Assembly: GCA_964590995.1 (NCBI GenBank)
Contig: CAZPYY010000002.1
Span: forward strand, 1 to 53,026
Length of the DNA: 53,026 nucleotides
Direction of reading: 5' to 3'
Source of the DNA: an uncultured Planctomycetia bacterium
GTDB taxonomy: Bacteria; Omnitrophota; Gorgyraeia; Duberdicusellales; 4484-171
In this document: piece after piece, positions 1 to 53,026 of the stretch
How the letters are laid out: every line of letters starts with the position of its first letter
Position numbering within the stretch: the first letter of the stretch is position 1
Made by a program: the position numbers and the translations under genes
The notes under the pieces: model-generated
Told to the model about the DNA's origin: nothing
Databases searched by the model: none
What the model saw: only the letters and a program-made list of their open reading frames with translations

Positions 1-84
1 CAACAAGCCCGAGATGATGTCTTGTACTTCTCAAGTCAACGTATGGCAATAGACACAGAAGAGGTATACAAGGAGGTTTGCTAG
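1..84 (+). CDS. 3' end of an upstream CDS (partial, product unknown)
   Basis: Frame 1 is open from base 1 to TAG at 82-84 (..QQARDDVLYFSSQRMAIDTEEVYKEVC*). The stop overlaps the GTG at 84 (TAGTG), which fits the overlap style seen across the window. Confidence 0.3.
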   Translation, partial: QQARDDVLYFSSQRMAIDTEEVYKEVC

Positions 85-854
85 TGAAGAAGTTAAGATT
101 ATTTTTCCTTGCAATAGCACTTCTGTTAGGTTCATTCTGGATATATCTTAACCAAAATTACGCAACACCAATATTAATGTACCACTCCTTTGATAAGTCA
201 CAGGTAGATACTTATGCTGCCTTAGACCCCGAAGTTTTTCGTAAACAAATGGAATACATTAGGGCTGGTGGTTACAAGGTAGTTTCTCTCTGGGAGTATT
301 GTAAATTACTTAAAGAAGAGGAGGCTATCCCTAAAAAATTGGTAGTAATAACTTTTGATGATGGCTATAAAGATAATCTCAAGGCTATGGAGGTGTTAAG
401 AGAATTTGGCTACCCAGTGACTATTTTTGCCATTGCTAAGAAAATAGGAAAAGAGGGGTTCTTGTCGAAAGAGGATATTGCATCTTTCTTGGCTGATGAG
501 AAGTTAAGAGTCGATATTGGCTCCCACACCTCAACTCATGCTTATCTGCCGGATCAAGAGAGATTGGTAATGAAAAGAGAAATTTCCCAGTCAAAGAGCC
601 TGTTAGAGGAGAATTTTTCCCAAGACGTTGAAACATTCTCTTATCCTATAGGCGGATTTACTAAAGAAGCTTTATCAGATGTCGAAGAAGCCGGCTATTT
701 ATGCGCTTGCGCTACCAATAGAGGCTTTTCCCGAAAGTTTAACCGTTTTGCTTTAAGGCGGATTAAGATTACCAATCGTGATTTAGGTTTTAGGCTTTGG
801 GCTAAGCTGAGCGGATTTTACAATTCCTTCAGAAAGCCCAAGAATCCTTATTAA
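84..854 (+). CDS. Polysaccharide deacetylase (NodB/CE4 family), N-terminal membrane anchor
   Basis: Motifs ITFDDGYKDN and IGSHTSTH are typical of NodB-homology deacetylases, and an N-terminal hydrophobic helix is present. AGGAGG at 71-76 is 7 nt from GTG 84, so GTG 84 is preferred over the track's TTG at 78. Confidence 0.8.
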   Translation: MKKLRLFFLAIALLLGSFWIYLNQNYATPILMYHSFDKSQVDTYAALDPEVFRKQMEYIRAGGYKVVSLWEYCKLLKEEEAIPKKLVVITFDDGYKDNLKAMEVLREFGYPVTIFAIAKKIGKEGFLSKEDIASFLADEKLRVDIGSHTSTHAYLPDQERLVMKREISQSKSLLEENFSQDVETFSYPIGGFTKEALSDVEEAGYLCACATNRGFSRKFNRFALRRIKITNRDLGFRLWAKLSGFYNSFRKPKNPY

Positions 855-865
855 TATTTAGGATA

Positions 866-1885
866 ATGAAGAATATGGAAAGAATTTTAGTCGTAGGTGT
901 AAATTGGCTAGGCGATTCCCTGCTTACCACTCCAGCTTTTAAGGCTTTGAAGAAGAAATTTCCCGGCTCTTACCTAGGGGTTATGGTTGTAGGAAGGGTA
1001 AGAGAAGTTTTTGAGGGTAATCCTTATATTGATGAGGTAATAGTCTTTGATGAGAGGGGGCAGCAGAAAGGGTTTTTTGCTAAGCTAAAATTTATTAAGT
1101 TTTTAAAGAAAAAGAAATTTGATACGGTCTTTCTTATTCATCGCTCATTCACTCGAGCCCTTATCTGTTTTTTAGCCGGTATAAGATTGAGAATCGGATA
1201 CCGGCGGCTTAAAAATTCTTTCATTCTCAATAAAAAGGTAGAGCCCCCTAAAGGCTTAGTTCATCGTCAAGATCACTACCTTTATCTCTTTGAGAAATCT
1301 GGTATTGTTATTGAGGATAGATTGCCTAATTTTTTCATATCTGAGGGTACTAGAAAAAAGATTGATAAGGATTTAGAACCAATAAAAAAAGAACATCCTA
1401 TTCATATCGGAATAAATCCTTCAGCTAATTGGGAGCTTAAGCGTTGGCCAGGAAGTTACTTTGCTGATCTGTCTGACTCTTTAGCTAGAGATTTTAAGGC
1501 TGCAATCATTTTTATTGGAACCGAAGCACAGCGGAGAGTTATTGAAGAAGTTAGGGCCAAGATGAGCCAAAGCTCCTTTAATTTCTCTGGTAAGACAAGC
1601 CTTAAAGAACTGGGAGCTTTAATGGAGAATTTAAAGCTTTTTATCTCTAATGATTCCGGACCAGCGCACTTAGCTGCCTCTTTAGGGGTAAATACCTTAG
1701 TTATTTTTGGGCCTACTTCGGCTGAAGCTACAGCACCGCGAGGAAAAGCTGTTAAGGTAGTTAAGAAGAATGTTGATTGCCAGATACCTTGTTATAGGCT
1801 TGATTGCCAGGATAATACTTGTCTAAAGGATTTAAGCGTTGATGAAGTCTATTCTAAAGCTAAAAACATATTAAATAATGGTTAA
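866..1885 (+). CDS. Glycosyltransferase family 9 (LPS heptosyltransferase-like)
   Basis: N-terminal ILVV..NWLGDSLLTTPAF and C-terminal FISNDSGPAHLAA motifs are typical of RfaF/RfaC-type GT9 enzymes. Confidence 0.8.
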   Translation: MKNMERILVVGVNWLGDSLLTTPAFKALKKKFPGSYLGVMVVGRVREVFEGNPYIDEVIVFDERGQQKGFFAKLKFIKFLKKKKFDTVFLIHRSFTRALICFLAGIRLRIGYRRLKNSFILNKKVEPPKGLVHRQDHYLYLFEKSGIVIEDRLPNFFISEGTRKKIDKDLEPIKKEHPIHIGINPSANWELKRWPGSYFADLSDSLARDFKAAIIFIGTEAQRRVIEEVRAKMSQSSFNFSGKTSLKELGALMENLKLFISNDSGPAHLAASLGVNTLVIFGPTSAEATAPRGKAVKVVKKNVDCQIPCYRLDCQDNTCLKDLSVDEVYSKAKNILNNG

Positions 1886-2765
1886 GAAGATAATAATAAA
1901 TTTTCCTACTAATTTAGGTGATGCAATTGTTGGGCTACCGGTTCTAGACAGGCTGCACTCTAATTATCCCCGGGCTAAGATTTCAGCTATCACTTCACCA
2001 CAGACCCATAACTTTTTTATGCGCAATCGCTTGATCGATGAAGTTATCCTATTTGATAAGTCCTGGAAGCCACGAGTAAAGATAAAATTCTGTCTTTACT
2101 TAAGAGGTAAGTATGATTTGATTGCTGATTTAAAGAACTCCTTTCTTCCAGTTGCTTTGGGTATACGGAAGAGGACACCTTTTTATCGTCGAGCACCCAA
2201 AGATATGCATGCTACCAATGTCTATCTTCAGCTCATACGTAAAATTGCCCCGAAAAAAGAGAGCCGAAAGAGCGATTTCATTCTTACTGAAGATGAAAAG
2301 AATAAGTGGCAGAGTCAAAATTTAGAGAAATCTGTATTTATTGCTTGCTCCTCGCACTCACATCTTAAGCAATACCCTTATGAGTATTTAAAAGGGGTGG
2401 TTAGAGGATTAAAGAGTAGTTACAACATTGTTATTTTAGGTGAGGAGAAAGATCACCAATTCTATAAAGACATTTTAACTCAGGAAAAAGTAACGAATTT
2501 AGTAGGTAAGACTACAATAGTCGAGGCTTTCTATTTGCTTAAAAATTATGCTCAACTGCTTCTTTGTGTTGACTCTGGCCTTATGCATATGGCTAGTTAT
2601 ATCAACCTGCCTGTTGTTGCTATTTTTGGCCCAACCAATTCTATTGCCTATGGTCCTTGGTCAAAGCGTTCATTGGTCTTGGAGGACAAAGATTTGACTC
2701 AGGTATCCAGAATAAAACCTCAGGAAGTAATAGAGGCAGTAAAAAAAGTCTTAGCTAATGGTTGA
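1878..2765 (+). CDS. Glycosyltransferase family 9 (heptosyltransferase-like), divergent paralog
   Basis: Contains NLGDAIVGLPV and CVDSGLMHMAS motifs. It overlaps the upstream gene by 8 nt (ATGGTTAA junction). Confidence 0.7.
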   Translation: MVKKIIINFPTNLGDAIVGLPVLDRLHSNYPRAKISAITSPQTHNFFMRNRLIDEVILFDKSWKPRVKIKFCLYLRGKYDLIADLKNSFLPVALGIRKRTPFYRRAPKDMHATNVYLQLIRKIAPKKESRKSDFILTEDEKNKWQSQNLEKSVFIACSSHSHLKQYPYEYLKGVVRGLKSSYNIVILGEEKDHQFYKDILTQEKVTNLVGKTTIVEAFYLLKNYAQLLLCVDSGLMHMASYINLPVVAIFGPTNSIAYGPWSKRSLVLEDKDLTQVSRIKPQEVIEAVKKVLANG

Positions 2766-3786
2766 TTTTAAGCGAATTCTCATTGTTCGAACTGATAGGC
2801 TGGGCGATGTCATTCTTTCAACACCAGTAATTAGAAACTTAAGACTGGCTTTCTCCAAGGCTTTTATCGCTTTTATGTGCCGGCCTTATACCCGAGAAGC
2901 TCTAGAAGGAAATCCGGACCTAGATAAAGTTATTATTTACGATAAGTATGGAAAACATAAAAGCCTCTGGTCTTCAATTAAATTTTCCTTTTATTTGCGC
3001 AAGAAGAAGTTCGATCTTGCTCTTATCTTGCATCCTACAAACCGCGCCCATCTAATTACTTTTTTGGCTGGAATACCAGAAAGAGTGGGCTGGGACAAAA
3101 AGTTAGGTAAGTTACTCACTAGAAGGATTAAACATACGAAACAAGAAGGCAAAAAGCATGAGCTTGAATATACTTTGGACCTTTTAAGAGGGCTGGGTAT
3201 TCCGATTAAGCATACTGATACTTACTTCCCGATTCTATCTAAGGCTAGGACAACAGTAGAGCAATTACTTAAAGGTGAGGGAATAGGAGAGGGTGATAAG
3301 TTTATTGTTATTCATCCTTCAGCCTCTTGTTCTTCTAAGCGTTGGCCCCAGGAGCGCTTTCAGAGGGTAATTAAATTGCTAAAGAGCAGAGTGGGTTTTA
3401 AGATAATAGTAATAACCTCACAAAGCGAGAAAGAGTTTGGAGAAAGATTAGTTGGTGATAGCGGCGTTATTGACCTAAGGGAGAGCTTAAGTATTTCAGA
3501 GGTCGGGGCCCTGCTTAAGCAAGCAGCTCTTTTTATCTCTAACGATTCCGGCCCGGTTCATATTGCTGCTAGTTTTAATACTCCGGTGATTTCTATTTTC
3601 GGCAGAAATGATTCAGGGCTTTCGCCCCTGCGGTGGGGGCCGCGAGGCGAAGAGAGCTTCTATTTTCATAAAGATGTCGGCTGCACCAAGTGCTTAGCTC
3701 ATAATTGTATAAAAGGTTTTCTCTGCCTCCAAGAAATCACCCCTCAAGAAGTAGTTGATAAAGCAATCTCACTTCTTAAAAGTTGA
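2758..3786 (+). CDS. Glycosyltransferase family 9 (heptosyltransferase-like)
   Basis: Contains RTDRLGDVILSTPV and FISNDSGPVHIAA motifs. It overlaps the upstream gene by 8 nt (ATGGTTGA junction). Confidence 0.8.
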   Translation: MVDFKRILIVRTDRLGDVILSTPVIRNLRLAFSKAFIAFMCRPYTREALEGNPDLDKVIIYDKYGKHKSLWSSIKFSFYLRKKKFDLALILHPTNRAHLITFLAGIPERVGWDKKLGKLLTRRIKHTKQEGKKHELEYTLDLLRGLGIPIKHTDTYFPILSKARTTVEQLLKGEGIGEGDKFIVIHPSASCSSKRWPQERFQRVIKLLKSRVGFKIIVITSQSEKEFGERLVGDSGVIDLRESLSISEVGALLKQAALFISNDSGPVHIAASFNTPVISIFGRNDSGLSPLRWGPRGEESFYFHKDVGCTKCLAHNCIKGFLCLQEITPQEVVDKAISLLKS

Positions 3787-3851
3787 CATATTTTAGAAAA
3801 GTGGTATTTTTTTTAAAAAGGAAGATTAAAAAAGAGGGGGTGAAGTAAAGT

Positions 3852-4139
3852 ATGTGTTATGTTGTATCAATAGTCGCAGCCGCAGTTACGTCGCTAACCT
3901 GGAGCAGGAGTAAAAGTATTAAAGTTTGGTGGTTGACCCTGATGTTTTACGGCGGAGCCATGTTCGGAGTAATCGATCACCTTTGGAATGGCGAGCTATT
4001 CCTTGTTTCGGCAAACACACCCAAAGATTTGATTCTAGGAGTGCTTATTGTCGTAACAATAATTTTGCTATGGGGAATGATGCTCTTCTTGAGCAAATTC
4101 AACCCTACTTTAGCTAAATATGTAGGCGTTAAGAGGTAA
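3852..4139 (+). CDS. Small integral membrane protein, unknown function
   Basis: 95 aa with three hydrophobic segments. A GAGGGGG Shine-Dalgarno lies upstream. No recognisable family. Confidence 0.45.
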   Translation: MCYVVSIVAAAVTSLTWSRSKSIKVWWLTLMFYGGAMFGVIDHLWNGELFLVSANTPKDLILGVLIVVTIILLWGMMLFLSKFNPTLAKYVGVKR

Positions 4140-4188
4140 TCTATCAGATTAAAGCAGACTTAACCGCAATCAAAAAAATAAAAATTAT

Positions 4189-4217
4189 TTGACAAGCCTA
4201 CCGGTGTGTGATATTAT
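4189..4217 (+). promoter_or_regulatory. Sigma70-type promoter of the hydrogenase operon (TTGACA-17-TATTAT with TGn extended -10, A/T-rich UP region)
   Basis: TTGACA at 4189-4194, TG at 4209-4210, TATTAT at 4212-4217, preceded by an A-rich tract. It sits in the only sizeable intergenic gap before the 16-kb gene train. Confidence 0.6.
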
Positions 4218-4229
4218 TAAATATCTTAC

Positions 4230-4247
4230 TTGTGATTTTATTCACAA
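4230..4247. promoter_or_regulatory. Rex-type operator, 18-bp palindrome TTGTGATTTTATTCACAA
   Basis: Matches the published Rex box consensus TTGTGAAnnnnTTCACAA in both half-sites. It lies 13 nt downstream of the -10 element, over the expected transcription start. A rex gene is encoded in the same operon (18101-18754). Confidence 0.65.
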
Positions 4248-4308
4248 AGTACTATAGGACCTTTTTTAGGCAGCTTGCCACTATTAACAACTCAAAATTT
4301 AGGGTAGG

Positions 4309-5334
4309 ATGTATTACATCGCTTTAGGTAATTTTGCTATATTTCTAGATAATTTAAAGAAGGATTATATTGTCTATTTGCCGGTAAAGAAGGGTGAGCA
4401 GTGTCTTTATCAAGAGCATGATTCTCTCGGTGATGATGTTGTAATCGGCGAGGTAAGAGCCTTAGAGCCTTTAAAGTCATTTTTTTACCGGGCAAGAGAA
4501 GTAGTTGCCGAAGGCTTTAAAGAAGACATTCCCCATTCTGGCGATAAGCCCTTAGCTGTAGTTGGCGTTAAAGCCTGTGATTTAAAAGGTTTTAAAGTTC
4601 AAGATCATGTCTTCCAAAATCAAGATTGCCCAGAACCTTTCTACAATAAAGCCCGAGAAGAAAATCTTATTATTTCCGCAGACTGTACCTGCGCAATTGA
4701 TAGTTGTTTCTGTCTAGCCTTGGGCCTTAAGCCACATCCCCAAGAAGATTTTGACCTTAACCTATCTGAAGTCAAAGGTGGTTTTGTTGTTGAGTCTGGT
4801 TCTAAGAAGGGAGAGGTCCTTATCAGTAAAAATTCTTCACTGTTTAGCGATGCTGGTAAGGAAGAGATTGAAGAGAAGGAAAAACAGAGACTTAAGGTAA
4901 TAAGCGCAGTAGATAAGAATACTAAAACCAATGAAATTCCTAACCAAGATAGTTTCGAAGGCATTATTGAGAAGAATTATGATGCCAGCATTTGGAAAGA
5001 TGAGGCTGAAACCTGTGTTGAGTGCGGAGCCTGTAATGTAATTTGTCCTACTTGCCATTGTTTTCTTTTGTATGACCAGAAAGACGGTAAAAGGATGGCT
5101 CGCCTGCGGATTTGGGATTCATGTATGATAAAAGATTTTGCTAGAGTTGCTGGTGGAGCTAACCCCCGCGAGAGGCTCTGGATGAGATTAAGAAACCGAT
5201 TTGAGAAGAAGTTTGATTTCTTTCCCAAAGTTGCTGATGTTTATGCTTGCACCGGCTGCGGCCGTTGTATCCGGGCTTGTCCGGCCAAGATAGATATTAG
5301 AAAAGTATTAAATAAATTAGTAAACAGTGATTAA
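4309..5334 (+). CDS. Fe-S subunit, sulfhydrogenase beta (HydB) / AsrA-like 4Fe-4S dicluster protein
   Basis: CVECGACNVICPTCHCF and CTGCGRCIRACP ferredoxin motifs. The size and N-terminal domain match the beta subunit of Pyrococcus sulfhydrogenase and anaerobic sulfite reductase subunit A. It is paired with a gamma/AsrB-like gene. Confidence 0.7.
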   Translation: MYYIALGNFAIFLDNLKKDYIVYLPVKKGEQCLYQEHDSLGDDVVIGEVRALEPLKSFFYRAREVVAEGFKEDIPHSGDKPLAVVGVKACDLKGFKVQDHVFQNQDCPEPFYNKAREENLIISADCTCAIDSCFCLALGLKPHPQEDFDLNLSEVKGGFVVESGSKKGEVLISKNSSLFSDAGKEEIEEKEKQRLKVISAVDKNTKTNEIPNQDSFEGIIEKNYDASIWKDEAETCVECGACNVICPTCHCFLLYDQKDGKRMARLRIWDSCMIKDFARVAGGANPRERLWMRLRNRFEKKFDFFPKVADVYACTGCGRCIRACPAKIDIRKVLNKLVNSD

Positions 5335-6151
5335 TTGTAAAAACCCTTATCGACCAATCAAAGCTGAAGTTCTAGAAGTTATAGAAGAGACTCCGACTAT
5401 AAAGACGATAAGATTCAAACCGCAAGGGCCGGTGGGTTTTGCTACCGGTCAATTTATAGAGGTGACTATTCCTGGTGTAGGAGAAGCGCCTTTTACCCCG
5501 TCTTCAAAGTCTACAGTAAAGGATTTAATGGAAGTTACTGTGATGAGGGTTGGTAAAGTTACTGAGAAAATTCATCAACTTAAGAAGGGAGATGTTATTG
5601 GCGTAAGAGGCCCAATGGGTCAAGGATATCCCTTAGATAAGTTTAAAGGCAAAGAAGTTTTAGTCGTTGGAGGAGGGTGCGGTTTTGCGCCTCTGCGTAG
5701 CCTTATGTATGCACTTTTCCATGAGAGCAGCGAGTTTAAAAAACTAATTTTCAGAGGTGGTTGCAAGACCTCTAAGGAGTTAGTCTATAGAGGCGAGATG
5801 GGCGAATGGGCTAAGCGGGGTGATTTAGATTTAAAGCTTACCGTAGATAGAGGTGATAGTGGATGGAAGGGTAATGTTGGTGTTGTCACTACTATATTAG
5901 ATGATTTAGGTATGGATTATAAAAAAGGTATTGCTGTTGTTTGTGGACCGCCGATAATGATGAAATTTACCACTAAGAAACTACTTGAGATAGGTTTTGC
6001 CGATGAGAATATCTACCTTTCCATGGAGAAGAACATGTCTTGTGGTATTGGTAAGTGCGGACATTGTCGAATTGGAGTCTACTATGCTTGCAAAGATGGT
6101 CCGGTCTTTACCTATGATAAGATAAAGAACTTTCACGAAATTTGGGATTAA
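5327..6151 (+). CDS. FAD/NAD(P)-binding oxidoreductase with C-terminal 2Fe-2S (sulfhydrogenase gamma / AsrB / PyrK-like)
   Basis: FNR-like fold motifs (FTPSS.., VVGGGCGFAPL) and a C-terminal CGIGKCGHCRIG..C cluster motif. GTG start overlaps the upstream gene by 8 nt. Confidence 0.75.
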   Translation: MINCKNPYRPIKAEVLEVIEETPTIKTIRFKPQGPVGFATGQFIEVTIPGVGEAPFTPSSKSTVKDLMEVTVMRVGKVTEKIHQLKKGDVIGVRGPMGQGYPLDKFKGKEVLVVGGGCGFAPLRSLMYALFHESSEFKKLIFRGGCKTSKELVYRGEMGEWAKRGDLDLKLTVDRGDSGWKGNVGVVTTILDDLGMDYKKGIAVVCGPPIMMKFTTKKLLEIGFADENIYLSMEKNMSCGIGKCGHCRIGVYYACKDGPVFTYDKIKNFHEIWD

Positions 6152-6152
6152 A

Positions 6153-6719
6153 ATGAGTTCAAGCGCAGAACAATTACATCAAGGCAAGTTAAATCTAAAT
6201 GCTAAGAAGTCAAAGGATAAGCGATTATTCGTTGATTTAGACCTTTGTGCTTCTAGCCAATGTAAAGAGTGCGTACTTGAATGCAGTTACTATTACCATA
6301 CCCAGAGTCCGGTGAATAATGGTATTATCTCAGTAGTTGAACTTGCTACCTATGCTCTTGCCTGTCGTAGGTGCGAAGAACCCCACTGTGTTAATTCCTG
6401 TCCTGCTGATGCCTTAGAGCAGCAAAAGGATAAGGACAGCTTGCTAATCCGGCATAATATGCTTTGTATAAGTTGTAAATCTTGTTCCCATGCCTGCCCC
6501 TACGGTACTATATACCCGGAGCATGTTCCTTACCTGACCCATAATTGTGATTTTTGTTTAGACAGAAGAGATGAAAAGAATGAGCCTCTATGTATAAAGA
6601 GTTGTCCTTATGGAGCTTTAAGTTTAAAAGAAGGAAGTATTGAGCTTGATGAAAATACATTTTTAGTTGGTGATAATTTGATAGTTCACTCTACACATTG
6701 GAATAGGGATAAAGTATGA
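6153..6719 (+). CDS. Poly-ferredoxin, HycB/DmsB-like (four Cys clusters)
   Basis: Four Cys groups are present: CKECVLEC, CRRCEEPHCVNSCP, CISCKSCSHACP and CDFC..CIKSCP. This arrangement matches electron-transfer subunits of formate hydrogenlyase type. Confidence 0.75.
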   Translation: MSSSAEQLHQGKLNLNAKKSKDKRLFVDLDLCASSQCKECVLECSYYYHTQSPVNNGIISVVELATYALACRRCEEPHCVNSCPADALEQQKDKDSLLIRHNMLCISCKSCSHACPYGTIYPEHVPYLTHNCDFCLDRRDEKNEPLCIKSCPYGALSLKEGSIELDENTFLVGDNLIVHSTHWNRDKV

Positions 6720-7636
6720 TTTTAGTTTATCTTATAGTATTTGGTTTTTTGGCAACAGCAGTTATTGGGTTGTTGGCTAGTTGGATAGACCGTAAGGTTA
6801 CTGCCCGGGTTCAATATCGAGTAGGGCCGCCAATATTACAGCCTTTAATAGATATTGTAAAGCTTTTAGGTAAGGAGACCCTTATCCCTCGCGGTTCCTC
6901 GAAAACAACATTTTTGTTGGCGCCAGTTATTGGTTTCGCCAGTGTAATCTTAGTATCTACTCTTTTGTGGTTAAACAATATCAACCCCGGCAAGACTTTC
7001 CTTGGCGATTTAATAGTAGTTTTGTATTTATTAACTATTCCTTCAATGAGTATTATTATTGGCGGGTTTGCTTCTCGTAACCCCTTAGCTAGTTTAGGTG
7101 CATCTCGGGAGATGAAACTCATCTTAAGTTATGAACTCCCTTTTGTCTTAGCTATATTAGTTCCGATTATAAAATCTAACTTTTCTTTACGCTTAGGTGA
7201 GATTATAACTTTCCAGGCTCAAAATGGAGTAATCTTGGGAAATTTATCAGGGATATTGGCTTTTATTGTACTTATAATGTGTATGCAGGCAAAATTAGCT
7301 TTAGTCCCTTTTGATATTCCTGAAGCTGAGACCGAGATAGTTGGCGGTCCGCTAATAGAGTATTCAGGAACAGGGCTGGCTATTTATAGACTCACTAAAA
7401 ATATGCTTTTATTTGTCTTACCATTCTTTTTAATGATTCTTCTTATGGGTGGTTTAAGATTTGATGGGATACACTTACTTTATGGAATATTAAAGTATGT
7501 TGGTCTGGTTGCCCTTATAACAGTTATTAGAAATACCAATCCTCGAGTGAGGATTGATCAGGCAATGCGGTTTTTCTGGGGTCCAATGAGTGTAATTGCT
7601 ATAATTTCAGTTGTTTTAGCATTAATCGGAAGGTAG
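6716..7636 (+). CDS. Membrane subunit, NuoH/HycD/MbhM/EchB family
   Basis: 306 aa, about 8 TM helices. Motifs DRKVTARVQYRVGP and PFDIPEAETEIV are hallmarks of the NuoH family. Confidence 0.85.
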   Translation: MILVYLIVFGFLATAVIGLLASWIDRKVTARVQYRVGPPILQPLIDIVKLLGKETLIPRGSSKTTFLLAPVIGFASVILVSTLLWLNNINPGKTFLGDLIVVLYLLTIPSMSIIIGGFASRNPLASLGASREMKLILSYELPFVLAILVPIIKSNFSLRLGEIITFQAQNGVILGNLSGILAFIVLIMCMQAKLALVPFDIPEAETEIVGGPLIEYSGTGLAIYRLTKNMLLFVLPFFLMILLMGGLRFDGIHLLYGILKYVGLVALITVIRNTNPRVRIDQAMRFFWGPMSVIAIISVVLALIGR

Positions 7637-7637
7637 T

Positions 7638-8078
7638 ATGAGTGTAAAATTAAAAGCATTATTAAAATCACCTTGGGTTTTTCATCTTTCTACCGGGAGT
7701 TGTAATAATTGCGATATTGAGATATTAGACTGTCTTACTCCTAGGTTTGATGTTGAAAGGTTTGGAATGCTTTTAGCTGGGAGCATAAAGCATGCCGACG
7801 TACTCTTAGTTACTGGTTCAGCTAATAGAAAATCAATGGAGCGAGTCAAGAGATTATATGAGCAAGTACCTAAGCCTTGTTTGGTAGTGGCAATTGGAGA
7901 GTGCTCTTTATCTCGAGGTATGTTTATACATAGCTACAATTGTCCGGTTCCGATAGATAAGATTATACCAGTAGATGTTTACATACCGGGATGTCCGCCT
8001 AAGCCAGAGGCTATCATTGCTGGTGTGGTTAAATTGGTCGGAAAGGTAGAAGATACGCTTAAGAAGAAGGGAAAGTAA
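7638..8078 (+). CDS. [NiFe] hydrogenase small subunit, NuoB/HycG/MbhJ type
   Basis: CNNCDIE, GECS and PGCPPKPE provide the four Cys ligands of the proximal (N2-like) 4Fe-4S cluster. Confidence 0.85.
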   Translation: MSVKLKALLKSPWVFHLSTGSCNNCDIEILDCLTPRFDVERFGMLLAGSIKHADVLLVTGSANRKSMERVKRLYEQVPKPCLVVAIGECSLSRGMFIHSYNCPVPIDKIIPVDVYIPGCPPKPEAIIAGVVKLVGKVEDTLKKKGK

Positions 8079-8551
8079 TGTATCGAAGCGACGTTTTAGG
8101 AGATATTAACCAAAAATTTAAAGAGGGCATCATTGATGTTATTGATAAGTCTTCTACCCGAGTATATATCGAGATTAAGGCTTCTTCGCTTGTTAAGATC
8201 GCAAACTATATATTTAAAGAGCTAAAAGCTAGATTTAGTATTGCTTCTGGAGTAGATGTTCGTTCTCATATGGAGATTTTATATCACTTTACCTTAGAAG
8301 ATATAAATTTAGTAATTTCTCTAAGAGTAAAGTTAGATAAGTCAAAGCTAGAGATAGATTCGCTTACTCCTTCATTTGAAGCTGCAAATTGGATTGAGCG
8401 GGAAATCCATGAGATGCTGGGAATTAATTTTAAGGGCCATCCGGATTTAAGAAGACTTCTTTTGTCAGAGGATTGGCCTGAAGGTGTCTATCCTTTACGC
8501 AGAGACTATAAAGAGTGGGATAAAAAAGCAATTAGAGATAGAGGAGTATAG
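8078..8551 (+). CDS. NuoC/MbhK/HycE-N-like subunit
   Basis: ANWIEREIHEMLGINFKGHPD matches the NuoC (30 kDa subunit) signature. The ATG overlaps the upstream stop. Confidence 0.8.
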   Translation: MYRSDVLGDINQKFKEGIIDVIDKSSTRVYIEIKASSLVKIANYIFKELKARFSIASGVDVRSHMEILYHFTLEDINLVISLRVKLDKSKLEIDSLTPSFEAANWIEREIHEMLGINFKGHPDLRRLLLSEDWPEGVYPLRRDYKEWDKKAIRDRGV

Positions 8552-9735
8552 TGGCAAGAACAATAGTACCGATAGGGCCTTATCATCCTTTACAAGAAGA
8601 ACCAGAGTTCTTTACCCTTACTGTTGAGGGTGAAAAGATTATTGCTGTTGATGTTGAGGTTGGTTATAACCACCGGGGCATAGAAAAGCTCTCCGAGATG
8701 AAAACTTTTGATCAGTCTACCTTTGTTATTGAGAGAATTTGCGGTATTTGTTCTACTAGCCACCCTTTTGCTTACACTAGAGCAGTTGAGGATATTATCC
8801 CCTTGGAGGTTCCTGAGCGGGCTAAGTATATCCGAACCATAATCGCTGAAGGTGAGAGAATACACTCGCATCTCTTATGGTTAGGTTTAGCTGGACACTT
8901 CTTAGGATATAATACAGTCTATATGTGGGCTTGGAAATTACGCGAAGAGATTTTAGATGCAATGGAAGTTCTATCCGGAAATAGAAATAATTATGCGATG
9001 TTTAAACCTGGGGGGGTAAGGAGAGATATAAAGGCTGAGGATATTCCAGGAGTAGTTAAGAAGGTAGATTCAATCATACCGACGTTAATAATGCTTAAGA
9101 AAGCTGTTATGGATGATCCAGTCTTACATGCCCGAACTAAAGGGGTGGGTAAGCTTAGCAGGGAAGAAGCAATAAATTATTCGGCCTTGGGTCCAACCGC
9201 AAGAGCATCTGGTGTAGCCAGAGATTTGAGAAAAGATTGTCCTTATGGAGCTTATGAGAGGTTAGATTGGGAGATGATTGTAACCTCTAATGGTGATGTC
9301 TTTGATAAGTTAGTAGTAAGAGTTCTAGAGACCTTTGAGTCTATAAAAATAATAAAGTACTGTCTCCTGAATCTTCCCAAAGGCGAGATCGATGCTCAAA
9401 TCAAGAGCATTCCTTCCGGAGAAGGTATTGGCCAGATTGAAGCGCCAAGAGGAGAGTGCTTCCATTATGTAAAGAGTGACGGCACTAACCGGCCGGCTCG
9501 TCATAAGGTCAGGGCGCCAACTTTTATGAATCTGCCAACTTATAAATCAACTGTTGTTGGGCAGACTATATCTGATGCTACAATAATCTTTGCAGCTATT
9601 GATCCTTGCTATTGCTGTACAGAGAGAATGGCTGTACGCAATACTAGCGGTGAGAAAATTTATAACGGAGAAGATTTGATTCGGCTTTCACAAGAGAAGA
9701 CCGCTAAGATAAAAAATAAATTAGGTATTAAATGA
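8551..9735 (+). CDS. Group-4 [NiFe] hydrogenase large (catalytic) subunit, NuoD/HycE/MbhL type
   Basis: The N-terminal RICGICSTSH motif (CxxC, Cys64/Cys67) and C-terminal DPCYCCTER motif (DPCxxCxxR) are both intact. This indicates a true Ni-Fe site rather than an Mbx or complex I relative. A 35-aa tail follows the Arg cleavage position. GTG start. Confidence 0.9.
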   Translation: MARTIVPIGPYHPLQEEPEFFTLTVEGEKIIAVDVEVGYNHRGIEKLSEMKTFDQSTFVIERICGICSTSHPFAYTRAVEDIIPLEVPERAKYIRTIIAEGERIHSHLLWLGLAGHFLGYNTVYMWAWKLREEILDAMEVLSGNRNNYAMFKPGGVRRDIKAEDIPGVVKKVDSIIPTLIMLKKAVMDDPVLHARTKGVGKLSREEAINYSALGPTARASGVARDLRKDCPYGAYERLDWEMIVTSNGDVFDKLVVRVLETFESIKIIKYCLLNLPKGEIDAQIKSIPSGEGIGQIEAPRGECFHYVKSDGTNRPARHKVRAPTFMNLPTYKSTVVGQTISDATIIFAAIDPCYCCTERMAVRNTSGEKIYNGEDLIRLSQEKTAKIKNKLGIK

Positions 9736-11387
9736 GCTTAGTTGAACAATTATTCAAGATTGATAACCTTTCCATTTTTGTAGGGATATTTATCGGAATA
9801 TTCTCCTTAGTGACAATTATCTATTCAGCAGGCTTTATGAAGAGAAGTAAGGGGCTGATTCGTTATTACCTATATATAGTCCTTACTCTCCTAGCTTCTT
9901 TAGGTGCTGTTTTCTCCAACAATCTTATTCTGTTTATGGTCTTCTGGGGCTTCCTAGGCCTGCTTTTATACCTTTTGATTAGTTTTGGCGAGAAAGAAAA
10001 TACTTCAGCTACAGCAAAGAAGGCTTTTATAATAATTGGCGGTACCGATGCCTTTATGATATTGGGTTTAGCCTTTGTCTGGAAGATCTCCGGAGCATTG
10101 CAGATGGATAAAATAACTATCGCCTTAAACAGCAAGATAGCTGTTTGGGCTTATCTTTGCCTTGCTGCTGGTGCTTTTGCTAAGGCTGGAGCCATGCCCT
10201 TTCATACTTGGGTTCCTGATACTGCCCAAGATGCACCCACTCCGGTAACTGCCTTCCTACCGGCTTCTTTAGATAAGCTTCTTGGTATTTACTTCTTAGC
10301 CAGATTATCTTTGAATATCTTTGAGATGGATAGTGGTATGAATACATTTTTAATGGTGGTGGGCAGCATTACTATTGTTGCTGCAGTTATGATGGCTCTA
10401 ATCCAGCATGATTTAAAGAGGCTTTTGGGCTATCATGCTGTAAGCCAGGTTGGGTATATGGTTTTGGGTATTGGTACTGGTAGCCTTTTAGGCATCGCTG
10501 GAGGCTTATTTCATATGCTTAATAACGCTATTTATAAATCCTGTTTATTTTTAGGCGGGGGTGCAGTTGAGAAGAAAGCAGGGACAAGTGATTTAGAAAA
10601 ATTAGGCGGGTTTGCTAAGATTATGCCTATTACTTTTGGAGCCTTCTTGTTGGCTTCTTTAGCTATATCCGGGATTCCGCCTTTTAACGGTTTTGCTTCT
10701 AAGTGGATGATTTATCAAAGCATAATCAATACAGCTAGTAGTGGTGGGTATCTCTGGGTAGTATGGCTTATTGCTGCTTTGTTTGGCAGTGCTCTTACCT
10801 TAGCGAGTTTTATGAAGCTGGTGCATGCTGTTTTCTTGGGCCAACCTTCTGGGGAAGAGAAGGCATTAAATAATAAGAGGGGTGAAACTACCCCGGCTAT
10901 GTGGATTCCTCAAGTTTCTCTGGCCCTTCTTTGTCTTATCTTTGGTGTATTTGCTTATCAAATACCGCTTAAGATATTTATCCTTCCTAGTTTAGGGGGC
11001 GAGGTTGAGTTCCTTGGAATTTGGAATGCAAGTTTGGCTACTGTATTAATAATTGTAGGAATTGTAATTGGTATGATAATTTACCTTTTAGGTAAGGTGA
11101 CTAAGGCAAGAGAAGTGGGCGGTTTTGTAGGAGGAGAGAATTTAGAGAAACATCCTCAGATGCGAATTTCCGGAACTGAATTTTACAACACAATTCAGGA
11201 AATGGGAATTTTAAAGATTATTTATGAACTGGCCAAGAAAAAGGTATTTGATCTTTATGATATAGGTAGAAGAGTAGCCTTTGTTTTTGTTAGAATACTG
11301 CGCTATATCCACAATGGTGTGCTCCCTACATATATGGCTTGGTGTCTTTTAGGTATGATAATACTTTTTTATGCTTTGCGAGGCTAG
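9732..11387 (+). CDS. mrpA: Antiporter-like subunit, MrpA N-terminal / NuoL family
   Basis: 551 aa polytopic protein. Contains the proton-conducting membrane transporter motifs HTWVPDTAQDAPTPVTA and LLGYHAVSQVGYM. Confidence 0.8.
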   Translation: MSLVEQLFKIDNLSIFVGIFIGIFSLVTIIYSAGFMKRSKGLIRYYLYIVLTLLASLGAVFSNNLILFMVFWGFLGLLLYLLISFGEKENTSATAKKAFIIIGGTDAFMILGLAFVWKISGALQMDKITIALNSKIAVWAYLCLAAGAFAKAGAMPFHTWVPDTAQDAPTPVTAFLPASLDKLLGIYFLARLSLNIFEMDSGMNTFLMVVGSITIVAAVMMALIQHDLKRLLGYHAVSQVGYMVLGIGTGSLLGIAGGLFHMLNNAIYKSCLFLGGGAVEKKAGTSDLEKLGGFAKIMPITFGAFLLASLAISGIPPFNGFASKWMIYQSIINTASSGGYLWVVWLIAALFGSALTLASFMKLVHAVFLGQPSGEEKALNNKRGETTPAMWIPQVSLALLCLIFGVFAYQIPLKIFILPSLGGEVEFLGIWNASLATVLIIVGIVIGMIIYLLGKVTKAREVGGFVGGENLEKHPQMRISGTEFYNTIQEMGILKIIYELAKKKVFDLYDIGRRVAFVFVRILRYIHNGVLPTYMAWCLLGMIILFYALRG

Positions 11388-11390
11388 ATA

Positions 11391-11939
11391 ATGGTTGAGC
11401 TATATATCTTACTAATATTTATGATTGTGGGAGCAATTGTTGCTACTGAGCTAAAAGATCTTCTATCTTCAGTAATAGCAGTTGGTGCTGTAGGCTTAGG
11501 GCTTTCCATAGTCTTTTTAATACTTAAAGCACCGGATGTAGCCATTACCCAGCTAGTGGTTGAAATATTGTGTTTGATTATTTTGATTCGAGCAACCCTA
11601 AAGAAAGATATTCCCTTTGCAACAACAGGTAGGTGGTTTTTAAATACGCTTATTACTGTTACTTTTATTACCATGTTTTTATTTGTCGCTGCAAAAGCCT
11701 TGAAAGAGTTGCCAAGTTTTGGTTATCCGATTATGAAGGTTGCTAAAACATACCTTGCTAATGGTTTACAACAGACTGGTGCAGCTAATGTTGTTTCTTC
11801 GGTAATATTAGATTTTAGGGCATATGATACCTTGGGTGAAGCCACGATATTATTCACTGCTGTAATTGGAGTCTTGGCCGTTGTGCGTAAAATCGGTAGA
11901 AAAAAACAAGATGAGACAATAGAGGAGGAAGATGAGTAG
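11391..11939 (+). CDS. MrpA C-terminal-like / MbhD-MbhE-like membrane subunit (DUF4040 plus MnhB-type segment)
   Basis: APDVAITQLVVE (DUF4040-like) and ILDFRAYDTLGEATILF (MnhB-like) motifs. Confidence 0.65.
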   Translation: MVELYILLIFMIVGAIVATELKDLLSSVIAVGAVGLGLSIVFLILKAPDVAITQLVVEILCLIILIRATLKKDIPFATTGRWFLNTLITVTFITMFLFVAAKALKELPSFGYPIMKVAKTYLANGLQQTGAANVVSSVILDFRAYDTLGEATILFTAVIGVLAVVRKIGRKKQDETIEEEDE

Positions 11940-12384
11940 AGAGCACGATAAGGGTATGTCAGTAATTGTTAAGACGATCACTCGTCTTACAATAGGACTA
12001 ATACTGCTCTATGGTATTTATATAGTCACTCATGGTCATGTATCACCGGGTGGAGGGTTTGCCGGAGGTGTTATTATAGCCCTTTCTTTTGTCCATCTTA
12101 TGTTAGCTTACGGTAAGGAAACTGCCCTGAAAAAGTTTCCTAAAGGCTTGGTTTCGTTCCTAGAGAGCACCGGTGCAGTAATGTTCTTAGCTATAGCTTT
12201 CCTGGGTTTTACTGGAGGATACTTTTTCTTAAATTTTATAAGTAAGGGAAAGCCCTACGAGTTATTTAGTGCCGGAATTATCCCTCTTTGTAATATAGCA
12301 ATATGTCTTAAGGTCGGTGCCGGACTTTTTGCAATATTTGTTGCCTTAGTCTTATTGAAATTAGAGTCAGAGGAGAAGAAATGA
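11932..12384 (+). CDS. mrpB: Mrp antiporter subunit B-like (MnhB/MbhF)
   Basis: 150 aa with 4 TM helices and an SPGGGFAGGV motif typical of MnhB domains. Confidence 0.7.
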   Translation: MSREHDKGMSVIVKTITRLTIGLILLYGIYIVTHGHVSPGGGFAGGVIIALSFVHLMLAYGKETALKKFPKGLVSFLESTGAVMFLAIAFLGFTGGYFFLNFISKGKPYELFSAGIIPLCNIAICLKVGAGLFAIFVALVLLKLESEEKK

Positions 12385-12725
12385 TAATATATTTGCTTTG
12401 TTTAATGCTTTTTTGCGTAGGGCTATATTGTATCTTACGAAAGCGTAATATTATTAAGATTATCGTTGGTGTCATTATATCTGAGTATGCAGCTAATCTG
12501 TTTTTTATCTTGGTAGCCTATCGTATTGGCGGCAGAGCTCCCATATTCTCATCTCAAGCAGATATCTCTGCTTCTACTATGGTCGATCCCTTACCGCATG
12601 CTTTGGTTCTTACAGCTATTGTTATTGGTTTAGCTACCACAGCTTTATTAGTTGCTATTGCTATGAGAATTTATGAAAAATATGGTACTTTTGATATTAC
12701 AAAAATTAGGGAGTTAAGAGGATGA
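12381..12725 (+). CDS. mrpC: Mrp antiporter subunit C / NuoK-like (MbhG)
   Basis: 114 aa with 3 TM helices. Size, position and the DPLPHALVLTAIVIG motif match MnhC/NuoK. Confidence 0.75.
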   Translation: MIIYLLCLMLFCVGLYCILRKRNIIKIIVGVIISEYAANLFFILVAYRIGGRAPIFSSQADISASTMVDPLPHALVLTAIVIGLATTALLVAIAMRIYEKYGTFDITKIRELRG

Positions 12726-14227
12726 TTCCAGGCATTAATACAATACCCCTTTTTGTGGCAATAGCCTTAGCCGGAGCTTTCTTAATTTCTCTGGCTGGTA
12801 AAAAAATAAAGTGGGTACCAGACACATTGGGGAATCTTACTACTTTTGCTTTACTTTGCCTCTCTATCTTTGCGGTGAAGCTCTCAGGTTCTCAGGGAAC
12901 TCTGGTTTATGGTGTTGGTTATTGGAATCCGCCAGTAGGCATAGCCATGGTTCTAGATGGCTTAACTTCATTTATGCTTGTTACTGTAAACCTAGTTGCT
13001 TTTATCATCTCGATCTATGCGATAAATTACATGGAGAAGTATACTTCAAAGTGGAAATTCTATACCTTGTTCCTTCTGATGTTAGCCGGAATGAATGGAG
13101 TAATTATTACCGGTGATATCTTTAATTTGTTTGTATTCTTAGAGATTGCTTCGGTAGCAAGTTATGCTTTGGTTGCTTTTGGAACTGAACGCCATGAGCT
13201 AGAAGCTGCTTTTAAGTATGCGGTTATGGGTACAGTAGGTTCACTATTTATTCTTCTGGGGATTGCCCTTTTATATAGCCGCACCTCTACCTTGAATATG
13301 GCTGATATGGGTAGTGTTTTAGCTGGGAAGGGAAGTACTGACTTGATTCGTTTGGTGAGCGTTTTATTCCTAATGGGTTTTGGTCTTAAAGCTGCCCTTG
13401 TCCCTTTTCATGCCTGGTTGCCTGATGCTCATCCTTCAGCACCGGCTCCGATATCCGCTATGCTTTCGGGAGTATTAATAAAATCTCTAGGTATCTATGC
13501 CTTGATTAGAATATTCTATAATGTAGTAGGGATGAGTCCTGAACTAGCCTCAATAATAATGCTTTTAGGAGCAATATCTATGGTTGTTGGTGGATTGCTG
13601 GCTTTAGGGCAATGGGATTTTAAACGGCTCTTAGCTTACTCTTCTATAAGCCAGGTAGGTTATATTGTTTTAGCTATTGGTCTTGGTACACCCTTGGGAA
13701 TATTAGCCGGGCTCTTTCATCTCTTTAACCACTCAATATTTAAGTCGTTATTATTTTTGAATTCAGGAGCAGTAGAATACTCTACCGGAACCCGAGATCT
13801 GCAGCAGATGGGCGGTTTAGGAAAGAAGATGCCCTTAACCGGCTTAACTAACCTAACAGCTTCTATGTCTATTGCCGGTGTTCCGCCCTTTAGTGGTTTC
13901 TGGAGTAAGCTATTTATTATAGTCGCAATAGTCCAAGCCGGTTACTATGGGTATGCTTTCTGGGCTGTTTTAGTGAGTGTGTTGACCTTGGCTATGTATG
14001 TTAAGGTTACCAAGTATGCTTTCTTTGGAACCTTGAAGGAGAAGTGGGAACAGATAAGAGAAGTACCTGCATTTATGAAGCTTTCAATGGCAATGTTAGC
14101 ATTCATTTGTTTAATAGGGGGAGTATTGCTTATTTCAGGGATAAAAGAGATTTTTCTGCAGCCGGCATCAAAAGCTCTCTTAGATGGCAGTAAGTATAGT
14201 AGTTTGGTTCTAAGTCAGGTGAAATAG
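12722..14227 (+). CDS. mrpD: Antiporter-like subunit MrpD / NuoM-N family (MbhH)
   Basis: 501 aa. Motifs FHAWLPDAHPSAPAPISA and LLAYSSISQVGYI. Confidence 0.85.
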   Translation: MIPGINTIPLFVAIALAGAFLISLAGKKIKWVPDTLGNLTTFALLCLSIFAVKLSGSQGTLVYGVGYWNPPVGIAMVLDGLTSFMLVTVNLVAFIISIYAINYMEKYTSKWKFYTLFLLMLAGMNGVIITGDIFNLFVFLEIASVASYALVAFGTERHELEAAFKYAVMGTVGSLFILLGIALLYSRTSTLNMADMGSVLAGKGSTDLIRLVSVLFLMGFGLKAALVPFHAWLPDAHPSAPAPISAMLSGVLIKSLGIYALIRIFYNVVGMSPELASIIMLLGAISMVVGGLLALGQWDFKRLLAYSSISQVGYIVLAIGLGTPLGILAGLFHLFNHSIFKSLLFLNSGAVEYSTGTRDLQQMGGLGKKMPLTGLTNLTASMSIAGVPPFSGFWSKLFIIVAIVQAGYYGYAFWAVLVSVLTLAMYVKVTKYAFFGTLKEKWEQIREVPAFMKLSMAMLAFICLIGGVLLISGIKEIFLQPASKALLDGSKYSSLVLSQVK

Positions 14228-14725
14228 ATGAAGAGCAGAGTAGTTTTATTTATAATCGCATTTTTAATCTGGTCCCTATTGAACTGGATACCGGATGCAC
14301 AACACCTTATAGTCGGAGTTTTTGTTGCTGCCCTTGTAGCCTTTTTAACCGGAGATTTATTTGTTACCCGGCCGCATGTATTACAGCATCCGTGGCGTTA
14401 CTGGTATTTCATTGCGCATTATTTGCCGGTATTTTTATTAGAAGTTGTGAAAGCCAATATTGATGTTGCTTATCGGGTATTACATCCTGATTTGCCGATA
14501 AATCCCGGAATTGTAAAGGTAAAAACAATTTTAAAGAGCGATACGGCTTTAACATTTTTGGCTAACTCGATAACTTTAACTCCTGGTACTATGAGTGTGG
14601 ATATAGACAGGGATAATGGTGTTTTATATATACACTGGATTAATGTGAAGGCAAAAGATATTGAAAGTGCTACAAAAATCATTGTCCAGCGCTTTGAAAA
14701 AATACTAAAGAAGATTTTTGATTAA
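14228..14725 (+). CDS. mrpE: Mrp antiporter subunit E (MnhE/MbhA)
   Basis: 165 aa with two N-terminal TM helices followed by a soluble domain. ANIDVAYRVLHP and SITLTPGT motifs are typical of MnhE. Confidence 0.7.
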   Translation: MKSRVVLFIIAFLIWSLLNWIPDAQHLIVGVFVAALVAFLTGDLFVTRPHVLQHPWRYWYFIAHYLPVFLLEVVKANIDVAYRVLHPDLPINPGIVKVKTILKSDTALTFLANSITLTPGTMSVDIDRDNGVLYIHWINVKAKDIESATKIIVQRFEKILKKIFD

Positions 14726-14735
14726 AGGGGATAAT

Positions 14736-15104
14736 ATGAAGATGTTTAGATGGATTGCTGGTGCGATAGTTTTAACGGGAATTATAGGTCTGATTATAAT
14801 TCGGCCGCTCCCTTTCCTTTTCTACGCTGATCTTCCTTATGTGAATTTCTTAGGCAGGGCTCTCTACATACTTATTTTAGCTTGTTTTTTGTGCCTCTAT
14901 CGTATCTATAGGGGGCCGACCGGTGCTGATCGGGTAGTGGCAATTGATATTTTGGGTATCATGATTGCTGGTTTGTGCGCAGTATTGACTATTTCTACTG
15001 GAAGGTCTTGGTATATTGATATTGGAATAGCCTGGGCTTTGCAGAGTTTTATAAGTACCTTAGCGCTCTCCAAATATTTAGAAGGAAGAGGGTTCGATGA
15101 GTAG
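14736..15104 (+). CDS. mrpF: Mrp antiporter subunit F (MnhF/MbhB)
   Basis: Three TM helices and a RIYRGPTGADRVVAID motif typical of MnhF. ATG 14736 follows AAGGGG at 14725-14730 and is preferred over the overlapping track start at 14718. Confidence 0.7.
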   Translation: MKMFRWIAGAIVLTGIIGLIIIRPLPFLFYADLPYVNFLGRALYILILACFLCLYRIYRGPTGADRVVAIDILGIMIAGLCAVLTISTGRSWYIDIGIAWALQSFISTLALSKYLEGRGFDE

Positions 15105-15432
15105 TATTATTGGTTTGGTATTTATTAGTTTAGGATTAGCTTTTGATCTTTTTGGTGTTTTAGGCTTAGTGCGCCTTCCCGATGTTTACAATCGTCTGCA
15201 GGCAGCTACAAAGTGTGTCACTTTAGGCACTTGCAGTATTCTATTCGGAACATTTCTTGTGGTTGGCCCGGTAGCATCAGGCATGAAAGCGCTCTTGTGT
15301 ATGGTCTTTTTACTATTAACCTCTCCGGTGGCTGCCCATGCTATAGCCAGAGGTGCGCATAGGGCAGGGGTAAAGCTTAGCAAAGAGAGCGTTGTAGATA
15401 AGTACTTGGAAGATAAAGAGGGAGAAGTGTAG
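15097..15432 (+). CDS. mrpG: Mrp antiporter subunit G (MnhG/MbhC)
   Basis: 111 aa. LVRLPDVYNRLQAATK and LTSPVAAHAIARGA motifs are typical of MnhG. Confidence 0.75.
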   Translation: MSSIIGLVFISLGLAFDLFGVLGLVRLPDVYNRLQAATKCVTLGTCSILFGTFLVVGPVASGMKALLCMVFLLLTSPVAAHAIARGAHRAGVKLSKESVVDKYLEDKEGEV

Positions 15433-15461
15433 TTTAAAAGGTTAAAGTTCAAAGTTAGAAG

Positions 15462-16076
15462 ATGCAAATGCGGTTACCAAAGATCAGAGAATTAACTGAA
15501 GCTATAAAAGCCCTTATAAAAGGGCCTTATACTTCAAAGTTTCCTATTGAGCCACACCAACCTCACCCTAATTTTAGAGGACAGCCCAAGTTTAACGACC
15601 AGAAGTGTGTGGGTTGCACTGCCTGTAAAGAGGTTTGTCCGGTAGAGGCGATTGATTATCAAGATGTTGTTGACGATAAGCTTAATCCGCGAAGAGTTAT
15701 GATTCACTATACTGATACCTGCATATTCTGCGGTCAGTGCGAAGCTGCTTGCATTGCCGATAATGAGGGTATCAAATTATCTAATGATTGGGAGCTTTCC
15801 TTCTTTGATCGCAGTAAAGCTGATGAGCGAATAGAGAAAGAGCTGCAACTCTGCGAGATTTGCGGCGAAGTTATTGCTTGTTGTGACCACCTAGAGTGGA
15901 TCGTTAAGAAGGTAGGAGAGCTTAGTTTTTCCAGCCCGACACTATATCTTCTACGTCTCAGGAGCTTAGGTATTGTAGACCAAAACATCATATCCGCCTT
16001 AGCCGATCAAGGACGCTCTGACCGGGTAAAGATTCTTTGTGCTAGCTGCAGAAGAAAGACCACCCTGACTATTTAA
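15462..16076 (+). CDS. 2x[4Fe-4S] ferredoxin subunit, NuoI/MbhN/HycF-like, with a Cys-rich C-terminal extension
   Basis: CVGCTACKEVCP and CIFCGQCEAAC motifs. The extra C-terminal region carries CEICGEVIACCDH and CASCRRK. Confidence 0.75.
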   Translation: MQMRLPKIRELTEAIKALIKGPYTSKFPIEPHQPHPNFRGQPKFNDQKCVGCTACKEVCPVEAIDYQDVVDDKLNPRRVMIHYTDTCIFCGQCEAACIADNEGIKLSNDWELSFFDRSKADERIEKELQLCEICGEVIACCDHLEWIVKKVGELSFSSPTLYLLRLRSLGIVDQNIISALADQGRSDRVKILCASCRRKTTLTI

Positions 16077-16081
16077 TTGAA

Positions 16082-16582
16082 ATGAGAACTAATTTGAAAG
16101 ATATACTTAAAGGAAAAATTGTTATCGTTGGTATCGGAAACATTATCCGCGGGGATGATGGCTTCGGACCTTTGCTGATTGAAAAGATAAAGGGTGGGGT
16201 TGAGATGATGTGTTTAGATGGCGGGATTGCTCCTGAGAATTACCTGGGCAAAATCACCAAAGAAAATCCCGATACGGTTTTAATTATTGATGCTGTTCAT
16301 CTAGGCAAGAATCCTGGTGAGTACGAGATTTTAAAGGGAGAAGATATAGCAAAGTGCGGATTCACTACTCATGATATCTCCCCGGTAATGTTTATAGAGT
16401 ATTTAACCAGAGAGACCGAGGCTAATATTTATATGCTTGGGGTTCAACCTCAAGGTATTGAATTAGGTTCAGAGATGTCCAATAAGCTTAAAACAGCATT
16501 AGAGGAACTATCAGGAAAAATTTTGGAGGCAGTCAATGCACGAGACTCACTTAATAAAACCGATAATCAAAGGCATAGTTAA
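16082..16582 (+). CDS. hycI: Hydrogenase maturation endopeptidase (HycI/HyaD family)
   Basis: VGIGNIIRGDDGFGP, IIDAV and the HD motif provide the metal ligands of this protease family. This fits the 35-aa C-terminal tail on the large subunit. Confidence 0.8.
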   Translation: MRTNLKDILKGKIVIVGIGNIIRGDDGFGPLLIEKIKGGVEMMCLDGGIAPENYLGKITKENPDTVLIIDAVHLGKNPGEYEILKGEDIAKCGFTTHDISPVMFIEYLTRETEANIYMLGVQPQGIELGSEMSNKLKTALEELSGKILEAVNARDSLNKTDNQRHS

Positions 16583-16778
16583 ACACGCCCAAGAAGAAGG
16601 GGCAAAGAATATAACCAAGCTAAGGTTAAAGATTGGAGAGCTTATTGGTGTTAAAGAAGAGTCGTTTCGCGAGACTTTTAACCTTTTAGCTAAGGGGACT
16701 ATGCTTGAAGGTACAGAGTTGGAGATTGTTTTTTTTCCGAGTACGCGCATAGAAGTTGTTTCCTTTGATTGTGATTAG
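16536..16778 (+). CDS. hypA: HypA-like nickel metallochaperone, truncated form lacking the zinc-finger domain
   Basis: Starts with the MHE nickel-binding N-terminus and shows HypA-like KLRLKIGELIGVKEESF and LEGTELEI segments. It is only 80 aa and has no CxxC pairs. A strong GGAGG lies 6 nt upstream. It overlaps the protease gene by 47 nt. Confidence 0.6.
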   Translation: MHETHLIKPIIKGIVKHAQEEGAKNITKLRLKIGELIGVKEESFRETFNLLAKGTMLEGTELEIVFFPSTRIEVVSFDCD

Positions 16779-16789
16779 GGGTAGAGGAG

Positions 16790-18097
16790 ATGTGTTACGC
16801 AATTCCCGGAAAGGTAAAAGCGATAAGGGGAAGAGAAGTTTTAGTAGACTACTTCGGTGAAGAGAAAAAAGCAATTAATGAGTTCTACGATATTGCTGTT
16901 GGAGATTATATCTGTGCTCAAGGCGGGTTTGTAATAAAAAAAGTTAAAGAAGATGAAGCTAGAGAAGTCTTATCAGCTTGGCAGGAATTATTCTTCGAGC
17001 TCCAAGACGTTGACCTGCGTCTTTCCCGGCTGGACTCAGAAGAAGGTAGCGATAAGAAGCTACGTCTTATTTTAGATAAGGCCTTAGAAAATATCCCTTT
17101 AAAGAAAGATGAATTATCGTATTTGCTTGACTTAGGTAGCCAACAATCTTGCCAGCTTCTTTATAAATCGGCAAATTTCTTACGCCAGAAATACCATAGA
17201 AACTCCTGTTGTATCCACGGAATAATTGAGATTTCAAATAATTGTCAGCAACAGTGTACTTATTGTGGGATATCAACGCACAATAAAACGCTCTTGCGTT
17301 ACCGGATGAGTCCGGATGAGATTATCGAGACTTCTGTTGAGGCAGTAGAAAGATATGGTTTCCAGGCTCTGGTTTTACAGAGCGGAGAAGATCCTGGCTA
17401 TAGCGTAGATGAGTTAGCTATAACCATAAGGAAAATTAAGGAGAAGGTTCCAGTATTAATCTGTATCAGCTTTGGCGAGGTGGGATTAGAGGGATTAGAA
17501 AGACTTTATCTTGCCGGAGCAAGAGCTATACTTATGCGTTTCGAAACCTCTAACCCGAAAATTTTTGCCCAGGTTCATCCCGGGCAGAAACTCGAAACTA
17601 GGTTAGAACATATTAGGAAAGCTTCCTTATTAGGTTATCTGATTATGACCGGTGCGCTTATTGGTCTGCCCGGACAAACTAATCATGATATTATAAATGA
17701 TATTTATCTGGCTAAAGAATTAGGCGCTGAGATGTATTCTTTTGGTCCTTTTCTGCCACATCCCCAAACACCTTTGGGGAATCTTGCACCTCCGAGGGAA
17801 GAGTTGGCTTTAAAGACCTTAGCCTTGGCTCGGCTCATTGATCCTGAGCGAGCCAAAATTTTAGTAACTACAGCCCTAGAGACTCATGCACCGACTACTC
17901 GCAAGAGGGGGTTACTTTCAGGTGCTAACTCTTTGATGCTTAATGTTACACCAGTTAAATACCGAAAGCTTTATGAGATTTACCCTAATAAGGCTTATAA
18001 CAAGGAGTTAATAGATAAGCAAATTGATGCGGCAATAGCTTTACTTAAATCTTTAGGCCGGGCTCCTACAGATTTAGGAGTAAGCGAGGTGAATTAA
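16790..18097 (+). CDS. hydE: Fusion protein: HypC/HupF-type [NiFe] chaperone (residues 1 to about 72) plus HydE-type radical-SAM maturase (residues about 90 to 435)
   Basis: N-terminus MCYAIPGKVKAI..VGDYICAQGGFVIKKV..EEA matches HypC and includes Cys2. The remainder aligns with HydE: CQQQCTYCG (CX3CX2C, Cys152/156/159), LQSGEDP, GLPGQT, GPFLPHPQTPL, YPNK. It is a single uninterrupted ORF. Confidence 0.8.
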   Translation: MCYAIPGKVKAIRGREVLVDYFGEEKKAINEFYDIAVGDYICAQGGFVIKKVKEDEAREVLSAWQELFFELQDVDLRLSRLDSEEGSDKKLRLILDKALENIPLKKDELSYLLDLGSQQSCQLLYKSANFLRQKYHRNSCCIHGIIEISNNCQQQCTYCGISTHNKTLLRYRMSPDEIIETSVEAVERYGFQALVLQSGEDPGYSVDELAITIRKIKEKVPVLICISFGEVGLEGLERLYLAGARAILMRFETSNPKIFAQVHPGQKLETRLEHIRKASLLGYLIMTGALIGLPGQTNHDIINDIYLAKELGAEMYSFGPFLPHPQTPLGNLAPPREELALKTLALARLIDPERAKILVTTALETHAPTTRKRGLLSGANSLMLNVTPVKYRKLYEIYPNKAYNKELIDKQIDAAIALLKSLGRAPTDLGVSEVN

Positions 18098-18100
18098 ACT

Positions 18101-18754
18101 ATGGGAAGAAAAAATAACAAGAATAGCTTTTCTTTGGAGACAATTAGGCGTCTTAGTCTCTATTTACGGAACTTAAAGAGATTAAAGGAGCAGAATATAG
18201 ATATTATTTCTTCAAATGAGCTGACAAAATTTCTTAATATTACTCCAGCACAATTTAGAAAAGATCTCTCTTTCTTTGGCGGGTTTGGCAAAAGAGGCGT
18301 TGGTTATAATGTTGAGAAGTTAACTGAAGAGATAGAGAATATATTAGGGGTAAACAAAGAGTGGGCAATTGCCATAGTTGGCGTGGGAAAGCTAGGAAGT
18401 GCGCTCTTAGGCTTTGAAGGGTTTTCTAAATTTAATATTAAAATAACCTTTGCTTTTGATATTGATAGAGATAAGGTAGGTAAGGTAAGGGAAGGGGTAA
18501 AGATTAACCACATAAAGGAGATAAAGGATATTATCAGGCAGAATAATATCAAAGTTGCAATAATTTCTACACCGCCGGAAGCTGCTCAAGGAGTTGCTGA
18601 TGAGTTAGCTTCCTCAGGTATTAAGGGCATTTTAAATTTTGCACCGATAGTGCTAAAAGTACCTCAAGCTGTATCAGTATCTAATGTTGATATGGCTTCT
18701 GAGCTAGAGAGTTTAATATTTCTTACTAAACGAAGACAAGGAAGGACAGGATAA
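18101..18754 (+). CDS. rex: Redox-sensing transcriptional repressor Rex
   Basis: N-terminal winged-helix region (RRLSLYLRNLKRL..ISS.EL) followed by a Rossmann GVGKLGSAL NADH-binding domain. 217 aa. Confidence 0.85.
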   Translation: MGRKNNKNSFSLETIRRLSLYLRNLKRLKEQNIDIISSNELTKFLNITPAQFRKDLSFFGGFGKRGVGYNVEKLTEEIENILGVNKEWAIAIVGVGKLGSALLGFEGFSKFNIKITFAFDIDRDKVGKVREGVKINHIKEIKDIIRQNNIKVAIISTPPEAAQGVADELASSGIKGILNFAPIVLKVPQAVSVSNVDMASELESLIFLTKRRQGRTG

Positions 18755-18758
18755 AAAT

Positions 18759-20255
18759 ATGGCCACAAAGACAATTTCACCGGATTCTTGGCTAAAGTGC
18801 CAAATCAAAAAAGAGCAGGTAGAAAAATACCTAAACAGGGGTAGGCACTTTATCGATCAGGAAGCAATTGATAGGGCCTTAGCCTCCGAACTTGAACCAT
18901 CTAAGGGCCAGATTAAAGATATTCTCGATAAATCTCTAGCTATTGAGACCTTAGAACTCAAAGAAGCAGCACTACTATTAAATGTTGAGGATGAGGATTC
19001 CTTAGTAAAAATGGCTCAAGTTGCTGGAGAGATTAAGAGGAAGGTTTATGATAATCGGATTGTTACCTTTGCTCCTTTATACATGGGTAATCTTTGCGTG
19101 AATAATTGCCTTTATTGTGGGTTTAGAAAAGATAATCTCAATATTCATAGAAGAGTGCTTCGTTTAGATGAGGTAAAGAGAGAAGCCGAAGTTTTAGCCG
19201 GTAGAATTGGCCATAAGCGCTTGATAGTAGTCTATGGAGAACATCCTCAGACCGATATAGATTATATGAGTTCAACCATAAAAACAATCTATGGAGTCAA
19301 AACAAAGACTAAAAATGGCTATGGCCAGATCCGCAGAGTTAATGTCAATGCTGCGCCTTTGTCTATTGAGGACCTTAAAATTTTACAAAAGAGCGGAATC
19401 GGAACCTATCAGGTATTCCAAGAGACCTATCACCCTGATACTTATCAGGCTCTTCATCCCAAAGGAACCCTAAAATCTGATTATCAGTGGCGATTATATT
19501 GTATTCACCGGGCATTTGAAGCTGGCATAGATGATGTTGGCATTGGTGTTCTTTTTGGTTTGTATGATTGGAAGTTTGAAGTTTTAAGTCTTCTTCTACA
19601 CTCACGAGAACTAGAAGCAAGATTTGGTGTTGGACCACATACAATTTCTTTTCCGCGTCTTGAGCCAGCAGCTAATACACCTTTTACCCAAGAATCTCGT
19701 TATAAAGTAAGCGATGAGGATTTTAAAAAGCTCATTACAATTATAAGATTAGCTGTCCCTTATACTGGAATGATTATTACTGCCCGGGAAAATGCCCAGA
19801 TGCGAAGGGAAGCTATTCCTTTAGGTTGTACCCAGACCGATGCCTCTACTCGCATTGGTATCGGCGCTTATAGTGGCCGCTATAGGGAACAAGAAGGCCA
19901 AAGACAACAATTCTTCTTGGGAGATACCAGGAGTTTAGATGAGGTAATAAGGGAATTGTCTTGTGCCGGTTATATCACTTCTTTTTGTACTGCTGGTTAT
20001 CGTTGTGGAAGAACCGGCAAGTGCATTATGGAACTCTTGAAGAATGGAGAGGAGGGTAAGCTTTGCAAATTAAATGCTGTACTTACCTTTAGAGAGTGGT
20101 TGGATGATTTTGCTACTACCGAGACTAAAGAGGCTGGCGAAGAGATTATTCAAAAAGAGTTGGCTGAGATTAAATCCCTTATGCCAAAGACTTACCCTAA
20201 AGTTCTAGAATATTATCAGAGAATTAAGAGTGGCCAGAGAGATCTTTATTTTTAA
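18759..20255 (+). CDS. hydG: HydG-like radical-SAM enzyme (ThiH/HydG family with HydG-type C-terminal domain), variant Cys motif
   Basis: CVNNCLYCGF (CX3CX2C, Cys113/117/120). The C-terminal SFCTAGYRCGRTGKC..(13)..CKLNA resembles the HydG CTACYR.GRTG...C.PNA region. 498 aa. Confidence 0.75.
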   Translation: MATKTISPDSWLKCQIKKEQVEKYLNRGRHFIDQEAIDRALASELEPSKGQIKDILDKSLAIETLELKEAALLLNVEDEDSLVKMAQVAGEIKRKVYDNRIVTFAPLYMGNLCVNNCLYCGFRKDNLNIHRRVLRLDEVKREAEVLAGRIGHKRLIVVYGEHPQTDIDYMSSTIKTIYGVKTKTKNGYGQIRRVNVNAAPLSIEDLKILQKSGIGTYQVFQETYHPDTYQALHPKGTLKSDYQWRLYCIHRAFEAGIDDVGIGVLFGLYDWKFEVLSLLLHSRELEARFGVGPHTISFPRLEPAANTPFTQESRYKVSDEDFKKLITIIRLAVPYTGMIITARENAQMRREAIPLGCTQTDASTRIGIGAYSGRYREQEGQRQQFFLGDTRSLDEVIRELSCAGYITSFCTAGYRCGRTGKCIMELLKNGEEGKLCKLNAVLTFREWLDDFATTETKEAGEEIIQKELAEIKSLMPKTYPKVLEYYQRIKSGQRDLYF

Positions 20256-20269
20256 AGAGAGGTGAATAT

Positions 20270-21265
20270 ATGGAATATAGAAAGCTAGGGAGTTCCTCAT
20301 TAGAGGTTTCAGTTATTTGTTTAGGCACTTGGGCTTTTGGCTCAGATAAGTGGTGGGGCCATCAAGAGGATAAGGATTCCTTGGCAGTATTAGAGGAGGC
20401 CTTAGCTAGAGGAGTTAACTTTGTTGATACTGCTCCGGTCTATGGACGCGGGCATTCCGAAGAGGTTATCGGATCGTTCATTGCCCAGGAGAACATAAGA
20501 GAAAAAGTAATTTTAGCCACAAAATTAGGGTTGCGCTGGGATGGTAGAAGCATTTTTCATGATTTATCCAGAAAGAGGATGTTTGATGAGATTGACGCCT
20601 CGCGTAGACGCCTTAAAACAGATTACTTTGATCTCTATCAAGTACATTGGTATGATCCTGATACTCCGGTTGGACAGGTTGCCGAGATAATGTATAAATT
20701 TTACCAAGAAGGTATCATTAAAGCTATCGGAGTCAGCAATTACTCTGTGGCTCAGATGAACGAGTTTAAAAAATATTCACCTATCCATAGTTTGCAACCG
20801 CCTTATAGTATGTTTGACCGGGGGATTGAAGAGGATATTATACCCTTTTGCATCGAGAACTCTATTGGCATTATTACTTATGCTCCTTTATATAGTGGTT
20901 TATTAACCGGAAAGTTCTTCTTAGATGATACAAAAATTCCCAGTGATATTAACCGTAAGATGAAGAGGCAAGATTTAGAAGAGCCGTGTTTTTCAATCAA
21001 TAAAACAACCCTTCTTAAATTAAAAGATATAGCTGATAAGTATCGAAAGACTTTGGCTCAGTTAGTATTAAATTGGAACTACAACCAGCAAGGAATAACC
21101 TCAGCTATTGCCGGAACCAGAAAACCTGCTCAATTATATGATAACTTAGGTAGTGTTGATTGGAAAATCTCCGAGGAAGATTTGAAAACAATAGATGATA
21201 TCTTAGCCGAGAGAGTTGAGAAGATAGACAATCGGTTGAGATCAGATCTCAACCGCAAAGTATAG
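20270..21265 (+). CDS. Aldo/keto reductase family oxidoreductase
   Basis: GTWAFG, NFVDTAPVYGRGHSEE, LYQVHW and IKAIGVSNY motifs. Confidence 0.85.
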   Translation: MEYRKLGSSSLEVSVICLGTWAFGSDKWWGHQEDKDSLAVLEEALARGVNFVDTAPVYGRGHSEEVIGSFIAQENIREKVILATKLGLRWDGRSIFHDLSRKRMFDEIDASRRRLKTDYFDLYQVHWYDPDTPVGQVAEIMYKFYQEGIIKAIGVSNYSVAQMNEFKKYSPIHSLQPPYSMFDRGIEEDIIPFCIENSIGIITYAPLYSGLLTGKFFLDDTKIPSDINRKMKRQDLEEPCFSINKTTLLKLKDIADKYRKTLAQLVLNWNYNQQGITSAIAGTRKPAQLYDNLGSVDWKISEEDLKTIDDILAERVEKIDNRLRSDLNRKV

Positions 21266-21286
21266 AAGAACTATTGTCGGTAGGAA

Positions 21287-22216
21287 ATGAATATACTTAT
21301 AACCGGAGCTACTGGATTTATTGGTAAGAATTTAGTGGAGGGCCTCTTTAGGAAGGGCGGACACACTCTTTTCTGTTTTGTAAGAAATCCCCAAAAAGCA
21401 AAAGCCTTAGAACCTTATGGAGTAAAACTTATCTATGGTGACATTACTGATAAGGCTTCCTTAGATAAACTCCTCAATTATAAAATCGACGTTATATTTC
21501 ATAATGCTGCCTATGTAGAAAATAAGAACCCCAAGCTTTTATATCAAGCTAATGTGTTAGGTAGCGAGAACATCTGTGAGCTAGCTCTATCTTTAGGAGT
21601 GAAGAAGATTATTTATACTAGTTCAGTAGCTGTTGTAAGCGGAAACCCCCAAGTGCCTCTCACCGAAGACCTACCCTTTCAAGCTACTAATATCTATGGC
21701 GAGTCTAAGATTGAAGCCGAAAAAGTAATTCTTAAGCATAGAGAAAAAGGTTTGAATACAGTGATTGTCCGTCCTCCTATGGTCTATGGGGAAGACGAAC
21801 CTCATCTGCTGAAAGTTTTGCTCTTTATTACTAAGCACAGGCTTTTTCCTTTAATTGATAAGGGTAAGGCTAAATTTCACCTTGGTTATGTGAAGAATGT
21901 TACTGAAGCAATGATTTTTTTATTAGATAAAAATGGGGCTTTGGAGGGTTCTTTTTTTGTTGGTGATGAAGAGGTTCTTACGGTAAGAGAGGTATTTGAT
22001 ACTCTTGCTAGGGCTTTAAAGGTAAAACCACTACCTAATCTTCCGGCTTGGCTAAAGCCAATAGTGATACGTCTACCTTCTATTGGCAGAAAAATAAGTT
22101 TCTTCTCTAAGGACCGGGTTTATAGTTTAGAAAGAATAAAGTCTTTAGGGTTTAAAGTGCCTTTTAAGGCCAGAGAAAGCCTGGCTAAGAGCGCTCAATC
22201 TTTTTCAAGGAATTAG
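21287..22216 (+). CDS. NAD-dependent epimerase/dehydratase (extended SDR)
   Basis: ITGATGFIGKNL Rossmann motif and the YGESK catalytic YxxxK. Confidence 0.8.
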   Translation: MNILITGATGFIGKNLVEGLFRKGGHTLFCFVRNPQKAKALEPYGVKLIYGDITDKASLDKLLNYKIDVIFHNAAYVENKNPKLLYQANVLGSENICELALSLGVKKIIYTSSVAVVSGNPQVPLTEDLPFQATNIYGESKIEAEKVILKHREKGLNTVIVRPPMVYGEDEPHLLKVLLFITKHRLFPLIDKGKAKFHLGYVKNVTEAMIFLLDKNGALEGSFFVGDEEVLTVREVFDTLARALKVKPLPNLPAWLKPIVIRLPSIGRKISFFSKDRVYSLERIKSLGFKVPFKARESLAKSAQSFSRN

Positions 22217-22219
22217 CCT

Positions 22220-22834
22220 ATGGAAAATAAAAAAGTACTTGCTTTTGATTTAGGAAGAGTTCTCTTTGACTTTGATTATAATATTGCCTTAGAGAAGATC
22301 AAAGATAAAATTGGTGTACCGGTTCAAGAGGTAATTAGAGAATTGTTTGAGAGTGAGTTCGGGTTAAACTTTGAGAGGGGAGAGGCTAGCCCCGATGAGT
22401 TTTATTCCCGCTTCAAAAATACCTTTAAAGCAACTTTAAGCTACGAATACTTTGTTGACACTTGGTGTAAGATATTCTCACCTAAAAAAGATGTGATAGG
22501 TTTAGTAAGATATCTTAAAGGAAGATATCCTTTATACCTTATCTCTAATATAAATGAACTCCATTTTGAATACCTTTTTAAGGAGTACCGGGAAGTTTTT
22601 TCCCTTTTTAATGAGTTGATTCTCTCCTTTAAGATTAAGTCAGTTAAGCCTGAAGGATTAATCTATCAGGTCCTAAAAGAGACGGCCGGGGTAGGTTTTG
22701 AAGATATAATCTACATTGATGACCGCAAAGATTTGATTACAAAGGCTAAGGATTTTAACCTACAATGCTTACAATTTACTAGCTTTAATCAGCTGTTGGC
22801 CGATTTAAAAAATCTCGGTGTTTCTGTTGGCTAA
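22220..22834 (+). CDS. HAD-superfamily hydrolase, subfamily IA (YihX-like)
   Basis: FDLGRVLFDFD N-terminal motif (as in E. coli YihX), LISNIN, and IYIDDR. Confidence 0.65.
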   Translation: MENKKVLAFDLGRVLFDFDYNIALEKIKDKIGVPVQEVIRELFESEFGLNFERGEASPDEFYSRFKNTFKATLSYEYFVDTWCKIFSPKKDVIGLVRYLKGRYPLYLISNINELHFEYLFKEYREVFSLFNELILSFKIKSVKPEGLIYQVLKETAGVGFEDIIYIDDRKDLITKAKDFNLQCLQFTSFNQLLADLKNLGVSVG

Positions 22835-22862
22835 CCCACTTGATTTTTTTATCAACCAACCC

Positions 22863-22890
22863 TTGCAAAATAATAAAATTTTGATATAGT
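22863..22890 (+). promoter_or_regulatory. Sigma70-type promoter (TTGCAA-16-TATAGT with TGn)
   Basis: TTGCAA at 22863-22868, TG at 22882-22883, TATAGT at 22885-22890. A GGAG Shine-Dalgarno (aaaGGAGtt) and ATG 22912 follow. Confidence 0.45.
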
Positions 22891-22911
22891 TAATATAAAG
22901 GAGTTAAAAAT

Positions 22912-23283
22912 ATGAAAAAGATTATTGGTTTAATTTTAGGTCTATCGCTGATAACAGGGTGCATTCCTGTTCTTATCGGTGCTGGAGTAGTAACTGGCTA
23001 TAGTTTAAGCAATGCTGCCGCCTCTGGGAATGTAAAGGCAGAGTATCGGGTATTATGGGATCTTTGCTTAGATAAGCTCGAGACGATGGAAGCTGAGATA
23101 TTAGTTAGCAATGAGTCTAAAGGTGTAATAAAGGCTAAGCTCTCCGAGCATAGCATAGCGATTAAGGTAGACAGTATTAGTTTGGACACCCAGAGGTTAA
23201 AACTATCAGCACGTCAACTTTTAATGCCAAAGCCACAATTTGCCCAAAAAATATTTTTAAAGCTAATTTCTGATCTTCAGTGA
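22912..23283 (+). CDS. Putative lipoprotein, unknown function
   Basis: Signal peptide with lipobox LITGC. 123 aa. Confidence 0.6.
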   Translation: MKKIIGLILGLSLITGCIPVLIGAGVVTGYSLSNAAASGNVKAEYRVLWDLCLDKLETMEAEILVSNESKGVIKAKLSEHSIAIKVDSISLDTQRLKLSARQLLMPKPQFAQKIFLKLISDLQ

Positions 23284-24053
23284 TAAAGAGATTATTTCTC
23301 TTAAGTCTTCTTTTAATTCTTTCCTGCAGTCAATTTAATTACTCCCGAATAAAGGTCGTAGAGGTTATTGATGGTGATACCATTAAACTTTCTAACGGAA
23401 GACTCTTGCGCTATATAGGTTTAGATACTCCTGAAGTAAGAATAAAAGATAAAGGCGGCGATTTTGAGTATCAGCCTCAACCGTTTAGCTTAGAAGCAAA
23501 AGAATTTAACCGAAAGCTGGTAGAAGGAAAAGATCTCCGGATTGAGTTTGACATCGAGAAGGTTGACCGTTATGGCCGGCTCTTAGGCTATTGTTTTGCC
23601 GATAATGTCTTTGTGAATGCAAGGTTAATAGAGCAGGGGTATGCTGTTCTCTATACCTATCCGCCGAATGTAAAGTATGTTGATTTGCTTGTGACCGCGC
23701 AAAAAAAAGCTCAAAGAACAAAGAGAGGTTTGTGGGGCAGTTTTGCAACCATTGACCATACCCAGGCTGATAAGTACATTAACCAAATAAGAAGCATCCA
23801 AGGCCGGGTGGTAGGTACCTATAAATCAGCAAAGTGTGTATTTTTAAATTTTGGCCAGGATTACAGAAGCGATTTTACTATAGTAATCTTTAATAATGCT
23901 CTTGGCGCTTTTAACGAAGAAGGCATTGACCCGGAAAGCTTTTATGAAGGGAAAGAAATACGCGTAACCGGAAAAATTCGGGAGTATAATGGACCAGAGA
24001 TTATCGTCAATAGCCCCTATGAGATAGAAGTATTAGGAGGAGGGCAAAATTAA
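23280..24053 (+). CDS. Thermonuclease (staphylococcal nuclease/SNase) family lipoprotein with C-terminal extra domain
   Basis: Lipobox LILSC. VIDGDTIKL, RYIGLDTPE and RYGRLLGY motifs are typical of SNase. GTGA start/stop overlap. Confidence 0.75.
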   Translation: MIKRLFLLSLLLILSCSQFNYSRIKVVEVIDGDTIKLSNGRLLRYIGLDTPEVRIKDKGGDFEYQPQPFSLEAKEFNRKLVEGKDLRIEFDIEKVDRYGRLLGYCFADNVFVNARLIEQGYAVLYTYPPNVKYVDLLVTAQKKAQRTKRGLWGSFATIDHTQADKYINQIRSIQGRVVGTYKSAKCVFLNFGQDYRSDFTIVIFNNALGAFNEEGIDPESFYEGKEIRVTGKIREYNGPEIIVNSPYEIEVLGGGQN

Positions 24054-24090
24054 GAAGAGAGTTATTCGGATTGCAGTCATATTCACACTC

Positions 24091-24852
24091 TTGCTCGTTG
24101 GTTGCATAACCGTATATAACCCAGCTACTGGCCGAAGGGAAAGGCATCTTTTTAATGAGAAATGTGAGATTAACTTAGGCAATAGCTTAGCTAAGCAGAT
24201 GGTCTTCCGAACCAAGATGGTTAATGATCCTGAAGCTTTAGCTTATCTAAGAGAAATCGGAGAGAGAGTAGCTGCTGCTAGTCACCGCGGTTACCTAGAT
24301 TATAAATTCTACATTATTGATAGCCAGGAGATAAATGCCTATGCTCTCTTAGGCGGGCATATATTTGTAAACAAAGGGTTAGTTGATTCATTCACCGAAC
24401 CGGAATTAGCTTTTGTTATGGCTCATGAGGTTGGCCATATCTGTGCTCGGCATGGTTTCAAAAGGTTCCAAGCTGCTTTTGGGCTGCAGCTACTTATGGC
24501 GGTCTTATCAGGCCAGCCCAATCAAAAGTCTATTAATAAGTTAATTGCTGAGGTTGATAGGTATGTTTCTTTAGGTTTTTCTCGCAAGGATGAGTATTTG
24601 GCTGACTCTTTAGGAGTTACTTATGCTTATCAGTCCGGATTTGACCCTAAAGCGTCTCTTCTTGTTTTTGAGCGATTTGAAGAGATAGAAAAAGAGTATG
24701 GCTCTGCTGCTATGCCGGTTTTCCTGCGTAGCCACCCTAAACCTAAAGATCGTTATGTTATGGCAAATACCAAGATAAAGAAGCTTATGAGCAGTGATAC
24801 ATTAGATTCGTCCTCAAAGATGAATGATTTTCGCAAGAGACCTTCAAAGTAG
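24091..24852 (+). CDS. M48-family Zn metallopeptidase (probable lipoprotein; true start may be ATT at 24049)
   Basis: HEVGH motif and the downstream E of the M48 family. The in-frame upstream sequence encodes a lipoprotein signal (see finding). Confidence 0.8.
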   Translation: MLVGCITVYNPATGRRERHLFNEKCEINLGNSLAKQMVFRTKMVNDPEALAYLREIGERVAAASHRGYLDYKFYIIDSQEINAYALLGGHIFVNKGLVDSFTEPELAFVMAHEVGHICARHGFKRFQAAFGLQLLMAVLSGQPNQKSINKLIAEVDRYVSLGFSRKDEYLADSLGVTYAYQSGFDPKASLLVFERFEEIEKEYGSAAMPVFLRSHPKPKDRYVMANTKIKKLMSSDTLDSSSKMNDFRKRPSK

Positions 24853-24920
24853 CCCGCTTCTTTACTTCGCGAAAATTTCTCTTAAAAAAAACAGTTTTTA
24901 GGGTATAATAATAGCCTAAA

Positions 24921-26258
24921 ATGAATCAGGAAAAATTAGCACAAATAGTATCTTTATGTAAGAGAAGGGGTTTTATCTTCGGCGGTTCGGAGATCTACGG
25001 AGGGCTCTCTAGCATCTGGGATTACGGCCCTTTAGGCTCAAGGCTAAAAAAACGAATCAAGGATATCTGGTGGAAGGAGTATGTGGAGAAAAGAGCTGAT
25101 ATCGTTGGTTTAGATAGCAGCATAATCATGAAGGATCAGGTCTTTGTGGCTTCTGGACACCTTGAAGGATTTGCTGATTTACTTGTTGATTGTCCTAATT
25201 GCAAGAAGAGATTCCGAGTCGATAAATTAGAGAAGATAGGCAGTACACTCTATAGCTGCCTAGAGTGTGAGCAGGAGATAGATACTAAAAAGAACAAACC
25301 CCGCAAGTTCAACCTCATGTTCAAGACCAATATGAGCGCAACTGAGGATGAACCTAATTATGCTTACCTGCGTCCCGAGACCGCCCAGGGGATATTTGTA
25401 AATTTCACTAATGTTCTTAATACTACCTCTAAAAAACTTCCCTTGGGCATAGCCCAGATTGGCAAAGCCTTTAGGAATGAAGTTACTACCGGTAGTTTTG
25501 TCTTTAGGATGAAGGAATTTGATCAGATGGAGATCGAATACTTTATCCACCCTAAAGAGGCTGATCAGTTTTATAAGTACTGGGTCAAAGAGAGGTTTAA
25601 TTTCTATATAAAAAGAATCGGCTTGAAGAAAGAAAATTTGAGATTAAGGGAGCATACTAAGGATGAGCTAGCGCATTATGCTAAGTCTTGTACTGATATT
25701 GAATTTAAATTCTCATTTGGCTGGAGCGAATTAGAAGGAATAGCCAATAGAGGAGACTTTGATTTAAGTGAACACGCTAGAGTAAGTAAGAAGGATTTAT
25801 CTTATTTTGATAGTGCCAGAGGTGAGAAGTTTATCCCTTATGTGATTGAACCTTCAGCCGGAGTAGATAGGACATTCTTTGCTTGCTTATCCGATGCTTT
25901 CGACAGTGAGGAGGTTAAGGGAAGAACCAGGAATGTTTTGAAGCTAAAGCCGGATTTAGCACCTTATTCAGCAGCGGTTTTCCCTTTATTGAAGAATAAA
26001 TCGGAAGTAGTTGAGCTTGCAAAAAATATTTTTTGTGATATAAAAGATGAATTGCCTGCCCTTTATGACGATACAGCAGCAATTGGCAAGCTTTATCGCC
26101 GCCAAGATGAAATTGGGACTCCTTTTTGCATCACCGTTGATGTAGAAAGTCTAAGTGATCGAAAGGTTACCATTCGGGATAGGGATAGCATGGAGCAGAA
26201 GAGGGTTGACAAAACTAAGGTTAAGGAATTTCTTAAACAAAGAGTAAAGTTTGATTGA
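24921..26258 (+). CDS. glyQS: Glycine--tRNA ligase (homodimeric class II type)
   Basis: 445 aa. [22 protein letters not shown] and EPSAGVDR motifs. Confidence 0.9.
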
Positions 26259-26349
26259 TGCTTCGACGTTGCTCAGTATCAACCTGAGCAAACGAAGTGC
26301 GCCGAAGGACGAAGTCGAAGGGTCGATTTATAGGAAGGAGAGGGGAGAG

Positions 26350-29046
26350 ATGGCAAAGAAGTTTGTATATTTTTTCAGCAAGGGAAAATCAGACGGTAAC
26401 GCTACAATGAAAAATATTCTAGGCGGTAAGGGTGCAAATTTAGCTGAAATGTGCAGCATTGGAGTGCCGGTACCTCCGGGATTTACGATTTCAACCGAAG
26501 TTTGTGACTACTATTATAAGCATGGAAGGAAATACCCTGCCGAACTACAGAAGCAAATAGATGCTAATATTGCTATGTTAGAGAAAGCTATGGGCGCAAA
26601 GTTAGGTGATTCTAAAAATCCTTTGCTGGTTTCAGTGCGCAGCGGTGCTGCGGTTTCAATGCCTGGGATGATGAATACTGTTCTTAATCTTGGGTTAAAT
26701 GATGATGCAGTAATTGGCCTTGCAAAGAAAACCGGTAATGAACGCCTTGCTTGGGATGCTTACCGGCGTTTTATTGATATGTTTGGAAATGTTGTTATGG
26801 GCGTTGACCATGAGCATTTTGAGGAGAAATTAACACTTATTAAGAAAAAATATAAAGCAAAACAGGATAATGATCTTACAGTTACTCAGCTCAAAGAACT
26901 AGTCCGGCACTATAAGAATGTATATAAGAAGTATGTAAAGAACCCTTTTCCGACTGATGCAAAGGAGCAGCTAACGGCCGCAGTTAATGCGGTATTTGGC
27001 TCATGGAATATTGAAAGAGCTGTAATTTATAGAAGAATAAATAAGATTACCGGGCTTCTCGGCACCGCAGTTAATGTTCAAGCAATGGTTTTTGGAAATA
27101 TGGGTAATACTTCCGGAACCGGTGTAGCCTTCACACGTAATCCTTCAAACGGAGAGAAGAAATTCTTTGGCGAGTTCCTTATTAATGCTCAGGGTGAGGA
27201 TGTAGTGGCCGGGATAAGAACTCCCGAGCCTATAGATCATCTTAGGAGAGAAATGCCGAAAATTTACAAACAGCTTGATAGCATAAAGGGAAAACTCGAG
27301 AAACACTACAGAGATATACAGGATGTAGAATTTACCATACAGGAAGGCAGGCTTTTTATGCTTCAGACACGTACCGGAAAACGTACCGGACTTGCAGCAG
27401 TTAAGATTGCTTACGATATGGTAAAAGAAAAAATGATTGCACCCCAGGAAGCTCTTATGCGGATTGAAGGCGAACAGCTTAATCAGCTTCTTTTTCCAAT
27501 CTTTGATCCTGCAGCTGCGAGTAAAGCTAAAAGAATCGCCAAGGGCCTTCCGGCTGGGCCAGGCGCTGCCTCAGGACATGTTGTGTTTACAGCTGAAGAT
27601 GCAGAAGCCTGGAAGAAAAAAGGAAAAAAGGTTATTCTTGTCCGTCATGAGACCTCTCCGGAAGATGTGGGTGGAATGGATGCTGCTGAGGGAATATTGA
27701 CTTCAACCGGCGGAATGACTTCACATGCGGCTGTAGTTGCCAGAGGCTGGGGTAAGTGTTGTATTGCCGGATGCAGCGCTTTGAATATTAACTACTCTAA
27801 AAAACAAATATCGGTTGGGAAAGTTATAGTCAAGGAGGGTGATTATCTTTCATTAAACGGTACAACTGGAGAGGTTATATTAGGCCATGTAAAATCCACA
27901 ACTAGTCCGGTAATTGCTGGTTTTGTTGAAAATAATCCTGCTGCCAAGAAGAGTCCAATTTACAAGATGTTTGTTCAGGTAATGAAATGGGCTGATCAAT
28001 ACCGAAAACTTAACGTTCGCACTAATGCTGATACACCTAAGGATTCAATGGCAGCTCGGAGATTAGGTGCTGAAGGCATTGGCCTTACCAGAACCGAACA
28101 TATGTTTTTTGAAGGAGAGAGAATTTGGGCTGTTCGTGAGTTTATTTTAGCCCAGGACAGTAAAACAAGAGAGGCAGCTCTTAAGAAATTGTTACCTTAC
28201 CAGAAAAAAGACTTTGAGGGGATTTTTAAGGAAATGGATGGACTTCCGGTGACAATACGGCTTCTCGATCCGCCACTGCATGAATTTCTGCCTAATGATG
28301 CAGATGGACAAAAAGAAATGGCTAAACGCTTGAAAATCTCACCGGCAAAGGTAGAGGATCTTGTTAAAAAATTACACGAGTTAAACCCGATGCTTGGCCA
28401 TCGCGGCTGTAGATTATCGATTACTTATCCTGAGCTTTGCCTGATGCAGACAACAGCGATTATCGAAGCAGCTTGCAATATGGCCAAGGCGGGGATTAAA
28501 GTCCTTCCTGAAATTATGATTCCGCTTATTGGTACAGTCAACGAATTTGAATATCTGGAGGCGATTGTTCGAAAAACTGCCGAGAGCATTATTAATAAAT
28601 CGAAATTAAAAGTAGAATATACAGTAGGAACAATGATTGAAATTCCTCGGGCAGCGTTAACTGCTGATAAGGTTGCCTCAAAGGCTGAATTTTTCTCTTT
28701 TGGGACAAATGATCTTACCCAGATGACCTTCGGCTATAGCCGTGATGATGCCGGAGTTTTTCTACCGGAATATATAGAAAAGAAAATTCTACCCGATGAT
28801 CCATTTCAGACAATTGATCAGGAAGGCGTCGGGCAGCTTGTAAAAACAGCTGTAAACTTAGGCAGAAAAACAAATAAGAAGCTTAAGTGCGGTATATGCG
28901 GAGAGCACGGAGGAGATCCGGAATCGGTTAAGTTTTGCCACAAAGCCGGCTTAAATTACGTTAGCTGCTCCCCTTACAGGGTTCCGATTGCCAGGCTAGC
29001 TGCTGCTCAGATAGCAATACAAGAGAAGGGTAAGAAGAGAAAATAG
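26350..29046 (+). CDS. ppdK: Pyruvate, phosphate dikinase
   Basis: [20 protein letters not shown], catalytic [13 protein letters not shown] and a C-terminal PEP-utilising TIM barrel. ATG 26350 follows GGAAGGAGAGGGG. The track's TTG at 26251 adds 33 residues with no homology and overlaps the glyQS stop. Confidence 0.9.
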
Positions 29047-29063
29047 AAAGGTTTTAGGAAAAT

Positions 29064-29885
29064 ATGGAAGCAATTAAAGCTTATCTAGAGAGGATCAAAG
29101 ACCTTCCAATATTAAAGAAAAAGGAAGAGATTGAATTTATTCGGAAAGCCAAGCGGGGTAGCCGGGCAGCTCGGCGTAAAGTAATTAATTGTAACTTAAA
29201 GCTAGTTGTAAGCATTGCCAAACACTACTCTCACCATAACCTTTCTTTAATGGATTTAATTGCTGAAGGCAACATCGGCCTTATGCGGGCTATTGATAAG
29301 TTTGATGCCCGTAAAGGTTACCGTTTTTCTACCTATGCTGCTTGGTGGATACGTCAAGCAGTAACCCGGGCCCTTATCGATCAAGGTAAGACTATTCGTG
29401 TTCCGGTTTACATGAGTGAGCTTATTGCAAAGCATAAACGGGCTAAAGAGGCCTTACGTCAGAAACTAAGCCGGGAGCCTCGACGAGGCGAAGTTGCCAA
29501 GCGTCTGAAGGTAAGTGTAGATAGGGTGGCTGAGATTGAGCTTTGGACTCAGAAGAAGTCTTCCCTAGATGCACCAGTAGGTGGTGACGGGGATTCACAG
29601 CTTGCTGATTTTATTGCTAACGATGAAAGTGCGATGACAACCTCGACTGCAGATGACATCTTTAATCGCGAAAAGATAGAGGAACTTCTTAGTTTTACTA
29701 CGGGGCGCGAAAGATTAGTTTTAGATTTACGTTTCGGGATAACTAATGGCAGACCCCATACTCTAGCTGAGGTAGCTAAAGCGTTAAAGGTATCTCGAGA
29801 AAGAATACGGCAAATTGAAAAAGATGCTCTTAAGAGGCTGCGCACTTATGTTGTTGACCAACAGAAGAAGAAGATAGAAACCTAA
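29064..29885 (+). CDS. RNA polymerase sigma factor, sigma70 family (short RpoD/RpoS-like, regions 1.2-4)
   Basis: Region 2 ([28 protein letters not shown]) and region 4.2 ([18 protein letters not shown]) are present. 273 aa, no region 1.1. Confidence 0.85.
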
Positions 29886-29898
29886 GGGGAAGATTTTT

Positions 29899-30411
29899 AT
29901 GAAGCTAGAAAAACATATCCGTGATATTCCTGACTTCCCTAAAAAAGGTATTCTTTTTAAAGATATAACTACCTTGCTTAATAATAAAAAAGCATTCAAA
30001 AAAGCAGTCAATGATATGGCCACGGCTTTAGGAGAAAAAAAAATCAATTATATTGTAGCTGCAGAATCCCGAGGCTTTATCTTTGGCTCAGCCTTAGCTT
30101 ACCGGTTAAATTGCGGGTTTGTTCCAATAAGAAAACCCGGTAAACTTCCGGCAAAAACTTACTGCTATACCTATTCCTTGGAGTATGGCGAGGATTCATT
30201 AGAGATTCATCGCGATGCTTTTCCTCCCGGTTCAAGAGTCCTGGTTTTAGATGATCTATTGGCTACCGGAGGGACTGCTTTAGCTTCGGCAAAGCTAGTT
30301 GAAAAACTAAAAGGAAAAGTTACAGCGATTATCTTTCTCATTGAGTTGACCTTTCTAAAAGGGCGAAATAAATTAAAGAAATACCCGGTACTCTCTCTAA
30401 TCAAGTATTAA
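29899..30411 (+). CDS. apt: Adenine phosphoribosyltransferase
   Basis: IPDFPKKGILFKDIT and the PRPP-binding VLVLDDLLATGGT motif. 170 aa. Confidence 0.9.
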   Translation: MKLEKHIRDIPDFPKKGILFKDITTLLNNKKAFKKAVNDMATALGEKKINYIVAAESRGFIFGSALAYRLNCGFVPIRKPGKLPAKTYCYTYSLEYGEDSLEIHRDAFPPGSRVLVLDDLLATGGTALASAKLVEKLKGKVTAIIFLIELTFLKGRNKLKKYPVLSLIKY

Positions 30412-30420
30412 AATAATTTA

Positions 30421-30493
30421 GCCCCTATAGCTCAAATGGACAGAGCACGGCCCTCCTAAGGCTGGGATCCCTGTTCGACTCAGGGTGGGGGCA
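30421..30493 (+). tRNA. tRNA-Arg (anticodon CCU)
   Basis: Folded by hand into a cloverleaf. Acceptor stem GCCCCTA/TGGGGGC, D-stem GCTC/GAGC, anticodon stem CGGCC/GGCTG with loop CTCCTAA (CCT at 34-36), T-arm CCCTG-TTCGACT-CAGGG, discriminator A. No CCA is encoded. Confidence 0.85.
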
Positions 30494-30504
30494 CGATAAA
30501 AATG

Positions 30505-30532
30505 TTGACAAGATAGTTAGTTAGGATAGAAT
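30505..30532 (+). promoter_or_regulatory. Sigma70-type promoter (TTGACA-16-TAGAAT) driving the B12 riboswitch/transport operon
   Basis: TTGACA at 30505-30510 and TAGAAT at 30527-30532, about 30 nt upstream of the riboswitch. Confidence 0.6.
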
Positions 30533-30559
30533 AAATTTGTTCTTTGGAAGTTGGAATTA

Positions 30560-30740
30560 TTTTTTTCGGTGCCGTAAGGCATAATAGGGAACTCCGTGAG
30601 AATCGGAGACACTCCCGGTGCTGTAATCCCGTCCGCCTTAGGCGGAAGCTCGTTTAACATTATTGAGGTCACTACCCGAGATAGGGTGGGAAGACTGTTA
30701 AAAGGGCGGGAAAGTCAGAAGACCTGCCGAGAAGAATTAA
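30560..30740 (+). promoter_or_regulatory. Cobalamin (AdoCbl-type) riboswitch aptamer
   Basis: Conserved core AATAGGGAA..CGTGAGAATC..CCCGGTGCTGTAA..GTCACTA..GGGAAG and a canonical B12 box AGTCAGAAGACCTGCC at 30713-30728. B12 transport and salvage genes lie downstream. Boundaries are approximate. Confidence 0.85.
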
Positions 30741-30805
30741 GTTTAGGTTTTACGCGGAATAATAGCCTAAAATTTTTTATTTCCGGGCCAAGAAAACAGG
30801 GTGCA

Positions 30806-30834
30806 CCCCGACATAACAGTCGGGGTTTTATTTT
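30806..30834 (+). terminator. Intrinsic terminator acting as riboswitch expression platform
   Basis: Hairpin CCCCGAC-ATAACA-GTCGGGG followed by TTTTATTTT, ending 5 nt before the ATG at 30840. Confidence 0.8.
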
Positions 30835-30839
30835 GTCCA

Positions 30840-31700
30840 ATGAAGAAAGTAATTTTACTTATCAACTTAGTTTTAGTATTCACTCCTTCTCTGCAAGAAA
30901 CCTCAATATCTTCTGAGGTTACCCAACAGAGAATTATCTCAATTGCTCCGGCTACTACAGAGATTCTATTTAGTTTAGGCTTGGACGATGAGATTGTGGG
31001 TGTGACTACATTTTGCAACTACCCCGAAGAGACTCAAAACAAAGAGAGAGTAGGTACATTTAGTCAGCCAGGTATCGAGAGAATCCTATCCTTAAGGCCA
31101 GATATAGTCTTTGCTACTGGGCTAGAGCAGGCATCCGTTGTTGATAAGTTGAGAAAAGTAGGATTAAAGGTTTATGTTAGCGACCCGGCAAGTTTCAAAG
31201 AGTTATTTCGTTCAATAAGGGAAATTGCAAAGCTTATTCATAGAGAGCAGGAAGCTGACTCATTAATTGGCCAGATGGAATCAAGGATTAAGCGAATTAA
31301 TGATAAGGTTAAGCTTATCCCCCAAGAGAAGCGGCTGAGCGTATTTATTGAAATCGGGATTGATCCTTTGATGAGTGCGGGTAAAGGCTCTTTTATCGAT
31401 GAGCTAATTACTCTAGCCGGAGGCATAAATATAGCTAGTGATCTTTCCCGAAGCTATAGTTATTTTAGTAGTGAACAGGTATTGAGGCGTAATCCCGACT
31501 GCATTATTCTTGGCTATATGGATAAAGAATGGGATAAGGCAGAAGTCAAAGATAGGTTAGGTTGGGAGAATATTTCAGCAGTAAAGAATAATCGTATATA
31601 TAGCGATATAGACCCAAATCTTTTTTTTCGACCTGGGCCGAGGTTAGTCGAAGGCCTAGAGGTAATCTATGAAAGGTTGTATTTAAATGAACTTAAGTAA
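30840..31700 (+). CDS. btuF: Periplasmic corrinoid/siderophore-type ABC substrate-binding protein (BtuF-like)
   Basis: Signal peptide MKKVILLINLVLVF. RIISIAPATTEILFSLGL and PDIVFA motifs belong to the cluster-A binding-protein family. It is riboswitch controlled. The start was moved from the track's 30801, which lies inside the terminator. Confidence 0.75.
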   Translation: MKKVILLINLVLVFTPSLQETSISSEVTQQRIISIAPATTEILFSLGLDDEIVGVTTFCNYPEETQNKERVGTFSQPGIERILSLRPDIVFATGLEQASVVDKLRKVGLKVYVSDPASFKELFRSIREIAKLIHREQEADSLIGQMESRIKRINDKVKLIPQEKRLSVFIEIGIDPLMSAGKGSFIDELITLAGGINIASDLSRSYSYFSSEQVLRRNPDCIILGYMDKEWDKAEVKDRLGWENISAVKNNRIYSDIDPNLFFRPGPRLVEGLEVIYERLYLNELK

Positions 31701-32649
31701 CCAAAAAAAAATTTTAATATTATTTTTGATCTTATTAGTTGGTATAGCCTTGGGGATTTGTTATGGTTCGGTAAAGATCCCTCTCCGAGAGCTATTTTCT
31801 CAGGCTAATCGAAATATCTTACAATTACGCTTAGCAAGAATTGTGCTTGGTCTGCTTGCCGGAGCTGGATTAGGTATTTCAGGGACAGTATTGCAAGCGA
31901 TCCTACGAAACCCACTTGCTGAACCTTATTTACTGGGGACTTCAAGCGGAGCTGGGTTTGGTGCTGCCTTAGGAATATTCTTAGGGCTTTCAGCTAGCTT
32001 TCTTCCTTTAACCGCATTTGCTGGCGCCCTATTAAGTATTATTCTAGTATACAATCTGGCCAGACAAAATGGGAGGATTTCCGCTCAGTCACTTATTTTG
32101 TCCGGGGTAATTGTAGCGATAGCTGTCTCAGGGCTAATTGTATTTTTGGTCTCTATATCAAGCAACCAAGCTTTACGTGGAATACTCTGGTGGTTATTAG
32201 GTAGTTTAGAAATTTATAATTTTAAACTTCTTTTAATAGTTGGTGCTATAGTTGGGCTGGGAATTGTGCCGATTTTTATCCTATCGCAAGATTTGAATGC
32301 CATAAGTATTGGCGAAGAGGAAGCTATACATTTAGGTATAGAGATAGAGACGGTAAAAAAAATATTATTCGTTGTAACTGCCTTAATTACCGGAGCCTTA
32401 GTTTCAGTTACCGGAATAATTGGATTTGTCGGTCTAATTATTCCCCATATGATGAGAATGGTTGTCGGTCCTAATCATAAAATTCTTATTCCAGCAACTT
32501 GTTTGGCTGGAGCAGCATTCTTAATTTTATCCGATACCTTAGCCCGTAGCCTTTTTCCACCTATTGAGATCTCTATCGGGGTTATTACCTCTTTAGTCGG
32601 GGCGCCAATTTTTATATTTTTGTTGAGAAGAGAACAGAGAGTTAAATAG
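31687..32649 (+). CDS. btuC: ABC transporter permease, FecCD/BtuC family
   Basis: 320 aa polytopic protein. RNPLAEPYLLGTSSGA and GFVGLIIPHMMR motifs. Confidence 0.8.
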   Translation: MNLSNQKKILILFLILLVGIALGICYGSVKIPLRELFSQANRNILQLRLARIVLGLLAGAGLGISGTVLQAILRNPLAEPYLLGTSSGAGFGAALGIFLGLSASFLPLTAFAGALLSIILVYNLARQNGRISAQSLILSGVIVAIAVSGLIVFLVSISSNQALRGILWWLLGSLEIYNFKLLLIVGAIVGLGIVPIFILSQDLNAISIGEEEAIHLGIEIETVKKILFVVTALITGALVSVTGIIGFVGLIIPHMMRMVVGPNHKILIPATCLAGAAFLILSDTLARSLFPPIEISIGVITSLVGAPIFIFLLRREQRVK

Positions 32650-32652
32650 TCT

Positions 32653-33456
32653 ATGAGTGTTTTGTTAAAAGTGAATAATTTATCTGGTGGTTACGGCCAA
32701 GAGCCAGTGATAAAAGATGTTTCTTTTGATGTAAAAAGGGGTGATTTCTTAGGAATCATTGGCCCTAATGGTTCAGGTAAATCTACCTTGCTTCGGTTAA
32801 TGAGTAAAGCTCTTTATCCCCAGGAAGGAAGAGTAGATTTTGAGGATAAAGATATAAGAAGAATAAAGCTTAAAGAGCTCTGTCAGAAGATTGCCTTTGT
32901 CTCTCAAGAGACCCTGATTAATTTTTCATTTACGGTTTGGGAAATTGTGCTTATGGGGCGAACTCCGCACCTTAGGCGACTTCAATTTGAAAGCAGTAAA
33001 GATTTAGCAATTGCTAAAAAAGCTCTTTCATCGACAGACTCATTACAGTTAAAAGCTAAACAAATAAATCAATTGAGTGCTGGAGAACGCCAGAGAGTTA
33101 TTATTGCTAAGGCTTTAGCCCAGGAGCCAATTCTTTTGTTGTTAGATGAGCCGACTTCGCACTTAGATATTGGGCATAAGATTCAGATATTGGACTTACT
33201 AAAGAAGCTGAATAAAGATACTGAGCTTACAATAATTTTAGTTATACATGATTTGAACCTGGCCAGTGAATATTGTAGCCGACTTATCTTGCTTAATCAG
33301 GGAGGGGTATTTAAAGATGGTGAGCCTTCTTCGGTCTTGACTTACCAGAATATCGAAGCAGTTTATAAGACTGCTGTGGTAGTAAATAAAAATCCTTTTT
33401 CTTCTAGACCATATGTAGTATTAGTTTCAAAGGAAAATAAATGCCGACAACATTAA
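32653..33456 (+). CDS. btuD: ABC transporter ATP-binding protein (BtuD/FepC-like)
   Basis: Walker A GPNGSGKST, signature LSAGERQR, Walker B LLLLDEPTSHLD. Confidence 0.8.
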   Translation: MSVLLKVNNLSGGYGQEPVIKDVSFDVKRGDFLGIIGPNGSGKSTLLRLMSKALYPQEGRVDFEDKDIRRIKLKELCQKIAFVSQETLINFSFTVWEIVLMGRTPHLRRLQFESSKDLAIAKKALSSTDSLQLKAKQINQLSAGERQRVIIAKALAQEPILLLLDEPTSHLDIGHKIQILDLLKKLNKDTELTIILVIHDLNLASEYCSRLILLNQGGVFKDGEPSSVLTYQNIEAVYKTAVVVNKNPFSSRPYVVLVSKENKCRQH

Positions 33457-34046
33457 TTTTAATAAGACATGGGCAAACTGATTGGGGCCAGCAAAGAAGG
33501 TATTGTAGTTTTACCAATATCGAATTAAATGCCGCTGGCAAGAGTCAAGCTGATAAGCTTTCGCAAAGATTGGGCCGGGAAGTAATCGATAAGATTTATT
33601 CAAGCGATATCAAAAGGGCATATCAATTTGCTGGTTTAATCTTGAAAAACCCCTCCATTGAGAAGCTTAAAAGTTTTAGGGAGGTAGATTTTGGCCATTT
33701 TGAGGGTTTAACTCATCACGAGATTATGGATAAGTACTCGGGAGTTTACCAAAATTGGCTGAATAATCCTTATGATGTTAATATTCCCGGCGGTGAGAGT
33801 TTAAAAGATTTAGCAAAGAGAGTAAGGGGCTCACTGGAGGAGATCCTGTCTTTAAATTCCGGCTTAACTATTGCAATTTGTACTCACGCTGGCCCGATAA
33901 GAGTAATCTTATCTGATGCCCAGGGCTTGGGGTTGGATAAGATTTGGCAGGTAAAGGTAGATTGTGCTAGTTTAAGTAGAGTTGAATTTATTAATGGTAA
34001 GGCCAAAGTGATCGCGGTAAACGATATTGGACATTTAAATGGGTAA
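33441..34046 (+). CDS. cobC: Histidine phosphatase family protein, alpha-ribazole phosphatase-like
   Basis: LIRHGQTDW catalytic RHG motif and a later H (CTHAGPIR). It sits between btuD and cobU. Confidence 0.7.
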   Translation: MPTTLILIRHGQTDWGQQRRYCSFTNIELNAAGKSQADKLSQRLGREVIDKIYSSDIKRAYQFAGLILKNPSIEKLKSFREVDFGHFEGLTHHEIMDKYSGVYQNWLNNPYDVNIPGGESLKDLAKRVRGSLEEILSLNSGLTIAICTHAGPIRVILSDAQGLGLDKIWQVKVDCASLSRVEFINGKAKVIAVNDIGHLNG

Positions 34047-34626
34047 GATTACTTTTATAGTTGGCGGAGCAAGAAGCGGTAAGAGTACTCAGGCTGTTAA
34101 ATTAGCAAAGGCAATAAATAAAAAGGTTGCTTTTATCGCTACCTGTCTGCCTTGTGATAAAGATATGAGTAAGCGGGTTGCACTTCATAAGAAGGTCCGG
34201 CCTTCTGCTTGGTCGGTTTTTGAGGAGCCAAGAGATATTACTTCTTTGATAAAGTTAAAAAAAATAGGTTCTAAGTTCGATATTATTATTATTGATTGCC
34301 TTACTCTTTTTGTATCTAATCTTCTCCTAGAAGGTTTTAAGGGCAGCATTGTTGAGGAGAGGGTAGATGAGATGCTGAAAACTCTTAAATCAATAGGGGC
34401 TAAGTCGATTATTGTCGCTAATGAGGTTGGTCTCGGTGTACATCCCAGGACCAGGCTCGGAAGAAAGTTTAGGGATTTAGCCGGAAGAGTAAATCAGATT
34501 GTGGCTAGTAAGTCTGATAAAGTGCTTTTTATGGTTTCAGGATTGCCCCTGGAGCTTAAGGCCTGCCTGCCGGCAGGCAGGGAGGAAAGTGATGAGAAAA
34601 ATAGAAAATACTATAAGAGAGATTAG
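34039..34626 (+). CDS. cobU: Adenosylcobinamide kinase / adenosylcobinamide-phosphate guanylyltransferase
   Basis: P-loop GGARSGKS and the VANEVGLGV..R.FRD..G motifs. The last 21 or so residues are read through a GC-rich palindrome and may not be native. Confidence 0.8.
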   Translation: MGKITFIVGGARSGKSTQAVKLAKAINKKVAFIATCLPCDKDMSKRVALHKKVRPSAWSVFEEPRDITSLIKLKKIGSKFDIIIIDCLTLFVSNLLLEGFKGSIVEERVDEMLKTLKSIGAKSIIVANEVGLGVHPRTRLGRKFRDLAGRVNQIVASKSDKVLFMVSGLPLELKACLPAGREESDEKNRKYYKRD

Positions 34627-35668
34627 CGAGATTAACTCTGATTTTATCAACAAGGCTCAATGCCGATTGGATAATTTGACTAAACCCCAAGGAAGTTTGG
34701 GTAGGCTAGAGGAGTTAGCTAAGCTTATTGTCGGTATTACTGAAAAAGAAGATCCGACTTTGGCGAAAAAGGTTATTTTTACCTTAGCCTCTGACCATGG
34801 GGTAGCAGATGAGGGGGTGAGCGCTTTTCCTAAAGAAGTTACTGCACAGATGGTTTATAATTTTCTAAATGTCGGTGCCGGAATAAATGTTTTAGCCAAT
34901 CACGTTGGAGCAAGGGTTGTGGTTGTGGATATGGGAGTTGCTGCTGATTTAGAACCCAAAGCAAATTTAATTATCAAGAAGGTAAACTATGGTACTAAAA
35001 ATATGGCAAAAGAGCCAGCAATGACCAGGGAGGAAGCCATAAGATCGATTGAGGCTGGAATTGAGCTCTTTGAAGATGAATTTGAAATAGGAGTTGATAT
35101 CGTTGGAACTGGTGATATGGGCATTGCCAATACTACCGCTAGCAGCGCTTTAACAGCAGTTTTTACTGGCAAATCAGTTGAAGAGATTACCGGGCGAGGC
35201 ACTGGCGTTGATGACGATACTTTTAAGAATAAAATAGAAGTTATTAAAAGAGCTCTTGAGTTAAATAAGCCAAACCCAAAAGATCCTATCGATGCCCTTT
35301 CTAAAGTGGGTGGTTTTGAAATTGGAGGATTAGCCGGAATAATTCTCAGGGCGGCTTCGAAGAGAGTTCCAATAGTAATAGACGGTTTTATCTCCGGAGC
35401 TGCCGCATTACTGGCTTATCAATTAGAGCCAAAAGTTAAAAACTATATGATTGCTGCTCATTGTTCCCTAGAGCAGGGGCACAGAGTAGTTCTTAATCAT
35501 ATTGGCCTTAAGCCAATATTGGATTTAAATTTGCGCCTGGGGGAAGGCACTGGCGCAGCTTTGGGGATAAATATTGTTGAAGCTAGTATCAAGATTATAA
35601 CTGAAATGGCTACCTTTAAAAGTGCAGCGGTTTCTCAAGAGTCGCAAAAACAGGAAGCTAAATCTTAA
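34592..35668 (+). CDS. cobT: Nicotinate-nucleotide--dimethylbenzimidazole phosphoribosyltransferase
   Basis: LTKPQGSLGRLEEL, GDMGIANTT and LGEGTGA motifs. ATG 34592 follows GGGAGGAAA. The track start at 34499 adds a non-homologous extension. Confidence 0.85.
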   Translation: MRKIENTIREISEINSDFINKAQCRLDNLTKPQGSLGRLEELAKLIVGITEKEDPTLAKKVIFTLASDHGVADEGVSAFPKEVTAQMVYNFLNVGAGINVLANHVGARVVVVDMGVAADLEPKANLIIKKVNYGTKNMAKEPAMTREEAIRSIEAGIELFEDEFEIGVDIVGTGDMGIANTTASSALTAVFTGKSVEEITGRGTGVDDDTFKNKIEVIKRALELNKPNPKDPIDALSKVGGFEIGGLAGIILRAASKRVPIVIDGFISGAAALLAYQLEPKVKNYMIAAHCSLEQGHRVVLNHIGLKPILDLNLRLGEGTGAALGINIVEASIKIITEMATFKSAAVSQESQKQEAKS

Positions 35669-35681
35669 AAAGGGTTAACGG

Positions 35682-36416
35682 ATGAAGAAATTCTTAGTTG
35701 CTTTACAATTTTTAACAATTTTCCCGGTGAAGATTAAGTCCAAGGTGATGCCGGAAGATATTGGTAGATCTTTAGCCTACTTTCCTTTGGTCGGTCTATT
35801 ATTAGGTCTCTTACTATCACTGAGTTTATCTATCTTAAGCCCTTTGCCAAGGCTAGTTAGCGGAGCATTGATCTTAGCAATTTCAATTATTATTACCGGA
35901 GGAATCCATTTAGATGGCTTTGCTGATACTTGTGATGGTCTTTATGGGACTAATCTTCCTGAGAGGAGATTAGCGATAATGAAAGATAGCCGGGTTGGAG
36001 GCATGGGGGTTATTGGCCTGATAAGCCTATTACTTATTAAATTTGCTTTGATTGCGAGCATACCAATAGATTTTCTTTGGAAAGCCCTAATTGTTATGTT
36101 GGTCTTTTCTCGGTGGTCTCAGGTTTTGGCTTGTTTTTCATCTCCCTATGCATGCAAAGAAGGCAAGGGCAAGTATTTTGTAGAGGGAGCTAAGGAAAGA
36201 GAAATTTTTATTGCCAGTTTATTTACCTTAGGGCTATTTTTAATCTTAATACAGATTAAGAGTATTATCCTGTTTCTTATGTCTTTATTGGTAGTATTAG
36301 TATTTATAAAATGGGTAAGAGTAAAGATTAAAGGAATGACTGGAGATACTGTGGGGGCAGTAAATGAAATTGCCGAAGTAGCGGCCCTTTTTTTCTTTTT
36401 AGTTTTAATAAAGTAA
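35682..36416 (+). CDS. cobS: Adenosylcobinamide-GDP ribazoletransferase (cobalamin synthase)
   Basis: 244 aa polytopic protein. LQFLTIFPV, HLDGFADTCDG and GMTGDTVGA motifs. Confidence 0.85.
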   Translation: MKKFLVALQFLTIFPVKIKSKVMPEDIGRSLAYFPLVGLLLGLLLSLSLSILSPLPRLVSGALILAISIIITGGIHLDGFADTCDGLYGTNLPERRLAIMKDSRVGGMGVIGLISLLLIKFALIASIPIDFLWKALIVMLVFSRWSQVLACFSSPYACKEGKGKYFVEGAKEREIFIASLFTLGLFLILIQIKSIILFLMSLLVVLVFIKWVRVKIKGMTGDTVGAVNEIAEVAALFFFLVLIK

Positions 36417-36441
36417 ACCGATAAACGAAGGAGGTATTAGG

Positions 36442-36573
36442 ATGAAGAAGAAAACATTGAAAAAAGAAACAGTCAAGAAGGGAAAAACCCCAGTTTCTTA
36501 CCGTTTAAAGTGTAAGAGAACTGCTAATGGGTTATCACATTACGTGCCAGCAGAGAAGAAGGCACTAGTATAA
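36442..36573 (+). CDS. Unannotated 43-codon ORF: lysine-rich small peptide (candidate radical-SAM substrate/precursor)
   Basis: Translated by hand as MKKKTLKKETVKKGKTPVSYRLKCKRTANGLSHYVPAEKKALV*. AAGGAGG at 36428-36434 lies 7 nt before the ATG. It is below the 60-aa cutoff of the ORF track and sits directly upstream of the rSAM/SPASM gene. Confidence 0.5.
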   Translation: MKKKTLKKETVKKGKTPVSYRLKCKRTANGLSHYVPAEKKALV

Positions 36574-36656
36574 TTTCGTAGACTTTTAAATAGGCTTTAA
36601 TTCTATTGAGGGATGAGTATGATACATATCCTCTGGATAGCGACAAGGAGAGCTTT

Positions 36657-38009
36657 ATGCAAGGCACTAATTTAAACGAAAAACTACTACAGAGAGAGGA
36701 TATTAGTAGAGGTAATAAGTTATTGATTGATCCCGACAATGTATTTTGGGCTCTTACCTTCGGTAAAAGTATCAATAAAGACGCTGGTCAGAAGGTGTTT
36801 TCATTATACGCCAGGATGAAGAACAAACTTGATGTTTCGATGCATGACTTCAGGTTTAAAATGAAGCTGAATTCAGTTTATATTAACCCTACCGATAGGT
36901 GTAATGCTGATTGCCCCTATTGCTATGTTCCGGCATCAAGAAGAAAAAAGGGGAAGGATTTAAGCGAGAAAGGTCTTCTCTATATTCTAGATAAGATTGA
37001 CCGATATTTTCGTAATAATCCTAATTATCCCAAGATTAAACCAATAATCATATATCACGGCAGCGAACCTCTTTTAGTTAAAGATAGAATATTCTCTTCA
37101 ATCGAGAAGTTCAAGAAACGATTCCATTTCGGGATTCAGACTAATGCTATTTTGTTAACCAAGGCTGATGTTGAATTCTTAACGGCTCATAAGATAAGTG
37201 TAGGTATATCTTTAGATTCTATTAACCAAGGAGTGAATGATTATACCCGGAAATCTTCCCGAGGCAGTAATTATAAAAAAGCAATTCAAGCCCTTAAGTG
37301 GTTCAATGGCTATGGGGGTTTAAATATCATTGCAACTATCACTAAGCACAATGTAGAAGACCTTACTAAGCTAGTCAGTTTCGCCCACTCTAAGAAAGTA
37401 CCGTGCATCCTTCTTAATCCAGTAAGAGCTACTCGAAAATCTACTCAAAAGTTACGCCCAAGCCAAGAAGATTTAACTAAGAATTTCATAAAAGCGGTTA
37501 AAAAGGCTATTGATCTATCAAAAAGTTCAGGCCGGAGGATAATCATTGGTAATTTTTCTAATATTATCTTAGGCATAGTAGCTCCCTTAGCCCGCAGGCT
37601 TATGTGTGATATCTCGCCTTGTGGTGGCGGAAGGTGCTTTTTCGCTATCACTGCTGGTGGGAATATAATTCCTTGCGGGGAGTTTATAGCCCTTAAGGAG
37701 TTTTATGGTGGCAATATCTTTAGCTCATCAATAAAAAAAGCTATCAACTCAGCTCCATTTAAAAAAGTAAGGTCAAGAATGGTCGAGAAGATTCCAGAGT
37801 GTGATACTTGTGCCTATCGAAATATTTGTGGAGCACCTTGTCCGGCTGAAGTCTACTCTTTATCAAAAGACCTAAACACAAAGTCACCTTACTGTGATTT
37901 CTACAAGGATATAATAAACTATGCTTTTAAATTAATTAGTGAAGATAAGACCAAGCACCTTTTCAGAAGAGAGGCTTTGGAAAATATTAGATATGAATAC
38001 AGGCTTTAA
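36657..38009 (+). CDS. Radical SAM enzyme with C-terminal SPASM domain (peptide-modifying / AslB-like class)
   Basis: CNADCPYCYV (CX3CX2C). The full SPASM pattern is present: CFFAITAGGNIIPC (C..GX4C), CDTCAYRNICGAPC (CX2CX5CX3C) and a later C. ATG 36657 with AAGGAG 6 nt upstream is preferred over the track's TTG at 36606. Confidence 0.8.
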   Translation: MQGTNLNEKLLQREDISRGNKLLIDPDNVFWALTFGKSINKDAGQKVFSLYARMKNKLDVSMHDFRFKMKLNSVYINPTDRCNADCPYCYVPASRRKKGKDLSEKGLLYILDKIDRYFRNNPNYPKIKPIIIYHGSEPLLVKDRIFSSIEKFKKRFHFGIQTNAILLTKADVEFLTAHKISVGISLDSINQGVNDYTRKSSRGSNYKKAIQALKWFNGYGGLNIIATITKHNVEDLTKLVSFAHSKKVPCILLNPVRATRKSTQKLRPSQEDLTKNFIKAVKKAIDLSKSSGRRIIIGNFSNIILGIVAPLARRLMCDISPCGGGRCFFAITAGGNIIPCGEFIALKEFYGGNIFSSSIKKAINSAPFKKVRSRMVEKIPECDTCAYRNICGAPCPAEVYSLSKDLNTKSPYCDFYKDIINYAFKLISEDKTKHLFRREALENIRYEYRL

Positions 38010-38011
38010 AA

Positions 38012-38713
38012 GTGAATAATTTAATGACTATATCTTCTTGGAGCGGGGGAAAGGATAGCTGCCTTGCTTGTTATAAAGCTATAAAAAATGGCCAGCCAGT
38101 AGAATACCTCCTTAATTTTATATCTCGAGAGTCTAAACGCGGGTGTTTTCATGGAATTGAGTCTAAGCTCCTAAATTTACAGGCTGAGGCGATAGGTATT
38201 CCTCTGATTCAAAGAGAAGTTAGTCCTGATATGAAGAAATATGAAGAGGAGTTTAAACAAGCAGTTTCTGAACTAAAGATCAAAGGTGCAAAAAGGATGG
38301 TTTTCGGAGACATTTATTTAGAAGAACACAAGAGTTGGGTTGAGCGGGTTTGCCGGGAAGTGAAAATAGAGCCTTTGGAGCCATTATGGGGTATTCCACC
38401 GGAAGAAATTGCGATGGATTTTATCAGCCGGGGATTTAAGGCAGTTATTGTCAGCTGCAAAGCTGCTTCCTTAGGTGAAAAGTTTATTGGCAGTTATTTC
38501 GACAATAACTTTTTAGAAAAACTTAAGGAACGGAATATCTGCCCTTGCGGAGAGAATGGTGAATTTCATACTTTTGTTATTGACGGCCCGATATTTAATA
38601 AGAAGATCGAGATAACAGAAAGTCAGGCGATTTTTAAAAAAGGATTTTGGGAGCATTGGTTTTTAGATATTAAGAATTATCAACTTAAAGAAAAGGAGGT
38701 GTCAATAACATAA
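38012..38713 (+). CDS. PP-loop ATP pyrophosphatase, MJ0570/Dph6 (diphthine--ammonia ligase-like) family
   Basis: SWSGGKDSCLA PP-loop and GENGEFHTFVIDGP motif typical of the ATP_bind_4/MJ0570 family. 233 aa. Alternative ATG at 38024. Confidence 0.7.
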   Translation: MNNLMTISSWSGGKDSCLACYKAIKNGQPVEYLLNFISRESKRGCFHGIESKLLNLQAEAIGIPLIQREVSPDMKKYEEEFKQAVSELKIKGAKRMVFGDIYLEEHKSWVERVCREVKIEPLEPLWGIPPEEIAMDFISRGFKAVIVSCKAASLGEKFIGSYFDNNFLEKLKERNICPCGENGEFHTFVIDGPIFNKKIEITESQAIFKKGFWEHWFLDIKNYQLKEKEVSIT

Positions 38714-38729
38714 TTTTAGTTTTTTTGGG

Positions 38730-38885
38730 GTAGGCAACATTTAATCTGATTTAAGGGAGCCGGAAACTGAGATATTTTTTGGTTTCCTTACCAAATAGGT
38801 AAAAGAAGTGAAGGTGAGATTCCTTCCGCTGTCCCGCAACGGTAATATCTAAATAAAATTAACTAAGATGAGCCCGGCCGATTAC
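38730..38885 (+). promoter_or_regulatory. Probable second cobalamin riboswitch, atypical/short (class-II-like) form
   Basis: The core GAAGGTGAGATTCCTTCCGCTGTCCCGCAACGGTAA (38808-38844) matches the cobalamin GGTG..AA..CC...CCCGC..C.GTAA consensus. The B12-box region is reduced to GAGCCCGGCCG. It lies directly upstream of a TonB-dependent receptor. Boundaries are approximate. Confidence 0.6.
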
Positions 38886-38929
38886 TTATTATGGAAGTAT
38901 TTCCGAGGAGAGAAAAAGGAGGAAGAACT

Positions 38930-40789
38930 GTGAAACAAGTTGGTTTAATAAATTTAATTGTTTATTGTTTATTTTTCTTGACTAGTATCAATTTAGCAGC
39001 TCAAGATGCTGATGGTCCTTATTATACTATTGATTTAAATGAGATTGTAGTTACTGCCTCGCGGATAGAGCAGGACTATAGCGATTCTACCCAAAATATA
39101 AGTATTATTAGCAAAGACGATATTGAGGCTAGCGGGATAACTGAGGTTACTGAAATCTTGGATTTATTGCCTTCAGTCGATATATTGGAATATGGCTCGG
39201 TTGGCTCTAGCCGTTCAGTCCATACCAGAGGGGCTTCATCGAGCCAGACCCTTACTCTTGTGGATGGGAGGCCAATCAATACTCCCCGCGATGGGGCTAC
39301 AGATTTTAACCAAATCTCCCTTTCCAATATTGAAAGAATCGAAGTTCTGCGCGGTCCTGCTAGCAGTATGTATGGAGCCGGTGCTGTAGGGGGGGTTATC
39401 AATATCATTACCAAGAGTGGGGAAGATGAGATACAGGCTAAGTTTTTAAATAAATTCGGCTCTTTTAATACAACGCTGTCTTCTTTAACCCACGGGTACA
39501 AGATTAATGACTTTGATTATTTTATAGCTTATGACTACTTAGCTTCTGATGGTCATAGAACTAATTCCGACTACTCAAGCAACAATATAAATACAAAGTT
39601 TGGCTATCAGTTAGATGAAGACAACCATATTAGTCTATCTAGCGGATATTATGATTCTGATGTGGGAACTCCTGGTTTACTTTCCAATGTGGATGAAAAC
39701 GATCGGCAAGAAACATCCAAAAAGTACCTCGATCTAACCTATAACGGAAAAATGCTCGAAGGACAAGACATATTGGTGAAGTTATTTCATAATACCGATC
39801 GGCTAGAATTTATCGAGACACCAGAACCTATGGATAAAAATACCCATCAAACTAAGATCTACGGCGTAGATACACAAATTTCACAAACTTTATTTGATGT
39901 TTTTCGTACCGCAATAGGATTAAGTTACCAAGAGCACAGGCTTAACAGCTCAAACAGCGGCAAACATACATACGATTTAAAAGGTACTTATCTTGAATCA
40001 GAAGTTGATATTTTTGATAAAAGCTGTTTAAAACTTGGTGTTCGCTGGGATGACTATTCAAATTTTGGAGATAGAATCAGCCCTAGCGCCAATTTAAACT
40101 TCTGGTTATTTGATAAGATAAAAGTCCATGCTCTAGCGGCCAAATCATTCCGTGCGCCCACATTTAATGATCTTCATTGGCCTCAAGAGGACTGGGGTAT
40201 TTGGGGTGGTGTTGAAGGGTCCCCTAATCTTGGTCCAGAGAAAGCTGTTTCTTATGAGGTAGGAATGAGTGGATATTTTTTGGAAAGATTTAAGACAGAC
40301 CTTACTTTTTTCAAGACCAATTTTGAGGATCTGATAGAATGGACAGTTGATGATTCTTGGTGGTGGCGGCCGCAAAATTCTAGCTCAGCCACAACAGAAG
40401 GAGCTGAACTAGAAACGGAGTTTGTTTTACGGGAACACCTCAAGGCCAATCTTAACTACACATATCTAGAAGCTAAAAATAAGGAGACTGGAAAGTGGTT
40501 GATATATCGGCCCCGGCATCTATACAAATTAAAATTATTATATTCACCAACTTCCAAATGTGAAATTGGCTTAAGTGCCATACACAAAACAAAACGGTTT
40601 GCGAACGCAAGTAATACAAGCTTTCTTAAGCATTACACAATAATGAATTTTAATTGCACTTATAAAGTTAATGACTTTCTTCAAATTTTGTTTGAGGCCA
40701 AGAACGTCTTTGACCGGATGTATCAGGAGGAAAGAGATTATTCTATGCCGGGAAGAGCATTCTACGGAGGGGTTAAGTTGACTTTTTAG
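38930..40789 (+). CDS. TonB-dependent outer-membrane receptor (BtuB-like by context)
   Basis: Signal peptide, plug-domain motifs EIVVTASR and IERIEVLRGPASSMYGAGAVGGVINIITK, and a C-terminal beta-barrel ending in F. GTG 38930 follows AAGGAGG and is preferred over ATG 38891. Confidence 0.85.
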   Translation: MKQVGLINLIVYCLFFLTSINLAAQDADGPYYTIDLNEIVVTASRIEQDYSDSTQNISIISKDDIEASGITEVTEILDLLPSVDILEYGSVGSSRSVHTRGASSSQTLTLVDGRPINTPRDGATDFNQISLSNIERIEVLRGPASSMYGAGAVGGVINIITKSGEDEIQAKFLNKFGSFNTTLSSLTHGYKINDFDYFIAYDYLASDGHRTNSDYSSNNINTKFGYQLDEDNHISLSSGYYDSDVGTPGLLSNVDENDRQETSKKYLDLTYNGKMLEGQDILVKLFHNTDRLEFIETPEPMDKNTHQTKIYGVDTQISQTLFDVFRTAIGLSYQEHRLNSSNSGKHTYDLKGTYLESEVDIFDKSCLKLGVRWDDYSNFGDRISPSANLNFWLFDKIKVHALAAKSFRAPTFNDLHWPQEDWGIWGGVEGSPNLGPEKAVSYEVGMSGYFLERFKTDLTFFKTNFEDLIEWTVDDSWWWRPQNSSSATTEGAELETEFVLREHLKANLNYTYLEAKNKETGKWLIYRPRHLYKLKLLYSPTSKCEIGLSAIHKTKRFANASNTSFLKHYTIMNFNCTYKVNDFLQILFEAKNVFDRMYQEERDYSMPGRAFYGGVKLTF

Positions 40790-40862
40790 ATGGTTCTTTA
40801 GAAGTTTCGAGTAACTACTTGCTTTTATAAGAATATTCCATGGAATTCATCAAAATACCGCC

Positions 40863-40890
40863 TTGTAATATTCGTTATTTTTGATATAAT
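40863..40890 (+). promoter_or_regulatory. Promoter TTGTAA-16-TGaTATAAT, 7 nt upstream of the ATG (leaderless transcript predicted)
   Basis: TTGTAA at 40863-40868 and TGATATAAT at 40882-40890, with ATG at 40898. No Shine-Dalgarno lies between them. Confidence 0.5.
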
Positions 40891-40897
40891 ATTTTTG

Positions 40898-41929
40898 ATG
40901 GAGTGCGAAGAGATTAAAAAAATAATCCCTAAGTATTTTCAACATACTGCTAGCGCTGAAGAAATTCAAGTAGTAGAAGAGCATCTTTGCGTCTGCCATG
41001 ATTGCCGCACGGTTTTGGGCGAGCTAATGGATAAGGCTTCAGAGGCTGAAGAGGCAGCAGAAGCTCATTCACAAGAGCAAGCAGAACCTCTTCCGAAAGA
41101 GAAGGCAAAGCCTCCTCTTGAGGAAGAGAAAGAGGAGCCTCCGAAAGAGAAGGCTGAAGAAAAGAAGGAAGAAGAGGTGCCAGCTCCTGGAGCCAAAGAG
41201 ATAGAGGAGAAGCGACCGGAGGAAAGTCCTGAGGAGCGAGGTCTCCCCAAAAAGGGACGTAGTGAAGGGGAAGAAGATTTGGAGTACTTCCCCGGAGAGG
41301 ATCTTGAGGCTTCAATGGATAAGGTTGATGATATTTTAGGAAAAACTGAACCAGCTAAGGGAGACTCCGGAGATAAACCCAAAGAAGTAGAACCTATTGC
41401 TCAGGATAAGGAAGAAGAGAAGGCGGAAGAGACAACAGAAGAAAAGGAAGAAGTATCCGAACCTATTTTAGAGGAAAAGGAAGATGAAGATTCTTCTTTT
41501 GAGATAATATCAGATTCTCCTGTAATCTCTAAACAGGAACTTCCTGCTGAGAGCGATATAGAAACTTTAGGCACAAAAGATCTTGAGCCGGTCGCAGAGG
41601 ATGCTAAAGAGCCTGAAGAAAAAACAGAGCTTCCTCCGGAAGAAGAGAAGGCGGAAGAGACAACAGAAGAAAAGGAAGAAGTATCCGAACCTTCATCAGA
41701 AACCGGCATAGAACTTAAAGAAGAGAAACCAGAAGAACCGGCGCCAAAAGAAGAAGGTGCGGTGTCTTTAGAAGAAGGTGGGGAGAGCCAGGAGTCATTA
41801 GAAGAGGTATCCCATTCTCTGGACGGGATGCCCTTAGAGAAGAGTAATGCAGGTCTTCTAGAGTACTTATGCTTAGTCGCTGGTTTGGGTGTTTTGGGAT
41901 TTCTAACCTATCTTCTTTTAAAAGGTTAA
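40898..41929 (+). CDS. zf-HC2 anti-sigma-factor-like protein with long acidic E/K/P-rich repeat region and C-terminal TM anchor
   Basis: N-terminal C..(x)..HLCVCHDC (H-x3-C-x2-C) putative zinc finger. About 270 aa of low-complexity acidic sequence follows. The C-terminus LLEYLCLVAGLGVLGFLTYLLL is a TM helix. Confidence 0.65.
   Translation: MECEEIKKIIPKYFQHTASAEEIQVVEEHLCVCHDCRTVLGELMDKASEAEEAAEAHSQEQAEPLPKEKAKPPLEEEKEEPPKEKAEEKKEEEVPAPGAKEIEEKRPEESPEERGLPKKGRSEGEEDLEYFPGEDLEASMDKVDDILGKTEPAKGDSGDKPKEVEPIAQDKEEEKAEETTEEKEEVSEPILEEKEDEDSSFEIISDSPVISKQELPAESDIETLGTKDLEPVAEDAKEPEEKTELPPEEEKAEETTEEKEEVSEPSSETGIELKEEKPEEPAPKEEGAVSLEEGGESQESLEEVSHSLDGMPLEKSNAGLLEYLCLVAGLGVLGFLTYLLLKG
41411..41464 (+). 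repeat. 54-bp perfect direct repeat, copy 1 (inside the anti-sigma-like CDS)
   Basis: GAAGAAGAGAAGGCGGAAGAGACAACAGAAGAAAAGGAAGAAGTATCCGAACCT is identical to 41639-41692. It encodes EEEKAEETTEEKEEVSEP. Confidence 0.9.
41639..41692 (+). repeat. 54-bp perfect direct repeat, copy 2
   Basis: Identical base-for-base to 41411-41464 and 228 bp apart, so the two copies are in frame. Confidence 0.9.
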
Positions 41930-41933
41930 TCCA

Positions 41934-42665
41934 GTGAAGTTTATATTTCTTGGCATTGTGCAGGGGATAACCGAGTTCCTGCCGATAAGTAGTTCCGGGC
42001 ATCTATTTCTCATACAAAAATTACTAAAAATAGAGGGAGATCTTCTTCCTTTTTTTGTTTTTCTGCACTTAGCAACACTTCTAGCTATAATTGTCTTTCT
42101 TTTTAAGAAGATCAAACTATTTTTTAAAGCAAGACCTCTGTTGAATATTCTTCTAATCACCTTAATAAGCGGAATTATGGGATTAGGGATTAGATTTTAT
42201 CTTAAGGAGTTCTTGGGCAGTACATTTATGCTAACTTTCTGCTTTTTAACTAATGCCGGAATATTGCTTAGCATCCGGCCTTCTTCGGGGGAAAGAAATA
42301 TTAGTAGCATAAATTTTAAAGATGCTCTTTTTTTAGGCTTCTTGCAGGGGTTTTCTCCCTTGCCGGGTATATCCCGTTCCGGCATTACTATTGCCGGATT
42401 ATTAAGAAGAGGCTTTAAGCGCAGCGAAGCTTTTATTCTCTCTTTTTTAATGGCAATCCCTCTTATCATCGGTGCTTTTTTTGTTGAGTTTAAAGAATTG
42501 GGTCAGAGTAATCTTTCTTTGCAAAATATGGGCTTGGGGCTTGTAGCTGCTTTTGTTTTCGGATTATTGGCTTTAAGTTTGGTTAGGAAAACCTTAATAA
42601 GTAAGAAGTTTAAAAACTTCGCTTATTATTGTTTAATATTGGCTTTACTTACTCTAATCGTATGA
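41934..42665 (+). CDS. uppP: Undecaprenyl-diphosphate phosphatase
   Basis: GITEFLPISSSGH and PGISRSG motifs. 243 aa polytopic protein. GTG start. Confidence 0.85.
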   Translation: MKFIFLGIVQGITEFLPISSSGHLFLIQKLLKIEGDLLPFFVFLHLATLLAIIVFLFKKIKLFFKARPLLNILLITLISGIMGLGIRFYLKEFLGSTFMLTFCFLTNAGILLSIRPSSGERNISSINFKDALFLGFLQGFSPLPGISRSGITIAGLLRRGFKRSEAFILSFLMAIPLIIGAFFVEFKELGQSNLSLQNMGLGLVAAFVFGLLALSLVRKTLISKKFKNFAYYCLILALLTLIV

Positions 42666-43378
42666 GAATTCAGATTAAAATAAAAGAGGGGGTAGCAATT
42701 TTAGAGCTAGAAGGCAGTATTGGCATTGATGCCTCAGACTTTGTTGAGACTGTAGGCTGGGTTCTTAACCATCAGACCAAAGATATCATTTGTAATTTTG
42801 AAAGCGTAAACTTGGTTGACTACGTAGGAGTATCTTTGATCTCAGTTATATACAAGAATATCTTAAACCACAAGGGAAGAATTGAGCTATACAATGTTCC
42901 TTCGCATGTAATGAGGTTATTCTCAATTGTTGGCCTGGATAGAATATTTAAATTCCATATTAGCGAAGAGCAGGCCTTAGAAGCGATTAAGCATGAGCGA
43001 GAGATGGAACGGCTAGCTAATGAGCCTTTAAGGAGGAGATTTGAACGGATACCTTTTAACGCTACTATTGAATACAGGCAAAAACTTCTCAAGGACCAAC
43101 CATTCTATAAGGGCAAGATAGTAAATCTAAGCGCTGAAGGGGTATTTATCGTTAGCGATAAGATATTTTCGATAGGAGATTTATTGGCTACCCGAATAAA
43201 TCTTCAGCCTCAGCCAGGAATTATAGAGGCCGATGTTAAGGTAGTTTGGCTAGCTGATAAAGAGATTCAGCCTGAGGATTATCCAGGGATGGGCTTAGAA
43301 TTTTACAATATAACTCCTGAAAAACAGGAGAAAATTGCCCAATTCGTAGAAAAGTATTTTACTCACCCCAGCCGTTAG
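42662..43378 (+). CDS. STAS (anti-sigma-factor antagonist) domain fused to a PilZ c-di-GMP-binding domain
   Basis: The N-terminal 110 aa or so are SpoIIAA-like (ILELEGSIG.., LVDYVGVSLI, RLFSIVGLDRIF). The C-terminal PilZ domain has both canonical motifs, RRFER (RxxxR) and NLSAEG ((D/N)xSxxG). ATG 42662 overlaps the uppP stop (ATGA). Confidence 0.75.
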   Translation: MRIQIKIKEGVAILELEGSIGIDASDFVETVGWVLNHQTKDIICNFESVNLVDYVGVSLISVIYKNILNHKGRIELYNVPSHVMRLFSIVGLDRIFKFHISEEQALEAIKHEREMERLANEPLRRRFERIPFNATIEYRQKLLKDQPFYKGKIVNLSAEGVFIVSDKIFSIGDLLATRINLQPQPGIIEADVKVVWLADKEIQPEDYPGMGLEFYNITPEKQEKIAQFVEKYFTHPSR

Positions 43379-43394
43379 CAATTCCCAGATAGTC

Positions 43395-43422
43395 TTGACA
43401 GAGGAGAATCTTTGGTTAAAAT
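43395..43422 (+). promoter_or_regulatory. Sigma70-type promoter (TTGACA-16-TAAAAT)
   Basis: TTGACA at 43395-43400 and TAAAAT at 43417-43422. An AAGGAGGG Shine-Dalgarno and ATG 43469 lie downstream. Confidence 0.5.
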
Positions 43423-43468
43423 ATGACGAAGTCATTTTTACTGGTTTAGAAGTAATAAAGGAGGGTGT

Positions 43469-43702
43469 ATGCCATACGATAGCAGTTTAGACGAGCAATT
43501 GTTTTCTAACTCTTGGGAAGGCGAAGGAACCAAAATTACCGTTAGCGTCTACTCCTATAATAAGGGAGCCAGGAAGCTACAGATTACCCGAGAGAATCAA
43601 ACTAACGAAGGTGGATACAGATTTACTAAGTTAGGCCGTTTAGCCAAAGAAGAAGCCGAAGGGATCTTGCCTTTGATTCAGGAAGCTTTAGCTAAAATGT
43701 AA
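43469..43702 (+). CDS. Small hypothetical protein (possibly PC4/YdbC-like ssDNA-binding fold)
   Basis: 77 aa with a strong Shine-Dalgarno. The ITVSVYSYNKGARKLQITRE pattern recalls YdbC-like proteins. This is weak recollection only. Confidence 0.4.
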   Translation: MPYDSSLDEQLFSNSWEGEGTKITVSVYSYNKGARKLQITRENQTNEGGYRFTKLGRLAKEEAEGILPLIQEALAKM

Positions 43703-43733
43703 GAGAACCTCTTCTTAGGTAAGATTTAATAAT

Positions 43734-44030
43734 ATGGAAGATAAGAAAAAGGCCTCGCGGAGCGATAACAAAGAGATTCGGCTTCAGCGCCAAGCCAAAA
43801 GCTTTAAGCTAAGCCAACTAGGAAACTATAAAACCGGATACACCGGCGATGACTTTCTCGTTGATTTAATTAAATACTTTGACCAAGAGGTTGATTTTAA
43901 CTTAGATAAGATACGCAAGGAAATAGAGCAGCCTCAGAGGTTAGCCCGCCTTATTGCCAAGGCAAAAGAAAAGAACACCCACCCTGTAGTTGAATTCGTA
44001 GAAGAACTCTTTAAGGATTTAGCTTCCTAG
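43734..44030 (+). CDS. Hypothetical protein
   Basis: 98-aa ORF with coding-like composition. No recognisable motif. Confidence 0.4.
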   Translation: MEDKKKASRSDNKEIRLQRQAKSFKLSQLGNYKTGYTGDDFLVDLIKYFDQEVDFNLDKIRKEIEQPQRLARLIAKAKEKNTHPVVEFVEELFKDLAS

Positions 44031-44469
44031 AGAGTTTTTCTTTAACCAGGTTACTTACCTTTTTGGAATCAGCTTGGAGGCCTACCCTGGCTAAGACTTC
44101 TTTCATGACTTTGCCCATATCTTTCATTGAAGAGGCGGAGAGTTCGCTTATTACTGCATTAACAATCTCTAAAATTTGAGCTTCTTCTAGGGGTTTAGGC
44201 AGGTATTCGTTAAGAATAGCAAGTTCTCTTTCTAGGCCTTTGAGAAGATCAGTACGCTCAGATTTAGCAATGCTTTCTTTAGCATCCTGAAGCTTTTTTT
44301 GGGCTTTTTTCAATACTGCTAAGACTTCGTCATCCTCAAGCTTATCCTTTTTAAGGTTAATAGCCTGGTTCTTTATATCAGCCCGGATAAGGCTTAAGAA
44401 ATCAATCTTTTGCCTATCTTTAGCTTTAAGAGCTTGGATGTAGTCTTGATAAATCTTATCTTCTAACAT
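44011..44469 (-). CDS. GatB/YqeY domain-containing protein
   Basis: LKAKD and YLPKPLEEAQI..V..VI.E...SSMKDMGKVMK motifs are typical of YqeY. This is the only convincing minus-strand gene in the window. Confidence 0.8.
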   Translation of the reverse strand: MLEDKIYQDYIQALKAKDRQKIDFLSLIRADIKNQAINLKKDKLEDDEVLAVLKKAQKKLQDAKESIAKSERTDLLKGLERELAILNEYLPKPLEEAQILEIVNAVISELSASSMKDMGKVMKEVLARVGLQADSKKVSNLVKEKLSRKLNP

Positions 44470-44504
44470 AATGCAGAGATTATATCATAATTTTTACAAA
44501 TATG

Positions 44505-44513
44505 TGATATAAT
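44505..44513 (+). promoter_or_regulatory. Extended -10 element TGATATAAT (candidate promoter of the CBS/EF-G unit, about 130-nt leader)
   Basis: The same 9-mer occurs at 40882 and 48273. It lies in the divergent intergenic region. The -35 element is weak. Confidence 0.4.
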
Positions 44514-44649
44514 TTTACTTATTAACAAACTGTATCCCGTTTCGCTAAAGATGTGTCAAAATTCCCTGTGGTAATCTTGACACGCTCAACGGGATCAATT
44601 CGGCTACACGTTTTTTACAAAAAACGTAAGTCTCATTGAGGAGGTTCCA

Positions 44650-45108
44650 ATGCAGGTAAAGGATATAATGACTAAAGACCCGGTTGCTGTTACTCCGGCT
44701 ACAGATGTACATGCTTTAGCAGAGTTATTTGTTGAAAAGAATATAAACGGTGCTCCGGTAGTAGATGATAATGGTACCTTATTAGGCATTGTTCAGGAGG
44801 AAGGGGTAATCTTTCAGGATAAGAAGGTGCACTTGCCTACATTTTTACATATTTCCTTAGGGTTTCTGACCTTAGGGGTGAAGAAGTACGAAGAAGAGAT
44901 AAAAAAGGTTACTGCTACTAAAGTCGCTGATATTTTAGAAAAAGATATTGTTATCCTAAGCCCTGAGATGAGTGTTGAAGATGCTGCTACAGTTATGATT
45001 GAGAAGGCTAGTTATTACTGCCCAGTGGTAGAAGGAGAGAAATTAGTAGGGGTAATCACCAAGAAAGATGTCGTTCGTTCTATTGCCAGGGATCAGAGTT
45101 TAGAATAA
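44650..45108 (+). CDS. CBS-domain pair protein
   Basis: Two CBS motifs (IMTKDPVAV..APVVDDNGTLLGIV and VMIEKASYYCPVVEGEKLVGVITKKDV) separated by an inserted hydrophobic segment. Confidence 0.8.
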   Translation: MQVKDIMTKDPVAVTPATDVHALAELFVEKNINGAPVVDDNGTLLGIVQEEGVIFQDKKVHLPTFLHISLGFLTLGVKKYEEEIKKVTATKVADILEKDIVILSPEMSVEDAATVMIEKASYYCPVVEGEKLVGVITKKDVVRSIARDQSLE

Positions 45109-45124
45109 GCTTCTCTAAAACATA

Positions 45125-48100
45125 ATGATTATTTTTGCCTCAATACTTATTGCTTCAGCCATAATTCTTGTTGTCTACTCTTTAAACAGCGAAGATGTCA
45201 AAGATGCCAGGAAAAAGGCTAAGGAAAAAGCCCAAGCCCGGGCTGCTGAGAAGAGATTTTTAAATCTAACCGAAAAAAGCCAATCCCTAAGAAAAAAAGC
45301 TTTTGAATATAAGAACAGAATAGCTTCTTTAGAGAAGATTGAGGCTCGTAGCATTGCTATGCAAAAGGAGCTCGAGAGTTTAAGGAAAAAAGAAGCAGAG
45401 TTGCGGGAACAGAATAAGCAGAGTAAGAAGTGGCTTATCTATCAGCAAAATCTCTTAAAAAAAGAAAAAGGACCAGAATCGGAGTCTAAAAAGAAGCTCC
45501 TAGAGAAAGAAAAAGAGTTAGAGAAGGAATTCACCAAGAACGTAAACTTAAAAAGAGAAATTTCAGAAGCTCAGAGAGAGATAAAGTCTCAAGAGAAAGA
45601 TATCAAAATATTAAAGGATGAAAAGACCGCCTTAGAGAAGAAAATTAAATCTGCTGACGAAAGGATGGCCAGGGTCGTAGGTGATTTACGGGCCCAGAAG
45701 GAAGAAGTAGCAAAGTTAAAGAAAAAAGCGAAGGAGAGCGGCTGGGTCTCTAAAGAAGAGTACAATAATTTAGCTGAGGGGAGAGATGAGCTAAAGCAGC
45801 AGCTAGAAATCCGGAAGAAAGAAGTAGAGCTAAAAGATAAGGAGATAGAGGAAAAAGATAAGGAGAGGATGCGTTTGGCTCATCAGCTTAAAGAGCAAGG
45901 TATAGAACCAATAGTCGAAGTTTCTATTGAGGAAGAGAAGTTAAAAGAAGAAGAGGGGGTAGTAGAGGAAGTTATTCAGGTTGAGGAAGAAGTGCTTAAA
46001 GAAGAAGCTAGGGTAGAAGAAGGCAAAGAGGTATCAGGGGAAGAAGAAGTATCTTCTCAAGAAGATAAAGAGAAGGTTAAAGAAAAGCCCAAAAAACGAC
46101 CGGAGGAAGCCCCGCCAAAAGCGGGGGAAGAACCCTCTCCGGTTAGAAAGAATGACCTAGCCAAGTTACGTAATATCGGAATTATGGCCCATATCGATGC
46201 CGGGAAGACCACCTTAACCGAGAGGATCCTCTTTTATACCGGCCGTTCCCATAAGATCGGTGAAGTGCATGACGGTGCTGCCCAAATGGATTGGATGAAG
46301 CAGGAACAGGAGCGGGGAATTACTATTACCTCAGCTGCTACTACTTGTATCTGGCAGGATTGCCGGATTAGTATTATTGATACTCCCGGACACGTTGATT
46401 TTACTGCTGAGGTTGAAAGGAGTTTAAGGGTCTTAGATGGGGCAATAGCAGTATTTTGTGCTGTCGGAGGGGTTGAGCCTCAATCAGAGACGGTCTGGCG
46501 TCAATCCAATAAATATGAAGTACCTAAAATTGCTTTTGTAAATAAGATGGACCGTATGGGTTCAGATTTTTTTGCGGTTTTAGAGAGTATTGAGAAAGAA
46601 TTAGGCGCTAATGCTTTGGCTTTGCAGATTCCGATTGGGGCTGAGGAGAGTTTTAAAGGAGTAATTGATCTTATTGCTATGAAAGCCTACATCTATGAGG
46701 ACGACACCCTGGGAAAGGATTTCAAAGTTGAGGAGATCCCCCAAGAACATAAGGATATCTGCGATAAATATCGGCACATTCTGGTAGAGAAGGCTGCAGC
46801 TGGGGATAATGTTCTTACTGAAAAGTACTTAAAAGATGAGAAGCTAATTACTGAAGATGAGTTAAAAAGGGCTATTCGCAAGGGAACAATAGCCCGCAGG
46901 ATTGTTCCGGTGCTTTGCGGCTCAGCTTTTAAAAATAAGGGAGTCCAAAATCTTCTTGATGCTGTGACTCTTTATCTTCCCTCACCCTTAGATATTCTAC
47001 CAATACAAGGCCATGATCCTAGTGATTCGGAGAATAAGCTCCAGCGTAAGCCATCGGACCAGGAGCCTTTCTCAGCCTTAGCTTTTAAGATCCAGGCTGA
47101 TCAACATATTGGCAAGTTGGTTTATATCCGGGTCTACTCCGGATATTTAAAAGCTGGAACTTATGTATACAATGCTACTAAGGAGAGGAAGGAGAGGGTC
47201 GGAAGAATTGTGCAGATGCATGCTAACCAGCGTGAGAATTTAGATGCTGTTTTTACCGGAGATATCGCAGCAGCAGTTGGTTTAAGCAGCACTTTAACCG
47301 GAGATACCCTTACGGCTTTAGATAGCCCGATTATTCTTGAGTCAATTGAATTCTCCGAACCAGTAATCTCAATCAGCATTAAACCAGAGAGTGGAAGCGA
47401 GCAGGATAAGTTAAGTAAAGGCTTAGCTAAGTTATCTGAGGAAGACCCTACTTTTAAGGCTCATATAGATGAGGAGACCTCAGAGACCATCCTTTCAGGG
47501 ATGGGTGAACTACATTTAGAGATAATCGTAGATAGATTAAAAGAAGAATTTAAGGTTAACGCCACCGTTGGTCAGCCTAAGGTAGCCTATAAAGAGGCAA
47601 TGCTCGGCAGCGTAACTGAGGAGTATAAGCATATAAAGCAGAGTGGAGGCCGAGGCCAATATGGCCATGTGGTGATTGAACTCTCACCGAATGCTGCTGG
47701 AGAAGGCTTTGAATTTGAAGATGCTATTACTGGCGGTGCTATCCCGAGAAATTACATCCCGGCTGTTGAAAAAGGAATCATTGAAGCTATGAAACACGGC
47801 CCTTATGCTGGTTATCCAGTAGCAGATGTAAAGGTAAAATTAGTTGATGGTTCTTACCATGAGGTTGATTCATCAGAGTTAGCTTTTAAGCTAACCGCCA
47901 GGAGTTGTTTTAAGAACGCTTTTATGAAGTGTGACCCAATATTACTTGAGCCTTGCATGGAGTTAGAAATAAATACTCCTGATGAATACGCTAGCAACCT
48001 TGTCGGCTATGTCTGTTCTAAACGCGGAAAAATCCTCGGTATGGAGACCAAAGGAACTCAAAAAACAATCGTAGCTGAGGCCCCATTATCAGAGATGTTC

Positions 48101-48238
48101 GGTTATGTTACTAATATGCGTTCTTTAAGTAGTGGCCGAGCTAATTGCTCTATGCACTTTAAAAAATACACCCAAGTTCCCAAAGAAATAGCTAAGAAGA
48201 TAATCGAGGAAAAAGAAGAAGCCAAAAAGAAGGATTAA
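45125..48238 (+). CDS. fusA: Elongation factor G family GTPase with a 340-aa N-terminal extension (TM helix plus K/E-rich coiled coil)
   Basis: From about residue 345 this is a full EF-G: AHIDAGKTT (G1), DTPGHVDF (G3), NKMD (G4), domain [11 protein letters not shown], domain V. Residues 1-20 ([20 protein letters not shown]) are hydrophobic. Residues 25-340 have heptad-like, charged coiled-coil composition. Confidence 0.8.
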
Positions 48239-48272
48239 GGGTCAAATTCCTATATGATTTTCTTAAGCCTTA

Positions 48273-48281
48273 TGATATAAT
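48273..48281 (+). promoter_or_regulatory. Extended -10 element TGATATAAT, 8 nt upstream of the ATG (leaderless transcript predicted)
   Basis: TGATATAAT at 48273-48281 and ATG at 48290. The intervening TTTATTAT has no Shine-Dalgarno. Confidence 0.45.
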
Positions 48282-48289
48282 TTTATTAT

Positions 48290-49483
48290 ATGGATAAAAT
48301 CAAGAAGATCTTGATCGTATCTTCAGATAGCAAGCTTAAGGATGTACTTAATTTTTGCTTTGATGGCTGGGGATATGAGGTCTTCTTAAAAGAACCCTCG
48401 CCAAGTTCAGATATCGAAAAAATCAAGAAAGTCTCTCCTGACGTTATCGTGGTTGATGTTCAAACAGCCAGTAAAGAACAACTTGATATCTGCAGAAATC
48501 TAAAAAAAGACTTTGCTACTGCTTTTATTCCGGTAATAACTTTGATTAACAAACGCCACTTGCGGGCTCAGCTCCTAAGCCTTGAGCAGGGCGTAGATGA
48601 TTATCTTATTAAGCCGCCAGACCCTCTGGATTTACGAATCAGAATTGAAATGTCAATAAGAAGGGCAAAACATAGCATTCATGCTAGCTCCCTAACCGGT
48701 CTTCCTGGAGGAAAAATCCTTGAAGATATGCTCAAGGAGAGACTAGGCTTTGGTGCGCCTTTTTCCTTTGCTTACGTAGATATTGATGATTTCAAGTCTT
48801 TTAATGATGTTTACGGGTATCGCAGGGGAGATAAGGTAATTTTACAGACTGCTTACTTATTATCTATAACCTTAAAAGATTTTGGCAATAGCGATGATTT
48901 TATCAGCCATATTGGCGGTGATGACTTTGCTTTTATTACTACTCCTGATAAATATGAGAGGATTTGTAAGAATTTTATTAATTTTTTTGATAATATTATT
49001 CCTTTTCACTACTCAGCTAGTGACCGTACCAAGGGTTTTGTCATGGCTAGGGATCGGGCCCGGAAGATAAAGAAGTCACCCTTGATGAGTGTATCTATTG
49101 CTGTGTTTAATAAAGATGACTCTTCTAAAGTAAAGAGTATTATTGAGGTCAATGAGCGGATTGCTGAGATAAAGAGATTCTTAAAGACAATCCCTGAGAG
49201 TATATTTATGGCTGAGCGAAGGGATTCGGTTTCTTTTGCTAATAAGGTACCCCAAGTTAATAAGAAGGCCCTAACTTACCCTTACCAACCCTTAGGCCAG
49301 ATATTGCTTCAGAAGCAGGTAATCTCTTATGAACAATTAGATGAGGCTTTGAATGTGCATTGGAAGAAGGGGGTAGTATTGGGTGAAGTTCTTAAAGAAC
49401 TGGGTTTTGTCAGTGATCAGCAGCTACAAGAGGCTTTAAACGTCCAGCGGGTTAATCTTTCTGATTCAGCCCTTAAGAATTAA
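48290..49483 (+). CDS. Response-regulator receiver plus GGDEF-family domain (GGDDF variant) plus C-terminal T2SSE_N/MshEN-like domain
   Basis: REC features: VVDV acceptor Asp, PVITL, DDYLIKP. GGDEF fold: DIDDFKSFNDVYGYRRGD..HIGGDDFAFI. The C-terminal tandem LGQILLQKQVISYEQLDEAL / LGEVLKELGFVSDQQLQEAL resembles the MshEN c-di-GMP-binding repeat. Confidence 0.7.
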   Translation: MDKIKKILIVSSDSKLKDVLNFCFDGWGYEVFLKEPSPSSDIEKIKKVSPDVIVVDVQTASKEQLDICRNLKKDFATAFIPVITLINKRHLRAQLLSLEQGVDDYLIKPPDPLDLRIRIEMSIRRAKHSIHASSLTGLPGGKILEDMLKERLGFGAPFSFAYVDIDDFKSFNDVYGYRRGDKVILQTAYLLSITLKDFGNSDDFISHIGGDDFAFITTPDKYERICKNFINFFDNIIPFHYSASDRTKGFVMARDRARKIKKSPLMSVSIAVFNKDDSSKVKSIIEVNERIAEIKRFLKTIPESIFMAERRDSVSFANKVPQVNKKALTYPYQPLGQILLQKQVISYEQLDEALNVHWKKGVVLGEVLKELGFVSDQQLQEALNVQRVNLSDSALKN

Positions 49484-49485
49484 AA

Positions 49486-50547
49486 ATGGAGGAGAATATG
49501 TTTAAGGAAACTTTAGAACTAAGCTTTTTAAATAACCGAGTCTTAGATTATTTAATCTGTGTAGGTGTATTTTTACTCAGTGTTATTATAATTAAAATCT
49601 TCGAGGTGATTATCTTAAAGAGATTAAAGAAGTGGGCAGAGAAGACTACAACCACTTTGGATGATTTCGTAGTCGGTATTTTTGAGAGGGTAATTACGCC
49701 TTTTCTGTATCTGGGTGCACTTTATTTGAGCATTCAGATCTTAACTTTAAATGCTTTCCTGGCAAAGGTAGTTAATGTTTTAGGGATAGCAGTTTTGACT
49801 ATTTTTACGGTCCGGGTAGCCTCGCTATTGATTACCTATGGTTTTGAAAATTACTCTCGAAAGACCAGGCAGAGCTCAGCTACAGATTATAGCCTCAAGG
49901 GAATACTTAAAGTGATAAAATTTATCCTCTGGTCCGGGGCAGTTATCTTTTTCTTAGATAATCTGGGGTTTAAGATATCAGCGGTAATTGCCGGTTTAGG
50001 TATTGGCGGTGTTGCTATTGCCTTGGCAGCTCAGGCAGTCTTAAAGGATTTATTCAGTTATTTCTCCATACTCTTTGACCGGCCTTTTGAGGTCGGTGAT
50101 TTTGTTATTGTCGGAGACCTCTTGGGTACAATAGAACATATCGGAATTAAGACTACCCGTATCCGCAGCTTAGGCGGTGAGCAGCTAGTCTTTTCCAACT
50201 CTGACCTCACTAACTCCCGGGTGCGTAATTATAAGCGGATGCAGAAGCGGAGAGTGGTTTTTAAATTAGGTGTGGTTTATAACACTTCCCTTAAAACCCT
50301 AAAAGAAATACCTCAGATAATTGAGAAAGCTATTAAGAGTATTAAGGATACTGTATTTGACCGGGCTCATTTTTCCTCCTATGGTGATTTTAACCTTGTC
50401 TTTGAGGTGGTCTATTATGTCTTAAGTAGTGACTATAATAAGTATATGGATATCCAACAGGAGATAAACTTCCTTATCAAGGAAGAGTTTGAAAAGAAAA
50501 AGATTGAGTTTGCTTTTCCCACTCAGACTATACATTTAAATAAGTAG
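49486..50547 (+). CDS. Mechanosensitive ion channel (MscS family)
   Basis: Several TM helices followed by the LFDRPFEVGDFV..G..GTIE.IG.KTTRIR beta-domain signature. Confidence 0.85.
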   Translation: MEENMFKETLELSFLNNRVLDYLICVGVFLLSVIIIKIFEVIILKRLKKWAEKTTTTLDDFVVGIFERVITPFLYLGALYLSIQILTLNAFLAKVVNVLGIAVLTIFTVRVASLLITYGFENYSRKTRQSSATDYSLKGILKVIKFILWSGAVIFFLDNLGFKISAVIAGLGIGGVAIALAAQAVLKDLFSYFSILFDRPFEVGDFVIVGDLLGTIEHIGIKTTRIRSLGGEQLVFSNSDLTNSRVRNYKRMQKRRVVFKLGVVYNTSLKTLKEIPQIIEKAIKSIKDTVFDRAHFSSYGDFNLVFEVVYYVLSSDYNKYMDIQQEINFLIKEEFEKKKIEFAFPTQTIHLNK

Positions 50548-50582
50548 GTTTTTAAAATTATCCCTACCTTTTAAAAGAAAAG

Positions 50583-51815
50583 ATGAATATCTATCTGGTA
50601 GTTATATTAGCTATTATTATTGGTAATTATATCTTGGATTTAATTATCGAGCTTCTCAATATAAGGTCTATACGAGAGGAACTGCCTCGGGAGTTTGAAG
50701 GCTTTTATGACTTAGCTAAGTATAAGAAGTCCCAAGATTACTTAAAGGATAACACTTATTTTAAGTTAATTCAAGGTACGGTTATAACTGCAGCGGTCTT
50801 GTTTCTTATCTTAAGCGGCGGATTTAACTTTATTGATAGAATAGCTAGAAGCTTTGGCTTTGGTATTATCCCTACTGGCCTTATCTTTGCCGTGATCTTA
50901 TTCTTTTTCTTTCAGATTATCGAGATACCTTTTTCCATATACCATACCTTTGTTATCGAGGAAAAATACGGTTTAAACCGTACAAGACCTGAGACTTTTA
51001 TCTTAGATATTTTAAAGGACTGGCTACTATCAACTATTATCGGCGGGATACTTCTTTCGCTGATTCTTTGGTTCTTTATAAAGAGCGGTAATCTAGCTTG
51101 GGTCTTTTGTTGGTTAGGAGTAACTATATTTGAGTTCTTTTTAATTTTTATTGCTCCAATAGTAATTATGCCTTTATTTAATAAGTTCACTCCGCTAGAG
51201 GAGGGGGAATTAAAGCAAGCAATCCAAACCTATGCTCGGGATCAGAATTTTAAGTTAAAGGGTTTATTTAAGATGGATGGCTCGCGGCGTTCTTCTAAGT
51301 CTAATGCTTTCTTTACTGGTTTTGGTATGTATCGACGGATTGTTTTATTTGATACCTTAATCAAGAATCATGGTGTTGATGAGTTAGGCTCAATATTAGC
51401 CCATGAGATGGGTCATTACAAGAAGAAACATATTCTAAAGATGATGGCTATCTCCATCCTTACTAATGGTTTGAAGTTTTTTATTCTCTCTCTTTTTATT
51501 AATAATCCCGGGATGTTTGCTGCTTTTAGGATGGATAATCTCTCAATTTACGCTAGCCTTTTATTCTTTAGTTTTCTCTATAGACCGATTAATATAATTC
51601 TCTCCTTAGCCGGTAATGCTCTCTCGCGAAGGCACGAGTATGAGGCTGATAAATATACGGTCTCTACTTACAAAAAGCCCGAAGCCTTTATTTTGGCCTT
51701 GAAGAAGTTAAGTATAGATAACCTCTCTAATTTAACACCCCATCCTTTAAAGGTCTTTATATCCTATAGCCACCCCCCGGTTTTAGAGCGGATTAAGGTT
51801 TTAAAAACAGCTTAG
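50583..51815 (+). CDS. M48 family integral-membrane Zn metalloprotease (Ste24/HtpX-like)
   Basis: Multi-TM N-terminus. HEMGH and the distal EYEAD motif. 410 aa. Confidence 0.85.
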   Translation: MNIYLVVILAIIIGNYILDLIIELLNIRSIREELPREFEGFYDLAKYKKSQDYLKDNTYFKLIQGTVITAAVLFLILSGGFNFIDRIARSFGFGIIPTGLIFAVILFFFFQIIEIPFSIYHTFVIEEKYGLNRTRPETFILDILKDWLLSTIIGGILLSLILWFFIKSGNLAWVFCWLGVTIFEFFLIFIAPIVIMPLFNKFTPLEEGELKQAIQTYARDQNFKLKGLFKMDGSRRSSKSNAFFTGFGMYRRIVLFDTLIKNHGVDELGSILAHEMGHYKKKHILKMMAISILTNGLKFFILSLFINNPGMFAAFRMDNLSIYASLLFFSFLYRPINIILSLAGNALSRRHEYEADKYTVSTYKKPEAFILALKKLSIDNLSNLTPHPLKVFISYSHPPVLERIKVLKTA

Positions 51816-51822
51816 CCGTAAG

Positions 51823-53013
51823 ATGAGATATGTTATACATGTAGATATGGATGCTTTTTTCGCGGCTATAGAGCAGCGGGATAATTCTGCTCTTATTGGC
51901 AAGCCAGTAATAGTCGGAGCTGACCCTAAGAAAGGCAAGGGCAGGGGGGTTGTTTCAACCTGCTCTTATGAAGCTAGAAAGTTTGGTGTTCATTCTGGCC
52001 AACCAATATCTACAGCTTATAAAATCTGCCCTAAGGGCATGTTTCTGCCGGTAGATTCCGAGAAGTATAGCCAAGTATCCGATGAAATTTATGAGATCTT
52101 CTATGAATTTACCCCTAAAGTTGAGATGATAAGTGTTGATGAAGCTTTTTTAGATATAACTGGAAGCCATCATCTCTTCGGAGGCCCTTTAGAGACTTGT
52201 AAGTTATTAAAGTCTAGAATAAAGGAGAAGACCAAGTTAACCGCCTCAGTTGGTTTAGCTACTACTAAGATGGTTGCTAAAATCGCCTCAGATATTGATA
52301 AGCCTGATGGTTTGATTGAGGTTAAGCAAGATAAAGTTCTTGATTTTCTCTGGCCCTTAGATATTGATAAGATTTGGGGATTGGGTAAGAAGAGTAAAGT
52401 TATCTTTAATAATTTAGGAATTAAGACCATTGGTGATTTAGCTAAGAAGGATTTGAAAGAAGTAGAAGAGATTCTAGGTAAAAATGGTGAATACTTCTGG
52501 GCCTTGGCTAATGGTATAGATGAGAGGGAAGTAGAGACCGAAGAAGAGACTAAGTCAATAAGCAATGAGCATACTTTTGCTGAGGATACAGGTGATAAAA
52601 GAATAATTGATGCTGCTTTAATTGGTCTTTGTGAGAAGGTATCTGGACGCTTGCGTCAAGAGGACTTTAAGGGAAAGACCATTACTTTAAAGATAAGATT
52701 AGAAGGGTTTTTGACTTATACCCGAGCTAAAACTTTGGGTAAACCGACTAATTTTATGGATACAATCTACAAGACCATAAAAGAGCTTTTGAATAAGTTT
52801 AATCGTAAGGGCAAGAAGGTGCGTTTAGTAGGAGTTAAGGTCTCAAATTTTACTTTAGGAGAAGTTCAGACTACTCTCTTTGAAGAGAAAGGTGAAGAAA
52901 AGCAGGAGAGAATGCATCAGGCCATTGATAAAATAAAGAATAAATTTGGCCGGGGAGCAATTTTTCGGGCCGGAGGCAAATTAACCTCCGGACAGAGAGG
53001 CAAAAAGCCTTGA
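51823..53013 (+). CDS. dinB: DNA polymerase IV (Y-family)
   Basis: HVDMDAFFAAIEQRD, SIDEAFLD-like (SVDEAFLDIT) and IWGLGKK motifs. 396 aa. Confidence 0.9.
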   Translation: MRYVIHVDMDAFFAAIEQRDNSALIGKPVIVGADPKKGKGRGVVSTCSYEARKFGVHSGQPISTAYKICPKGMFLPVDSEKYSQVSDEIYEIFYEFTPKVEMISVDEAFLDITGSHHLFGGPLETCKLLKSRIKEKTKLTASVGLATTKMVAKIASDIDKPDGLIEVKQDKVLDFLWPLDIDKIWGLGKKSKVIFNNLGIKTIGDLAKKDLKEVEEILGKNGEYFWALANGIDEREVETEEETKSISNEHTFAEDTGDKRIIDAALIGLCEKVSGRLRQEDFKGKTITLKIRLEGFLTYTRAKTLGKPTNFMDTIYKTIKELLNKFNRKGKKVRLVGVKVSNFTLGEVQTTLFEEKGEEKQERMHQAIDKIKNKFGRGAIFRAGGKLTSGQRGKKP

Positions 53014-53026
53014 CTGGCTTAAATTA

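Follow-up and report, generated by a model that had tools for sequence, protein, structure and literature searches.

What would a protein do that joins the iron chaperone of one hydrogenase class to a maturase of the type that serves another? [NiFe] and [FeFe] hydrogenase maturation are treated as wholly separate machineries. The Fe(CN)2CO chaperone of [NiFe] hydrogenases is HypC/HybG/HupF, in which Cys2 of HypC is an Fe ligand, and HypC is not known to have a role outside [NiFe] maturation. HydG, a tyrosine lyase, produces CO, CN and an Fe synthon, and canonical HydE brings two Fe units together in its S3 site and hands them to HydF. Current reviews hold that HypA–F are required by all [NiFe] enzymes, and they name the CO ligand's source under anaerobic conditions as the most urgent question still open in the field (PMC12134894).

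In the stretch of 53,026 nucleotides analyzed here (the window), a first-pass annotation had read a HypC–HydE fusion within a [NiFe] hydrogenase operon and named no earlier description of one. In the searchable literature no prior description was found, and nothing relevant turned up on the fusion itself, on HydG together with HypC, on HydG in Omnitrophota or on HydG/HydE with group 4g/Mrp enzymes. The fusion suggests a way of building the [NiFe] active site that has not been described.

Domain make-up of the fusion protein

The gene is a single uninterrupted ORF of 435 aa at 16790..18097 on the forward strand, as had been claimed, and encodes a HypC domain, a helix/linker and a HydE-type radical SAM barrel:

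16790..16984, forward strand: HypC domain, residues 1–65; profile matches, invariant Cys2, Gln44 in place of HypC His51
16985..17059, forward strand: conserved helix/linker, residues 66–90; F68, F69, L71, D75, L78, S79 and D88 kept
17060..18097, forward strand: HydE-like radical SAM (beta-alpha)8 barrel, residues 91–435; profile, structure-sequence and fold matches
17207..17218, forward strand: clade signature C140-C141-I-H143 in beta-strand 1; aligns with TmHydE V51-H52-I53-R54
17243..17266, forward strand: radical SAM CX3CX2C motif, C152, C156 and C159; read in translation and alignment

Pfam placed HupF_HypC (PF01455) on residues 1–64 at 51 bits, against a gathering score of 28.5, and TIGR00074 (hypC_hupF; cut-off 48) gave 51.3 bits on the isolated N-terminus and 46.9 bits within the full protein. 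The protein starts with MCYAIPG, and Cys2 is present in 155 of 156 fused homologues, confirming the HypC/HupF-like domain with its cysteine. The position of His51 (E. coli numbering) is occupied by Gln44, with Gln in 150 of the 156 homologues, an alignment that was checked against 2Z1C, 3VYR and 2OT2. His51 of HypC is proposed to keep Fe on the HypCD scaffold together with Cys2 and HypD C41, and its mutation in E. coli HypC abolished activity (PMC12134894).

For the C-terminal part, Pfam marked Radical_SAM at residues 146–303, and rSAM_HydE (TIGR03956) was the best NCBIfam match at 231 bits, ahead of PylB (137) and BioB (106). Sequence comparison with solved structures gave TmHydE 222 bits and PylB 87, and the AF2 barrel superposed on TmHydE in Foldseek at TM 0.94–0.96 and an rmsd of 1.6–1.9 Å. 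On these profile, sequence and fold scores the C-terminal part groups with HydE, and membership of BioB/PylB was rejected. The 231 bits lie below the equivalog cut-off of 254.6, as do the 225–253 bits of four further double-fusion homologues; the canonical HydE of locus L012 reached 360 bits, and the higher whole-protein score of L005 counts in its fused HydG domain. The fused sequences formed one clade in one neighbour-joining tree, which carries no support values. Judged from sequence, the HydE part is a divergent paralogue in a separate clade and not a standard HydE, which qualifies its earlier identification as HydE: the family resemblance stands, and the equivalence does not.

The clade keeps the radical SAM cysteines, Q107, L157, R159, M224, T268/269, M291 and K309, of which those linked to turnover of complex B, namely M224, M291, K309 (as K/R) and T268/T269, are conserved in 41–47 of 47 members. 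A loss of the dimerization residues (M224/M291 to Leu) was considered and rejected, both being conserved at the computed alignment positions; M224 and M291, proposed to support Fe dimerization, are kept, and therefore a di-iron product could still form. Seven conserved HydE positions are altered. In the S3 region, the changes are H54 (47/47), F/C134 (42/47) and G/A155 (47/47), and all 47 members combine Cys at position 52 with His at position 54, where canonical HydE has [H/Y/F]-x-R. The S3 product site of HydE consists of one Thr and two Arg, mutation of one of which impairs maturation (PMC10114646), and R54, T134 and R155 touch the CN ligands of the product (PMC11826987); from these two reports we infer that R54/T134/R155 are this triad.

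The AF2 model of the whole fusion (pTM 0.91), in which a helix at residues 54–78 is followed by a loop at pLDDT ~72, suggests a defined two-domain unit.

Gene neighbourhoods of the fusion

The fusion lies towards the end of a hydrogenase operon on the forward strand, with these features around it:

4189-4217, forward strand: best candidate sigma-70-like promoter, TTGACA-17-TATTAT; sequence match
4230-4247, forward strand: Rex operator-like palindrome TTGTGATTTTATTCACAA; 1 mismatch to consensus
4309..6719, forward strand: genes for AsrA-like (Fer4_22), AsrB-like (FAD/NAD and Fe-S) and HycB-like ferredoxin proteins; Pfam
6716..16076, forward strand: Mrp-Mbh type group-4 [NiFe] hydrogenase genes; Pfam and motifs read in translation
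8551-9735, forward strand: [NiFe] large subunit; CGIC ... DPCYCC and a C-terminal extension
16082..16582, forward strand: HycI-type large-subunit endopeptidase; PF01750, TIGR00072 110.6 bits
16536..16778, forward strand: mini-HypA, 80 aa, N-terminal MHE nickel motif; HypA profile positions 1–68 of 112
18101..18754, forward strand: putative Rex-family redox-sensing repressor; N-terminal winged helix and Rossmann GxGxxG by sequence reading
18759..20255, forward strand: HydG, C-terminal motif CTAGYRCGRTGKC...C; TIGR03955 463 bits (cut-off 312), TiHydG 443 bits

The Mrp-Mbh genes form a complete set and encode MbhM, the small subunit, a NuoC-like protein, the large subunit, MbhH, MbhD/E, MnhB, MbhG, MrpD, MnhE, MrpF, MrpG and MbhN; similar Omnitrophota operons have been assigned to group 4g (PMC8542988). 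The AsrA-, AsrB- and HycB-like genes putatively encode the hydrogenase's NAD(P)H/electron-input module. The large subunit has its N- and C-terminal CxxC Ni-Fe ligands in RICGIC and DPCYCC, with 37 residues beyond the latter, and HycI is encoded nearby. The mini-HypA gene ends 11 nt before the fusion, and its product covers profile positions 1–68 of 112 and therefore lacks the Zn-finger domain; the hypA-like gene described directly upstream is thus genuine by profile and truncated, in an 80-aa form common to many related loci. The window contained no HydA, HydF or HypB/D/E/F, and no stand-alone HypC in any of its six frames. On the other points of gene content (a group-4 large subunit with CxxC pairs and its endopeptidase upstream, a HydG-like gene downstream, and the missing hyd and hyp genes), the first-pass annotation was accurate.

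The promoter and the putative Rex site (element span 4189..4247) lie about 60 nt upstream of the operon's first gene. Rex sites at ≤3 mismatches were no more frequent across the window than expected by chance, so the site is argued from its position and quality; the window-wide count was rejected as a signal, and only the 1-mismatch site at the operon promoter was taken as meaningful. The putative Rex ORF separates the fusion from HydG in the window, as it does in many related loci; 35 of the 108 have an orthologous ORF at this position.

The window HydG aligns to the end of TiHydG, has a C-terminal auxiliary-cluster domain and carries the Cys motif C-x5-C-x5-C-x13-C, not C-x2-C-x22-C. This variant was rejected as [NiFe]-specific, since canonical-cluster HydGs of Thermodesulfovibrio and of locus L030 share C-x5-C. 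The protein shares 68–70% identity with HydGs from canonical HydA/HydF/HydE clusters and is therefore not itself specialized.

A search of public data recovered the same architecture in 108 independent loci, mostly from Omnitrophota and from different studies and assemblers, including a complete chromosome and contigs of 0.6–2.7 Mb. It is thus not unique to one assembly; it occurs in >120 clusters at 90% identity and in 22 of the best-scoring 150 representatives at 50% clustering. Neighbours were counted within 10 kb in the 49 well-flanked loci, those with ≥5 kb on either side. A [NiFe] marker was present in 42 of the 49 and a [NiFe] large-subunit gene in 41, in operons of three kinds (Mrp-Mbh, group-3-like and short Ech-like), which extends the [NiFe] link first drawn from this window alone; seven had no hydrogenase gene nearby. 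HydG lay within 10 kb in 24/49. HydA was found nearby in 2/49, as was HydF. The gene immediately 5' of the fusion was HypA in 35 and HycI in 15 of 87 scorable loci, and HypD/E/F motifs were absent from all 108 loci.

HydG is joined to the fusion in HypC-HydE-HydG triple fusions in L005 (921 aa), L029 (915 aa), P0122 (906 aa) and P0133 (881 aa), and the [NiFe] link extends to the triple fusion of L032, which is 35% identical. An unfused clade member in L033 stands in the order [NiFe] large subunit, HydE-like, HydG. Loci L012 and L084 encode HydF, HydG and canonical HydE (360 bits) in addition to the fusion (228 bits). The lack of [FeFe] machinery implied earlier does not hold across the family, as L012, L084 and L083 also carry HydF, canonical HydE or HydA.

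In published genomes, Omnitrophota MAGs from Ace Lake whose [NiFe] enzymes belong to group 4g or 3b contain no other hydrogenase (PMC8542988). Among a few genomes tabulated by Seymour et al., HypCDEF are present in Omnitrophota genomes 231 and 104, and genome 143 has hypA only, with HydG absent too; these HypCDEF genomes have no established tie to fusion-bearing ones.

A candidate route to the [NiFe] site and its alternatives

The reading with the best support is cross-talk of [NiFe] maturation with a HydG/HydE-type route, because the fusion is lineage-wide, its C-terminus is of HydE type, it is syntenic with [NiFe] genes, and HydG is adjacent or joined in triple fusions. The cross-talk proposed in the first-pass annotation is upheld by synteny and triple fusions, with the qualification that the window HydG is an ordinary orthologue. 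More specifically, we lean, by a little, towards regarding the fusion as a [NiFe]-dedicated maturase that couples HydG/HydE radical SAM chemistry to the HypC delivery chaperone.

In such a route, HydG, encoded two genes downstream or, in some relatives, contained in the same polypeptide as HypC-HydE, would cleave tyrosine and build the [Fe(Cys)(CO)2(CN)] synthon. The HydE-like domain, with its HydE catalytic apparatus, would adenosylate the cysteine sulfur of the synthon and then remove the cysteine backbone. Its rebuilt S3 site, with R54/T134/R155 lost and Cys-x-His gained, may hold a single Fe-carbonyl/cyanide unit, which would pass to Cys2 of the tethered HypC domain and be inserted into the large subunit; mini-HypA would then add Ni, and HycI would cleave the C-terminus. 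The HydG product has two CO and one CN, and the [NiFe] site has one CO and two CN. An exchange of ligands between these stoichiometries is assumed, and the second cyanide of Fe(CN)2(CO) could be spare CN- from HydG.

This ratio mismatch counts against the [NiFe]-dedicated maturase, as do the HydG-free 10 kb surroundings of about half of the well-flanked loci, the HydF or HydA near a few fusions, the seven of 49 loci with no nearby hydrogenase gene, the existence of HypCDEF in some Omnitrophota, and the unspecialized window HydG together with the retained M224/M291. In its strictest form, Fe(CN)2(CO) would be made wholly from tyrosine by HydG and a Cys-x-His HydE tethered to HypC, with HypD, HypE, HypF and carbamoyl phosphate unneeded. 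We put this forward tentatively, as possible and not as probable; if true, it would constitute a second independent [NiFe] cofactor pathway with a defined anaerobic CO source.

The existence of HypCDEF genes in some Omnitrophota genomes also suits a different division of labour, in which HypE and HypF, encoded with HypD elsewhere in the genome, would make both cyanides on HypC–HypD and the HydG/HydE-like module would give only the carbonyl or Fe-CO to the fused HypC. The [NiFe] synteny counts equally for such a lineage-specific answer to the anaerobic CO source, an acknowledged gap in the standard pathway (PMC12134894), and the ligand stoichiometry is easier to fit. We nevertheless consider it unlikely: the fused HypC lacks His51, the residue tied to holding Fe on HypCD (PMC12134894), the 108 loci are all devoid of HypD/E/F motifs despite adjacent hypA and hycI, and HydG, which makes CN besides CO, would leave no need for a second cyanide pathway.

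The sub-cut-off profile score, the seven changed HydE positions and the presence of HydG near only about half of the loci would also fit a HydE-like domain that acts on a sulfur-containing small molecule or on a residue of the large subunit, with the HypC tether serving for targeting. Such other radical chemistry has a distinctly small chance, given that HydG triple fusions are found in four or more proteins, among them a 35%-identical lineage, that the complex-B residues are kept, and that the barrel superposes so closely on TmHydE.

Service to [FeFe] hydrogenase is more improbable again. The fusion would then be a form of HydE peculiar to the lineage that acts on HydA together with HydG and HydF, its HypC-like domain a generic iron chaperone and its operon position a matter of shared regulation, for example by Rex, for which a putative gene and box are present. 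The orthology of the window HydG to those of canonical [FeFe] clusters, the retained M224, M291 and K309, and the HydF, HydA or canonical HydE close to the fusion in L012, L084, L083, L054 and L104 agree with this. However, where HydF and HydG accompany the fusion (L012, L084) a separate canonical HydE is also encoded, S3 residues on which HydA maturation depends are gone from the fused clade (PMC10114646), and [NiFe]-only Omnitrophota MAGs are reported (PMC8542988). The gene also lies directly 3' of hycI and hypA, [NiFe] large subunits far outnumber HydF and HydA around it, and HypC proteins have no known role outside [NiFe] maturation. Finally, the idea that an assembly error or a frameshift has artificially linked two distinct genes, hypC and hydE, is effectively refuted by the same in-frame architecture in 108 independent loci from differing studies and assemblers, on a complete chromosome and long contigs among others, by the conservation of the linker sequence itself, and by an AF2 model that predicts one compact unit.

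The [NiFe]-dedicated reading concerns a conserved and environmentally common family, in which the [NiFe] iron chaperone is joined to a rebuilt [FeFe]-type maturase and sometimes to HydG as well. It offers a concrete, testable candidate for tyrosine-derived CO/CN supply to the [NiFe] site, and the fused clade is a natural experiment on how the HydE product site relates to what leaves the enzyme. The compact cassette of HycI, mini-HypA, HypC-HydE and HydG could serve heterologous [NiFe] hydrogenase production.

Relation to known maturation systems

Compared with HypC/HybG/HupF (PF01455, TIGR00074; 2Z1C, 2OT2), the fusion has the same Met-Cys2 N-terminus, the same OB-fold with a C-terminal helix, and the same gene position at the end of [NiFe] operons beside hypA and hycI. 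It differs in the replacement of the conserved His51 by Gln, in the lack of a HypD gene nearby, and in its attachment to a radical SAM enzyme, known HypC being a free protein of 75–100 aa.

The barrel matches HydE (TIGR03956; T. maritima 3CIX, 7O1O) end to end at 38% identity and TM 0.94, shares with it CX3CX2C and the other kept residues listed above, and likewise has HydG as a frequent partner. In contrast to HydE, the fused clade stands apart below the equivalog cut-off, has His, Phe/Cys and Gly/Ala in place of R54, T134 and R155, shows a newly gained, invariant Cys52, lacks the auxiliary-cluster cysteines, bears the N-terminal HypC domain, and is encoded in [NiFe] operons and not in hydEFG/hydA clusters.

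As in the HydG-HydE-HydF pathway to the [2Fe] subcluster, HydG is adjacent or fused here, and the HydE-like domain probably takes its Fe(Cys)(CO)2(CN) product; the acceptors would be HypC and the [NiFe] large subunit instead of HydF and HydA, and HydF is found in only 2/49 fusion neighbourhoods. HypX, the aerobic CO-ligand synthase, is similarly an accessory enzyme that adds a diatomic-ligand supply to the Hyp system, and thus a precedent for ligand sources specific to a lineage or condition, although its fold and chemistry (formyl-THF to CO) are unrelated and it acts with HypCD under oxic conditions. The HmdB/HcgA-type enzymes of [Fe]-hydrogenase cofactor synthesis lack a HypC domain and match the fusion far more weakly (74 bits against a cut-off of 321), but they belong to the same BioB/HydE-like radical SAM group and serve the third hydrogenase class, which shows that hydrogenase cofactor synthesis has drawn on this fold repeatedly.

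A HypC and HydE-like fusion in one reading frame

The first-pass annotation had proposed that a single ORF of the window joins a HypC domain to a HydE-type radical SAM domain, and profile searches bore out this architecture. The ORF (16790–18097, + strand) comprises 435 uninterrupted codons, begins 11 nt past the stop codon of the previous gene and is preceded by a strong ribosome-binding site. Pfam assigned HupF_HypC to residues 1–64 (51 bits; gathering score 28.5) and Radical_SAM to residues 146–303, and the isolated N-terminus passed the NCBIfam hypC_hupF cut-off (51.3 vs 48), confirming it as HypC. For the whole fusion, rSAM_HydE was the top NCBIfam profile (231 bits), followed by PylB (137), BioB (106) and HmdB (74); against solved structures, the C-terminal 350 residues aligned end to end with T. 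maritima HydE (TmHydE) at 222 bits, compared with 87 for PylB. An AlphaFold2 model using 77 homologues as input (mean pLDDT 90.8, pTM 0.91) predicted an OB-fold (1–52), a long helix (54–78), a short loop and a barrel, with TM-scores of 0.94–0.96 (rmsd 1.6–1.9 Å) to TmHydE, versus 0.86 to PylB and 0.82–0.87 to BioB. HydE thus ranked ahead of BioB and PylB in profile, sequence and fold scores. At 231 bits, below the HydE equivalog cut-off of 254.6 bits, the radical SAM portion is to be called HydE-like instead of a standard HydE; with this one refinement the earlier identification is correct.

The same two Pfam domains occurred in more than 120 clusters at 90% identity, down to 60% identity in the protein search, and the named members were almost all Omnitrophota MAGs. 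Among 50%-identity representatives, 22 of the 150 best matches began with the HypC domain; two of these are 906 and 881 aa long. Scanning one genome per GTDB species yielded 25 fusion loci, one on a complete 1.5-Mb chromosome and others on 0.6–2.7 Mb contigs; a few of these MAGs are labelled Auribacterota, Spirochaetota or Gammaproteobacteria. A metagenome scan with a profile built on the N-terminal 135 residues, the part specific to the fusion, confirmed more than 251 matches, with 80 loci among the matches listed. Adding the window and two loci reached by other means brought the set for analysis to 108 fusion loci. Given this recurrence across public genomes, including a complete chromosome, an assembly artefact is excluded as the origin of the fusion.

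Automated labels for these proteins range over 'radical SAM protein', 'biotin synthase', 'HypC/HybG/HupF family chaperone' and 'HydE'. Full-text searches of open-access papers and bioRxiv preprints, together with the latest [NiFe] maturation review and Omnitrophota genomics papers, gave no mention of the fusion or of a role of HydG/HydE in [NiFe] maturation, consistent with the initial impression that the fusion is undescribed. Separately, the HydE representatives P0151, P0187, P0203, P0205, P0207, P0215 and P0249 (416–448 aa) have N-terminal extensions of ~80–120 residues without a HypC profile match and may represent further HydE fusions; P0142 (803 aa) is possibly HydE fused to another maturase.

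Hydrogenase operons and HydG around the fusion

Features of the window around the fusion
4189–4217: best promoter-like site, strong sigma-70-like, predicted from sequence
4230–4247: predicted Rex operator, one mismatch, directly after the promoter-like site
4309–16076: AsrA/AsrB-like NAD(P)H module, HycB-like ferredoxin and full Mrp-Mbh group-4 [NiFe] hydrogenase (Pfam)
8551–9735: [NiFe] large subunit with RICGIC and DPCYCC motifs and a C-terminal extension
16082 (start): HycI, between the Mrp-Mbh hydrogenase genes and mini-HypA
16536–16778: mini-HypA, 80 aa, N-terminal nickel domain only, directly before the fusion
18101 (start): Rex, between the fusion and HydG
18759–20255: HydG (463 bits vs cut-off 312)

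The promoter-like site and operator (4189–4247) lie ~60 nt 5' of the hydrogenase operon, and no convincing terminator was found in 16076–20255; therefore, the stretch from this operon to HydG is plausibly one Rex-controlled transcription unit. The predicted operator, together with rex between the fusion and hydG, suggests NADH/NAD+-responsive control of the enzyme and its maturases. As had been claimed for hydA, hydF, hypB, hypD, hypE and hypF, none of these genes, nor a second HypC, was detected in the 53 kb by Pfam searches of all ORFs ≥100 aa or by six-frame motif and HMM scans.

The window's mini-HypA has the N-terminal MHE nickel motif without the Zn-finger domain, and its gene overlaps hycI by 47 nt. 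An 80-aa form also occurs in fusion loci L001, L004, L005, L009, L011, L013, L016 and L029 (84 aa in L032), full-length HypA (111–127 aa) occurs in the Ech-like loci L018–L023, and no HypB was found near mini-HypA. Elsewhere in the window are a cobalamin salvage and lower-ligand cluster (30801–36416; BtuF-like binding protein, FecCD permease, ABC ATPase, CobC-like phosphatase, CobU, CobT, CobS), a TonB-dependent receptor further downstream (38891–40789), and a 1037-aa EF-G homologue (45125–48238) with a ~345-residue Lys/Glu-rich, coiled-coil-like N-terminal extension before its GTPase domain.

Gene context was counted within 10 kb at the 49 of 108 loci flanked by at least 5 kb on both sides. 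Any [NiFe] marker was found at 42/49 loci, a [NiFe] large subunit at 41/49, and HydF, canonical HydE and HydA at 2/49 each; signature motifs of HypD, HypE and HypF were absent from all 108 loci. The gene directly 5' of the fusion was HypA in 35 and HycI in 15 of 87 scorable loci, counts that are too low because hypA was in places masked by an antisense ORF that passed the filter. Three operon types were represented: Mrp-Mbh, as in the window; group-3-like, with AsrAB, small subunit and large subunit; and short Ech-like group-4, with a CbiM/NikM Ni/Co permease after the fusion. The most divergent members also keep the [NiFe] association: P0133 (35% identity) lies within a group-3-like [NiFe] cluster beside mini-HypA, and P0141, which belongs to the same HydE clade without being fused and is followed by HydG, lies directly 3' of a [NiFe] large-subunit C-terminus (...DPCMSCAAH...).

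Several individual loci are recorded here. The permease just 3' of the fusion in L017, L018, L019 and L021 is of the CbiM/NikM Ni/Co uptake type with a PDGLE domain. Hydrogenase genes, HycI, HypA and HydG are all missing within 10 kb at the well-flanked loci L015, L024, L065, L080, L092, L095 and L106; an ABC-2 transporter follows the fusion in L015 and L024. HydA-like genes lie 3–6 kb 3' of the fusion and Rex in some group-3-type [NiFe] loci (L083:13328–15139, with 3/3 H-cluster motifs; L054:9634–11400; L104:16193–17968), so both hydrogenase classes can share one neighbourhood. In an Auribacterota MAG, a PurU-like formyltetrahydrofolate deformylase (ACT + Formyl_trans_N; L014:192–1109) lies directly 5' of HycI and the fusion. 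HypX synthesizes the CO ligand aerobically from formyl-THF, which makes this gene of interest, although its position may be coincidence.

Roughly one in two well-flanked loci (24/49) had HydG next to the fusion. In four proteins it is joined in frame to the fusion C-terminus as HypC-HydE-HydG: L005 (921 aa, complete chromosome), L029 (915 aa, 1.26-Mb contig), P0122 (906 aa) and P0133 (881 aa). This repeated fusion argues strongly that the three activities function jointly. The C-terminal cysteine motif of the window's HydG departs from the textbook C-x2-C-x22-C: all 120 closest HydGs have Gly for the second Cys of this auxiliary-cluster motif and a Cys three residues further on, and 93/120 have an additional Cys (GRTGxC). 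This C-x5-C change was ruled out as a mark of the [NiFe] link, being present in a Thermodesulfovibrio HydG, 70% identical to the window's, in a textbook HydA / TM1266 / ammonia-lyase / HydG / HydF / HydE cluster; another canonical cluster holds a HydG of 68% identity. The variant thus marks a HydG subclass. Because these features are common to HydGs of canonical clusters, the protein is an ordinary orthologue, and it probably works in [FeFe] maturation in any genome with that system.

Sequence divergence of the HydE-like domain

In L012 and L084, HydF, HydG and a stand-alone HydE (360 bits) lie just 5' of a [NiFe] operon ending in HycI, HypA and the fusion (228 bits), and four further double-fusion homologues scored 225–253 bits, none of them reaching the equivalog cut-off. 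In a neighbour-joining tree built from 168 HydE domains, without support values and with HydG as the only outgroup, 42 fused sequences and five fragments or unfused proteins fell in one clade of 47, and canonical HydE enzymes in the other. These sequence comparisons assign the fusion's HydE domain to a paralogue separate from the housekeeping enzyme.

Residues of TmHydE that published work singles out were placed on the clade alignment. Kept in both clades are the radical SAM cysteines, Q107, L157, R159, M224, T268, T269, M291 and K309 (K or R). When every position was scanned without bias, only R54, T103, T134, R155, Y156, G195 and V289 proved to be conserved in canonical HydE and replaced in the fused clade, and the only clade-specific gains were Cys at 52 and His at 54 (both 47/47); the window fusion has C140-C141-I-H143 at TmHydE V-H-I-R. 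In HydE, R54, T134, R155 and T269 contact the product cyanides (PMC11826987). At the S3 site, an Fe(CO)2(CN) species was seen bound to M224, with an exit towards HydF; the site has one threonine and two arginines, and maturation is impaired when these are mutated (PMC10114646). The fused clade may thus keep the chemistry on HydG's synthon, with its product site rebuilt into a potential Cys/His metal-binding site. The interdomain segment is no random linker, as it conserves W64, F68, F69, L71, D75, L78, S79 and D88.

A possible role in [NiFe] maturation

A [NiFe]-dedicated maturase is the best-supported explanation of the fusion, and we favour it with moderate confidence. The neofunctionalised HydE domain would process the HydG-made Fe-carbonyl/cyanide synthon, hold the Fe unit at its rebuilt Cys/His site and hand it to Cys2 of the fusion's own HypC domain, which would insert it into the [NiFe] large subunit; mini-HypA and HycI would complete large-subunit maturation. 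Limits on this claim are the HydF, HydA or canonical HydE near some loci and the persistence of M224 and M291, proposed dimerisation residues, in the fused clade. The ligands also differ: the HydG product has two CO and one CN, and the [NiFe] site one CO and two CN.

That the HydG/HypC-HydE route replaces HypD/E/F, whose motifs are missing from every fusion locus, is a tentative proposal. A route that only supplements HypD/E/F, for example as a CO source, is somewhat less probable. HypCDEF is encoded in two Omnitrophota genomes or more (PMC10066038 supplement). Unrelated radical chemistry of the HydE-like domain, a reading to set beside its altered product site and its retained catalytic residues, is improbable compared with a [NiFe]-dedicated maturase. 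Least probable by comparison is a service to [FeFe] maturation, given the sparse [FeFe] genes; Ace Lake Omnitrophota MAGs have one hydrogenase each, so carriers of group 4g or 3b [NiFe] enzymes there are without an [FeFe] enzyme (PMC8542988).

For the favoured [NiFe] role, the HypC domain offers a comparison with the known scaffold. Cys2 is present in 155/156 homologues, and Gln replaces the conserved HypC histidine (E. coli H51) in 150/156, in an alignment checked against the HypC sequences of 2Z1C, 3VYR and 2OT2. C2 and possibly H51 of HypC ligate iron with C41 of HypD, and mutating HypC C2/H51 or HypD C41 abolishes activity (PMC12134894, a 2025 review). The loss of H51 would fit an iron environment unlike that of the HypCD scaffold.

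Follow-up and report, generated by a model that had tools for sequence, protein, structure and literature searches.

A large HydG subclade with a CX5CX19C C-terminal motif, seen from a gene in a [NiFe]-hydrogenase operon of an Omnitrophota bacterium

We are fairly confident that the gene described here encodes a genuine HydG from a large monophyletic subclade, in which the middle cysteine ligand of the auxiliary cluster has moved three residues downstream and the function has likely been kept. The gene lies on a stretch of 53,026 nucleotides, which was analysed as a whole and which we call the window. HydG is routinely described as having a conserved CX2CX22C motif that binds the auxiliary cluster, the site where the Fe(CO)2(CN) synthon is built. 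The window protein has CX5CX19C at this place, with a glycine where the middle cysteine should be (C-TA-G for C-TA-C, hence CTAG below). This feature is a clade-wide variant of a known enzyme; the more surprising lead is in the surroundings of the gene. The features of the gene itself are these:

18759-20255, + strand: hydG, HydG-family radical-SAM tyrosine lyase of the CX5CX19C subtype, 498 aa (TIGR03955, alignment with 4WCX, AF2 model)
19095-19118, + strand: radical-SAM cluster motif C113-x3-C117-x2-C120 (CVNNCLYC), a CX3CX2C in a ThiH-like barrel (translation)
19599-19601, + strand: His281, aligned with the His of MLYHANH in 4WCX
19986-20066, + strand: auxiliary-cluster motif C410-TA-G413-YR-C416-x19-C436 (CX5CX19C), with the variable C422 inside it (translation, codons, alignments)

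Identity of the protein and its cysteine motif

The NCBIfam equivalog model for HydG, TIGR03955, matches the window protein with 463.2 bits over profile positions 8-470 of 470, and its curated cut-off is 312.15 bits. The ThiH model TIGR02351 gives 257.2 bits, which is below its cut-off of 380, and the match stops at residue 405; beyond it there is an extra C-terminal domain of 90 residues. Pfam Radical_SAM and BATS are both found. ThiH (2-iminoacetate synthase; 7PD1) has a homologous radical-SAM tyrosine-lyase barrel with a BATS domain, but it is without the C-terminal cluster domain that the window protein has in addition. The alignment with Thermoanaerobacter italicus HydG (4WCX) has E=1e-131 and covers residues 29-498 almost without gaps, the C-terminal domain having none at all. 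An AF2 model built on 55 relatives (mean pLDDT 89, pTM 0.90) superposes on 4WCX_A with a TM of 0.96, normalised to the target, and an rmsd of 1.8 A over 471 columns. The protein is like the solved HydGs (4WCX, 4RTB) in having the same CX3CX2C, the barrel followed by the C-terminal domain, the first and last auxiliary cysteines and the conserved histidine. It is unlike them in its CX5CX19C, where an invariant cysteine comes 3 residues later, and in 16 substitutions specific to its clade.

The catalytic residues are in place. C113, C117 and C120 are invariant across the clade of CTAG proteins. The dangler-iron histidine of the T. italicus enzyme is numbered His265, and a count along the chain gives 266. 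The window residue that aligns with it, His281, is invariant in the CTAG clade, and at least 90% of the canonical representatives share the histidine. A conserved histidine is reported as the ligand of the dangler iron in TiHydG, the residue being left unnumbered there (PMC10114646). Comparison of the gene with an 88%-identical relative (locus L004; L labels are our own) gives a dN/dS of 0.13, pointing to purifying selection. A pseudogene or decaying copy is ruled out by this ratio together with the intact ORF and the invariant catalytic residues.

The translation of 18759-20255 contains the C-terminal stretch ...SFCTAGYRCGRTGKCIMELLKNGEEGKLCKLNA..., and the full segment is SFC410-TA-G413-YR-C416-GRTGK-C422-IMELLKNGEEGKL-C436-KLNA. 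The codons are tgt at 19986 (C410), act, gct, ggt at 19995 (G413), tat, cgt and tgt at 20004 (C416), and further on tgc at 20022 (C422) and tgc at 20064 (C436); 19986-20066 runs exactly from C410 to C436. At the same columns the T. italicus protein reads SYCTACYRMGRTG...FCLPNA and the Carboxydothermus hydrogenoformans HydG (4RTB) reads SFCTACYRKRRTG...FCTPDA, in both cases C-TA-C. Aligned with these two, the window protein is without the canonical CX2CX22C spacing, its middle cysteine being Gly413. In the AF2 model the motif loop 411-420 has a pLDDT of 61, lower than the rest, and forms a short helical turn at 412-415 with C416 at its end; the canonical cysteine would fall within the turn.

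A preliminary description of this DNA had already proposed most of this, and most of it stands. It had called the protein a HydG-family enzyme with a radical-SAM core and the C-terminal domain, which the profile scores bear out. It had given the canonical motif as CTAC in a CX2CX22C frame, and this was right, the solved proteins reading C-TA-C at columns free of gaps. The replacement of the middle cysteine by glycine is seen in the translation, the codon and the alignment alike, and the first and last cysteines were correctly placed in the canonical register, C410 and C436 aligning without gaps. Of the two new cysteines that it named, both present in the window protein, C416 is invariant in the clade and C422 is not fixed.

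Spread and genomic company of the CTAG clade

The pattern C-TA-G-YR-C is found identically in 120 of the 120 best database matches listed (SFCTAGYRC, 66-91% identity), which come from Omnitrophota, Thermodesulfovibrio, Syntrophorhabdaceae, Syntrophales and Elusimicrobiota. A species scan that took one genome per species gave 80 loci at 59-72% identity to the window protein. CTAGYRC is exact in 78 of them; the exceptions are one CTAAYRC and one CTSGYRC, and both keep C416. Since the closest proteins and nearly all the species loci agree in this way, the pattern cannot be put down to chance or to a sequencing error. The record titles place the 80 loci in more than 15 phyla; among the names they give are Omnitrophota, Planctomycetota, Lentisphaerota, Verrucomicrobiota, Fibrobacterota, Spirochaetota, Desulfobacterota (including Desulfosarcina widdelii), Thermodesulfobacterium, Elusimicrobiota, Thermotogota, Clostridia, Dehalococcoidia, WOR-3, Hydrothermota and Auribacterota.

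We counted conservation in an alignment of 114 sequences, 95 of which are members of the CTAG clade. C410, C416 and C436 are present in all 95 (100%) and G413 in 99%. Cysteine at 422 reaches 57%, and the column otherwise holds K, R, H or N. The canonical HydGs counted (17 representatives from a 50%-identity library, plus two canonical proteins from loci L110 and L111) always have cysteine at 413 and never at 416. Positions specific to the CTAG clade number 16: D98, T103, H162, T358, D361, S363, G367, Q383, T407, G413, C416, I423, L427, E432, K437 and W447. Among these T358, D361 and S363 fall in the loop that is SQxSAG in canonical proteins. Substitutions of this set (for example T358, D361, S363, I423, E432 and W447) could tune the chemistry of the cluster. 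Another 43 positions, including H281 and the radical-SAM cysteines, are invariant in both groups.

The preliminary description had raised the question of whether CTAG proteins form a clade. They do: in a neighbour-joining tree they are monophyletic, a single branch nested inside the canonical HydGs. In the 50%-identity library the variant is essentially reduced to one representative (P0121). A sister representative, P0123, reads CTAGYRE and has neither C413 nor C416.

The spacing itself is not entirely new to print. A genome-mining study of 2022 gives a C-terminal C-x5-C-x19-C for a putative HydG of Clostridium autoethanogenum, CLAU_RS03260, as the proposed binding site of its C-terminal Fe-S cluster, and it calls the cluster-binding sequence of the HydG C-terminus variable, citing Duffus et al. 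2012 (PMC9431212). By its printed cysteine spacing that protein is a possible member of the CTAG clade; from its first motif to its second (109-116 to 386-412) the distance falls about 20 residues short of that in the window protein (113-120 to 410-436).

The genomic company of the CTAG genes is mostly that of [FeFe] hydrogenase maturation. Flanks of 10 kb or less were examined around each species locus, and in 69 of the 80 they contain at least one of hydA, hydF and a standalone hydE. In Thermodesulfovibrio yellowstonii the CTAG-type hydG (70% identical) stands in the order hydA-hydA-TM1266-like-aspartase-hydG-small ORF-hydF-hydE, and Ca. Makaraimicrobium thalassicum (71% identical) has hydA, a TM1266-like gene, hydF, hydG and hydE together. 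Many HydGs that are of the H-cluster type, judged by gene context, thus carry the variant, an outcome that the preliminary description had itself set against its own reading. It had also tied the motif to the neighbouring HypC-HydE fusion, and this link does not survive: at L110 and L111 a canonical CTAC HydG directly follows such a fusion, in a [NiFe] context. The fusion-linked and the classical CTAG proteins are interspersed in the tree, and no column that separates them was found in the clade alignment. The cysteine motif and the genomic context are independent of each other, because CTAC proteins share the fusion context and no column tells the two kinds of CTAG copies apart.

The [NiFe] operon and the HypC~HydE-like fusion

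Most genes of the CTAG clade, a branch within the HydG tree, are neighbours of hydA, hydF and hydE. The window gene is instead part of a [NiFe] operon; only a HydE-like fusion is near it, and the 53 kb show neither hydF nor hydA. The features of this neighbourhood are:

4230-4247, + strand: Rex operator-like palindrome TTGTGATTTTATTCACAA, 60 nt ahead of the operon's first gene
4309-16076, + strand: membrane-bound Mrp-linked [NiFe]-hydrogenase operon, with an NAD(P)H/FAD module (profile matches)
8551-9735, inside the 4309-16076 operon: [NiFe] large subunit with RICGIC and DPCYCC motifs
16082-16582, + strand: HycI-type [NiFe] large-subunit endopeptidase (TIGR00142, TIGR00072)
16536-16778, + strand: short HypA of 80 aa, the N-terminal Ni-binding half only (Pfam HypA profile positions 1-68 of 112)
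16790-18097, + strand: HypC~HydE-like radical-SAM fusion (Pfam HupF_HypC and Radical_SAM)
18101-18754, + strand: Rex redox-sensing repressor, the gene just before hydG (NF003995, 264 bits)

By analogy with published Omnitrophota annotations (PMC8542988, PMC10066038), the hydrogenase probably belongs to group 4g. The hydG gene ends the long same-strand array and is followed by aldo-keto reductase, SDR and HAD genes. We found no hydF, hydA, standalone hydE, hypB, hypD, hypE or hypF within the 53-kb window. The palindrome comes after a promoter-like TTGACA-N17-TATTAT. It has one mismatch to the Rex consensus TTGTGAA-N4-TTCACAA, and it is the sole match in the window with fewer than 3 mismatches; match counts overall equal chance, and the case for an operator is one of match quality and position.

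The fusion has its HypC part at residues 1-76, with an MCYAIP N-terminus, and its HydE-like domain at about 95-426, with the motif CQQQCTYC. The HypC part matches 2Z1C. Thermotoga maritima HydE matches residues 94-426 with E=1.5e-64 and 222 bits, and the HydE model gives 231 bits, under its cut-off of 254.6. Relatives of the fusion form at least 120 clusters at 90% identity, and all of them are fused. Compared with the known HypC/HypD/HypE/HypF (HypX) systems, the window has a HypC with the essential N-terminal cysteine, next to HycI and HypA where the [NiFe] operon ends. This HypC, however, shares a chain with a HydE-like radical-SAM enzyme and has HydG downstream, and no hypD, hypE or hypF is in the window.

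The order [NiFe] operon, HycI, short HypA (of the same 80-aa length in relatives), HypC~HydE-like fusion, Rex and HydG is shared with relatives. It is kept in Omnitrophota whose fusion is as little as 61% identical (L004-L007, L023, L093-L095), and on metagenome contigs (L103, L104) it occurs with a 3b-like [NiFe] enzyme; overall it persists to a fusion identity of about 57-61%. Assemblies that have it include GCA_964629655.1, GCA_043815545.1, GCA_028707125.1, GCA_043812495.1 and GCA_043820815.1, along with the closed chromosome OY969425.1. The [NiFe] enzyme that accompanies this synteny can be 4g-type or 3b-like, and the HydG can be of the CTAG or the CTAC kind. The Rex-HydG pair is kept in L004-L006, L023, L093-L096, L098, L103 and L104, and by our own tally the fusion is followed directly by HydG at 14 of 18 informative loci. 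L106 has the fusion without HydG and was considered as a counter-example; we discount it, as a transposase and a Mu GemA gene come after the fusion there.

On a 127-kb contig (L089/L091) and at L108 the fusion closes the [NiFe] operon, and a standalone HydE stands beside HydF-HydG-HydA a few kb from the fusion. Since the fusion coexists with a separate HydE that keeps the company of HydF, HydG and HydA, the fusion is a [NiFe]-linked paralogue of HydE and not the HydE of the H-cluster. HydF and the fusion occur together on only one contig (127,175 bp) among the matches listed, these being the best 120 of at least 8,000 for HydF.

Published genomes bear on this context as well. In some Omnitrophota MAGs a group 4g [NiFe] enzyme is reported as the only hydrogenase (PMC8542988), and V. 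archaeovorus, also of the Omnitrophota, is reported to have 4g [NiFe] plus A3 [FeFe] enzymes (PMC10066038). Two genomes covered from the per-genome TIGRFAM table of that Omnitrophota survey both have HydE, HydF and HydG (PMC10066038). We found no hyd or hyp entries in the supplements of the Antarctic-lake study. For a reduced Legionellales symbiont the [NiFe] maturation genes listed are only HybD, HypA, HypB and a HydE-HypC fusion (bioRxiv 10.64898/2026.04.11.717937).

Function of the variant and meaning of its surroundings

We believe C416 is most likely the third ligand of the auxiliary cluster, replacing the lost cysteine and giving CX5CX19C for CX2CX22C, since every clade member counted has it and no canonical HydG counted has a cysteine there. 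The differently ligated cluster of the preliminary description was a natural reading of the sequence and agrees with this. The cysteine ligand of one iron in the auxiliary [4Fe-4S] cluster would have moved from i to i+3 within the same short turn, glycine would have taken the vacated position 413, and second-shell residues, about 15 further clade-specific substitutions, would have co-adapted with the shift. The radical-SAM cluster, the barrel, the dangler-aligned histidine and the fold of the C-terminal domain are all retained. Because three cysteines are invariant, the histidine is retained and the fold is unchanged, the site for the cluster and the dangler iron is probably still there. Tyrosine cleavage most likely continues, tyrosine-derived dehydroglycine would still be turned into Fe-bound CO and CN-, and the Fe-CO/CN synthon would be built at the auxiliary cluster as in canonical HydG. 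From gene context we infer that the product is unchanged. The CTAG motif is most likely a lineage marker and does not signal a new function. We know of no member of the CTAG clade that has been characterised biochemically. The clade, large and spread over more than 15 phyla, is a natural experiment in how the geometry of the cluster and the dangler iron tunes CO/CN chemistry, and screens based on CX2CX22C would reject its genes as HydG.

The preliminary description went further and argued that the rewired motif implies a different auxiliary cluster, a different organometallic product and a role other than assembly of the H-cluster. The ligand shift is real, it is accompanied by the 16 substitutions in and around the cluster domain, and the window copy does sit in a [NiFe] operon. 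We nevertheless consider this very improbable. The same motif adjoins hydA, hydF or hydE in 69 of 80 species, canonical CTAC proteins share the fusion context, no residue marks the fusion-linked copies, and the fold and the dangler-aligned histidine are conserved. It is slightly less probable still that only two protein cysteines ligate the cluster, or that C422 and not C416 is the third ligand. The sister representative with CTAGYRE suggests that forms with two cysteines may exist, but the complete conservation of C416 in the clade, at a place that is never cysteine in canonical HydGs, argues for a ligand role, and C422 as a ligand is rejected as it is cysteine in only 57% of the clade. A shifted ligand in an otherwise ordinary HydG remains the better account of the protein.

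The surroundings of the gene pose a different question, and one that is compatible with a shifted ligand since it concerns context and not motif. That HydG has any part in [NiFe] maturation is a hypothesis. In the Omnitrophota lineage of this DNA, HydG could make up, together with the HypC~HydE-like fusion, a HydF-independent radical-SAM route that gives an Fe-CO/CN unit to the [NiFe] large subunit, and that would supplement or replace HypD/E/F and whatever supplies CO without oxygen. We hold this as a tentative idea that is on balance unlikely, and we are a little more doubtful of its broader form, in which HydG of either motif and the fusion make the [NiFe] iron-carbonyl/cyanide unit from tyrosine, again without HydF, in Omnitrophota and some other anaerobes. 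In its favour the synteny holds across distant fusions, both hydrogenase types and both motifs, HydG mostly comes directly after the fusion, and the fusion occurs beside a separate H-cluster HydE (L089, L091, L108). The absence of hydF, hydA, hypB, hypD, hypE and hypF from the window, the MAGs with 4g as their only hydrogenase and the short maturation list of the Legionellales symbiont point the same way.

There are objections as well. The survey covers loci and the 53-kb window, and hydF, hydA and hypDEF may sit elsewhere in the genome; V. archaeovorus, with its 4g [NiFe] and A3 [FeFe] enzymes, illustrates the coexistence of both types. The clustering could also be explained by co-regulation of all hydrogenase-related genes by Rex, for which 4230-4247 is a candidate operator. 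The known product of HydG has 2 CO and 1 CN, but a [NiFe] site needs 1 CO and 2 CN. Fusion-linked HydGs have no distinguishing residues and are interspersed with the classical ones in the tree. What is unusual in the window is the position of hydG in a [NiFe] operon, and the conserved place of hydG directly after the [NiFe]-linked fusion is a concrete lead on the anaerobic biosynthesis of the [NiFe] cofactor. If the route is real, it would settle a question of long standing, the origin of the CO ligand in the absence of oxygen.

The fusion gene and the short HypA at the end of [NiFe] operons

The Omnitrophota carry a large family of proteins in which a HypC domain is fused to a HydE-like radical-SAM enzyme. 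The constant site of the fusion gene is the 3' end of a [NiFe]-hydrogenase operon, which may be of the 4g or the 3b-like group. The gene order there is HycI, a short HypA, then the fusion, and HydG lies directly downstream of the fusion at 14 of the 18 informative loci. The two genes preceding Rex and HydG in the window are:

16536-16778: HypA of only 80 aa
16790-18097 (+): the HypC/HydE-like fusion; also at relatives' loci L004-L007, L023 and L089-L118

This HypA keeps its N-terminal MHE nickel site and lacks the zinc-finger half, and the length of 80 aa recurs in every fusion-bearing relative. L089, L091 and L108 have, alongside the fusion, a standalone HydE next to HydF, HydG and HydA. On one metagenome contig (L106, 5842-7627) a phage Mu GemA-like gene and a DDE transposase take the place of Rex-HydG downstream of the fusion, which suggests that the insertion of a mobile element broke the synteny there.

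CTAG-type hydG without the fusion, and a two-cysteine relative

One relative has a hydG of the CTAG type (canonical HydG has CTAC) and no fusion:

L072, 9633-11467: CTAG-type hydG after a full-length hypA, on the closed 1.77-Mb chromosome OY969425.1

HypA is 111 aa here, and hydG lies immediately 3' of its gene at the terminus of a 4g-like [NiFe] operon. Within 10 kb of this hydG there is no hydF, hydA or hydE. Next to it on the 3' side comes an ORF of 311 aa that matches no Pfam family.

A sister lineage to the CTAG clade is represented by P0123 (497 aa, from a library clustered at 50% identity), whose motif SFCTAGYREGRTG lacks the canonical middle cysteine and also the +3 cysteine. P0123 may be a HydG-like protein that has only two cysteines in the motif.

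The ends of the operon and the rest of the window

Further features of the window are:

4230-4247: putative, near-perfect Rex operator-like site, TTGTGATTTTATTCACAA
4309-6151: Fer4_22 protein and FAD/NAD(P)-binding Fe-S protein, first genes of the membrane-bound [NiFe] operon
20270-22834: aldo-keto reductase and SDR/epimerase (hydG strand), HAD phosphatase
30801-40789: cobalamin salvage and lower-ligand block
45125-48238: EF-G-type GTPase, 1037 aa

The Rex operator-like site lies just 3' of a promoter-like TTGACA-N17-TATTAT and 60 nt upstream of the hydrogenase operon, and rex itself is one of the operon's genes, with the fusion before it and hydG after it. The same Fer4_22 and FAD/NAD(P)-binding pair stands ahead of the 3b-like [NiFe] enzyme at L089, which hints that a 4g-type complex here carries an NAD(P)H-linked module.

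Downstream of hydG, and on its strand, come the aldo-keto reductase and SDR/epimerase genes, in the window as in L004, L093 and L095; the HAD phosphatase is next in the window, L004 and L093. These genes may all be part of one transcription unit.

In the EF-G-type GTPase the GTP-binding domain does not begin until residue 347; the roughly 340 residues ahead of it form an N-terminal extension without a Pfam match. The cobalamin block encodes a BtuF-like binding protein, FecCD permease, ABC ATPase, CobC-like phosphatase, CobU, CobT and CobS, followed by a radical-SAM/SPASM protein, a diphthamide-synthase-like protein and a TonB-dependent receptor.

Follow-up and report, generated by a model that had tools for sequence, protein, structure and literature searches.

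The window, that is, the whole 53,026-nucleotide stretch of DNA analyzed here, carries on its forward strand an operon in which a cobalamin riboswitch is followed by btuFCD, cobC, cobU, cobT, cobS, cbpA, cbpB, a DUF71-B12 gene, a weak riboswitch, and btuB. At its head, a promoter-like site (30505..30532; TTGACA-16-TAGAAT, 11/12 matches, a consensus match only) lies 5' of the riboswitch aptamer (30550..30745; RF00174, 94.6 bits, E 2.4e-22), and a terminator-like hairpin with a T-run (30805..30826; an 8-bp stem with 6 GC pairs, then TTTATTTT) probably acts as the expression platform of this riboswitch. The first genes encode a corrinoid ABC importer, btuF-btuC-btuD (30828..33456), recognized through Pfam Peripla_BP_2, FecCD, and ABC_tran and through tblastn to BtuF/BtuC/BtuD cluster representatives, with the individual genes at about 30828-31700, 31687-32649, and 32653-33456. 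They are followed by cobC of the alpha-ribazole phosphatase type (33441..34046; His_Phos_1), cobU for cobinamide kinase/guanylyltransferase (34039..34626; Pfam CobU, 181 bits), cobT for the lower-ligand phosphoribosyltransferase (34592..35668), and cobS for adenosylcobinamide-GDP ribazoletransferase (35682..36416; Pfam CobS, 196 bits; TIGR00317, 166 bits). Although the ORF list opens cobT at TTG 34499, the tblastn match to CobT cluster representatives runs from 34592, and the ATG at this position appears to be the start. The operon holds salvage and nucleotide-loop genes only, without a ring-synthesis or chelatase step.

Downstream of cobS lie cbpA (36442..36573), encoding a 43-amino-acid precursor-type peptide, cbpB (36657..38009), encoding a 450-amino-acid radical-SAM/SPASM enzyme, and a PP-loop ATP pyrophosphatase gene of the DUF71-B12 type (38012..38713). 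In agreement with the original prediction, no terminator-like site was found on the forward strand between cobS and the cbpA-cbpB-PP-loop genes or within these, and because of this absence and the gene spacing, the genes from the riboswitch onward would form one riboswitch-controlled transcript. The second B12 riboswitch proposed earlier, 5' of btuB, stood in part: the RF00174 match at 38780..38903 (25.1 bits, E 1.4e-4) falls under the gathering score of 31.5 bits, but the DUF71-btuB gap of two related loci contains above-threshold cobalamin/AdoCbl riboswitches (35.9 bits in L085; RF01482, 63.4 bits, in L095), and we consider the element a probable second, divergent cobalamin riboswitch. The last gene encodes a btuB-type TonB-dependent receptor (38891..40789; Plug, TonB_dep_Rec_b-barrel; TIGR01779, 249 bits, below cutoff), whose real start is probably the GTG at 38930, preceded by AAGGAGG.

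As judged from sequence comparison, the 43-mer and its radical-SAM neighbor are a real and already catalogued pair, CbpA/CbpB, almost confined to B12 operons. NCBIfam curates them as the "modified peptide precursor" CbpA (TIGR04164, 'cobo_pep') and as CbpB (TIGR04163, 'rSAM_cobopep'), and homologues named CbpB by NCBI occur in Omnitrophota, Nitrospirota, Bacillota, and Nitrospinota. In a species-representative genome collection, CbpB relatives account for at least 588 pattern-matched stretches, in those four phyla and others. Across 81 cbpB loci (the window and 80 retrieved ones), an ORF of the CbpA type, defined as a jackhmmer family, lies directly 5' of cbpB in 77 (the window and 76/80 related loci). 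Three of the four loci lacking it are cut by contig ends; in L009, cbpB is present with no cbpA. This conservation in frame and position beside orthologous radical-SAM genes, which the original prediction had named as a check, and the NCBIfam pairing bear out its proposal that the small ORF encodes a peptide substrate, and CbpA is likely the substrate of the adjacent CbpB. The literature searched contained no experimental paper on either protein.

Co-directional cobalamin genes were found beside cbpAB in 77/81 loci from several anaerobic phyla and were absent in the other four. The identifiable recurrent neighbors all concern cobalamin, cobalt, or corrinoids (CbiMQO, CbiX/C, CbiL-type methylases, CobB, CobQ, CobD, and CbiB, and further CobU/T/S/C, CobA, and BtuBFCD). 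The position of the pair among them varies, for example, cobU-cbpAB-cobT or cbiO-cbpAB-cbiX, and in Nitrospirota loci it is flanked by the cobalt uptake genes cbiMNQO and the chelatase gene cbiX. Riboswitches head the cbpAB operons of the window and of four Nitrospirota loci. The B12 context, which had been put forward earlier as grounds for an alternative function, is thus the dominant signal of these comparisons. No recurrent exporter, leader peptidase/protease, or immunity gene was found near cbpAB in the 81 loci.

CbpB scored 518.3 bits against TIGR04163 ("peptide-modifying radical SAM enzyme CbpB"; cutoff 375) in a full-length match covering residues 39-450 of the 467-amino-acid ORF. The ORF list offers an alternative upstream start at TTG 36606; we place the start at ATG 36657 because homologues of about 450 amino acids begin at the window's MQGTNL and this ATG is preceded by AAGGAG. 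Counted from there, the gap to cbpA is 83 nt, as originally described, and the N-terminal extension is about 81 amino acids long; the extension announced earlier exists, but its roughly 95 residues had been counted from the TTG. The CX3CX2C motif (CNADCPYC) and the seven SPASM cysteines (327, 340, 382, 385, 391, 395, and 413 in the 450-amino-acid numbering) are all present, again as predicted, with Pfam Radical_SAM and SPASM matches. These seven are invariant or nearly so in an alignment of 21 sequences, and two further cysteines, 317 and 322, are conserved. The N-terminal domain gave no Pfam or NCBIfam hit to a PqqD/RRE element, and residues 1-72 had no hit among PDB sequences at E up to 10. 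In the AF2 model, three strands (12-35) and one 27-residue helix (41-67) precede the radical-SAM core, compared with the three strands and three helices of the PqqD-like winged helix that is the RRE reference fold. The Foldseek alignment of CbpB with CteB spans the full query length and therefore probably takes in the CteB N-terminal domain.

Profile scores and structural matches both place CbpB close to maturases of peptides and proteins. The best nonself NCBIfam matches, between 102 and 116 bits, are DynA (116), PapB (115), HxsB, and anSME (102), and the best structural matches are CteB, anSME, TigE, ChlB, and SuiB, with CteB, anSME, TigE, and SuiB among the Foldseek hits of the AF2 model. 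It could instead be argued that the substrate is a corrinoid or tetrapyrrole intermediate (compare the SPASM/twitch enzymes AhbD and NirJ), with CbpA as a scaffold, carrier, or metal-/corrinoid-binding partner. CbpB has detectable similarity to NirJ2 (64.5 bits) and AhbD (61.5 bits), the near-invariant Cys and invariant His of CbpA are potential cobalt ligands, and the pair is found almost exclusively within tetrapyrrole (cob/cbi) operons, including the Nitrospirota position between cobalt uptake and chelatase genes. However, the maturases score about twice as high as NirJ2 and AhbD and are the top structural matches, the extra N-terminal domain lies where CteB and SuiB have peptide-binding domains, and the window operon has no ring-synthesis or chelatase step. 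Consequently, we regard a corrinoid substrate as unlikely and favor modification of CbpA by CbpB.

The PP-loop gene begins 2 nt past the cbpB stop and encodes SGGKDS and GEFHTF, confirming the earlier description. Its product matches PF01902 with 205 bits and shares the fold family of Dph6, the nearest solved structures being archaeal (3RJZ and 2D13). The motif SWSGGKDSC meets SGGKD(S/T), whereas CGENGEFHTF fits the DUF71-B12 signature ENGE[F/Y]H in place of the EGG[E/D]xE of Dph6 (de Crecy-Lagard et al. 2012; PMC3541065), and GExGE[FY]H was found in 16/16 full-length neighbors of this PP-loop family. We rejected its identification as Dph6 on account of a TIGR03679 score (158.4 bits) short of the cutoff (197.3) and of the His that replaces the catalytic Glu188. 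For the DUF71-B12 subgroup, whose members cluster with genes of B12 transport and salvage, above all btuCDF and cbiB, a role in B12 salvage was predicted in 2012 (PMC3541065); the original statement that bacterial members have no assigned function was therefore not supported, and no experimental test of the salvage role was found in the literature searched. The gene described here shares with the published subgroup the PP-loop SGGKDS, the ENGEFH signature, and the clustering with btuFCD, btuB, and cobU/T/S, and apart from a fixed cobS-DUF71-btuB position in the window and related Omnitrophota loci, nothing substantive sets it apart. Database homologues of the protein are named "diphthine--ammonia ligase." This is probably a widespread over-annotation, because the catalytic Glu is replaced by His, the TIGR03679 score is below the cutoff, and diphthamide is absent from bacteria (PMC3541065).

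In the original prediction, the three genes formed a single RiPP cassette, in which CbpB would cross-link the peptide and a Dph6-like enzyme would adenylate and amidate a carboxylate, either the C-terminus or a Glu. The 2-nt spacing in the window is in line with this proposal, as are the conserved hydrophobic C-terminus of CbpA and the Glu often present in its tail. Furthermore, a DUF71-type gene directly adjoins cbpA/cbpB not only in the window but also in seven further loci (downstream in L001, L002, L004, L021, and L059; upstream in L015 and L020), an adjacency that spans two gene orders and two phyla. Nevertheless, a PP-loop gene lies within about 6 kb of cbpB in only 15/81 loci, the window included (by tblastn, 14/80 of those retrieved), and none of the 38 loci retrieved via the PP-loop protein contains cbpAB. 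There, the gene comes after cobS or cobT and usually before btuB, most often as cobS-DUF71-btuB; among the DUF71-anchored loci of at least 6 kb (n = 24), cobS and cobT were present in 21 and btuB in 20. Compared with these operons, the cbpAB of the window is an extra block, and the DUF71-B12 subgroup clusters with B12 genes in many genomes without such a peptide. The three-gene cassette was not supported, and with the DUF71-B12 signature, these counts make it quite improbable.

Since both modules are linked to B12, they can be expected to end up side by side in cob operons by chance. An occasional functional link between DUF71-B12 and cbpAB may exist, because the direct adjacency recurs in eight loci and in both orders. 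Our preferred reading, which we consider well supported and probably correct, is that two separate B12-linked modules, cbpAB and DUF71-B12, share a single operon of corrinoid salvage and nucleotide-loop genes. The PP-loop gene is accordingly classed as a separate predicted B12-salvage enzyme and not as a third cassette component, and the apparent cassette would be a juxtaposition of two independent modules.

The 43-amino-acid ORF is present as predicted, with a canonical Shine-Dalgarno sequence (AAGGAGG, 36428..36434) 7 nt before its ATG at 36442. In the window, residues 1-18 are Lys-rich and variable and are followed by the conserved core SYRLKCKRTANGLSHY and the tail VPAEKKALV. Across loci, the core follows the consensus SY[RH][LM]KCxxTANGL[ST]H[FY] and has a mean pairwise identity of 73%, compared with 19% for the preceding 18 amino acids, which contain 33% K+R; the earlier impression of no obvious leader or core has to be revised in this light. 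N-G-L-x-H is invariant (with [ST] at x), yet it is encoded by all synonymous codons, and cbpA pairwise differences per site amount to 0.17, 0.10, and 0.60 at codon positions 1, 2, and 3, a pattern that shows, at the codon level, purifying selection on the CbpA protein. A short form, without the MYGD(V) segment present in the other 70, is found in the window and the six loci closest to it. In L006, Gly occupies the otherwise near-invariant Cys position.

A conserved core behind a variable leader is, by analogy, the pattern of a peptide-derived cofactor or protein-like product, unlike that of antibiotic RiPPs. PqqA/PqqE of PQQ synthesis, MftA/MftC of mycofactocin synthesis, and CbpA/CbpB have in common that a short precursor is encoded next to a radical-SAM/SPASM enzyme. 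In the first two systems, which are well established, as in CbpA/CbpB, the modified part of the precursor is invariant, the genes are embedded with the pathway served, and there is no antibiotic-style hypervariable core. In contrast to them, CbpA/CbpB has no separate or sequence-detectable fused PqqD-type RRE domain and no recurrent peptidase for small-molecule release, its conserved core stops short of the C-terminal end of the precursor, and CbpB falls far under the PqqE and MftC model cutoffs. The solved structure closest to CbpB is CteB (profile 94 bits, fold TM about 0.67-0.72), which likewise has a domain N-terminal to its radical-SAM core, and CbpA has its near-invariant Cys. Nevertheless, this is a single Cys, missing from the L006 peptide, in contrast to the Cys-rich core of thioether systems. 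Membership in the sactipeptide, ranthipeptide, or SCIFF groups was rejected on the basis of the one core Cys and of scores against cutoffs of 77.8/425 bits for the SCIFF maturase, 115/340 for PapB, and 70.6/625 for StsB. The window fits the NCBIfam pair in its CbpB score over the equivalog cutoff, in its core-bearing ORF directly 5' on the same strand, and in its cobalamin operon; it differs in its low-scoring peptide (19.9 bits; cutoff 35), its short CbpA form, and the placement of cbpAB in a salvage-type operon, flanked by cobS and DUF71-B12.

The same conservation pattern bears on whether cbpAB could be a passenger regulated by B12 riboswitches, making a secreted bioactive RiPP or serving a B12-sparing function, while taking no part in the synthesis or handling of cobamides. 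B12 riboswitches are known to regulate B12-independent isozymes as well, cobalamin neighbors are missing from four loci, and CbpA is strongly cationic (14 K+R among 43 residues), as are many antimicrobial peptides. However, CbpA inverts the pattern usual for antibiotic RiPPs, its core being near-invariant across phyla and its leader variable, the exporter, leader peptidase, and immunity genes do not recur nearby, and cbpAB sits inside runs of consecutive biosynthetic genes, such as those from cobU to cobT and from cbiO to cbiX, so we consider a passenger role very unlikely. That the 43-codon ORF is no gene and belongs to untranslated leader or spacer sequence separating cobS from cbpB, as its absence from the 60-amino-acid ORF track, its database name, and its sub-cutoff TIGR04164 score might suggest, is effectively refuted by the strong Shine-Dalgarno sequence, the retention of the ORF in 77/81 loci, the codon usage and codon-position pattern described above, and a cbpA-cbpB spacer without significant RNA structure (z = -0.81).

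Returning to the reading of two separate modules, codon-level selection shows that CbpA is translated, and the N-terminal domain of CbpB, of about 70 residues, may recognize the peptide by its variable Lys-rich N-terminal part. Reductive cleavage of SAM, together with two auxiliary Fe-S clusters, would allow CbpB to abstract a hydrogen and modify the CbpA core; the likeliest product would be an intramolecular cross-link through the near-invariant Cys or through a His/aromatic pair. With neither an exporter nor a protease gene recurring in the neighborhood, the modified peptide would stay intracellular, where its genomic context suggests that it could serve cobamide biosynthesis or cobalt/corrinoid handling under B12 scarcity. 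For DUF71-B12, the chemistry of the family points to carboxylate adenylation, or to its reversal starting from an amide, with a corrinoid salvage intermediate rather than CbpA as the presumed substrate.

More speculatively, modified CbpA might be an unrecognized component of anaerobic cobamide metabolism, either a cofactor or ligand derived from the peptide or a small Cys/His protein that carries corrinoids or cobalt and matures through a radical-SAM cross-link; we put this forward tentatively, as a possibility of rather low probability. It is compatible with a core that hardly changes across phyla, with riboswitch control, with the lack of export genes, and with the placement of cbpAB amid consecutive cob/cbi genes. 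CbpA/CbpB is widespread, as the number of CbpB relatives indicates, and tied almost solely to cobalamin operons. If its product did act in cobamide synthesis or cobalt/corrinoid handling, a ribosomal-peptide component would be added to a pathway whose parts were all believed to be known, and the few peptide-derived cofactor-type systems on record would be joined by another. Were the product a cofactor or ligand, this would be a system of the PQQ or mycofactocin type dedicated to B12.

These comparisons also have consequences for annotation. Against the 25-position peptide model TIGR04164, the window peptide scored 19.9 bits (E 3.7e-4) and missed the cutoff of 35, and the other CbpA forms scored, from CbpB-positive loci, ranged from no reported hit to 21.6 bits, all below the cutoff. 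The cutoff is an operational threshold, missed by this whole lineage set, and annotation based on it would leave the window peptide unnamed. Consequently, cbpA in these lineages goes uncalled, or, as for window-type CbpA in public databases, is labeled "hypothetical protein" at best.

The modules making up this locus are already catalogued: CbpA and CbpB, here the 43-aa Lys-rich small ORF and the adjoining radical-SAM/SPASM enzyme, are curated NCBIfam equivalogs, and the subgroup of the PP-loop gene, DUF71-B12, was described in a 2012 comparative-genomics paper. What the window adds is a further member, with a short-form CbpA under the curated cutoff and with cbpAB placed beside DUF71-B12. All three ORFs of the original prediction, which joined them into a new RiPP cassette, were found. 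The radical-SAM/SPASM gene ends at 38009; the default ORF call begins at TTG 36606, and the start was set at ATG 36657 because homologues of about 450 aa align from MQGTNL and because AAGGAG precedes that ATG. With this start, the 83-nt gap after the small ORF was reproduced. The CX3CX2C motif and the seven-Cys SPASM set, as well as SGGKDS and GEFHTF in the PP-loop protein, were all seen, and the radical-SAM protein has two more conserved cysteines beyond the SPASM set.

In the NCBIfam profile search, the enzyme matched TIGR04163, "peptide-modifying radical SAM enzyme CbpB", with 518 bits (cutoff, 375), and many homologues in MAGs of Omnitrophota, Nitrospirota, Bacillota and Nitrospinota are named CbpB by NCBI. 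When one genome for each species was scanned, at least 588 pattern-matched stretches were found to encode a CbpB relative; the best 80 of these and the window form the set of 81 loci used below. An alternative compatible with the cobalamin genes around cbpAB is that the substrate of CbpB is a corrinoid and that CbpA has an accessory role. We consider this unlikely. By NCBIfam score, the nearest families are DynA, PapB, HxsB and anSME (102-116 bits), while the tetrapyrrole enzymes NirJ2 and AhbD reach 61-65 bits, placing CbpB closer to peptide and protein maturases. The AF2 model (pLDDT, 81.6) has CteB, anSME, TigE, ChlB and SuiB as its top structural matches. Its N-terminal 70 residues, modeled as three strands and one long helix, are placed where CteB carries its peptide-binding domain, and this N-terminal region contains the conserved motifs IDPDNVFW and SLYxKxKxxLDxxMxDFRF. 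No sequence match to an RRE (peptide-recognition) domain was obtained there in Pfam, NCBIfam or a PDB profile search.

The third gene (38012-38713) belongs to a very large family. In the definition of De Crecy-Lagard et al. 2012 (PMC3541065), members of the DUF71-B12 subgroup have ENGE[F/Y]H where Dph6 has EGG[E/D]xE; their genes cluster with those for btuCDF and cbiB, their occurrence is anticorrelated with that of bacterial CbiZ, and a role in the salvage of pseudo-B12 or related corrinoids was proposed for them. The window protein reads CGENGEFHTF, which fits this signature, and scores below the Dph6 equivalog cutoff; GExGE[FY]H was found in 16/16 full-length DUF71 neighbors among the loci. 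Judged by gene context, signature and the sub-cutoff Dph6 score, the third gene is a member of this known subgroup, whose B12-salvage function is predicted. The idea that it completes a three-gene system making an amidated RiPP did not hold up, and we regard it as quite improbable: the gene is present in only 15 of the 81 cbpB loci (best 80 of at least 588, plus the window), and neither cbpA nor cbpB occurs in any of 38 loci retrieved via the PP-loop protein. Two Omnitrophota loci (L081 and L082) and one from Syntrophaceae (L083) show cobS-DUF71-btuB or cobT-DUF71 without cbpAB, and the DUF71-anchored loci of at least 6 kb (n = 24) carry cobS and cobT in 21, btuB in 20 and btuD in 21. Compared with the common cobS-DUF71-btuB order, cbpAB is an extra 1.6-kb block in the window. 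Adjacency of DUF71 upstream of cbpA (L015 and L020) or downstream of cbpB (L021 and L059) leaves the three-gene link a small residual probability; however, such adjacency is expected occasionally, since both modules are located in cob operons.

Several further features of the DUF71-B12 neighborhoods were observed. The name "diphthine--ammonia ligase" is given (NCBI/JGI) to many bacterial homologues that share 63-70% identity with the window protein. This is likely a systematic over-annotation, as these proteins have the His signature of the B12 subgroup and are located in cob operons. In the two most window-syntenic loci, btuB is followed by a second DUF71-B12 paralogue (L001, 9919-10590; L004, 9895-10587), 37-42% identical to the window copy and with the motif GENGEFHS; at this position the window has an acidic zf-HC2 protein instead. 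The first DUF71 of L001 and the window copy share only about 60% identity, versus about 90% for CbpB, CobS and CobT. The cob operons of L015, L020, L023 and L030 share an ORF of about 320 aa that resembles asparagine synthetase, comprising the C-terminal synthetase region only; it adjoins DUF71-B12 in the first three, while in L030 cbpB and other ORFs lie between. In L015 and L020, the gene after cbpB encodes a small radical-SAM protein of 239 aa, which is present also in L012 and L030; in L020, for example, ORFs of these two types lie at 4101-5063 and 7352-8071.

All ORFs in the 81 loci (window and best 80 of at least 588) were clustered, and recurrent clusters were annotated. Every identifiable recurrent neighbor family of cbpAB was a co-directional cobalamin, cobalt or corrinoid gene, and 77/81 loci had at least one. 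The most frequent were CbiO- or BtuD-type ATPases (48 loci), CbiX/CbiC (42), CobT (36), CobS (33) and CbiQ (31), followed by CobD, CbiB and CobB (26 each), CobU, CbiM and CbiL-type methylases (25 each), CobC and CobQ (21 each), BtuB and BtuF (18 each), BtuC (16) and CobA (13). The position of cbpAB is variable, including cbiO-cbpAB-cbiX in Nitrospirota, cobU-cbpAB-cobT, cbiB-cbpAB-cobB and, in the window's clade, cobS-cbpAB-DUF71. A cobalamin riboswitch heads the operon in 4 of 11 Nitrospirota loci examined. That cbpAB is a B12-regulated passenger or makes a secreted RiPP is a reading we consider very unlikely; no protease or exporter is recurrent beside cbpAB in the same 81 loci. The Nitrospirota cbi operons also contain three recurrent ORF families that lack a confident assignment: a 113-aa ORF at the cbiN position, flanked by cbiM and cbiQ and without a match in NCBIfam or Pfam (for example L025, 3378-3719), a 261-aa ORF ahead of cbiM (L044, 2006-2791) and a 263-aa HD-domain-like ORF among cbiL-type methylase genes (L049, 8485-9276).

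In the window, the order is btuFCD-cobC-cobU-cobT-cobS-cbpA-cbpB-DUF71, then btuB. A cobalamin riboswitch (30550-30745; 94.6 bits) heads the operon, preceded by a promoter-like site and followed by a terminator-like hairpin. As first proposed, no terminator-like site lies between cobS and the three genes. The operon would be co-transcribed from this riboswitch. Its cobalamin genes are limited to salvage and nucleotide-loop functions; no corrin-ring or cobalt genes were found elsewhere in the 53-kb window. The second riboswitch predicted before btuB (38780-38903) matches RF00174 at a sub-threshold 25.1 bits (gathering score, 31.5; E = 1.4e-4). It is probably a genuine, though divergent, riboswitch, because the same DUF71-btuB gap in L085 and L095 contains an above-threshold cobalamin or AdoCbl riboswitch. 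This weak match (38780-38930 region) overlaps the default btuB start, ATG 38891; btuB probably starts at an in-frame GTG at 38930, which follows AAGGAGG; with this start the N-terminus would resemble a signal peptide (MKQVGLINLIVYCLFFLTSINLAAQ) and the overlap disappears.

The small ORF (36442-36573; 43 codons) has AAGGAGG 7 nt upstream, and its residues 19-39 match TIGR04164, "modified peptide precursor CbpA" (E = 3.7e-4; 19.9 bits; cutoff, 35). Its conservation was borne out: a same-strand stop-to-stop segment directly upstream of cbpB, with the conserved core at its end, occurs in 77/81 loci (window and best 80 of at least 588). A six-frame HMM search found no cbpA in the other four, three of which are cut by contig ends with <380 nt upstream, leaving L009 as the sole genuine negative in this set. 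That locus (1-4371) has a CbpB homologue of 58% identity, followed by btuFCD and btuB, and 3 kb of upstream sequence with no cbpA in any frame. The core consensus is [AV]ISY[RH][LM]KC[A]KTANGL[ST]H[FY]V(MYGDV)Px[KE]Kxx[LV]; N-G-L-[ST]-H is invariant, and 60 of the 61 distinct sequences from these loci have the Cys. In the exception, L006 (4489-4626), Gly takes its place, and two adjacent cysteines (CC) lie 10 residues upstream. An additional leader Cys is common in Omnitrophota (KKCQKR-type; CCCC in L011), and the window leader has none.

That the ORF is a non-coding spacer can be practically dismissed, even with every scored CbpA form below the TIGR04164 cutoff: its invariant residues use the full set of synonymous codons (all four of Gly, all six of Leu), and pairwise differences per site are 0.17, 0.10 and 0.60 at codon positions 1, 2 and 3, which at the sequence level show cbpA to be translated and subject to purifying selection. 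RNA structure in the cbpA-cbpB spacer was indistinguishable from shuffled sequence (z = -0.81). Relatives of the 43-mer in public protein sets (25 clusters) are unnamed or "hypothetical protein"; together with the sub-cutoff scores, this means that the gene is systematically un-annotated in these lineages though its family exists. The short form, without MYGD(V), occurs in the window and in L001-L006, the six loci closest to it; these seven have the highest CbpB similarity among the 81 (best 80 of at least 588, plus the window). Absence of MYGD was rejected as the cause of the window peptide's low score, since long-form peptides score lower still (15.5 bits or no match) and the model aligns gap-free to the short form. 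The peptide had been thought to lack an obvious leader and core, but it has two parts: 18 variable residues (mean identity, 19%; K+R, 33%) and a core of 73% identity.

Radical-SAM/SPASM enzymes cleave SAM reductively and start their chemistry by hydrogen-atom abstraction. We suggest that the Lys-rich CbpA leader docks on the CbpB N-terminal domain and that CbpB then modifies the invariant core, the most plausible product being a cross-link via Cys or via the His and aromatic pair. MYGD would be dispensable, as it is absent from the window's clade. In its combination of variable leader and invariant core, CbpA is like PqqA and MftA, or like a small functional protein, and unlike antibiotic RiPPs; the product may remain intracellular, with a role in cobamide, cobalt or corrinoid metabolism at low B12. 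A literature search turned up no relevant publication on CbpA/CbpB and no experimental work on them or on DUF71-B12; the TIGRFAMs 2013 paper gives the general method only. The system is an attractive unsolved problem.

The flanks of the operon hold a sigma-70 family gene upstream (29064-29885) and a tRNA-Arg(CCT) (30421-30494) directly upstream of the promoter-like site and riboswitch. The zf-HC2 protein (40895-41929; 344 aa) has an anti-sigma-type zinc finger at its N-terminus and a hydrophobic segment at its C-terminus, separated by a long, acidic, low-complexity stretch rich in E/K/P; its gene is followed by a BacA/UppP gene (41934-42665).

Follow-up and report, generated by a model that had tools for sequence, protein, structure and literature searches.

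The locus examined here, from the Omnitrophota, a phylum of very small bacteria, raises the question of how elongation factor G (EF-G), regarded as diffusing freely through the cytosol, might come to be attached to a membrane, and of what an EF-G so attached would do. Within the 53,026-nucleotide stretch of DNA that was analyzed (termed here the window), a forward-strand gene at 45125..48238 (+), supported by the list of open reading frames, by homologs and by independent contigs, encodes a 1037-residue protein, starting with an ATG at 45125 and ending with a stop codon at 48236-48238. From the N- to the C-terminus, this protein consists of a transmembrane (TM) helix, a basic patch, a coiled coil of about 235 residues, about 85 residues of acidic, proline-rich disorder and a five-domain EF-G, with an extension of 344 residues lying ahead of the EF-G module. 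A first-pass annotation of the window had described it as an EF-G attached to the membrane through a TM helix, a coiled-coil stalk and an acidic linker. Structure prediction bears this description out, as do independent assemblies, sequence conservation and selection: a single polypeptide joining an EF-G of the EFG-I type to a lineage-specific membrane module is genuine. No description of an EF-G with a membrane anchor, a coiled-coil stalk and an acidic tether was found in the literature. The reading favored here, with a probability of roughly 0.6, is that the protein is a catalytically intact EF-G mounted on a membrane module, is likely a second paralog beside the fusA of the str operon, and acts under the membrane.

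The membrane module begins with an N-terminal anchor (residues 1-21; 45125..45187, +), which is modeled by AlphaFold2 (AF2) as a helix spanning residues 2-20; residues 1-20 indeed form the hydrophobic segment proposed earlier, with a Kyte-Doolittle mean of 2.7. Among 102 homologs the median number of residues before the TM helix is 1, and lysines plus arginines average 0.02 before the helix versus 6.1 within the 25 residues after it. By the positive-inside rule the anchor is predicted to be oriented with its N-terminus outside and its C-terminus inside the cell. The basic juxtamembrane patch that follows (residues 22-44; 45188..45256, +) is variable in sequence, its richness in lysine and arginine being kept in nearly all homologs; residues 21-35 have low pLDDT in the full-length AF2 model.

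Overlapping this patch is a long coiled coil (residues 23-205; 45191..45739, +), which AF2 models as a single helix of about 27 nm, with pLDDT above 90 across residues 40-200 in the model of the extension. Its hydrophobic residues recur with a period of 3.50 (power 2.18, versus 0.44 at the 99th percentile of shuffled sequences), and it can be aligned across the phylum with few gaps. Three conserved motifs stand out. The first, R-x-x-W-[VL]-x-K, centers on Trp103 (45431..45433, +), which is near-invariant (at least 90% conserved among 65 full-length homologs) and which is also invariant in six distant stand-alone members of the family to which the extension belongs. Within the second, K128-E-K-E-L-x-x-E-F-[ST]-K-N-V140 (45506..45544, +), the homolog alignment shows K128, E129 and K138 to be invariant and N139 and V140 to be at least 90% conserved. 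The third, S205-x-W207-V-S-K210-x-E-[YF]-x-x-L216 (45737..45772, +), is near-invariant and falls at the one point (residues 206-209) where the helix of the AF2 extension model is interrupted, so that it is termed here the kink motif; its W-V pair is invariant in small stand-alone relatives. Beyond the kink, both the AF2 models and a period of about 3.5 indicate a second helix (residues 210-257; 45752..45895, +) of about 7 nm, which brings the combined coiled coil of about 235 residues to about 34 nm. Through this coiled coil the stalk is probably a dimer or a trimer.

The remainder of the extension is a disordered tether (residues 258-344; 45896..46156, +), identified by its composition and by pLDDT below 50 in both AF2 models, which has a net charge of -16, consists of 34% glutamate, shows no periodicity and has a contour length of about 30 nm. 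Over the homologs its composition averages 27% glutamate, 13% lysine and 12.5% proline, with a mean net charge of -10; its length differs widely among them, and it aligns poorly, with many indels. The K/E-rich, heptad-like stretch of about 320 residues suggested by the first-pass annotation is thus only partly upheld: a coiled coil and an acidic, proline-rich linker are both present, but, according to AF2 and to the periodicity analysis, heptads do not extend over 320 residues.

The EF-G module itself (residues 345-1037; 46157..48235, +) is complete by Pfam, TIGR00484 and Foldseek, and here the Pfam result and the list of open reading frames agree with the earlier claim of a 1037-residue frame ending in all five domains. 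Each of the Pfam models GTP_EFTU (residues 347-620), EF-G_D2 (648-731), EFG_III (743-816), EFG_IV (818-936) and EFG_C (940-1025) scores above its cut-off, which places the G domain at 46163-46984, domain II at 47066-47317, domain III at 47351-47572, domain IV at 47576-47932 and domain V at 47942-48199 (all +). Across 65 homologs there is no variation in the G1/P-loop AHIDAGKT (residues 355-362; 46187..46210, +), in the DTPGH motif with the switch II histidine H423, or in the tip loops of domain IV, G841-G842-x-G844-Q845-Y846 and H912-x-V-D-S-S. The TIGR00484 equivalog model, which has a cut-off of 659.4 bits, is matched at 1054.8 bits over positions 3-690 of its 691. Likewise, the module scores 870 bits to Thermus thermophilus EF-G and shares 55-60% identity with the EF-Gs of many phyla (56% with a Staphylococcus-type EF-G). 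AF2 models it with pLDDT mostly of 85-95, and Foldseek aligns it to ribosome-bound EF-G with TM scores of 0.81-0.90 (E = 1e-94).

Where this GTPase belongs among EF-G1, EF-G2, the Tet proteins and LepA had been left for follow-up; family models place it within EFG-I and put the other families below their cut-offs. The EF-G2 models NF009377 and NF058620 give 474.6 bits versus 890 and 496.4 versus 1000, respectively; the Tet(M)/Tet(O) model gives 400.7 versus 775; and the LepA model, which matches the G domain only, gives 163 versus 534. Individual sequences behave similarly, with 356 bits to T. thermophilus EF-G2 (1wdt) and 495-593 bits to mitochondrial factors. Judged by its sequence, the module is of the canonical EFG-I type and catalytically intact.

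Compared with canonical EF-G as defined by TIGR00484, the fusion shares the five domains, the GTPase motifs, the domain IV tip loops and the predicted fold, but differs in three respects: canonical EF-G is soluble and about 700 residues long, whereas the fusion carries the 344-residue extension of TM helix, coiled coil and tether; its gene is never found in the str operon, where EF-G typically sits between rpsG and tuf; and it has, lineage-wide, 14 signature substitutions at positions that are near-universal in canonical EF-Gs. Because a Kiritimatiellae EF-G (L014) has six of these 14 residues, the signatures may partly reflect PVC ancestry rather than paralog specialization.

Several known systems resemble parts of this arrangement. 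Like the fusion, the RNA-machinery enzyme RNase Y of Bacillus subtilis has a single N-terminal membrane helix, with a coiled coil or a disordered stretch behind it; the design logic is the same, but the sequences are unrelated, and the catalytic domain and the process are different. RNase Y genes with a TM and coiled-coil N-terminus are themselves present in the same Omnitrophota loci. LepA/EF4 and FtsY, the N-terminal domain of which is acidic, are translation-apparatus GTPases found at the membrane, which they bind peripherally and reversibly, whereas the fusion has an integral TM helix and a stalk. The best sequence match in the PDB is an N-terminal L9-EF-G chimera on the 70S ribosome (4wpo, 4wqf, 4wqu and others), an artificial crystallization construct that has no membrane anchor but that shares with the Omnitrophota protein the property of being fused at the N-terminus of EF-G. 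Since this chimera binds the 70S ribosome, where the EF-G N-terminus is free, an N-terminal fusion need not prevent binding to the ribosome. A division of labor between EF-G copies also has precedents: Pseudomonas aeruginosa has two EFG I paralogs, EF-G1A, encoded in the str operon, and EF-G1B, encoded elsewhere, which divide translocation and a recycling-type role between them, the str-operon EF-G1A being a poor translocase (PMC3832671). This pair shows that two canonical-type EF-Gs can occur in one genome, a coexistence that in Omnitrophota is inferred; the two P. aeruginosa proteins are soluble, about 700 residues long and 84% identical to each other, whereas the Omnitrophota copy encoded outside the str operon has a membrane anchor. 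With EF-G2, with spdEFG1/2 and with mtEF-G1/mtEF-G2, the favored reading shares the idea of a sub-functionalized copy, although the Omnitrophota module falls far below the EF-G2 cut-offs.

Whether the fusion is a second EF-G or the only one is the question on which its interpretation chiefly turns. It is quite probable that it is a second, membrane-anchored paralog, because the order S12-S7-EF-G-EF-Tu-S10 has been described in several complete Omnitrophota chromosomes (10.64898/2026.06.07.730766; an unreviewed preprint in which EF-G lengths are not given) and because one lineage has the extension alone. The alternative is that the fusion is the sole housekeeping EF-G, all elongation and recycling being membrane-tethered, which would be tolerable given a reach of 35-60 nm; this is unlikely. 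In its favor, the module passes TIGR00484 with a wide margin, evolves at the slow pace of a housekeeping gene (dN/dS 0.07) and keeps its catalytic and tip residues invariant; the geometry of its reach permits such a role; no other Omnitrophota EF-G was retrieved among the matches listed and the loci examined; and in P. aeruginosa the active translocase is the copy outside the str operon (PMC3832671). Against it, the preprint puts EF-G between S7 and EF-Tu, and the long form never adjoins rpsG, which lies upstream in 0 of 36 long-form loci (those with at least 600 nucleotides of upstream sequence) versus 72 of 79 canonical EF-G loci of other phyla, a control set taken from among the matches listed in a contig scan. 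Moreover, between MgsA and PPIase, at a slot where the nearest relatives have the fused gene, one clade has the extension alone, and therefore another EF-G must exist in that clade; extension-only lineages could have a fused copy elsewhere. The 14 substitutions at near-universal positions likewise argue against a sole EF-G.

The idea of a specialized paralog, raised by the first-pass annotation, thus becomes the likelier reading on the strength of the preprint and of the extension-only loci, but a canonical fusA and a long form were not seen in one genome among the matches listed in the contig scan, which used universal EF-G peptides and whose listed matches include at least one Omnitrophota long form (L006) and at least 79 EF-Gs of canonical type from other phyla. 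L007, which among the canonical EF-Gs resembles the long forms most closely, belongs to Thermosulfidibacter/Aquificota and hence was rejected as an Omnitrophota second copy. Searches by tblastn with S12, S7 and EF-Tu probes gave no matches in the Omnitrophota loci examined; the published supplementary tables examined in a search for the EF-G of V. archaeovorus hold no EF-G entries; and viral contigs yielded nothing but one fragment of an ordinary S12-S7-EF-G operon and unrelated EF-Gs of 28-55% identity.

As for what the anchored EF-G would do, the fusion putatively works as an ordinary ribosome-dependent GTPase, catalyzing translocation, RRF-dependent recycling or both. The stalk and tether would confine it to a shell reaching roughly 35-60 nm under the cytoplasmic membrane; and, because it would be confined to this shell and is probably a dimer or trimer on its coiled coil, it would serve, and concentrate, ribosomes that are translating near the membrane. 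Omnitrophota cells are about 0.2 µm across (PMC10066038). At a cell radius of 100 nm, a reach of 34-60 nm corresponds by computation to 71-94% of the volume, so that in such cells the modeled shell would make up most of the cytoplasm. A bolder proposal, which is doubtful, is that the tethered EF-G is the principal translocase, that the stand-alone extensions form a membrane scaffold for translation and that the str-operon copy is relegated to recycling, on the pattern of EF-G1A in P. aeruginosa; if this were true, coiled-coil stalks with EF-G heads would organize bulk Omnitrophota protein synthesis on the inner face of the membrane.

Rather improbably, the membrane form might instead be a precursor or a store, from which proteolysis of the linker frees EF-G, or a tether that sequesters EF-G, with any ribosomes bound to it, at low activity; its role would then lie in regulation or hibernation instead of local catalysis. 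Because the linker is long, disordered and variable, it would be accessible to proteases; LepA/EF4, a GTPase related to EF-G, has been reported to be stored at the membrane; and the adjoining c-di-GMP genes hint at a regulated physiology. No cleavage motif is conserved in the linker, however, which aligns poorly, and the neighboring genes are not conserved across the family.

This last point can be seen from the 41 long-form loci, over which the neighbors of the fusion gene vary. In the window, the upstream neighbor encodes a 152-residue CBS-pair protein (44650..45108, +; Pfam CBS). As had been noted, this gene ends at 45108, 16 nucleotides before the ATG of the fusion; the structured leader that had been placed ahead of the fusion gene lies instead upstream of the CBS gene, where its fold is moderately better than those of shuffled sequences (z = -2.65) and where no Rfam match was found. 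A CBS gene lies upstream in 6 of the 41 loci, close relatives only, and is absent at L003, L086, L002 and L087; it is a lineage-specific neighbor that stands outside the fusion system. Genes for c-di-GMP signaling (RR-GGDEF and STAS-PilZ) adjoin the fusion gene in the window's lineage.

The first-pass annotation had suggested looking for the architecture of the fusion in relatives, and more than 120 homolog clusters, those with names being Omnitrophica/Omnitrophota, share the extension and the EF-G and keep both length and order of parts. Homologs of 1000-1080 residues cover 99-100% of the 1037-residue protein, and only a few of the best 120 clusters lack the architecture, each of those inspected being a truncated or mis-started long form. 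A 696-residue homolog (P0033) was considered as a short canonical copy and was rejected, its frame being open to the contig edge. From metagenomes, a degenerate DNA pattern based on the K128-V140 motif retrieved 33 further long-form loci; altogether the fusion was seen in 40 further loci from many samples, in 36 of which an ATG immediately precedes the TM helix. Purifying selection acts on all four regions: dN/dS stands at 0.07 in both the TM helix and the EF-G, at 0.10 in the helical region and at 0.15 in the linker. No RNA-seq run was found to contain the locus.

It is very hard to credit that translation begins internally to give an ordinary soluble EF-G, the 344 codons ahead of it belonging to a separate gene or staying untranslated though in frame. 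Two in-frame alternative starts, an ATG at residue 249 and a GTG at residue 290, 65 codons ahead of G1 (residue 355), are indeed located as had been reported, and no Shine-Dalgarno (SD) motif precedes the ATG at 45125. The absence of this motif was rejected as an argument against that ATG, such motifs being rare: of the window's 42 genes, 29 lack one. Apart from M354, which itself lies within the G1 region, the window has no start codon in the 64 codons ahead of G1; and over the 40 loci internal starts are scattered, none being conserved in position and only one having an SD motif. The position of the canonical EF-G start holds P, V, L or I, and never Met, across the homologs, and the frame through the extension and linker stays open and under selection (dN/dS 0.10-0.15) down to 53% identity. 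A shorter soluble isoform, on which the first-pass annotation had kept an open mind, thus finds no support. The notion that misassembly or a frameshift brought fusA together with a coiled-coil gene, for which 46000-46150 had been singled out, can be dismissed, since contigs from independent runs of two studies (X1 and X2) match 44900-46201 and 44900-46406 across the junction with 0 mismatches and 0 gaps and since the fusion recurs in the 40 further loci.

The extension also has a life of its own. A profile built from it retrieves 417 cluster representatives (213 at E ≤ 1e-10), mostly stand-alone proteins of 200-320 residues; stand-alone members of 210-400 residues carry the extension motifs. 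Membership of this family is defined here by an N-terminal TM helix followed by a coiled coil with, in order, W103-, E-[FY]-S-x-N- and W-V-S-K-x-E-[YF]-type motifs; the fused extension has all of these, and the motifs are near-invariant in fused forms. Extension-only genes are likewise under purifying selection, with dN/dS ratios of 0.10-0.14. The extension is, in other words, an autonomous Omnitrophota membrane coiled-coil family that also occurs unfused. Even with relaxed thresholds, Pfam returned nothing for the extension beyond coiled-coil noise below the cut-offs, RNase_Y_N (PF12072) failing to match at E ≤ 10, and Foldseek matched the extension model to no PDB entry; the sole name in cluster look-ups of the family is the automatic label 'chromosome segregation ATPase'. 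What this family does is hinted at solely by its fusion to EF-G, which by 'Rosetta-stone' logic suggests that the family probably acts with ribosomes or translation factors.

Public annotation calls the long forms simply 'elongation factor G', and pipelines that use TIGR00484 as a single-copy marker may get two matches in Omnitrophota genomes. More generally, a phylum-wide integral-membrane EF-G would, to our knowledge, be the first core elongation factor whose range within the cell is limited by a covalent anchor. For the organisms themselves, it would provide a handle on how translation is organized in cells about 0.2 µm across and a natural experiment on the limits to EF-G diffusion.

The fusion gene is a forward-strand open reading frame of 1037 codons (45125-48238), which begins 16 nt after the end of a CBS-pair gene. 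Its first 20 residues are strongly hydrophobic; residues 1-346 gave no match in a Pfam scan; and the remainder carries the EF-G domains GTP_EFTU (residues 347-620), II (648-731), III (743-816), IV (818-936) and C (940-1025). Within the extension (i.e., residues 1-344, N-terminal to the EF-G module), in-frame start codons occur at M79, TTG93, M181, M249, TTG251 and GTG290; between GTG290 and M354, which itself lies inside the G1 region, there are none. The EF-G, the hydrophobic segment, the spacing from the CBS gene and the alternative starts of the first-pass annotation are thus all in place. Six metagenome runs from marine or seawater samples, drawn from two studies, contain 76-99% of the 31-mers sampled from the locus, and contigs from two runs, X1 (2114 bp) and X2 (2336 bp), match 44900-46201 and 44900-46406, respectively, with no mismatches and no gaps, spanning the CBS gene, the entire extension, the linker and the P-loop. 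Because these contigs cross 46000-46150 intact, a chimera arising there through an assembly join or frameshift is excluded. Other contigs in runs X1, X3 and X4 share the sequence from 46172 onward and differ upstream (...[TA]RQ[VI]ELK[RK]VR followed by NIGIMAH); these probably represent co-occurring related long-form genes with a conserved G1 region in common.

The same architecture recurs in relatives: when 5.8 billion clustered proteins were searched, the best 120 matches had 53-100% identity, and nearly all of them were 1000-1080 aa long, with 99-100% coverage of the query. The few homologs with names are annotated 'elongation factor G [Candidatus Omnitrophica/Omnitrophota bacterium]'; assignment to Omnitrophota is based on this handful of named matches and on one SAG title. 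Shorter homologs are truncations (e.g., the 696-aa homolog P0033 is open to the contig edge). In 102 homologs the median distance from the N-terminus to the start of the hydrophobic helix is one residue, with 0.02 lysines plus arginines before it and 6.1 in the 25 residues after it, while the sequence of the helix itself diverges freely.

A shorter, soluble isoform made from an internal start, as the first-pass annotation had envisaged, could draw on the in-frame codons within the extension and on the lack of a Shine-Dalgarno motif at 45125. This lack means little, however, because 29 of the 42 window genes also have none, and the related loci argue against such an isoform. At 36 of the 40 loci with DNA an ATG lies directly ahead of the transmembrane (TM) helix; more than half of the 40 have no in-frame start in the last 45 codons before G1; where such starts are found, they fall at scattered positions, with a Shine-Dalgarno motif ahead of just one; and the position of the canonical EF-G initiator methionine is occupied by P, V, L or I in long forms. 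Nei-Gojobori estimates of dN/dS relative to an 84%-identical relative (0.07 in both the TM helix and EF-G, 0.10 in the helical region and 0.15 in the linker) indicate that selection acts on the full-length protein. In a comparison of 45125-48238 with the related locus L005, dS was 0.58 for the EF-G module, much below the 1.3-1.6 of the extension, of which codon-usage constraint or recombination could be the cause.

The anatomy of the extension was derived from an alignment of 27 diverse extensions and from two AlphaFold2 models, which agree. A TM helix (residues 2-20) is followed by a basic, poorly ordered patch (22-44), a single very long predicted helix (23-205; pLDDT above 90 over 40-200), a kink (206-209), a second helix (210-257) and a disordered segment of about 85 residues (258-344); the full-length model further breaks the long helix at 113-118. 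Core-type hydrophobic residues within 23-205 show a periodicity of 3.50 residues (power 2.18, versus a shuffle 99th percentile of 0.44) and negligible power at 3.6, so that this region bears the signature of a coiled coil rather than merely of an amphipathic helix. Hence the coiled coil of the first-pass annotation stands, at about 235 rather than 320 aa, the remaining 85 or so residues being an acidic tether. Net charge is +17 over the helical part and -16 over the linker, which across homologs is 27% Glu, 13% Lys and 12.5% Pro and highly variable in length (the extension as a whole ranges from 304 to 489 aa). Near-invariant motifs are W103, K128-E-K-E-L-x-x-E-F-[ST]-K-N-V140 and, at the helix kink, S205-x-W-V-S-K-x-E-[YF]-x-x-L216. 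Searches of the extension against Pfam at E ≤ 10 returned coiled-coil noise only, and its model matched no PDB structure.

By each sequence and fold test applied, the C-terminal module belongs to the EFG I family. It scores 1054.8 bits against the TIGR00484 equivalog model (cut-off 659.4) and fails the EF-G2, Tet, LepA, BipA and RF3 models; PDB sequences rank likewise, with T. thermophilus EF-G at 870 bits, E. coli EF-G at 847, mitochondrial EF-G1 at 593, T. thermophilus EF-G2 at 356 and Tet(M) at 238. Alignment of 65 homologs shows complete conservation of the P-loop, of DTPGH in switch II, of the domain IV loops (SGGRGQYG and H912-x-VDSS) and of many residues besides, and the predicted structure aligns with ribosome-bound EF-G at TM-scores up to 0.90. 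Because the top PDB sequence match, an engineered L9-EF-G N-terminal chimera, is bound to the 70S ribosome, N-terminal attachment is sterically compatible with ribosome binding. The module nevertheless stands slightly apart: its identity to canonical EF-Gs, which average 64% among themselves across phyla, is 57-59%, and 14 signature residues, conserved in at least 95% of long forms, occur in fewer than 10% of 99 canonical EF-Gs, including changes at otherwise almost universal positions (A to S461, R to K468, Q to E787, Q to K819 and Q to S1003). Part of this signature may reflect PVC ancestry, since an EF-G outside the str operon in a Kiritimatiellae MAG (locus L014) has 6 of the 14. That 696-aa protein (1286-3376), adjoining an HMG-CoA-reductase-like gene, is possibly related to the module without being fused. 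IMG/VR contigs of up to 481 kb classed as viral (L088-L106) also carry full-length EF-G genes, with 44-55% identity to the module; these contigs may represent large mobile elements or cellular DNA that was binned wrongly.

As the distribution of its parts shows, the fusion joins two independent units. A degenerate DNA pattern for the central extension motif, run against metagenomes, retrieved 33 further fused genes and five complete extension-only genes. Four of the latter (loci L116, 994-1947; L141, 2379-3299, forward after reverse-complementing the locus; L146; and L151) form a clade with 59-70% mutual identity and 51-64% identity to the nearest fused forms; their proteins retain the TM helix together with all three motifs and the acidic/Pro tail, and end there. 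They are under purifying selection (dN/dS 0.10-0.14) and lie between MgsA and PPIase-UvrD genes, a slot in which the nearest fused relatives, P0079 and P0092, have the full fusion. The fifth, L152, is from a different lineage, and the gene after it is radical-SAM-like and unrelated. An extension profile run against 1.84 billion cluster representatives matched 417 proteins at E ≤ 1e-3 (213 at 1e-10), mostly stand-alone proteins of 200-320 aa; among them is a coherent subfamily of about 210-235 aa whose members terminate some 20 residues past the W-V-S-K-x-E-[YF] motif. No curated name was found for these stand-alone proteins, and in none of the four neighbourhoods inspected, which are variable, does fusA lie beside them. 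Unfused homologs (membrane-anchored coiled coils of about 210-400 aa) include, besides the five extension-only genes, P0196, P0205, P0217, P0225, P0250 and P0270. Five proteins of 529-724 aa (P0204, P0237, P0254, P0264 and P0207) match the profile over the TM helix and first coiled-coil segments and, by eye, continue into repeated coiled-coil units, an MshEN-like and a PilZ-like domain; they may be membrane-anchored c-di-GMP receptors.

The fusion protein has neither the typical EF-G context nor the soluble 700-aa form. Window translations, read by eye, include hydrogenase, LPS, cobalamin and c-di-GMP genes and no ribosomal-protein genes. None of the 36 long-form loci with at least 600 nt upstream (41 loci in all) has rpsG there, whereas with the same S7 probe rpsG adjoins 72 of 79 canonical EF-G genes from many phyla; recurrent upstream neighbours among the 41 are MgsA/RarA (16), YqeY (7) and CBS (6). 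That the fusion protein is the organism's sole EF-G is the strongest rival to a division of labour between two factors. Against it, the extension-only clade keeps a linker-like tail and has no EF-G part, so that its EF-G must come from another gene, and a 2026 preprint on 176 complete Omnitrophota genomes places S12-S7-EF-G-EF-Tu-S10-L3 contiguously in several chromosomes. Among the Omnitrophota sequences listed by the searches of this analysis, no such str-operon gene was found. From the unreviewed preprint, which makes no mention of a long or membrane-anchored EF-G, and from the extension-only lineage, coexistence of two EF-Gs in one genome is judged likely (roughly 0.75-0.8).

Other features of these loci may be recorded here. 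The window lineage has c-di-GMP-related flanks (STAS-PilZ upstream, 42629-43378; response-regulator-GGDEF directly downstream, 48290-49483), the downstream gene being kept in only 5 of the 41 loci. The leader before the CBS gene (44470-44649; MFE -34.7 kcal/mol, z = -2.65; no Rfam match) contains two hairpins, including a near-perfect ACGUUUUUUAC/AAAAAACGU palindrome, and a strong GGAGG precedes the CBS start. Nearly all window genes lie on the forward strand; by eye, 4309-16582 resembles a membrane-bound hydrogenase/Mrp-type complex and 40895-41929 appears to encode an anti-sigma-like protein with a long E/K/P-rich segment. Locus L237 has, beyond the PPIase gene that lies downstream of its fused EF-G, an open reading frame of at least 2509 aa without a Pfam match (5523-12624), in keeping with reports of giant proteins in Omnitrophota.

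No description of a membrane-anchored EF-G was found in literature searches on EF-G and membrane anchoring, coiled coils or Omnitrophota; the words membrane, transmembrane and coiled are absent from a broad survey of translational GTPase diversity; and public long-form sequences, where named, are called only 'elongation factor G'. In design, the closest parallels are RNase Y, with a TM helix, a coiled coil and an enzyme, and two GTPases with peripheral membrane association, LepA and FtsY. The architecture is classed as a new, phylum-wide one for EF-G, resting on a family of membrane coiled-coil proteins not described previously.

An integral-membrane-type N-terminus, a basic patch, a coiled coil, an acidic tether and an intact EF-G constitute one protein under selection. 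By the positive-inside rule, its N-terminus would lie outside and the remainder in the cytoplasm, where GTP and ribosomes are located. Because the predicted coiled coil (27 nm + 7 nm) is probably a dimer or trimer, two or three EF-G heads would sit on each stalk, and these heads, on a tether of about 31 nm contour length, would search a shell roughly 35-60 nm beneath the membrane; the tether's negative charge should hold it away from both anionic lipids and rRNA. The diameter of Omnitrophota cells is about 0.2 µm (PMC10066038), and for a cell radius of 100 nm a reach of 34-60 nm covers a computed 71-94% of the volume, so that tethering would bias access to ribosomes without forbidding it. Storage of EF-G, or its proteolytic release, would be a less likely use of the same design. 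As a working translation factor, the tethered EF-G would carry out the usual EF-G reactions, whether translocation, RRF-dependent recycling or both, on ribosomes close to the membrane; for comparison, in P. aeruginosa the EF-G encoded outside the str operon has 75-fold higher activity (PMC3832671). The supply of factor would thereby be enriched at sites making membrane and secreted proteins, and a soluble str-operon EF-G would serve the remaining ribosomes.
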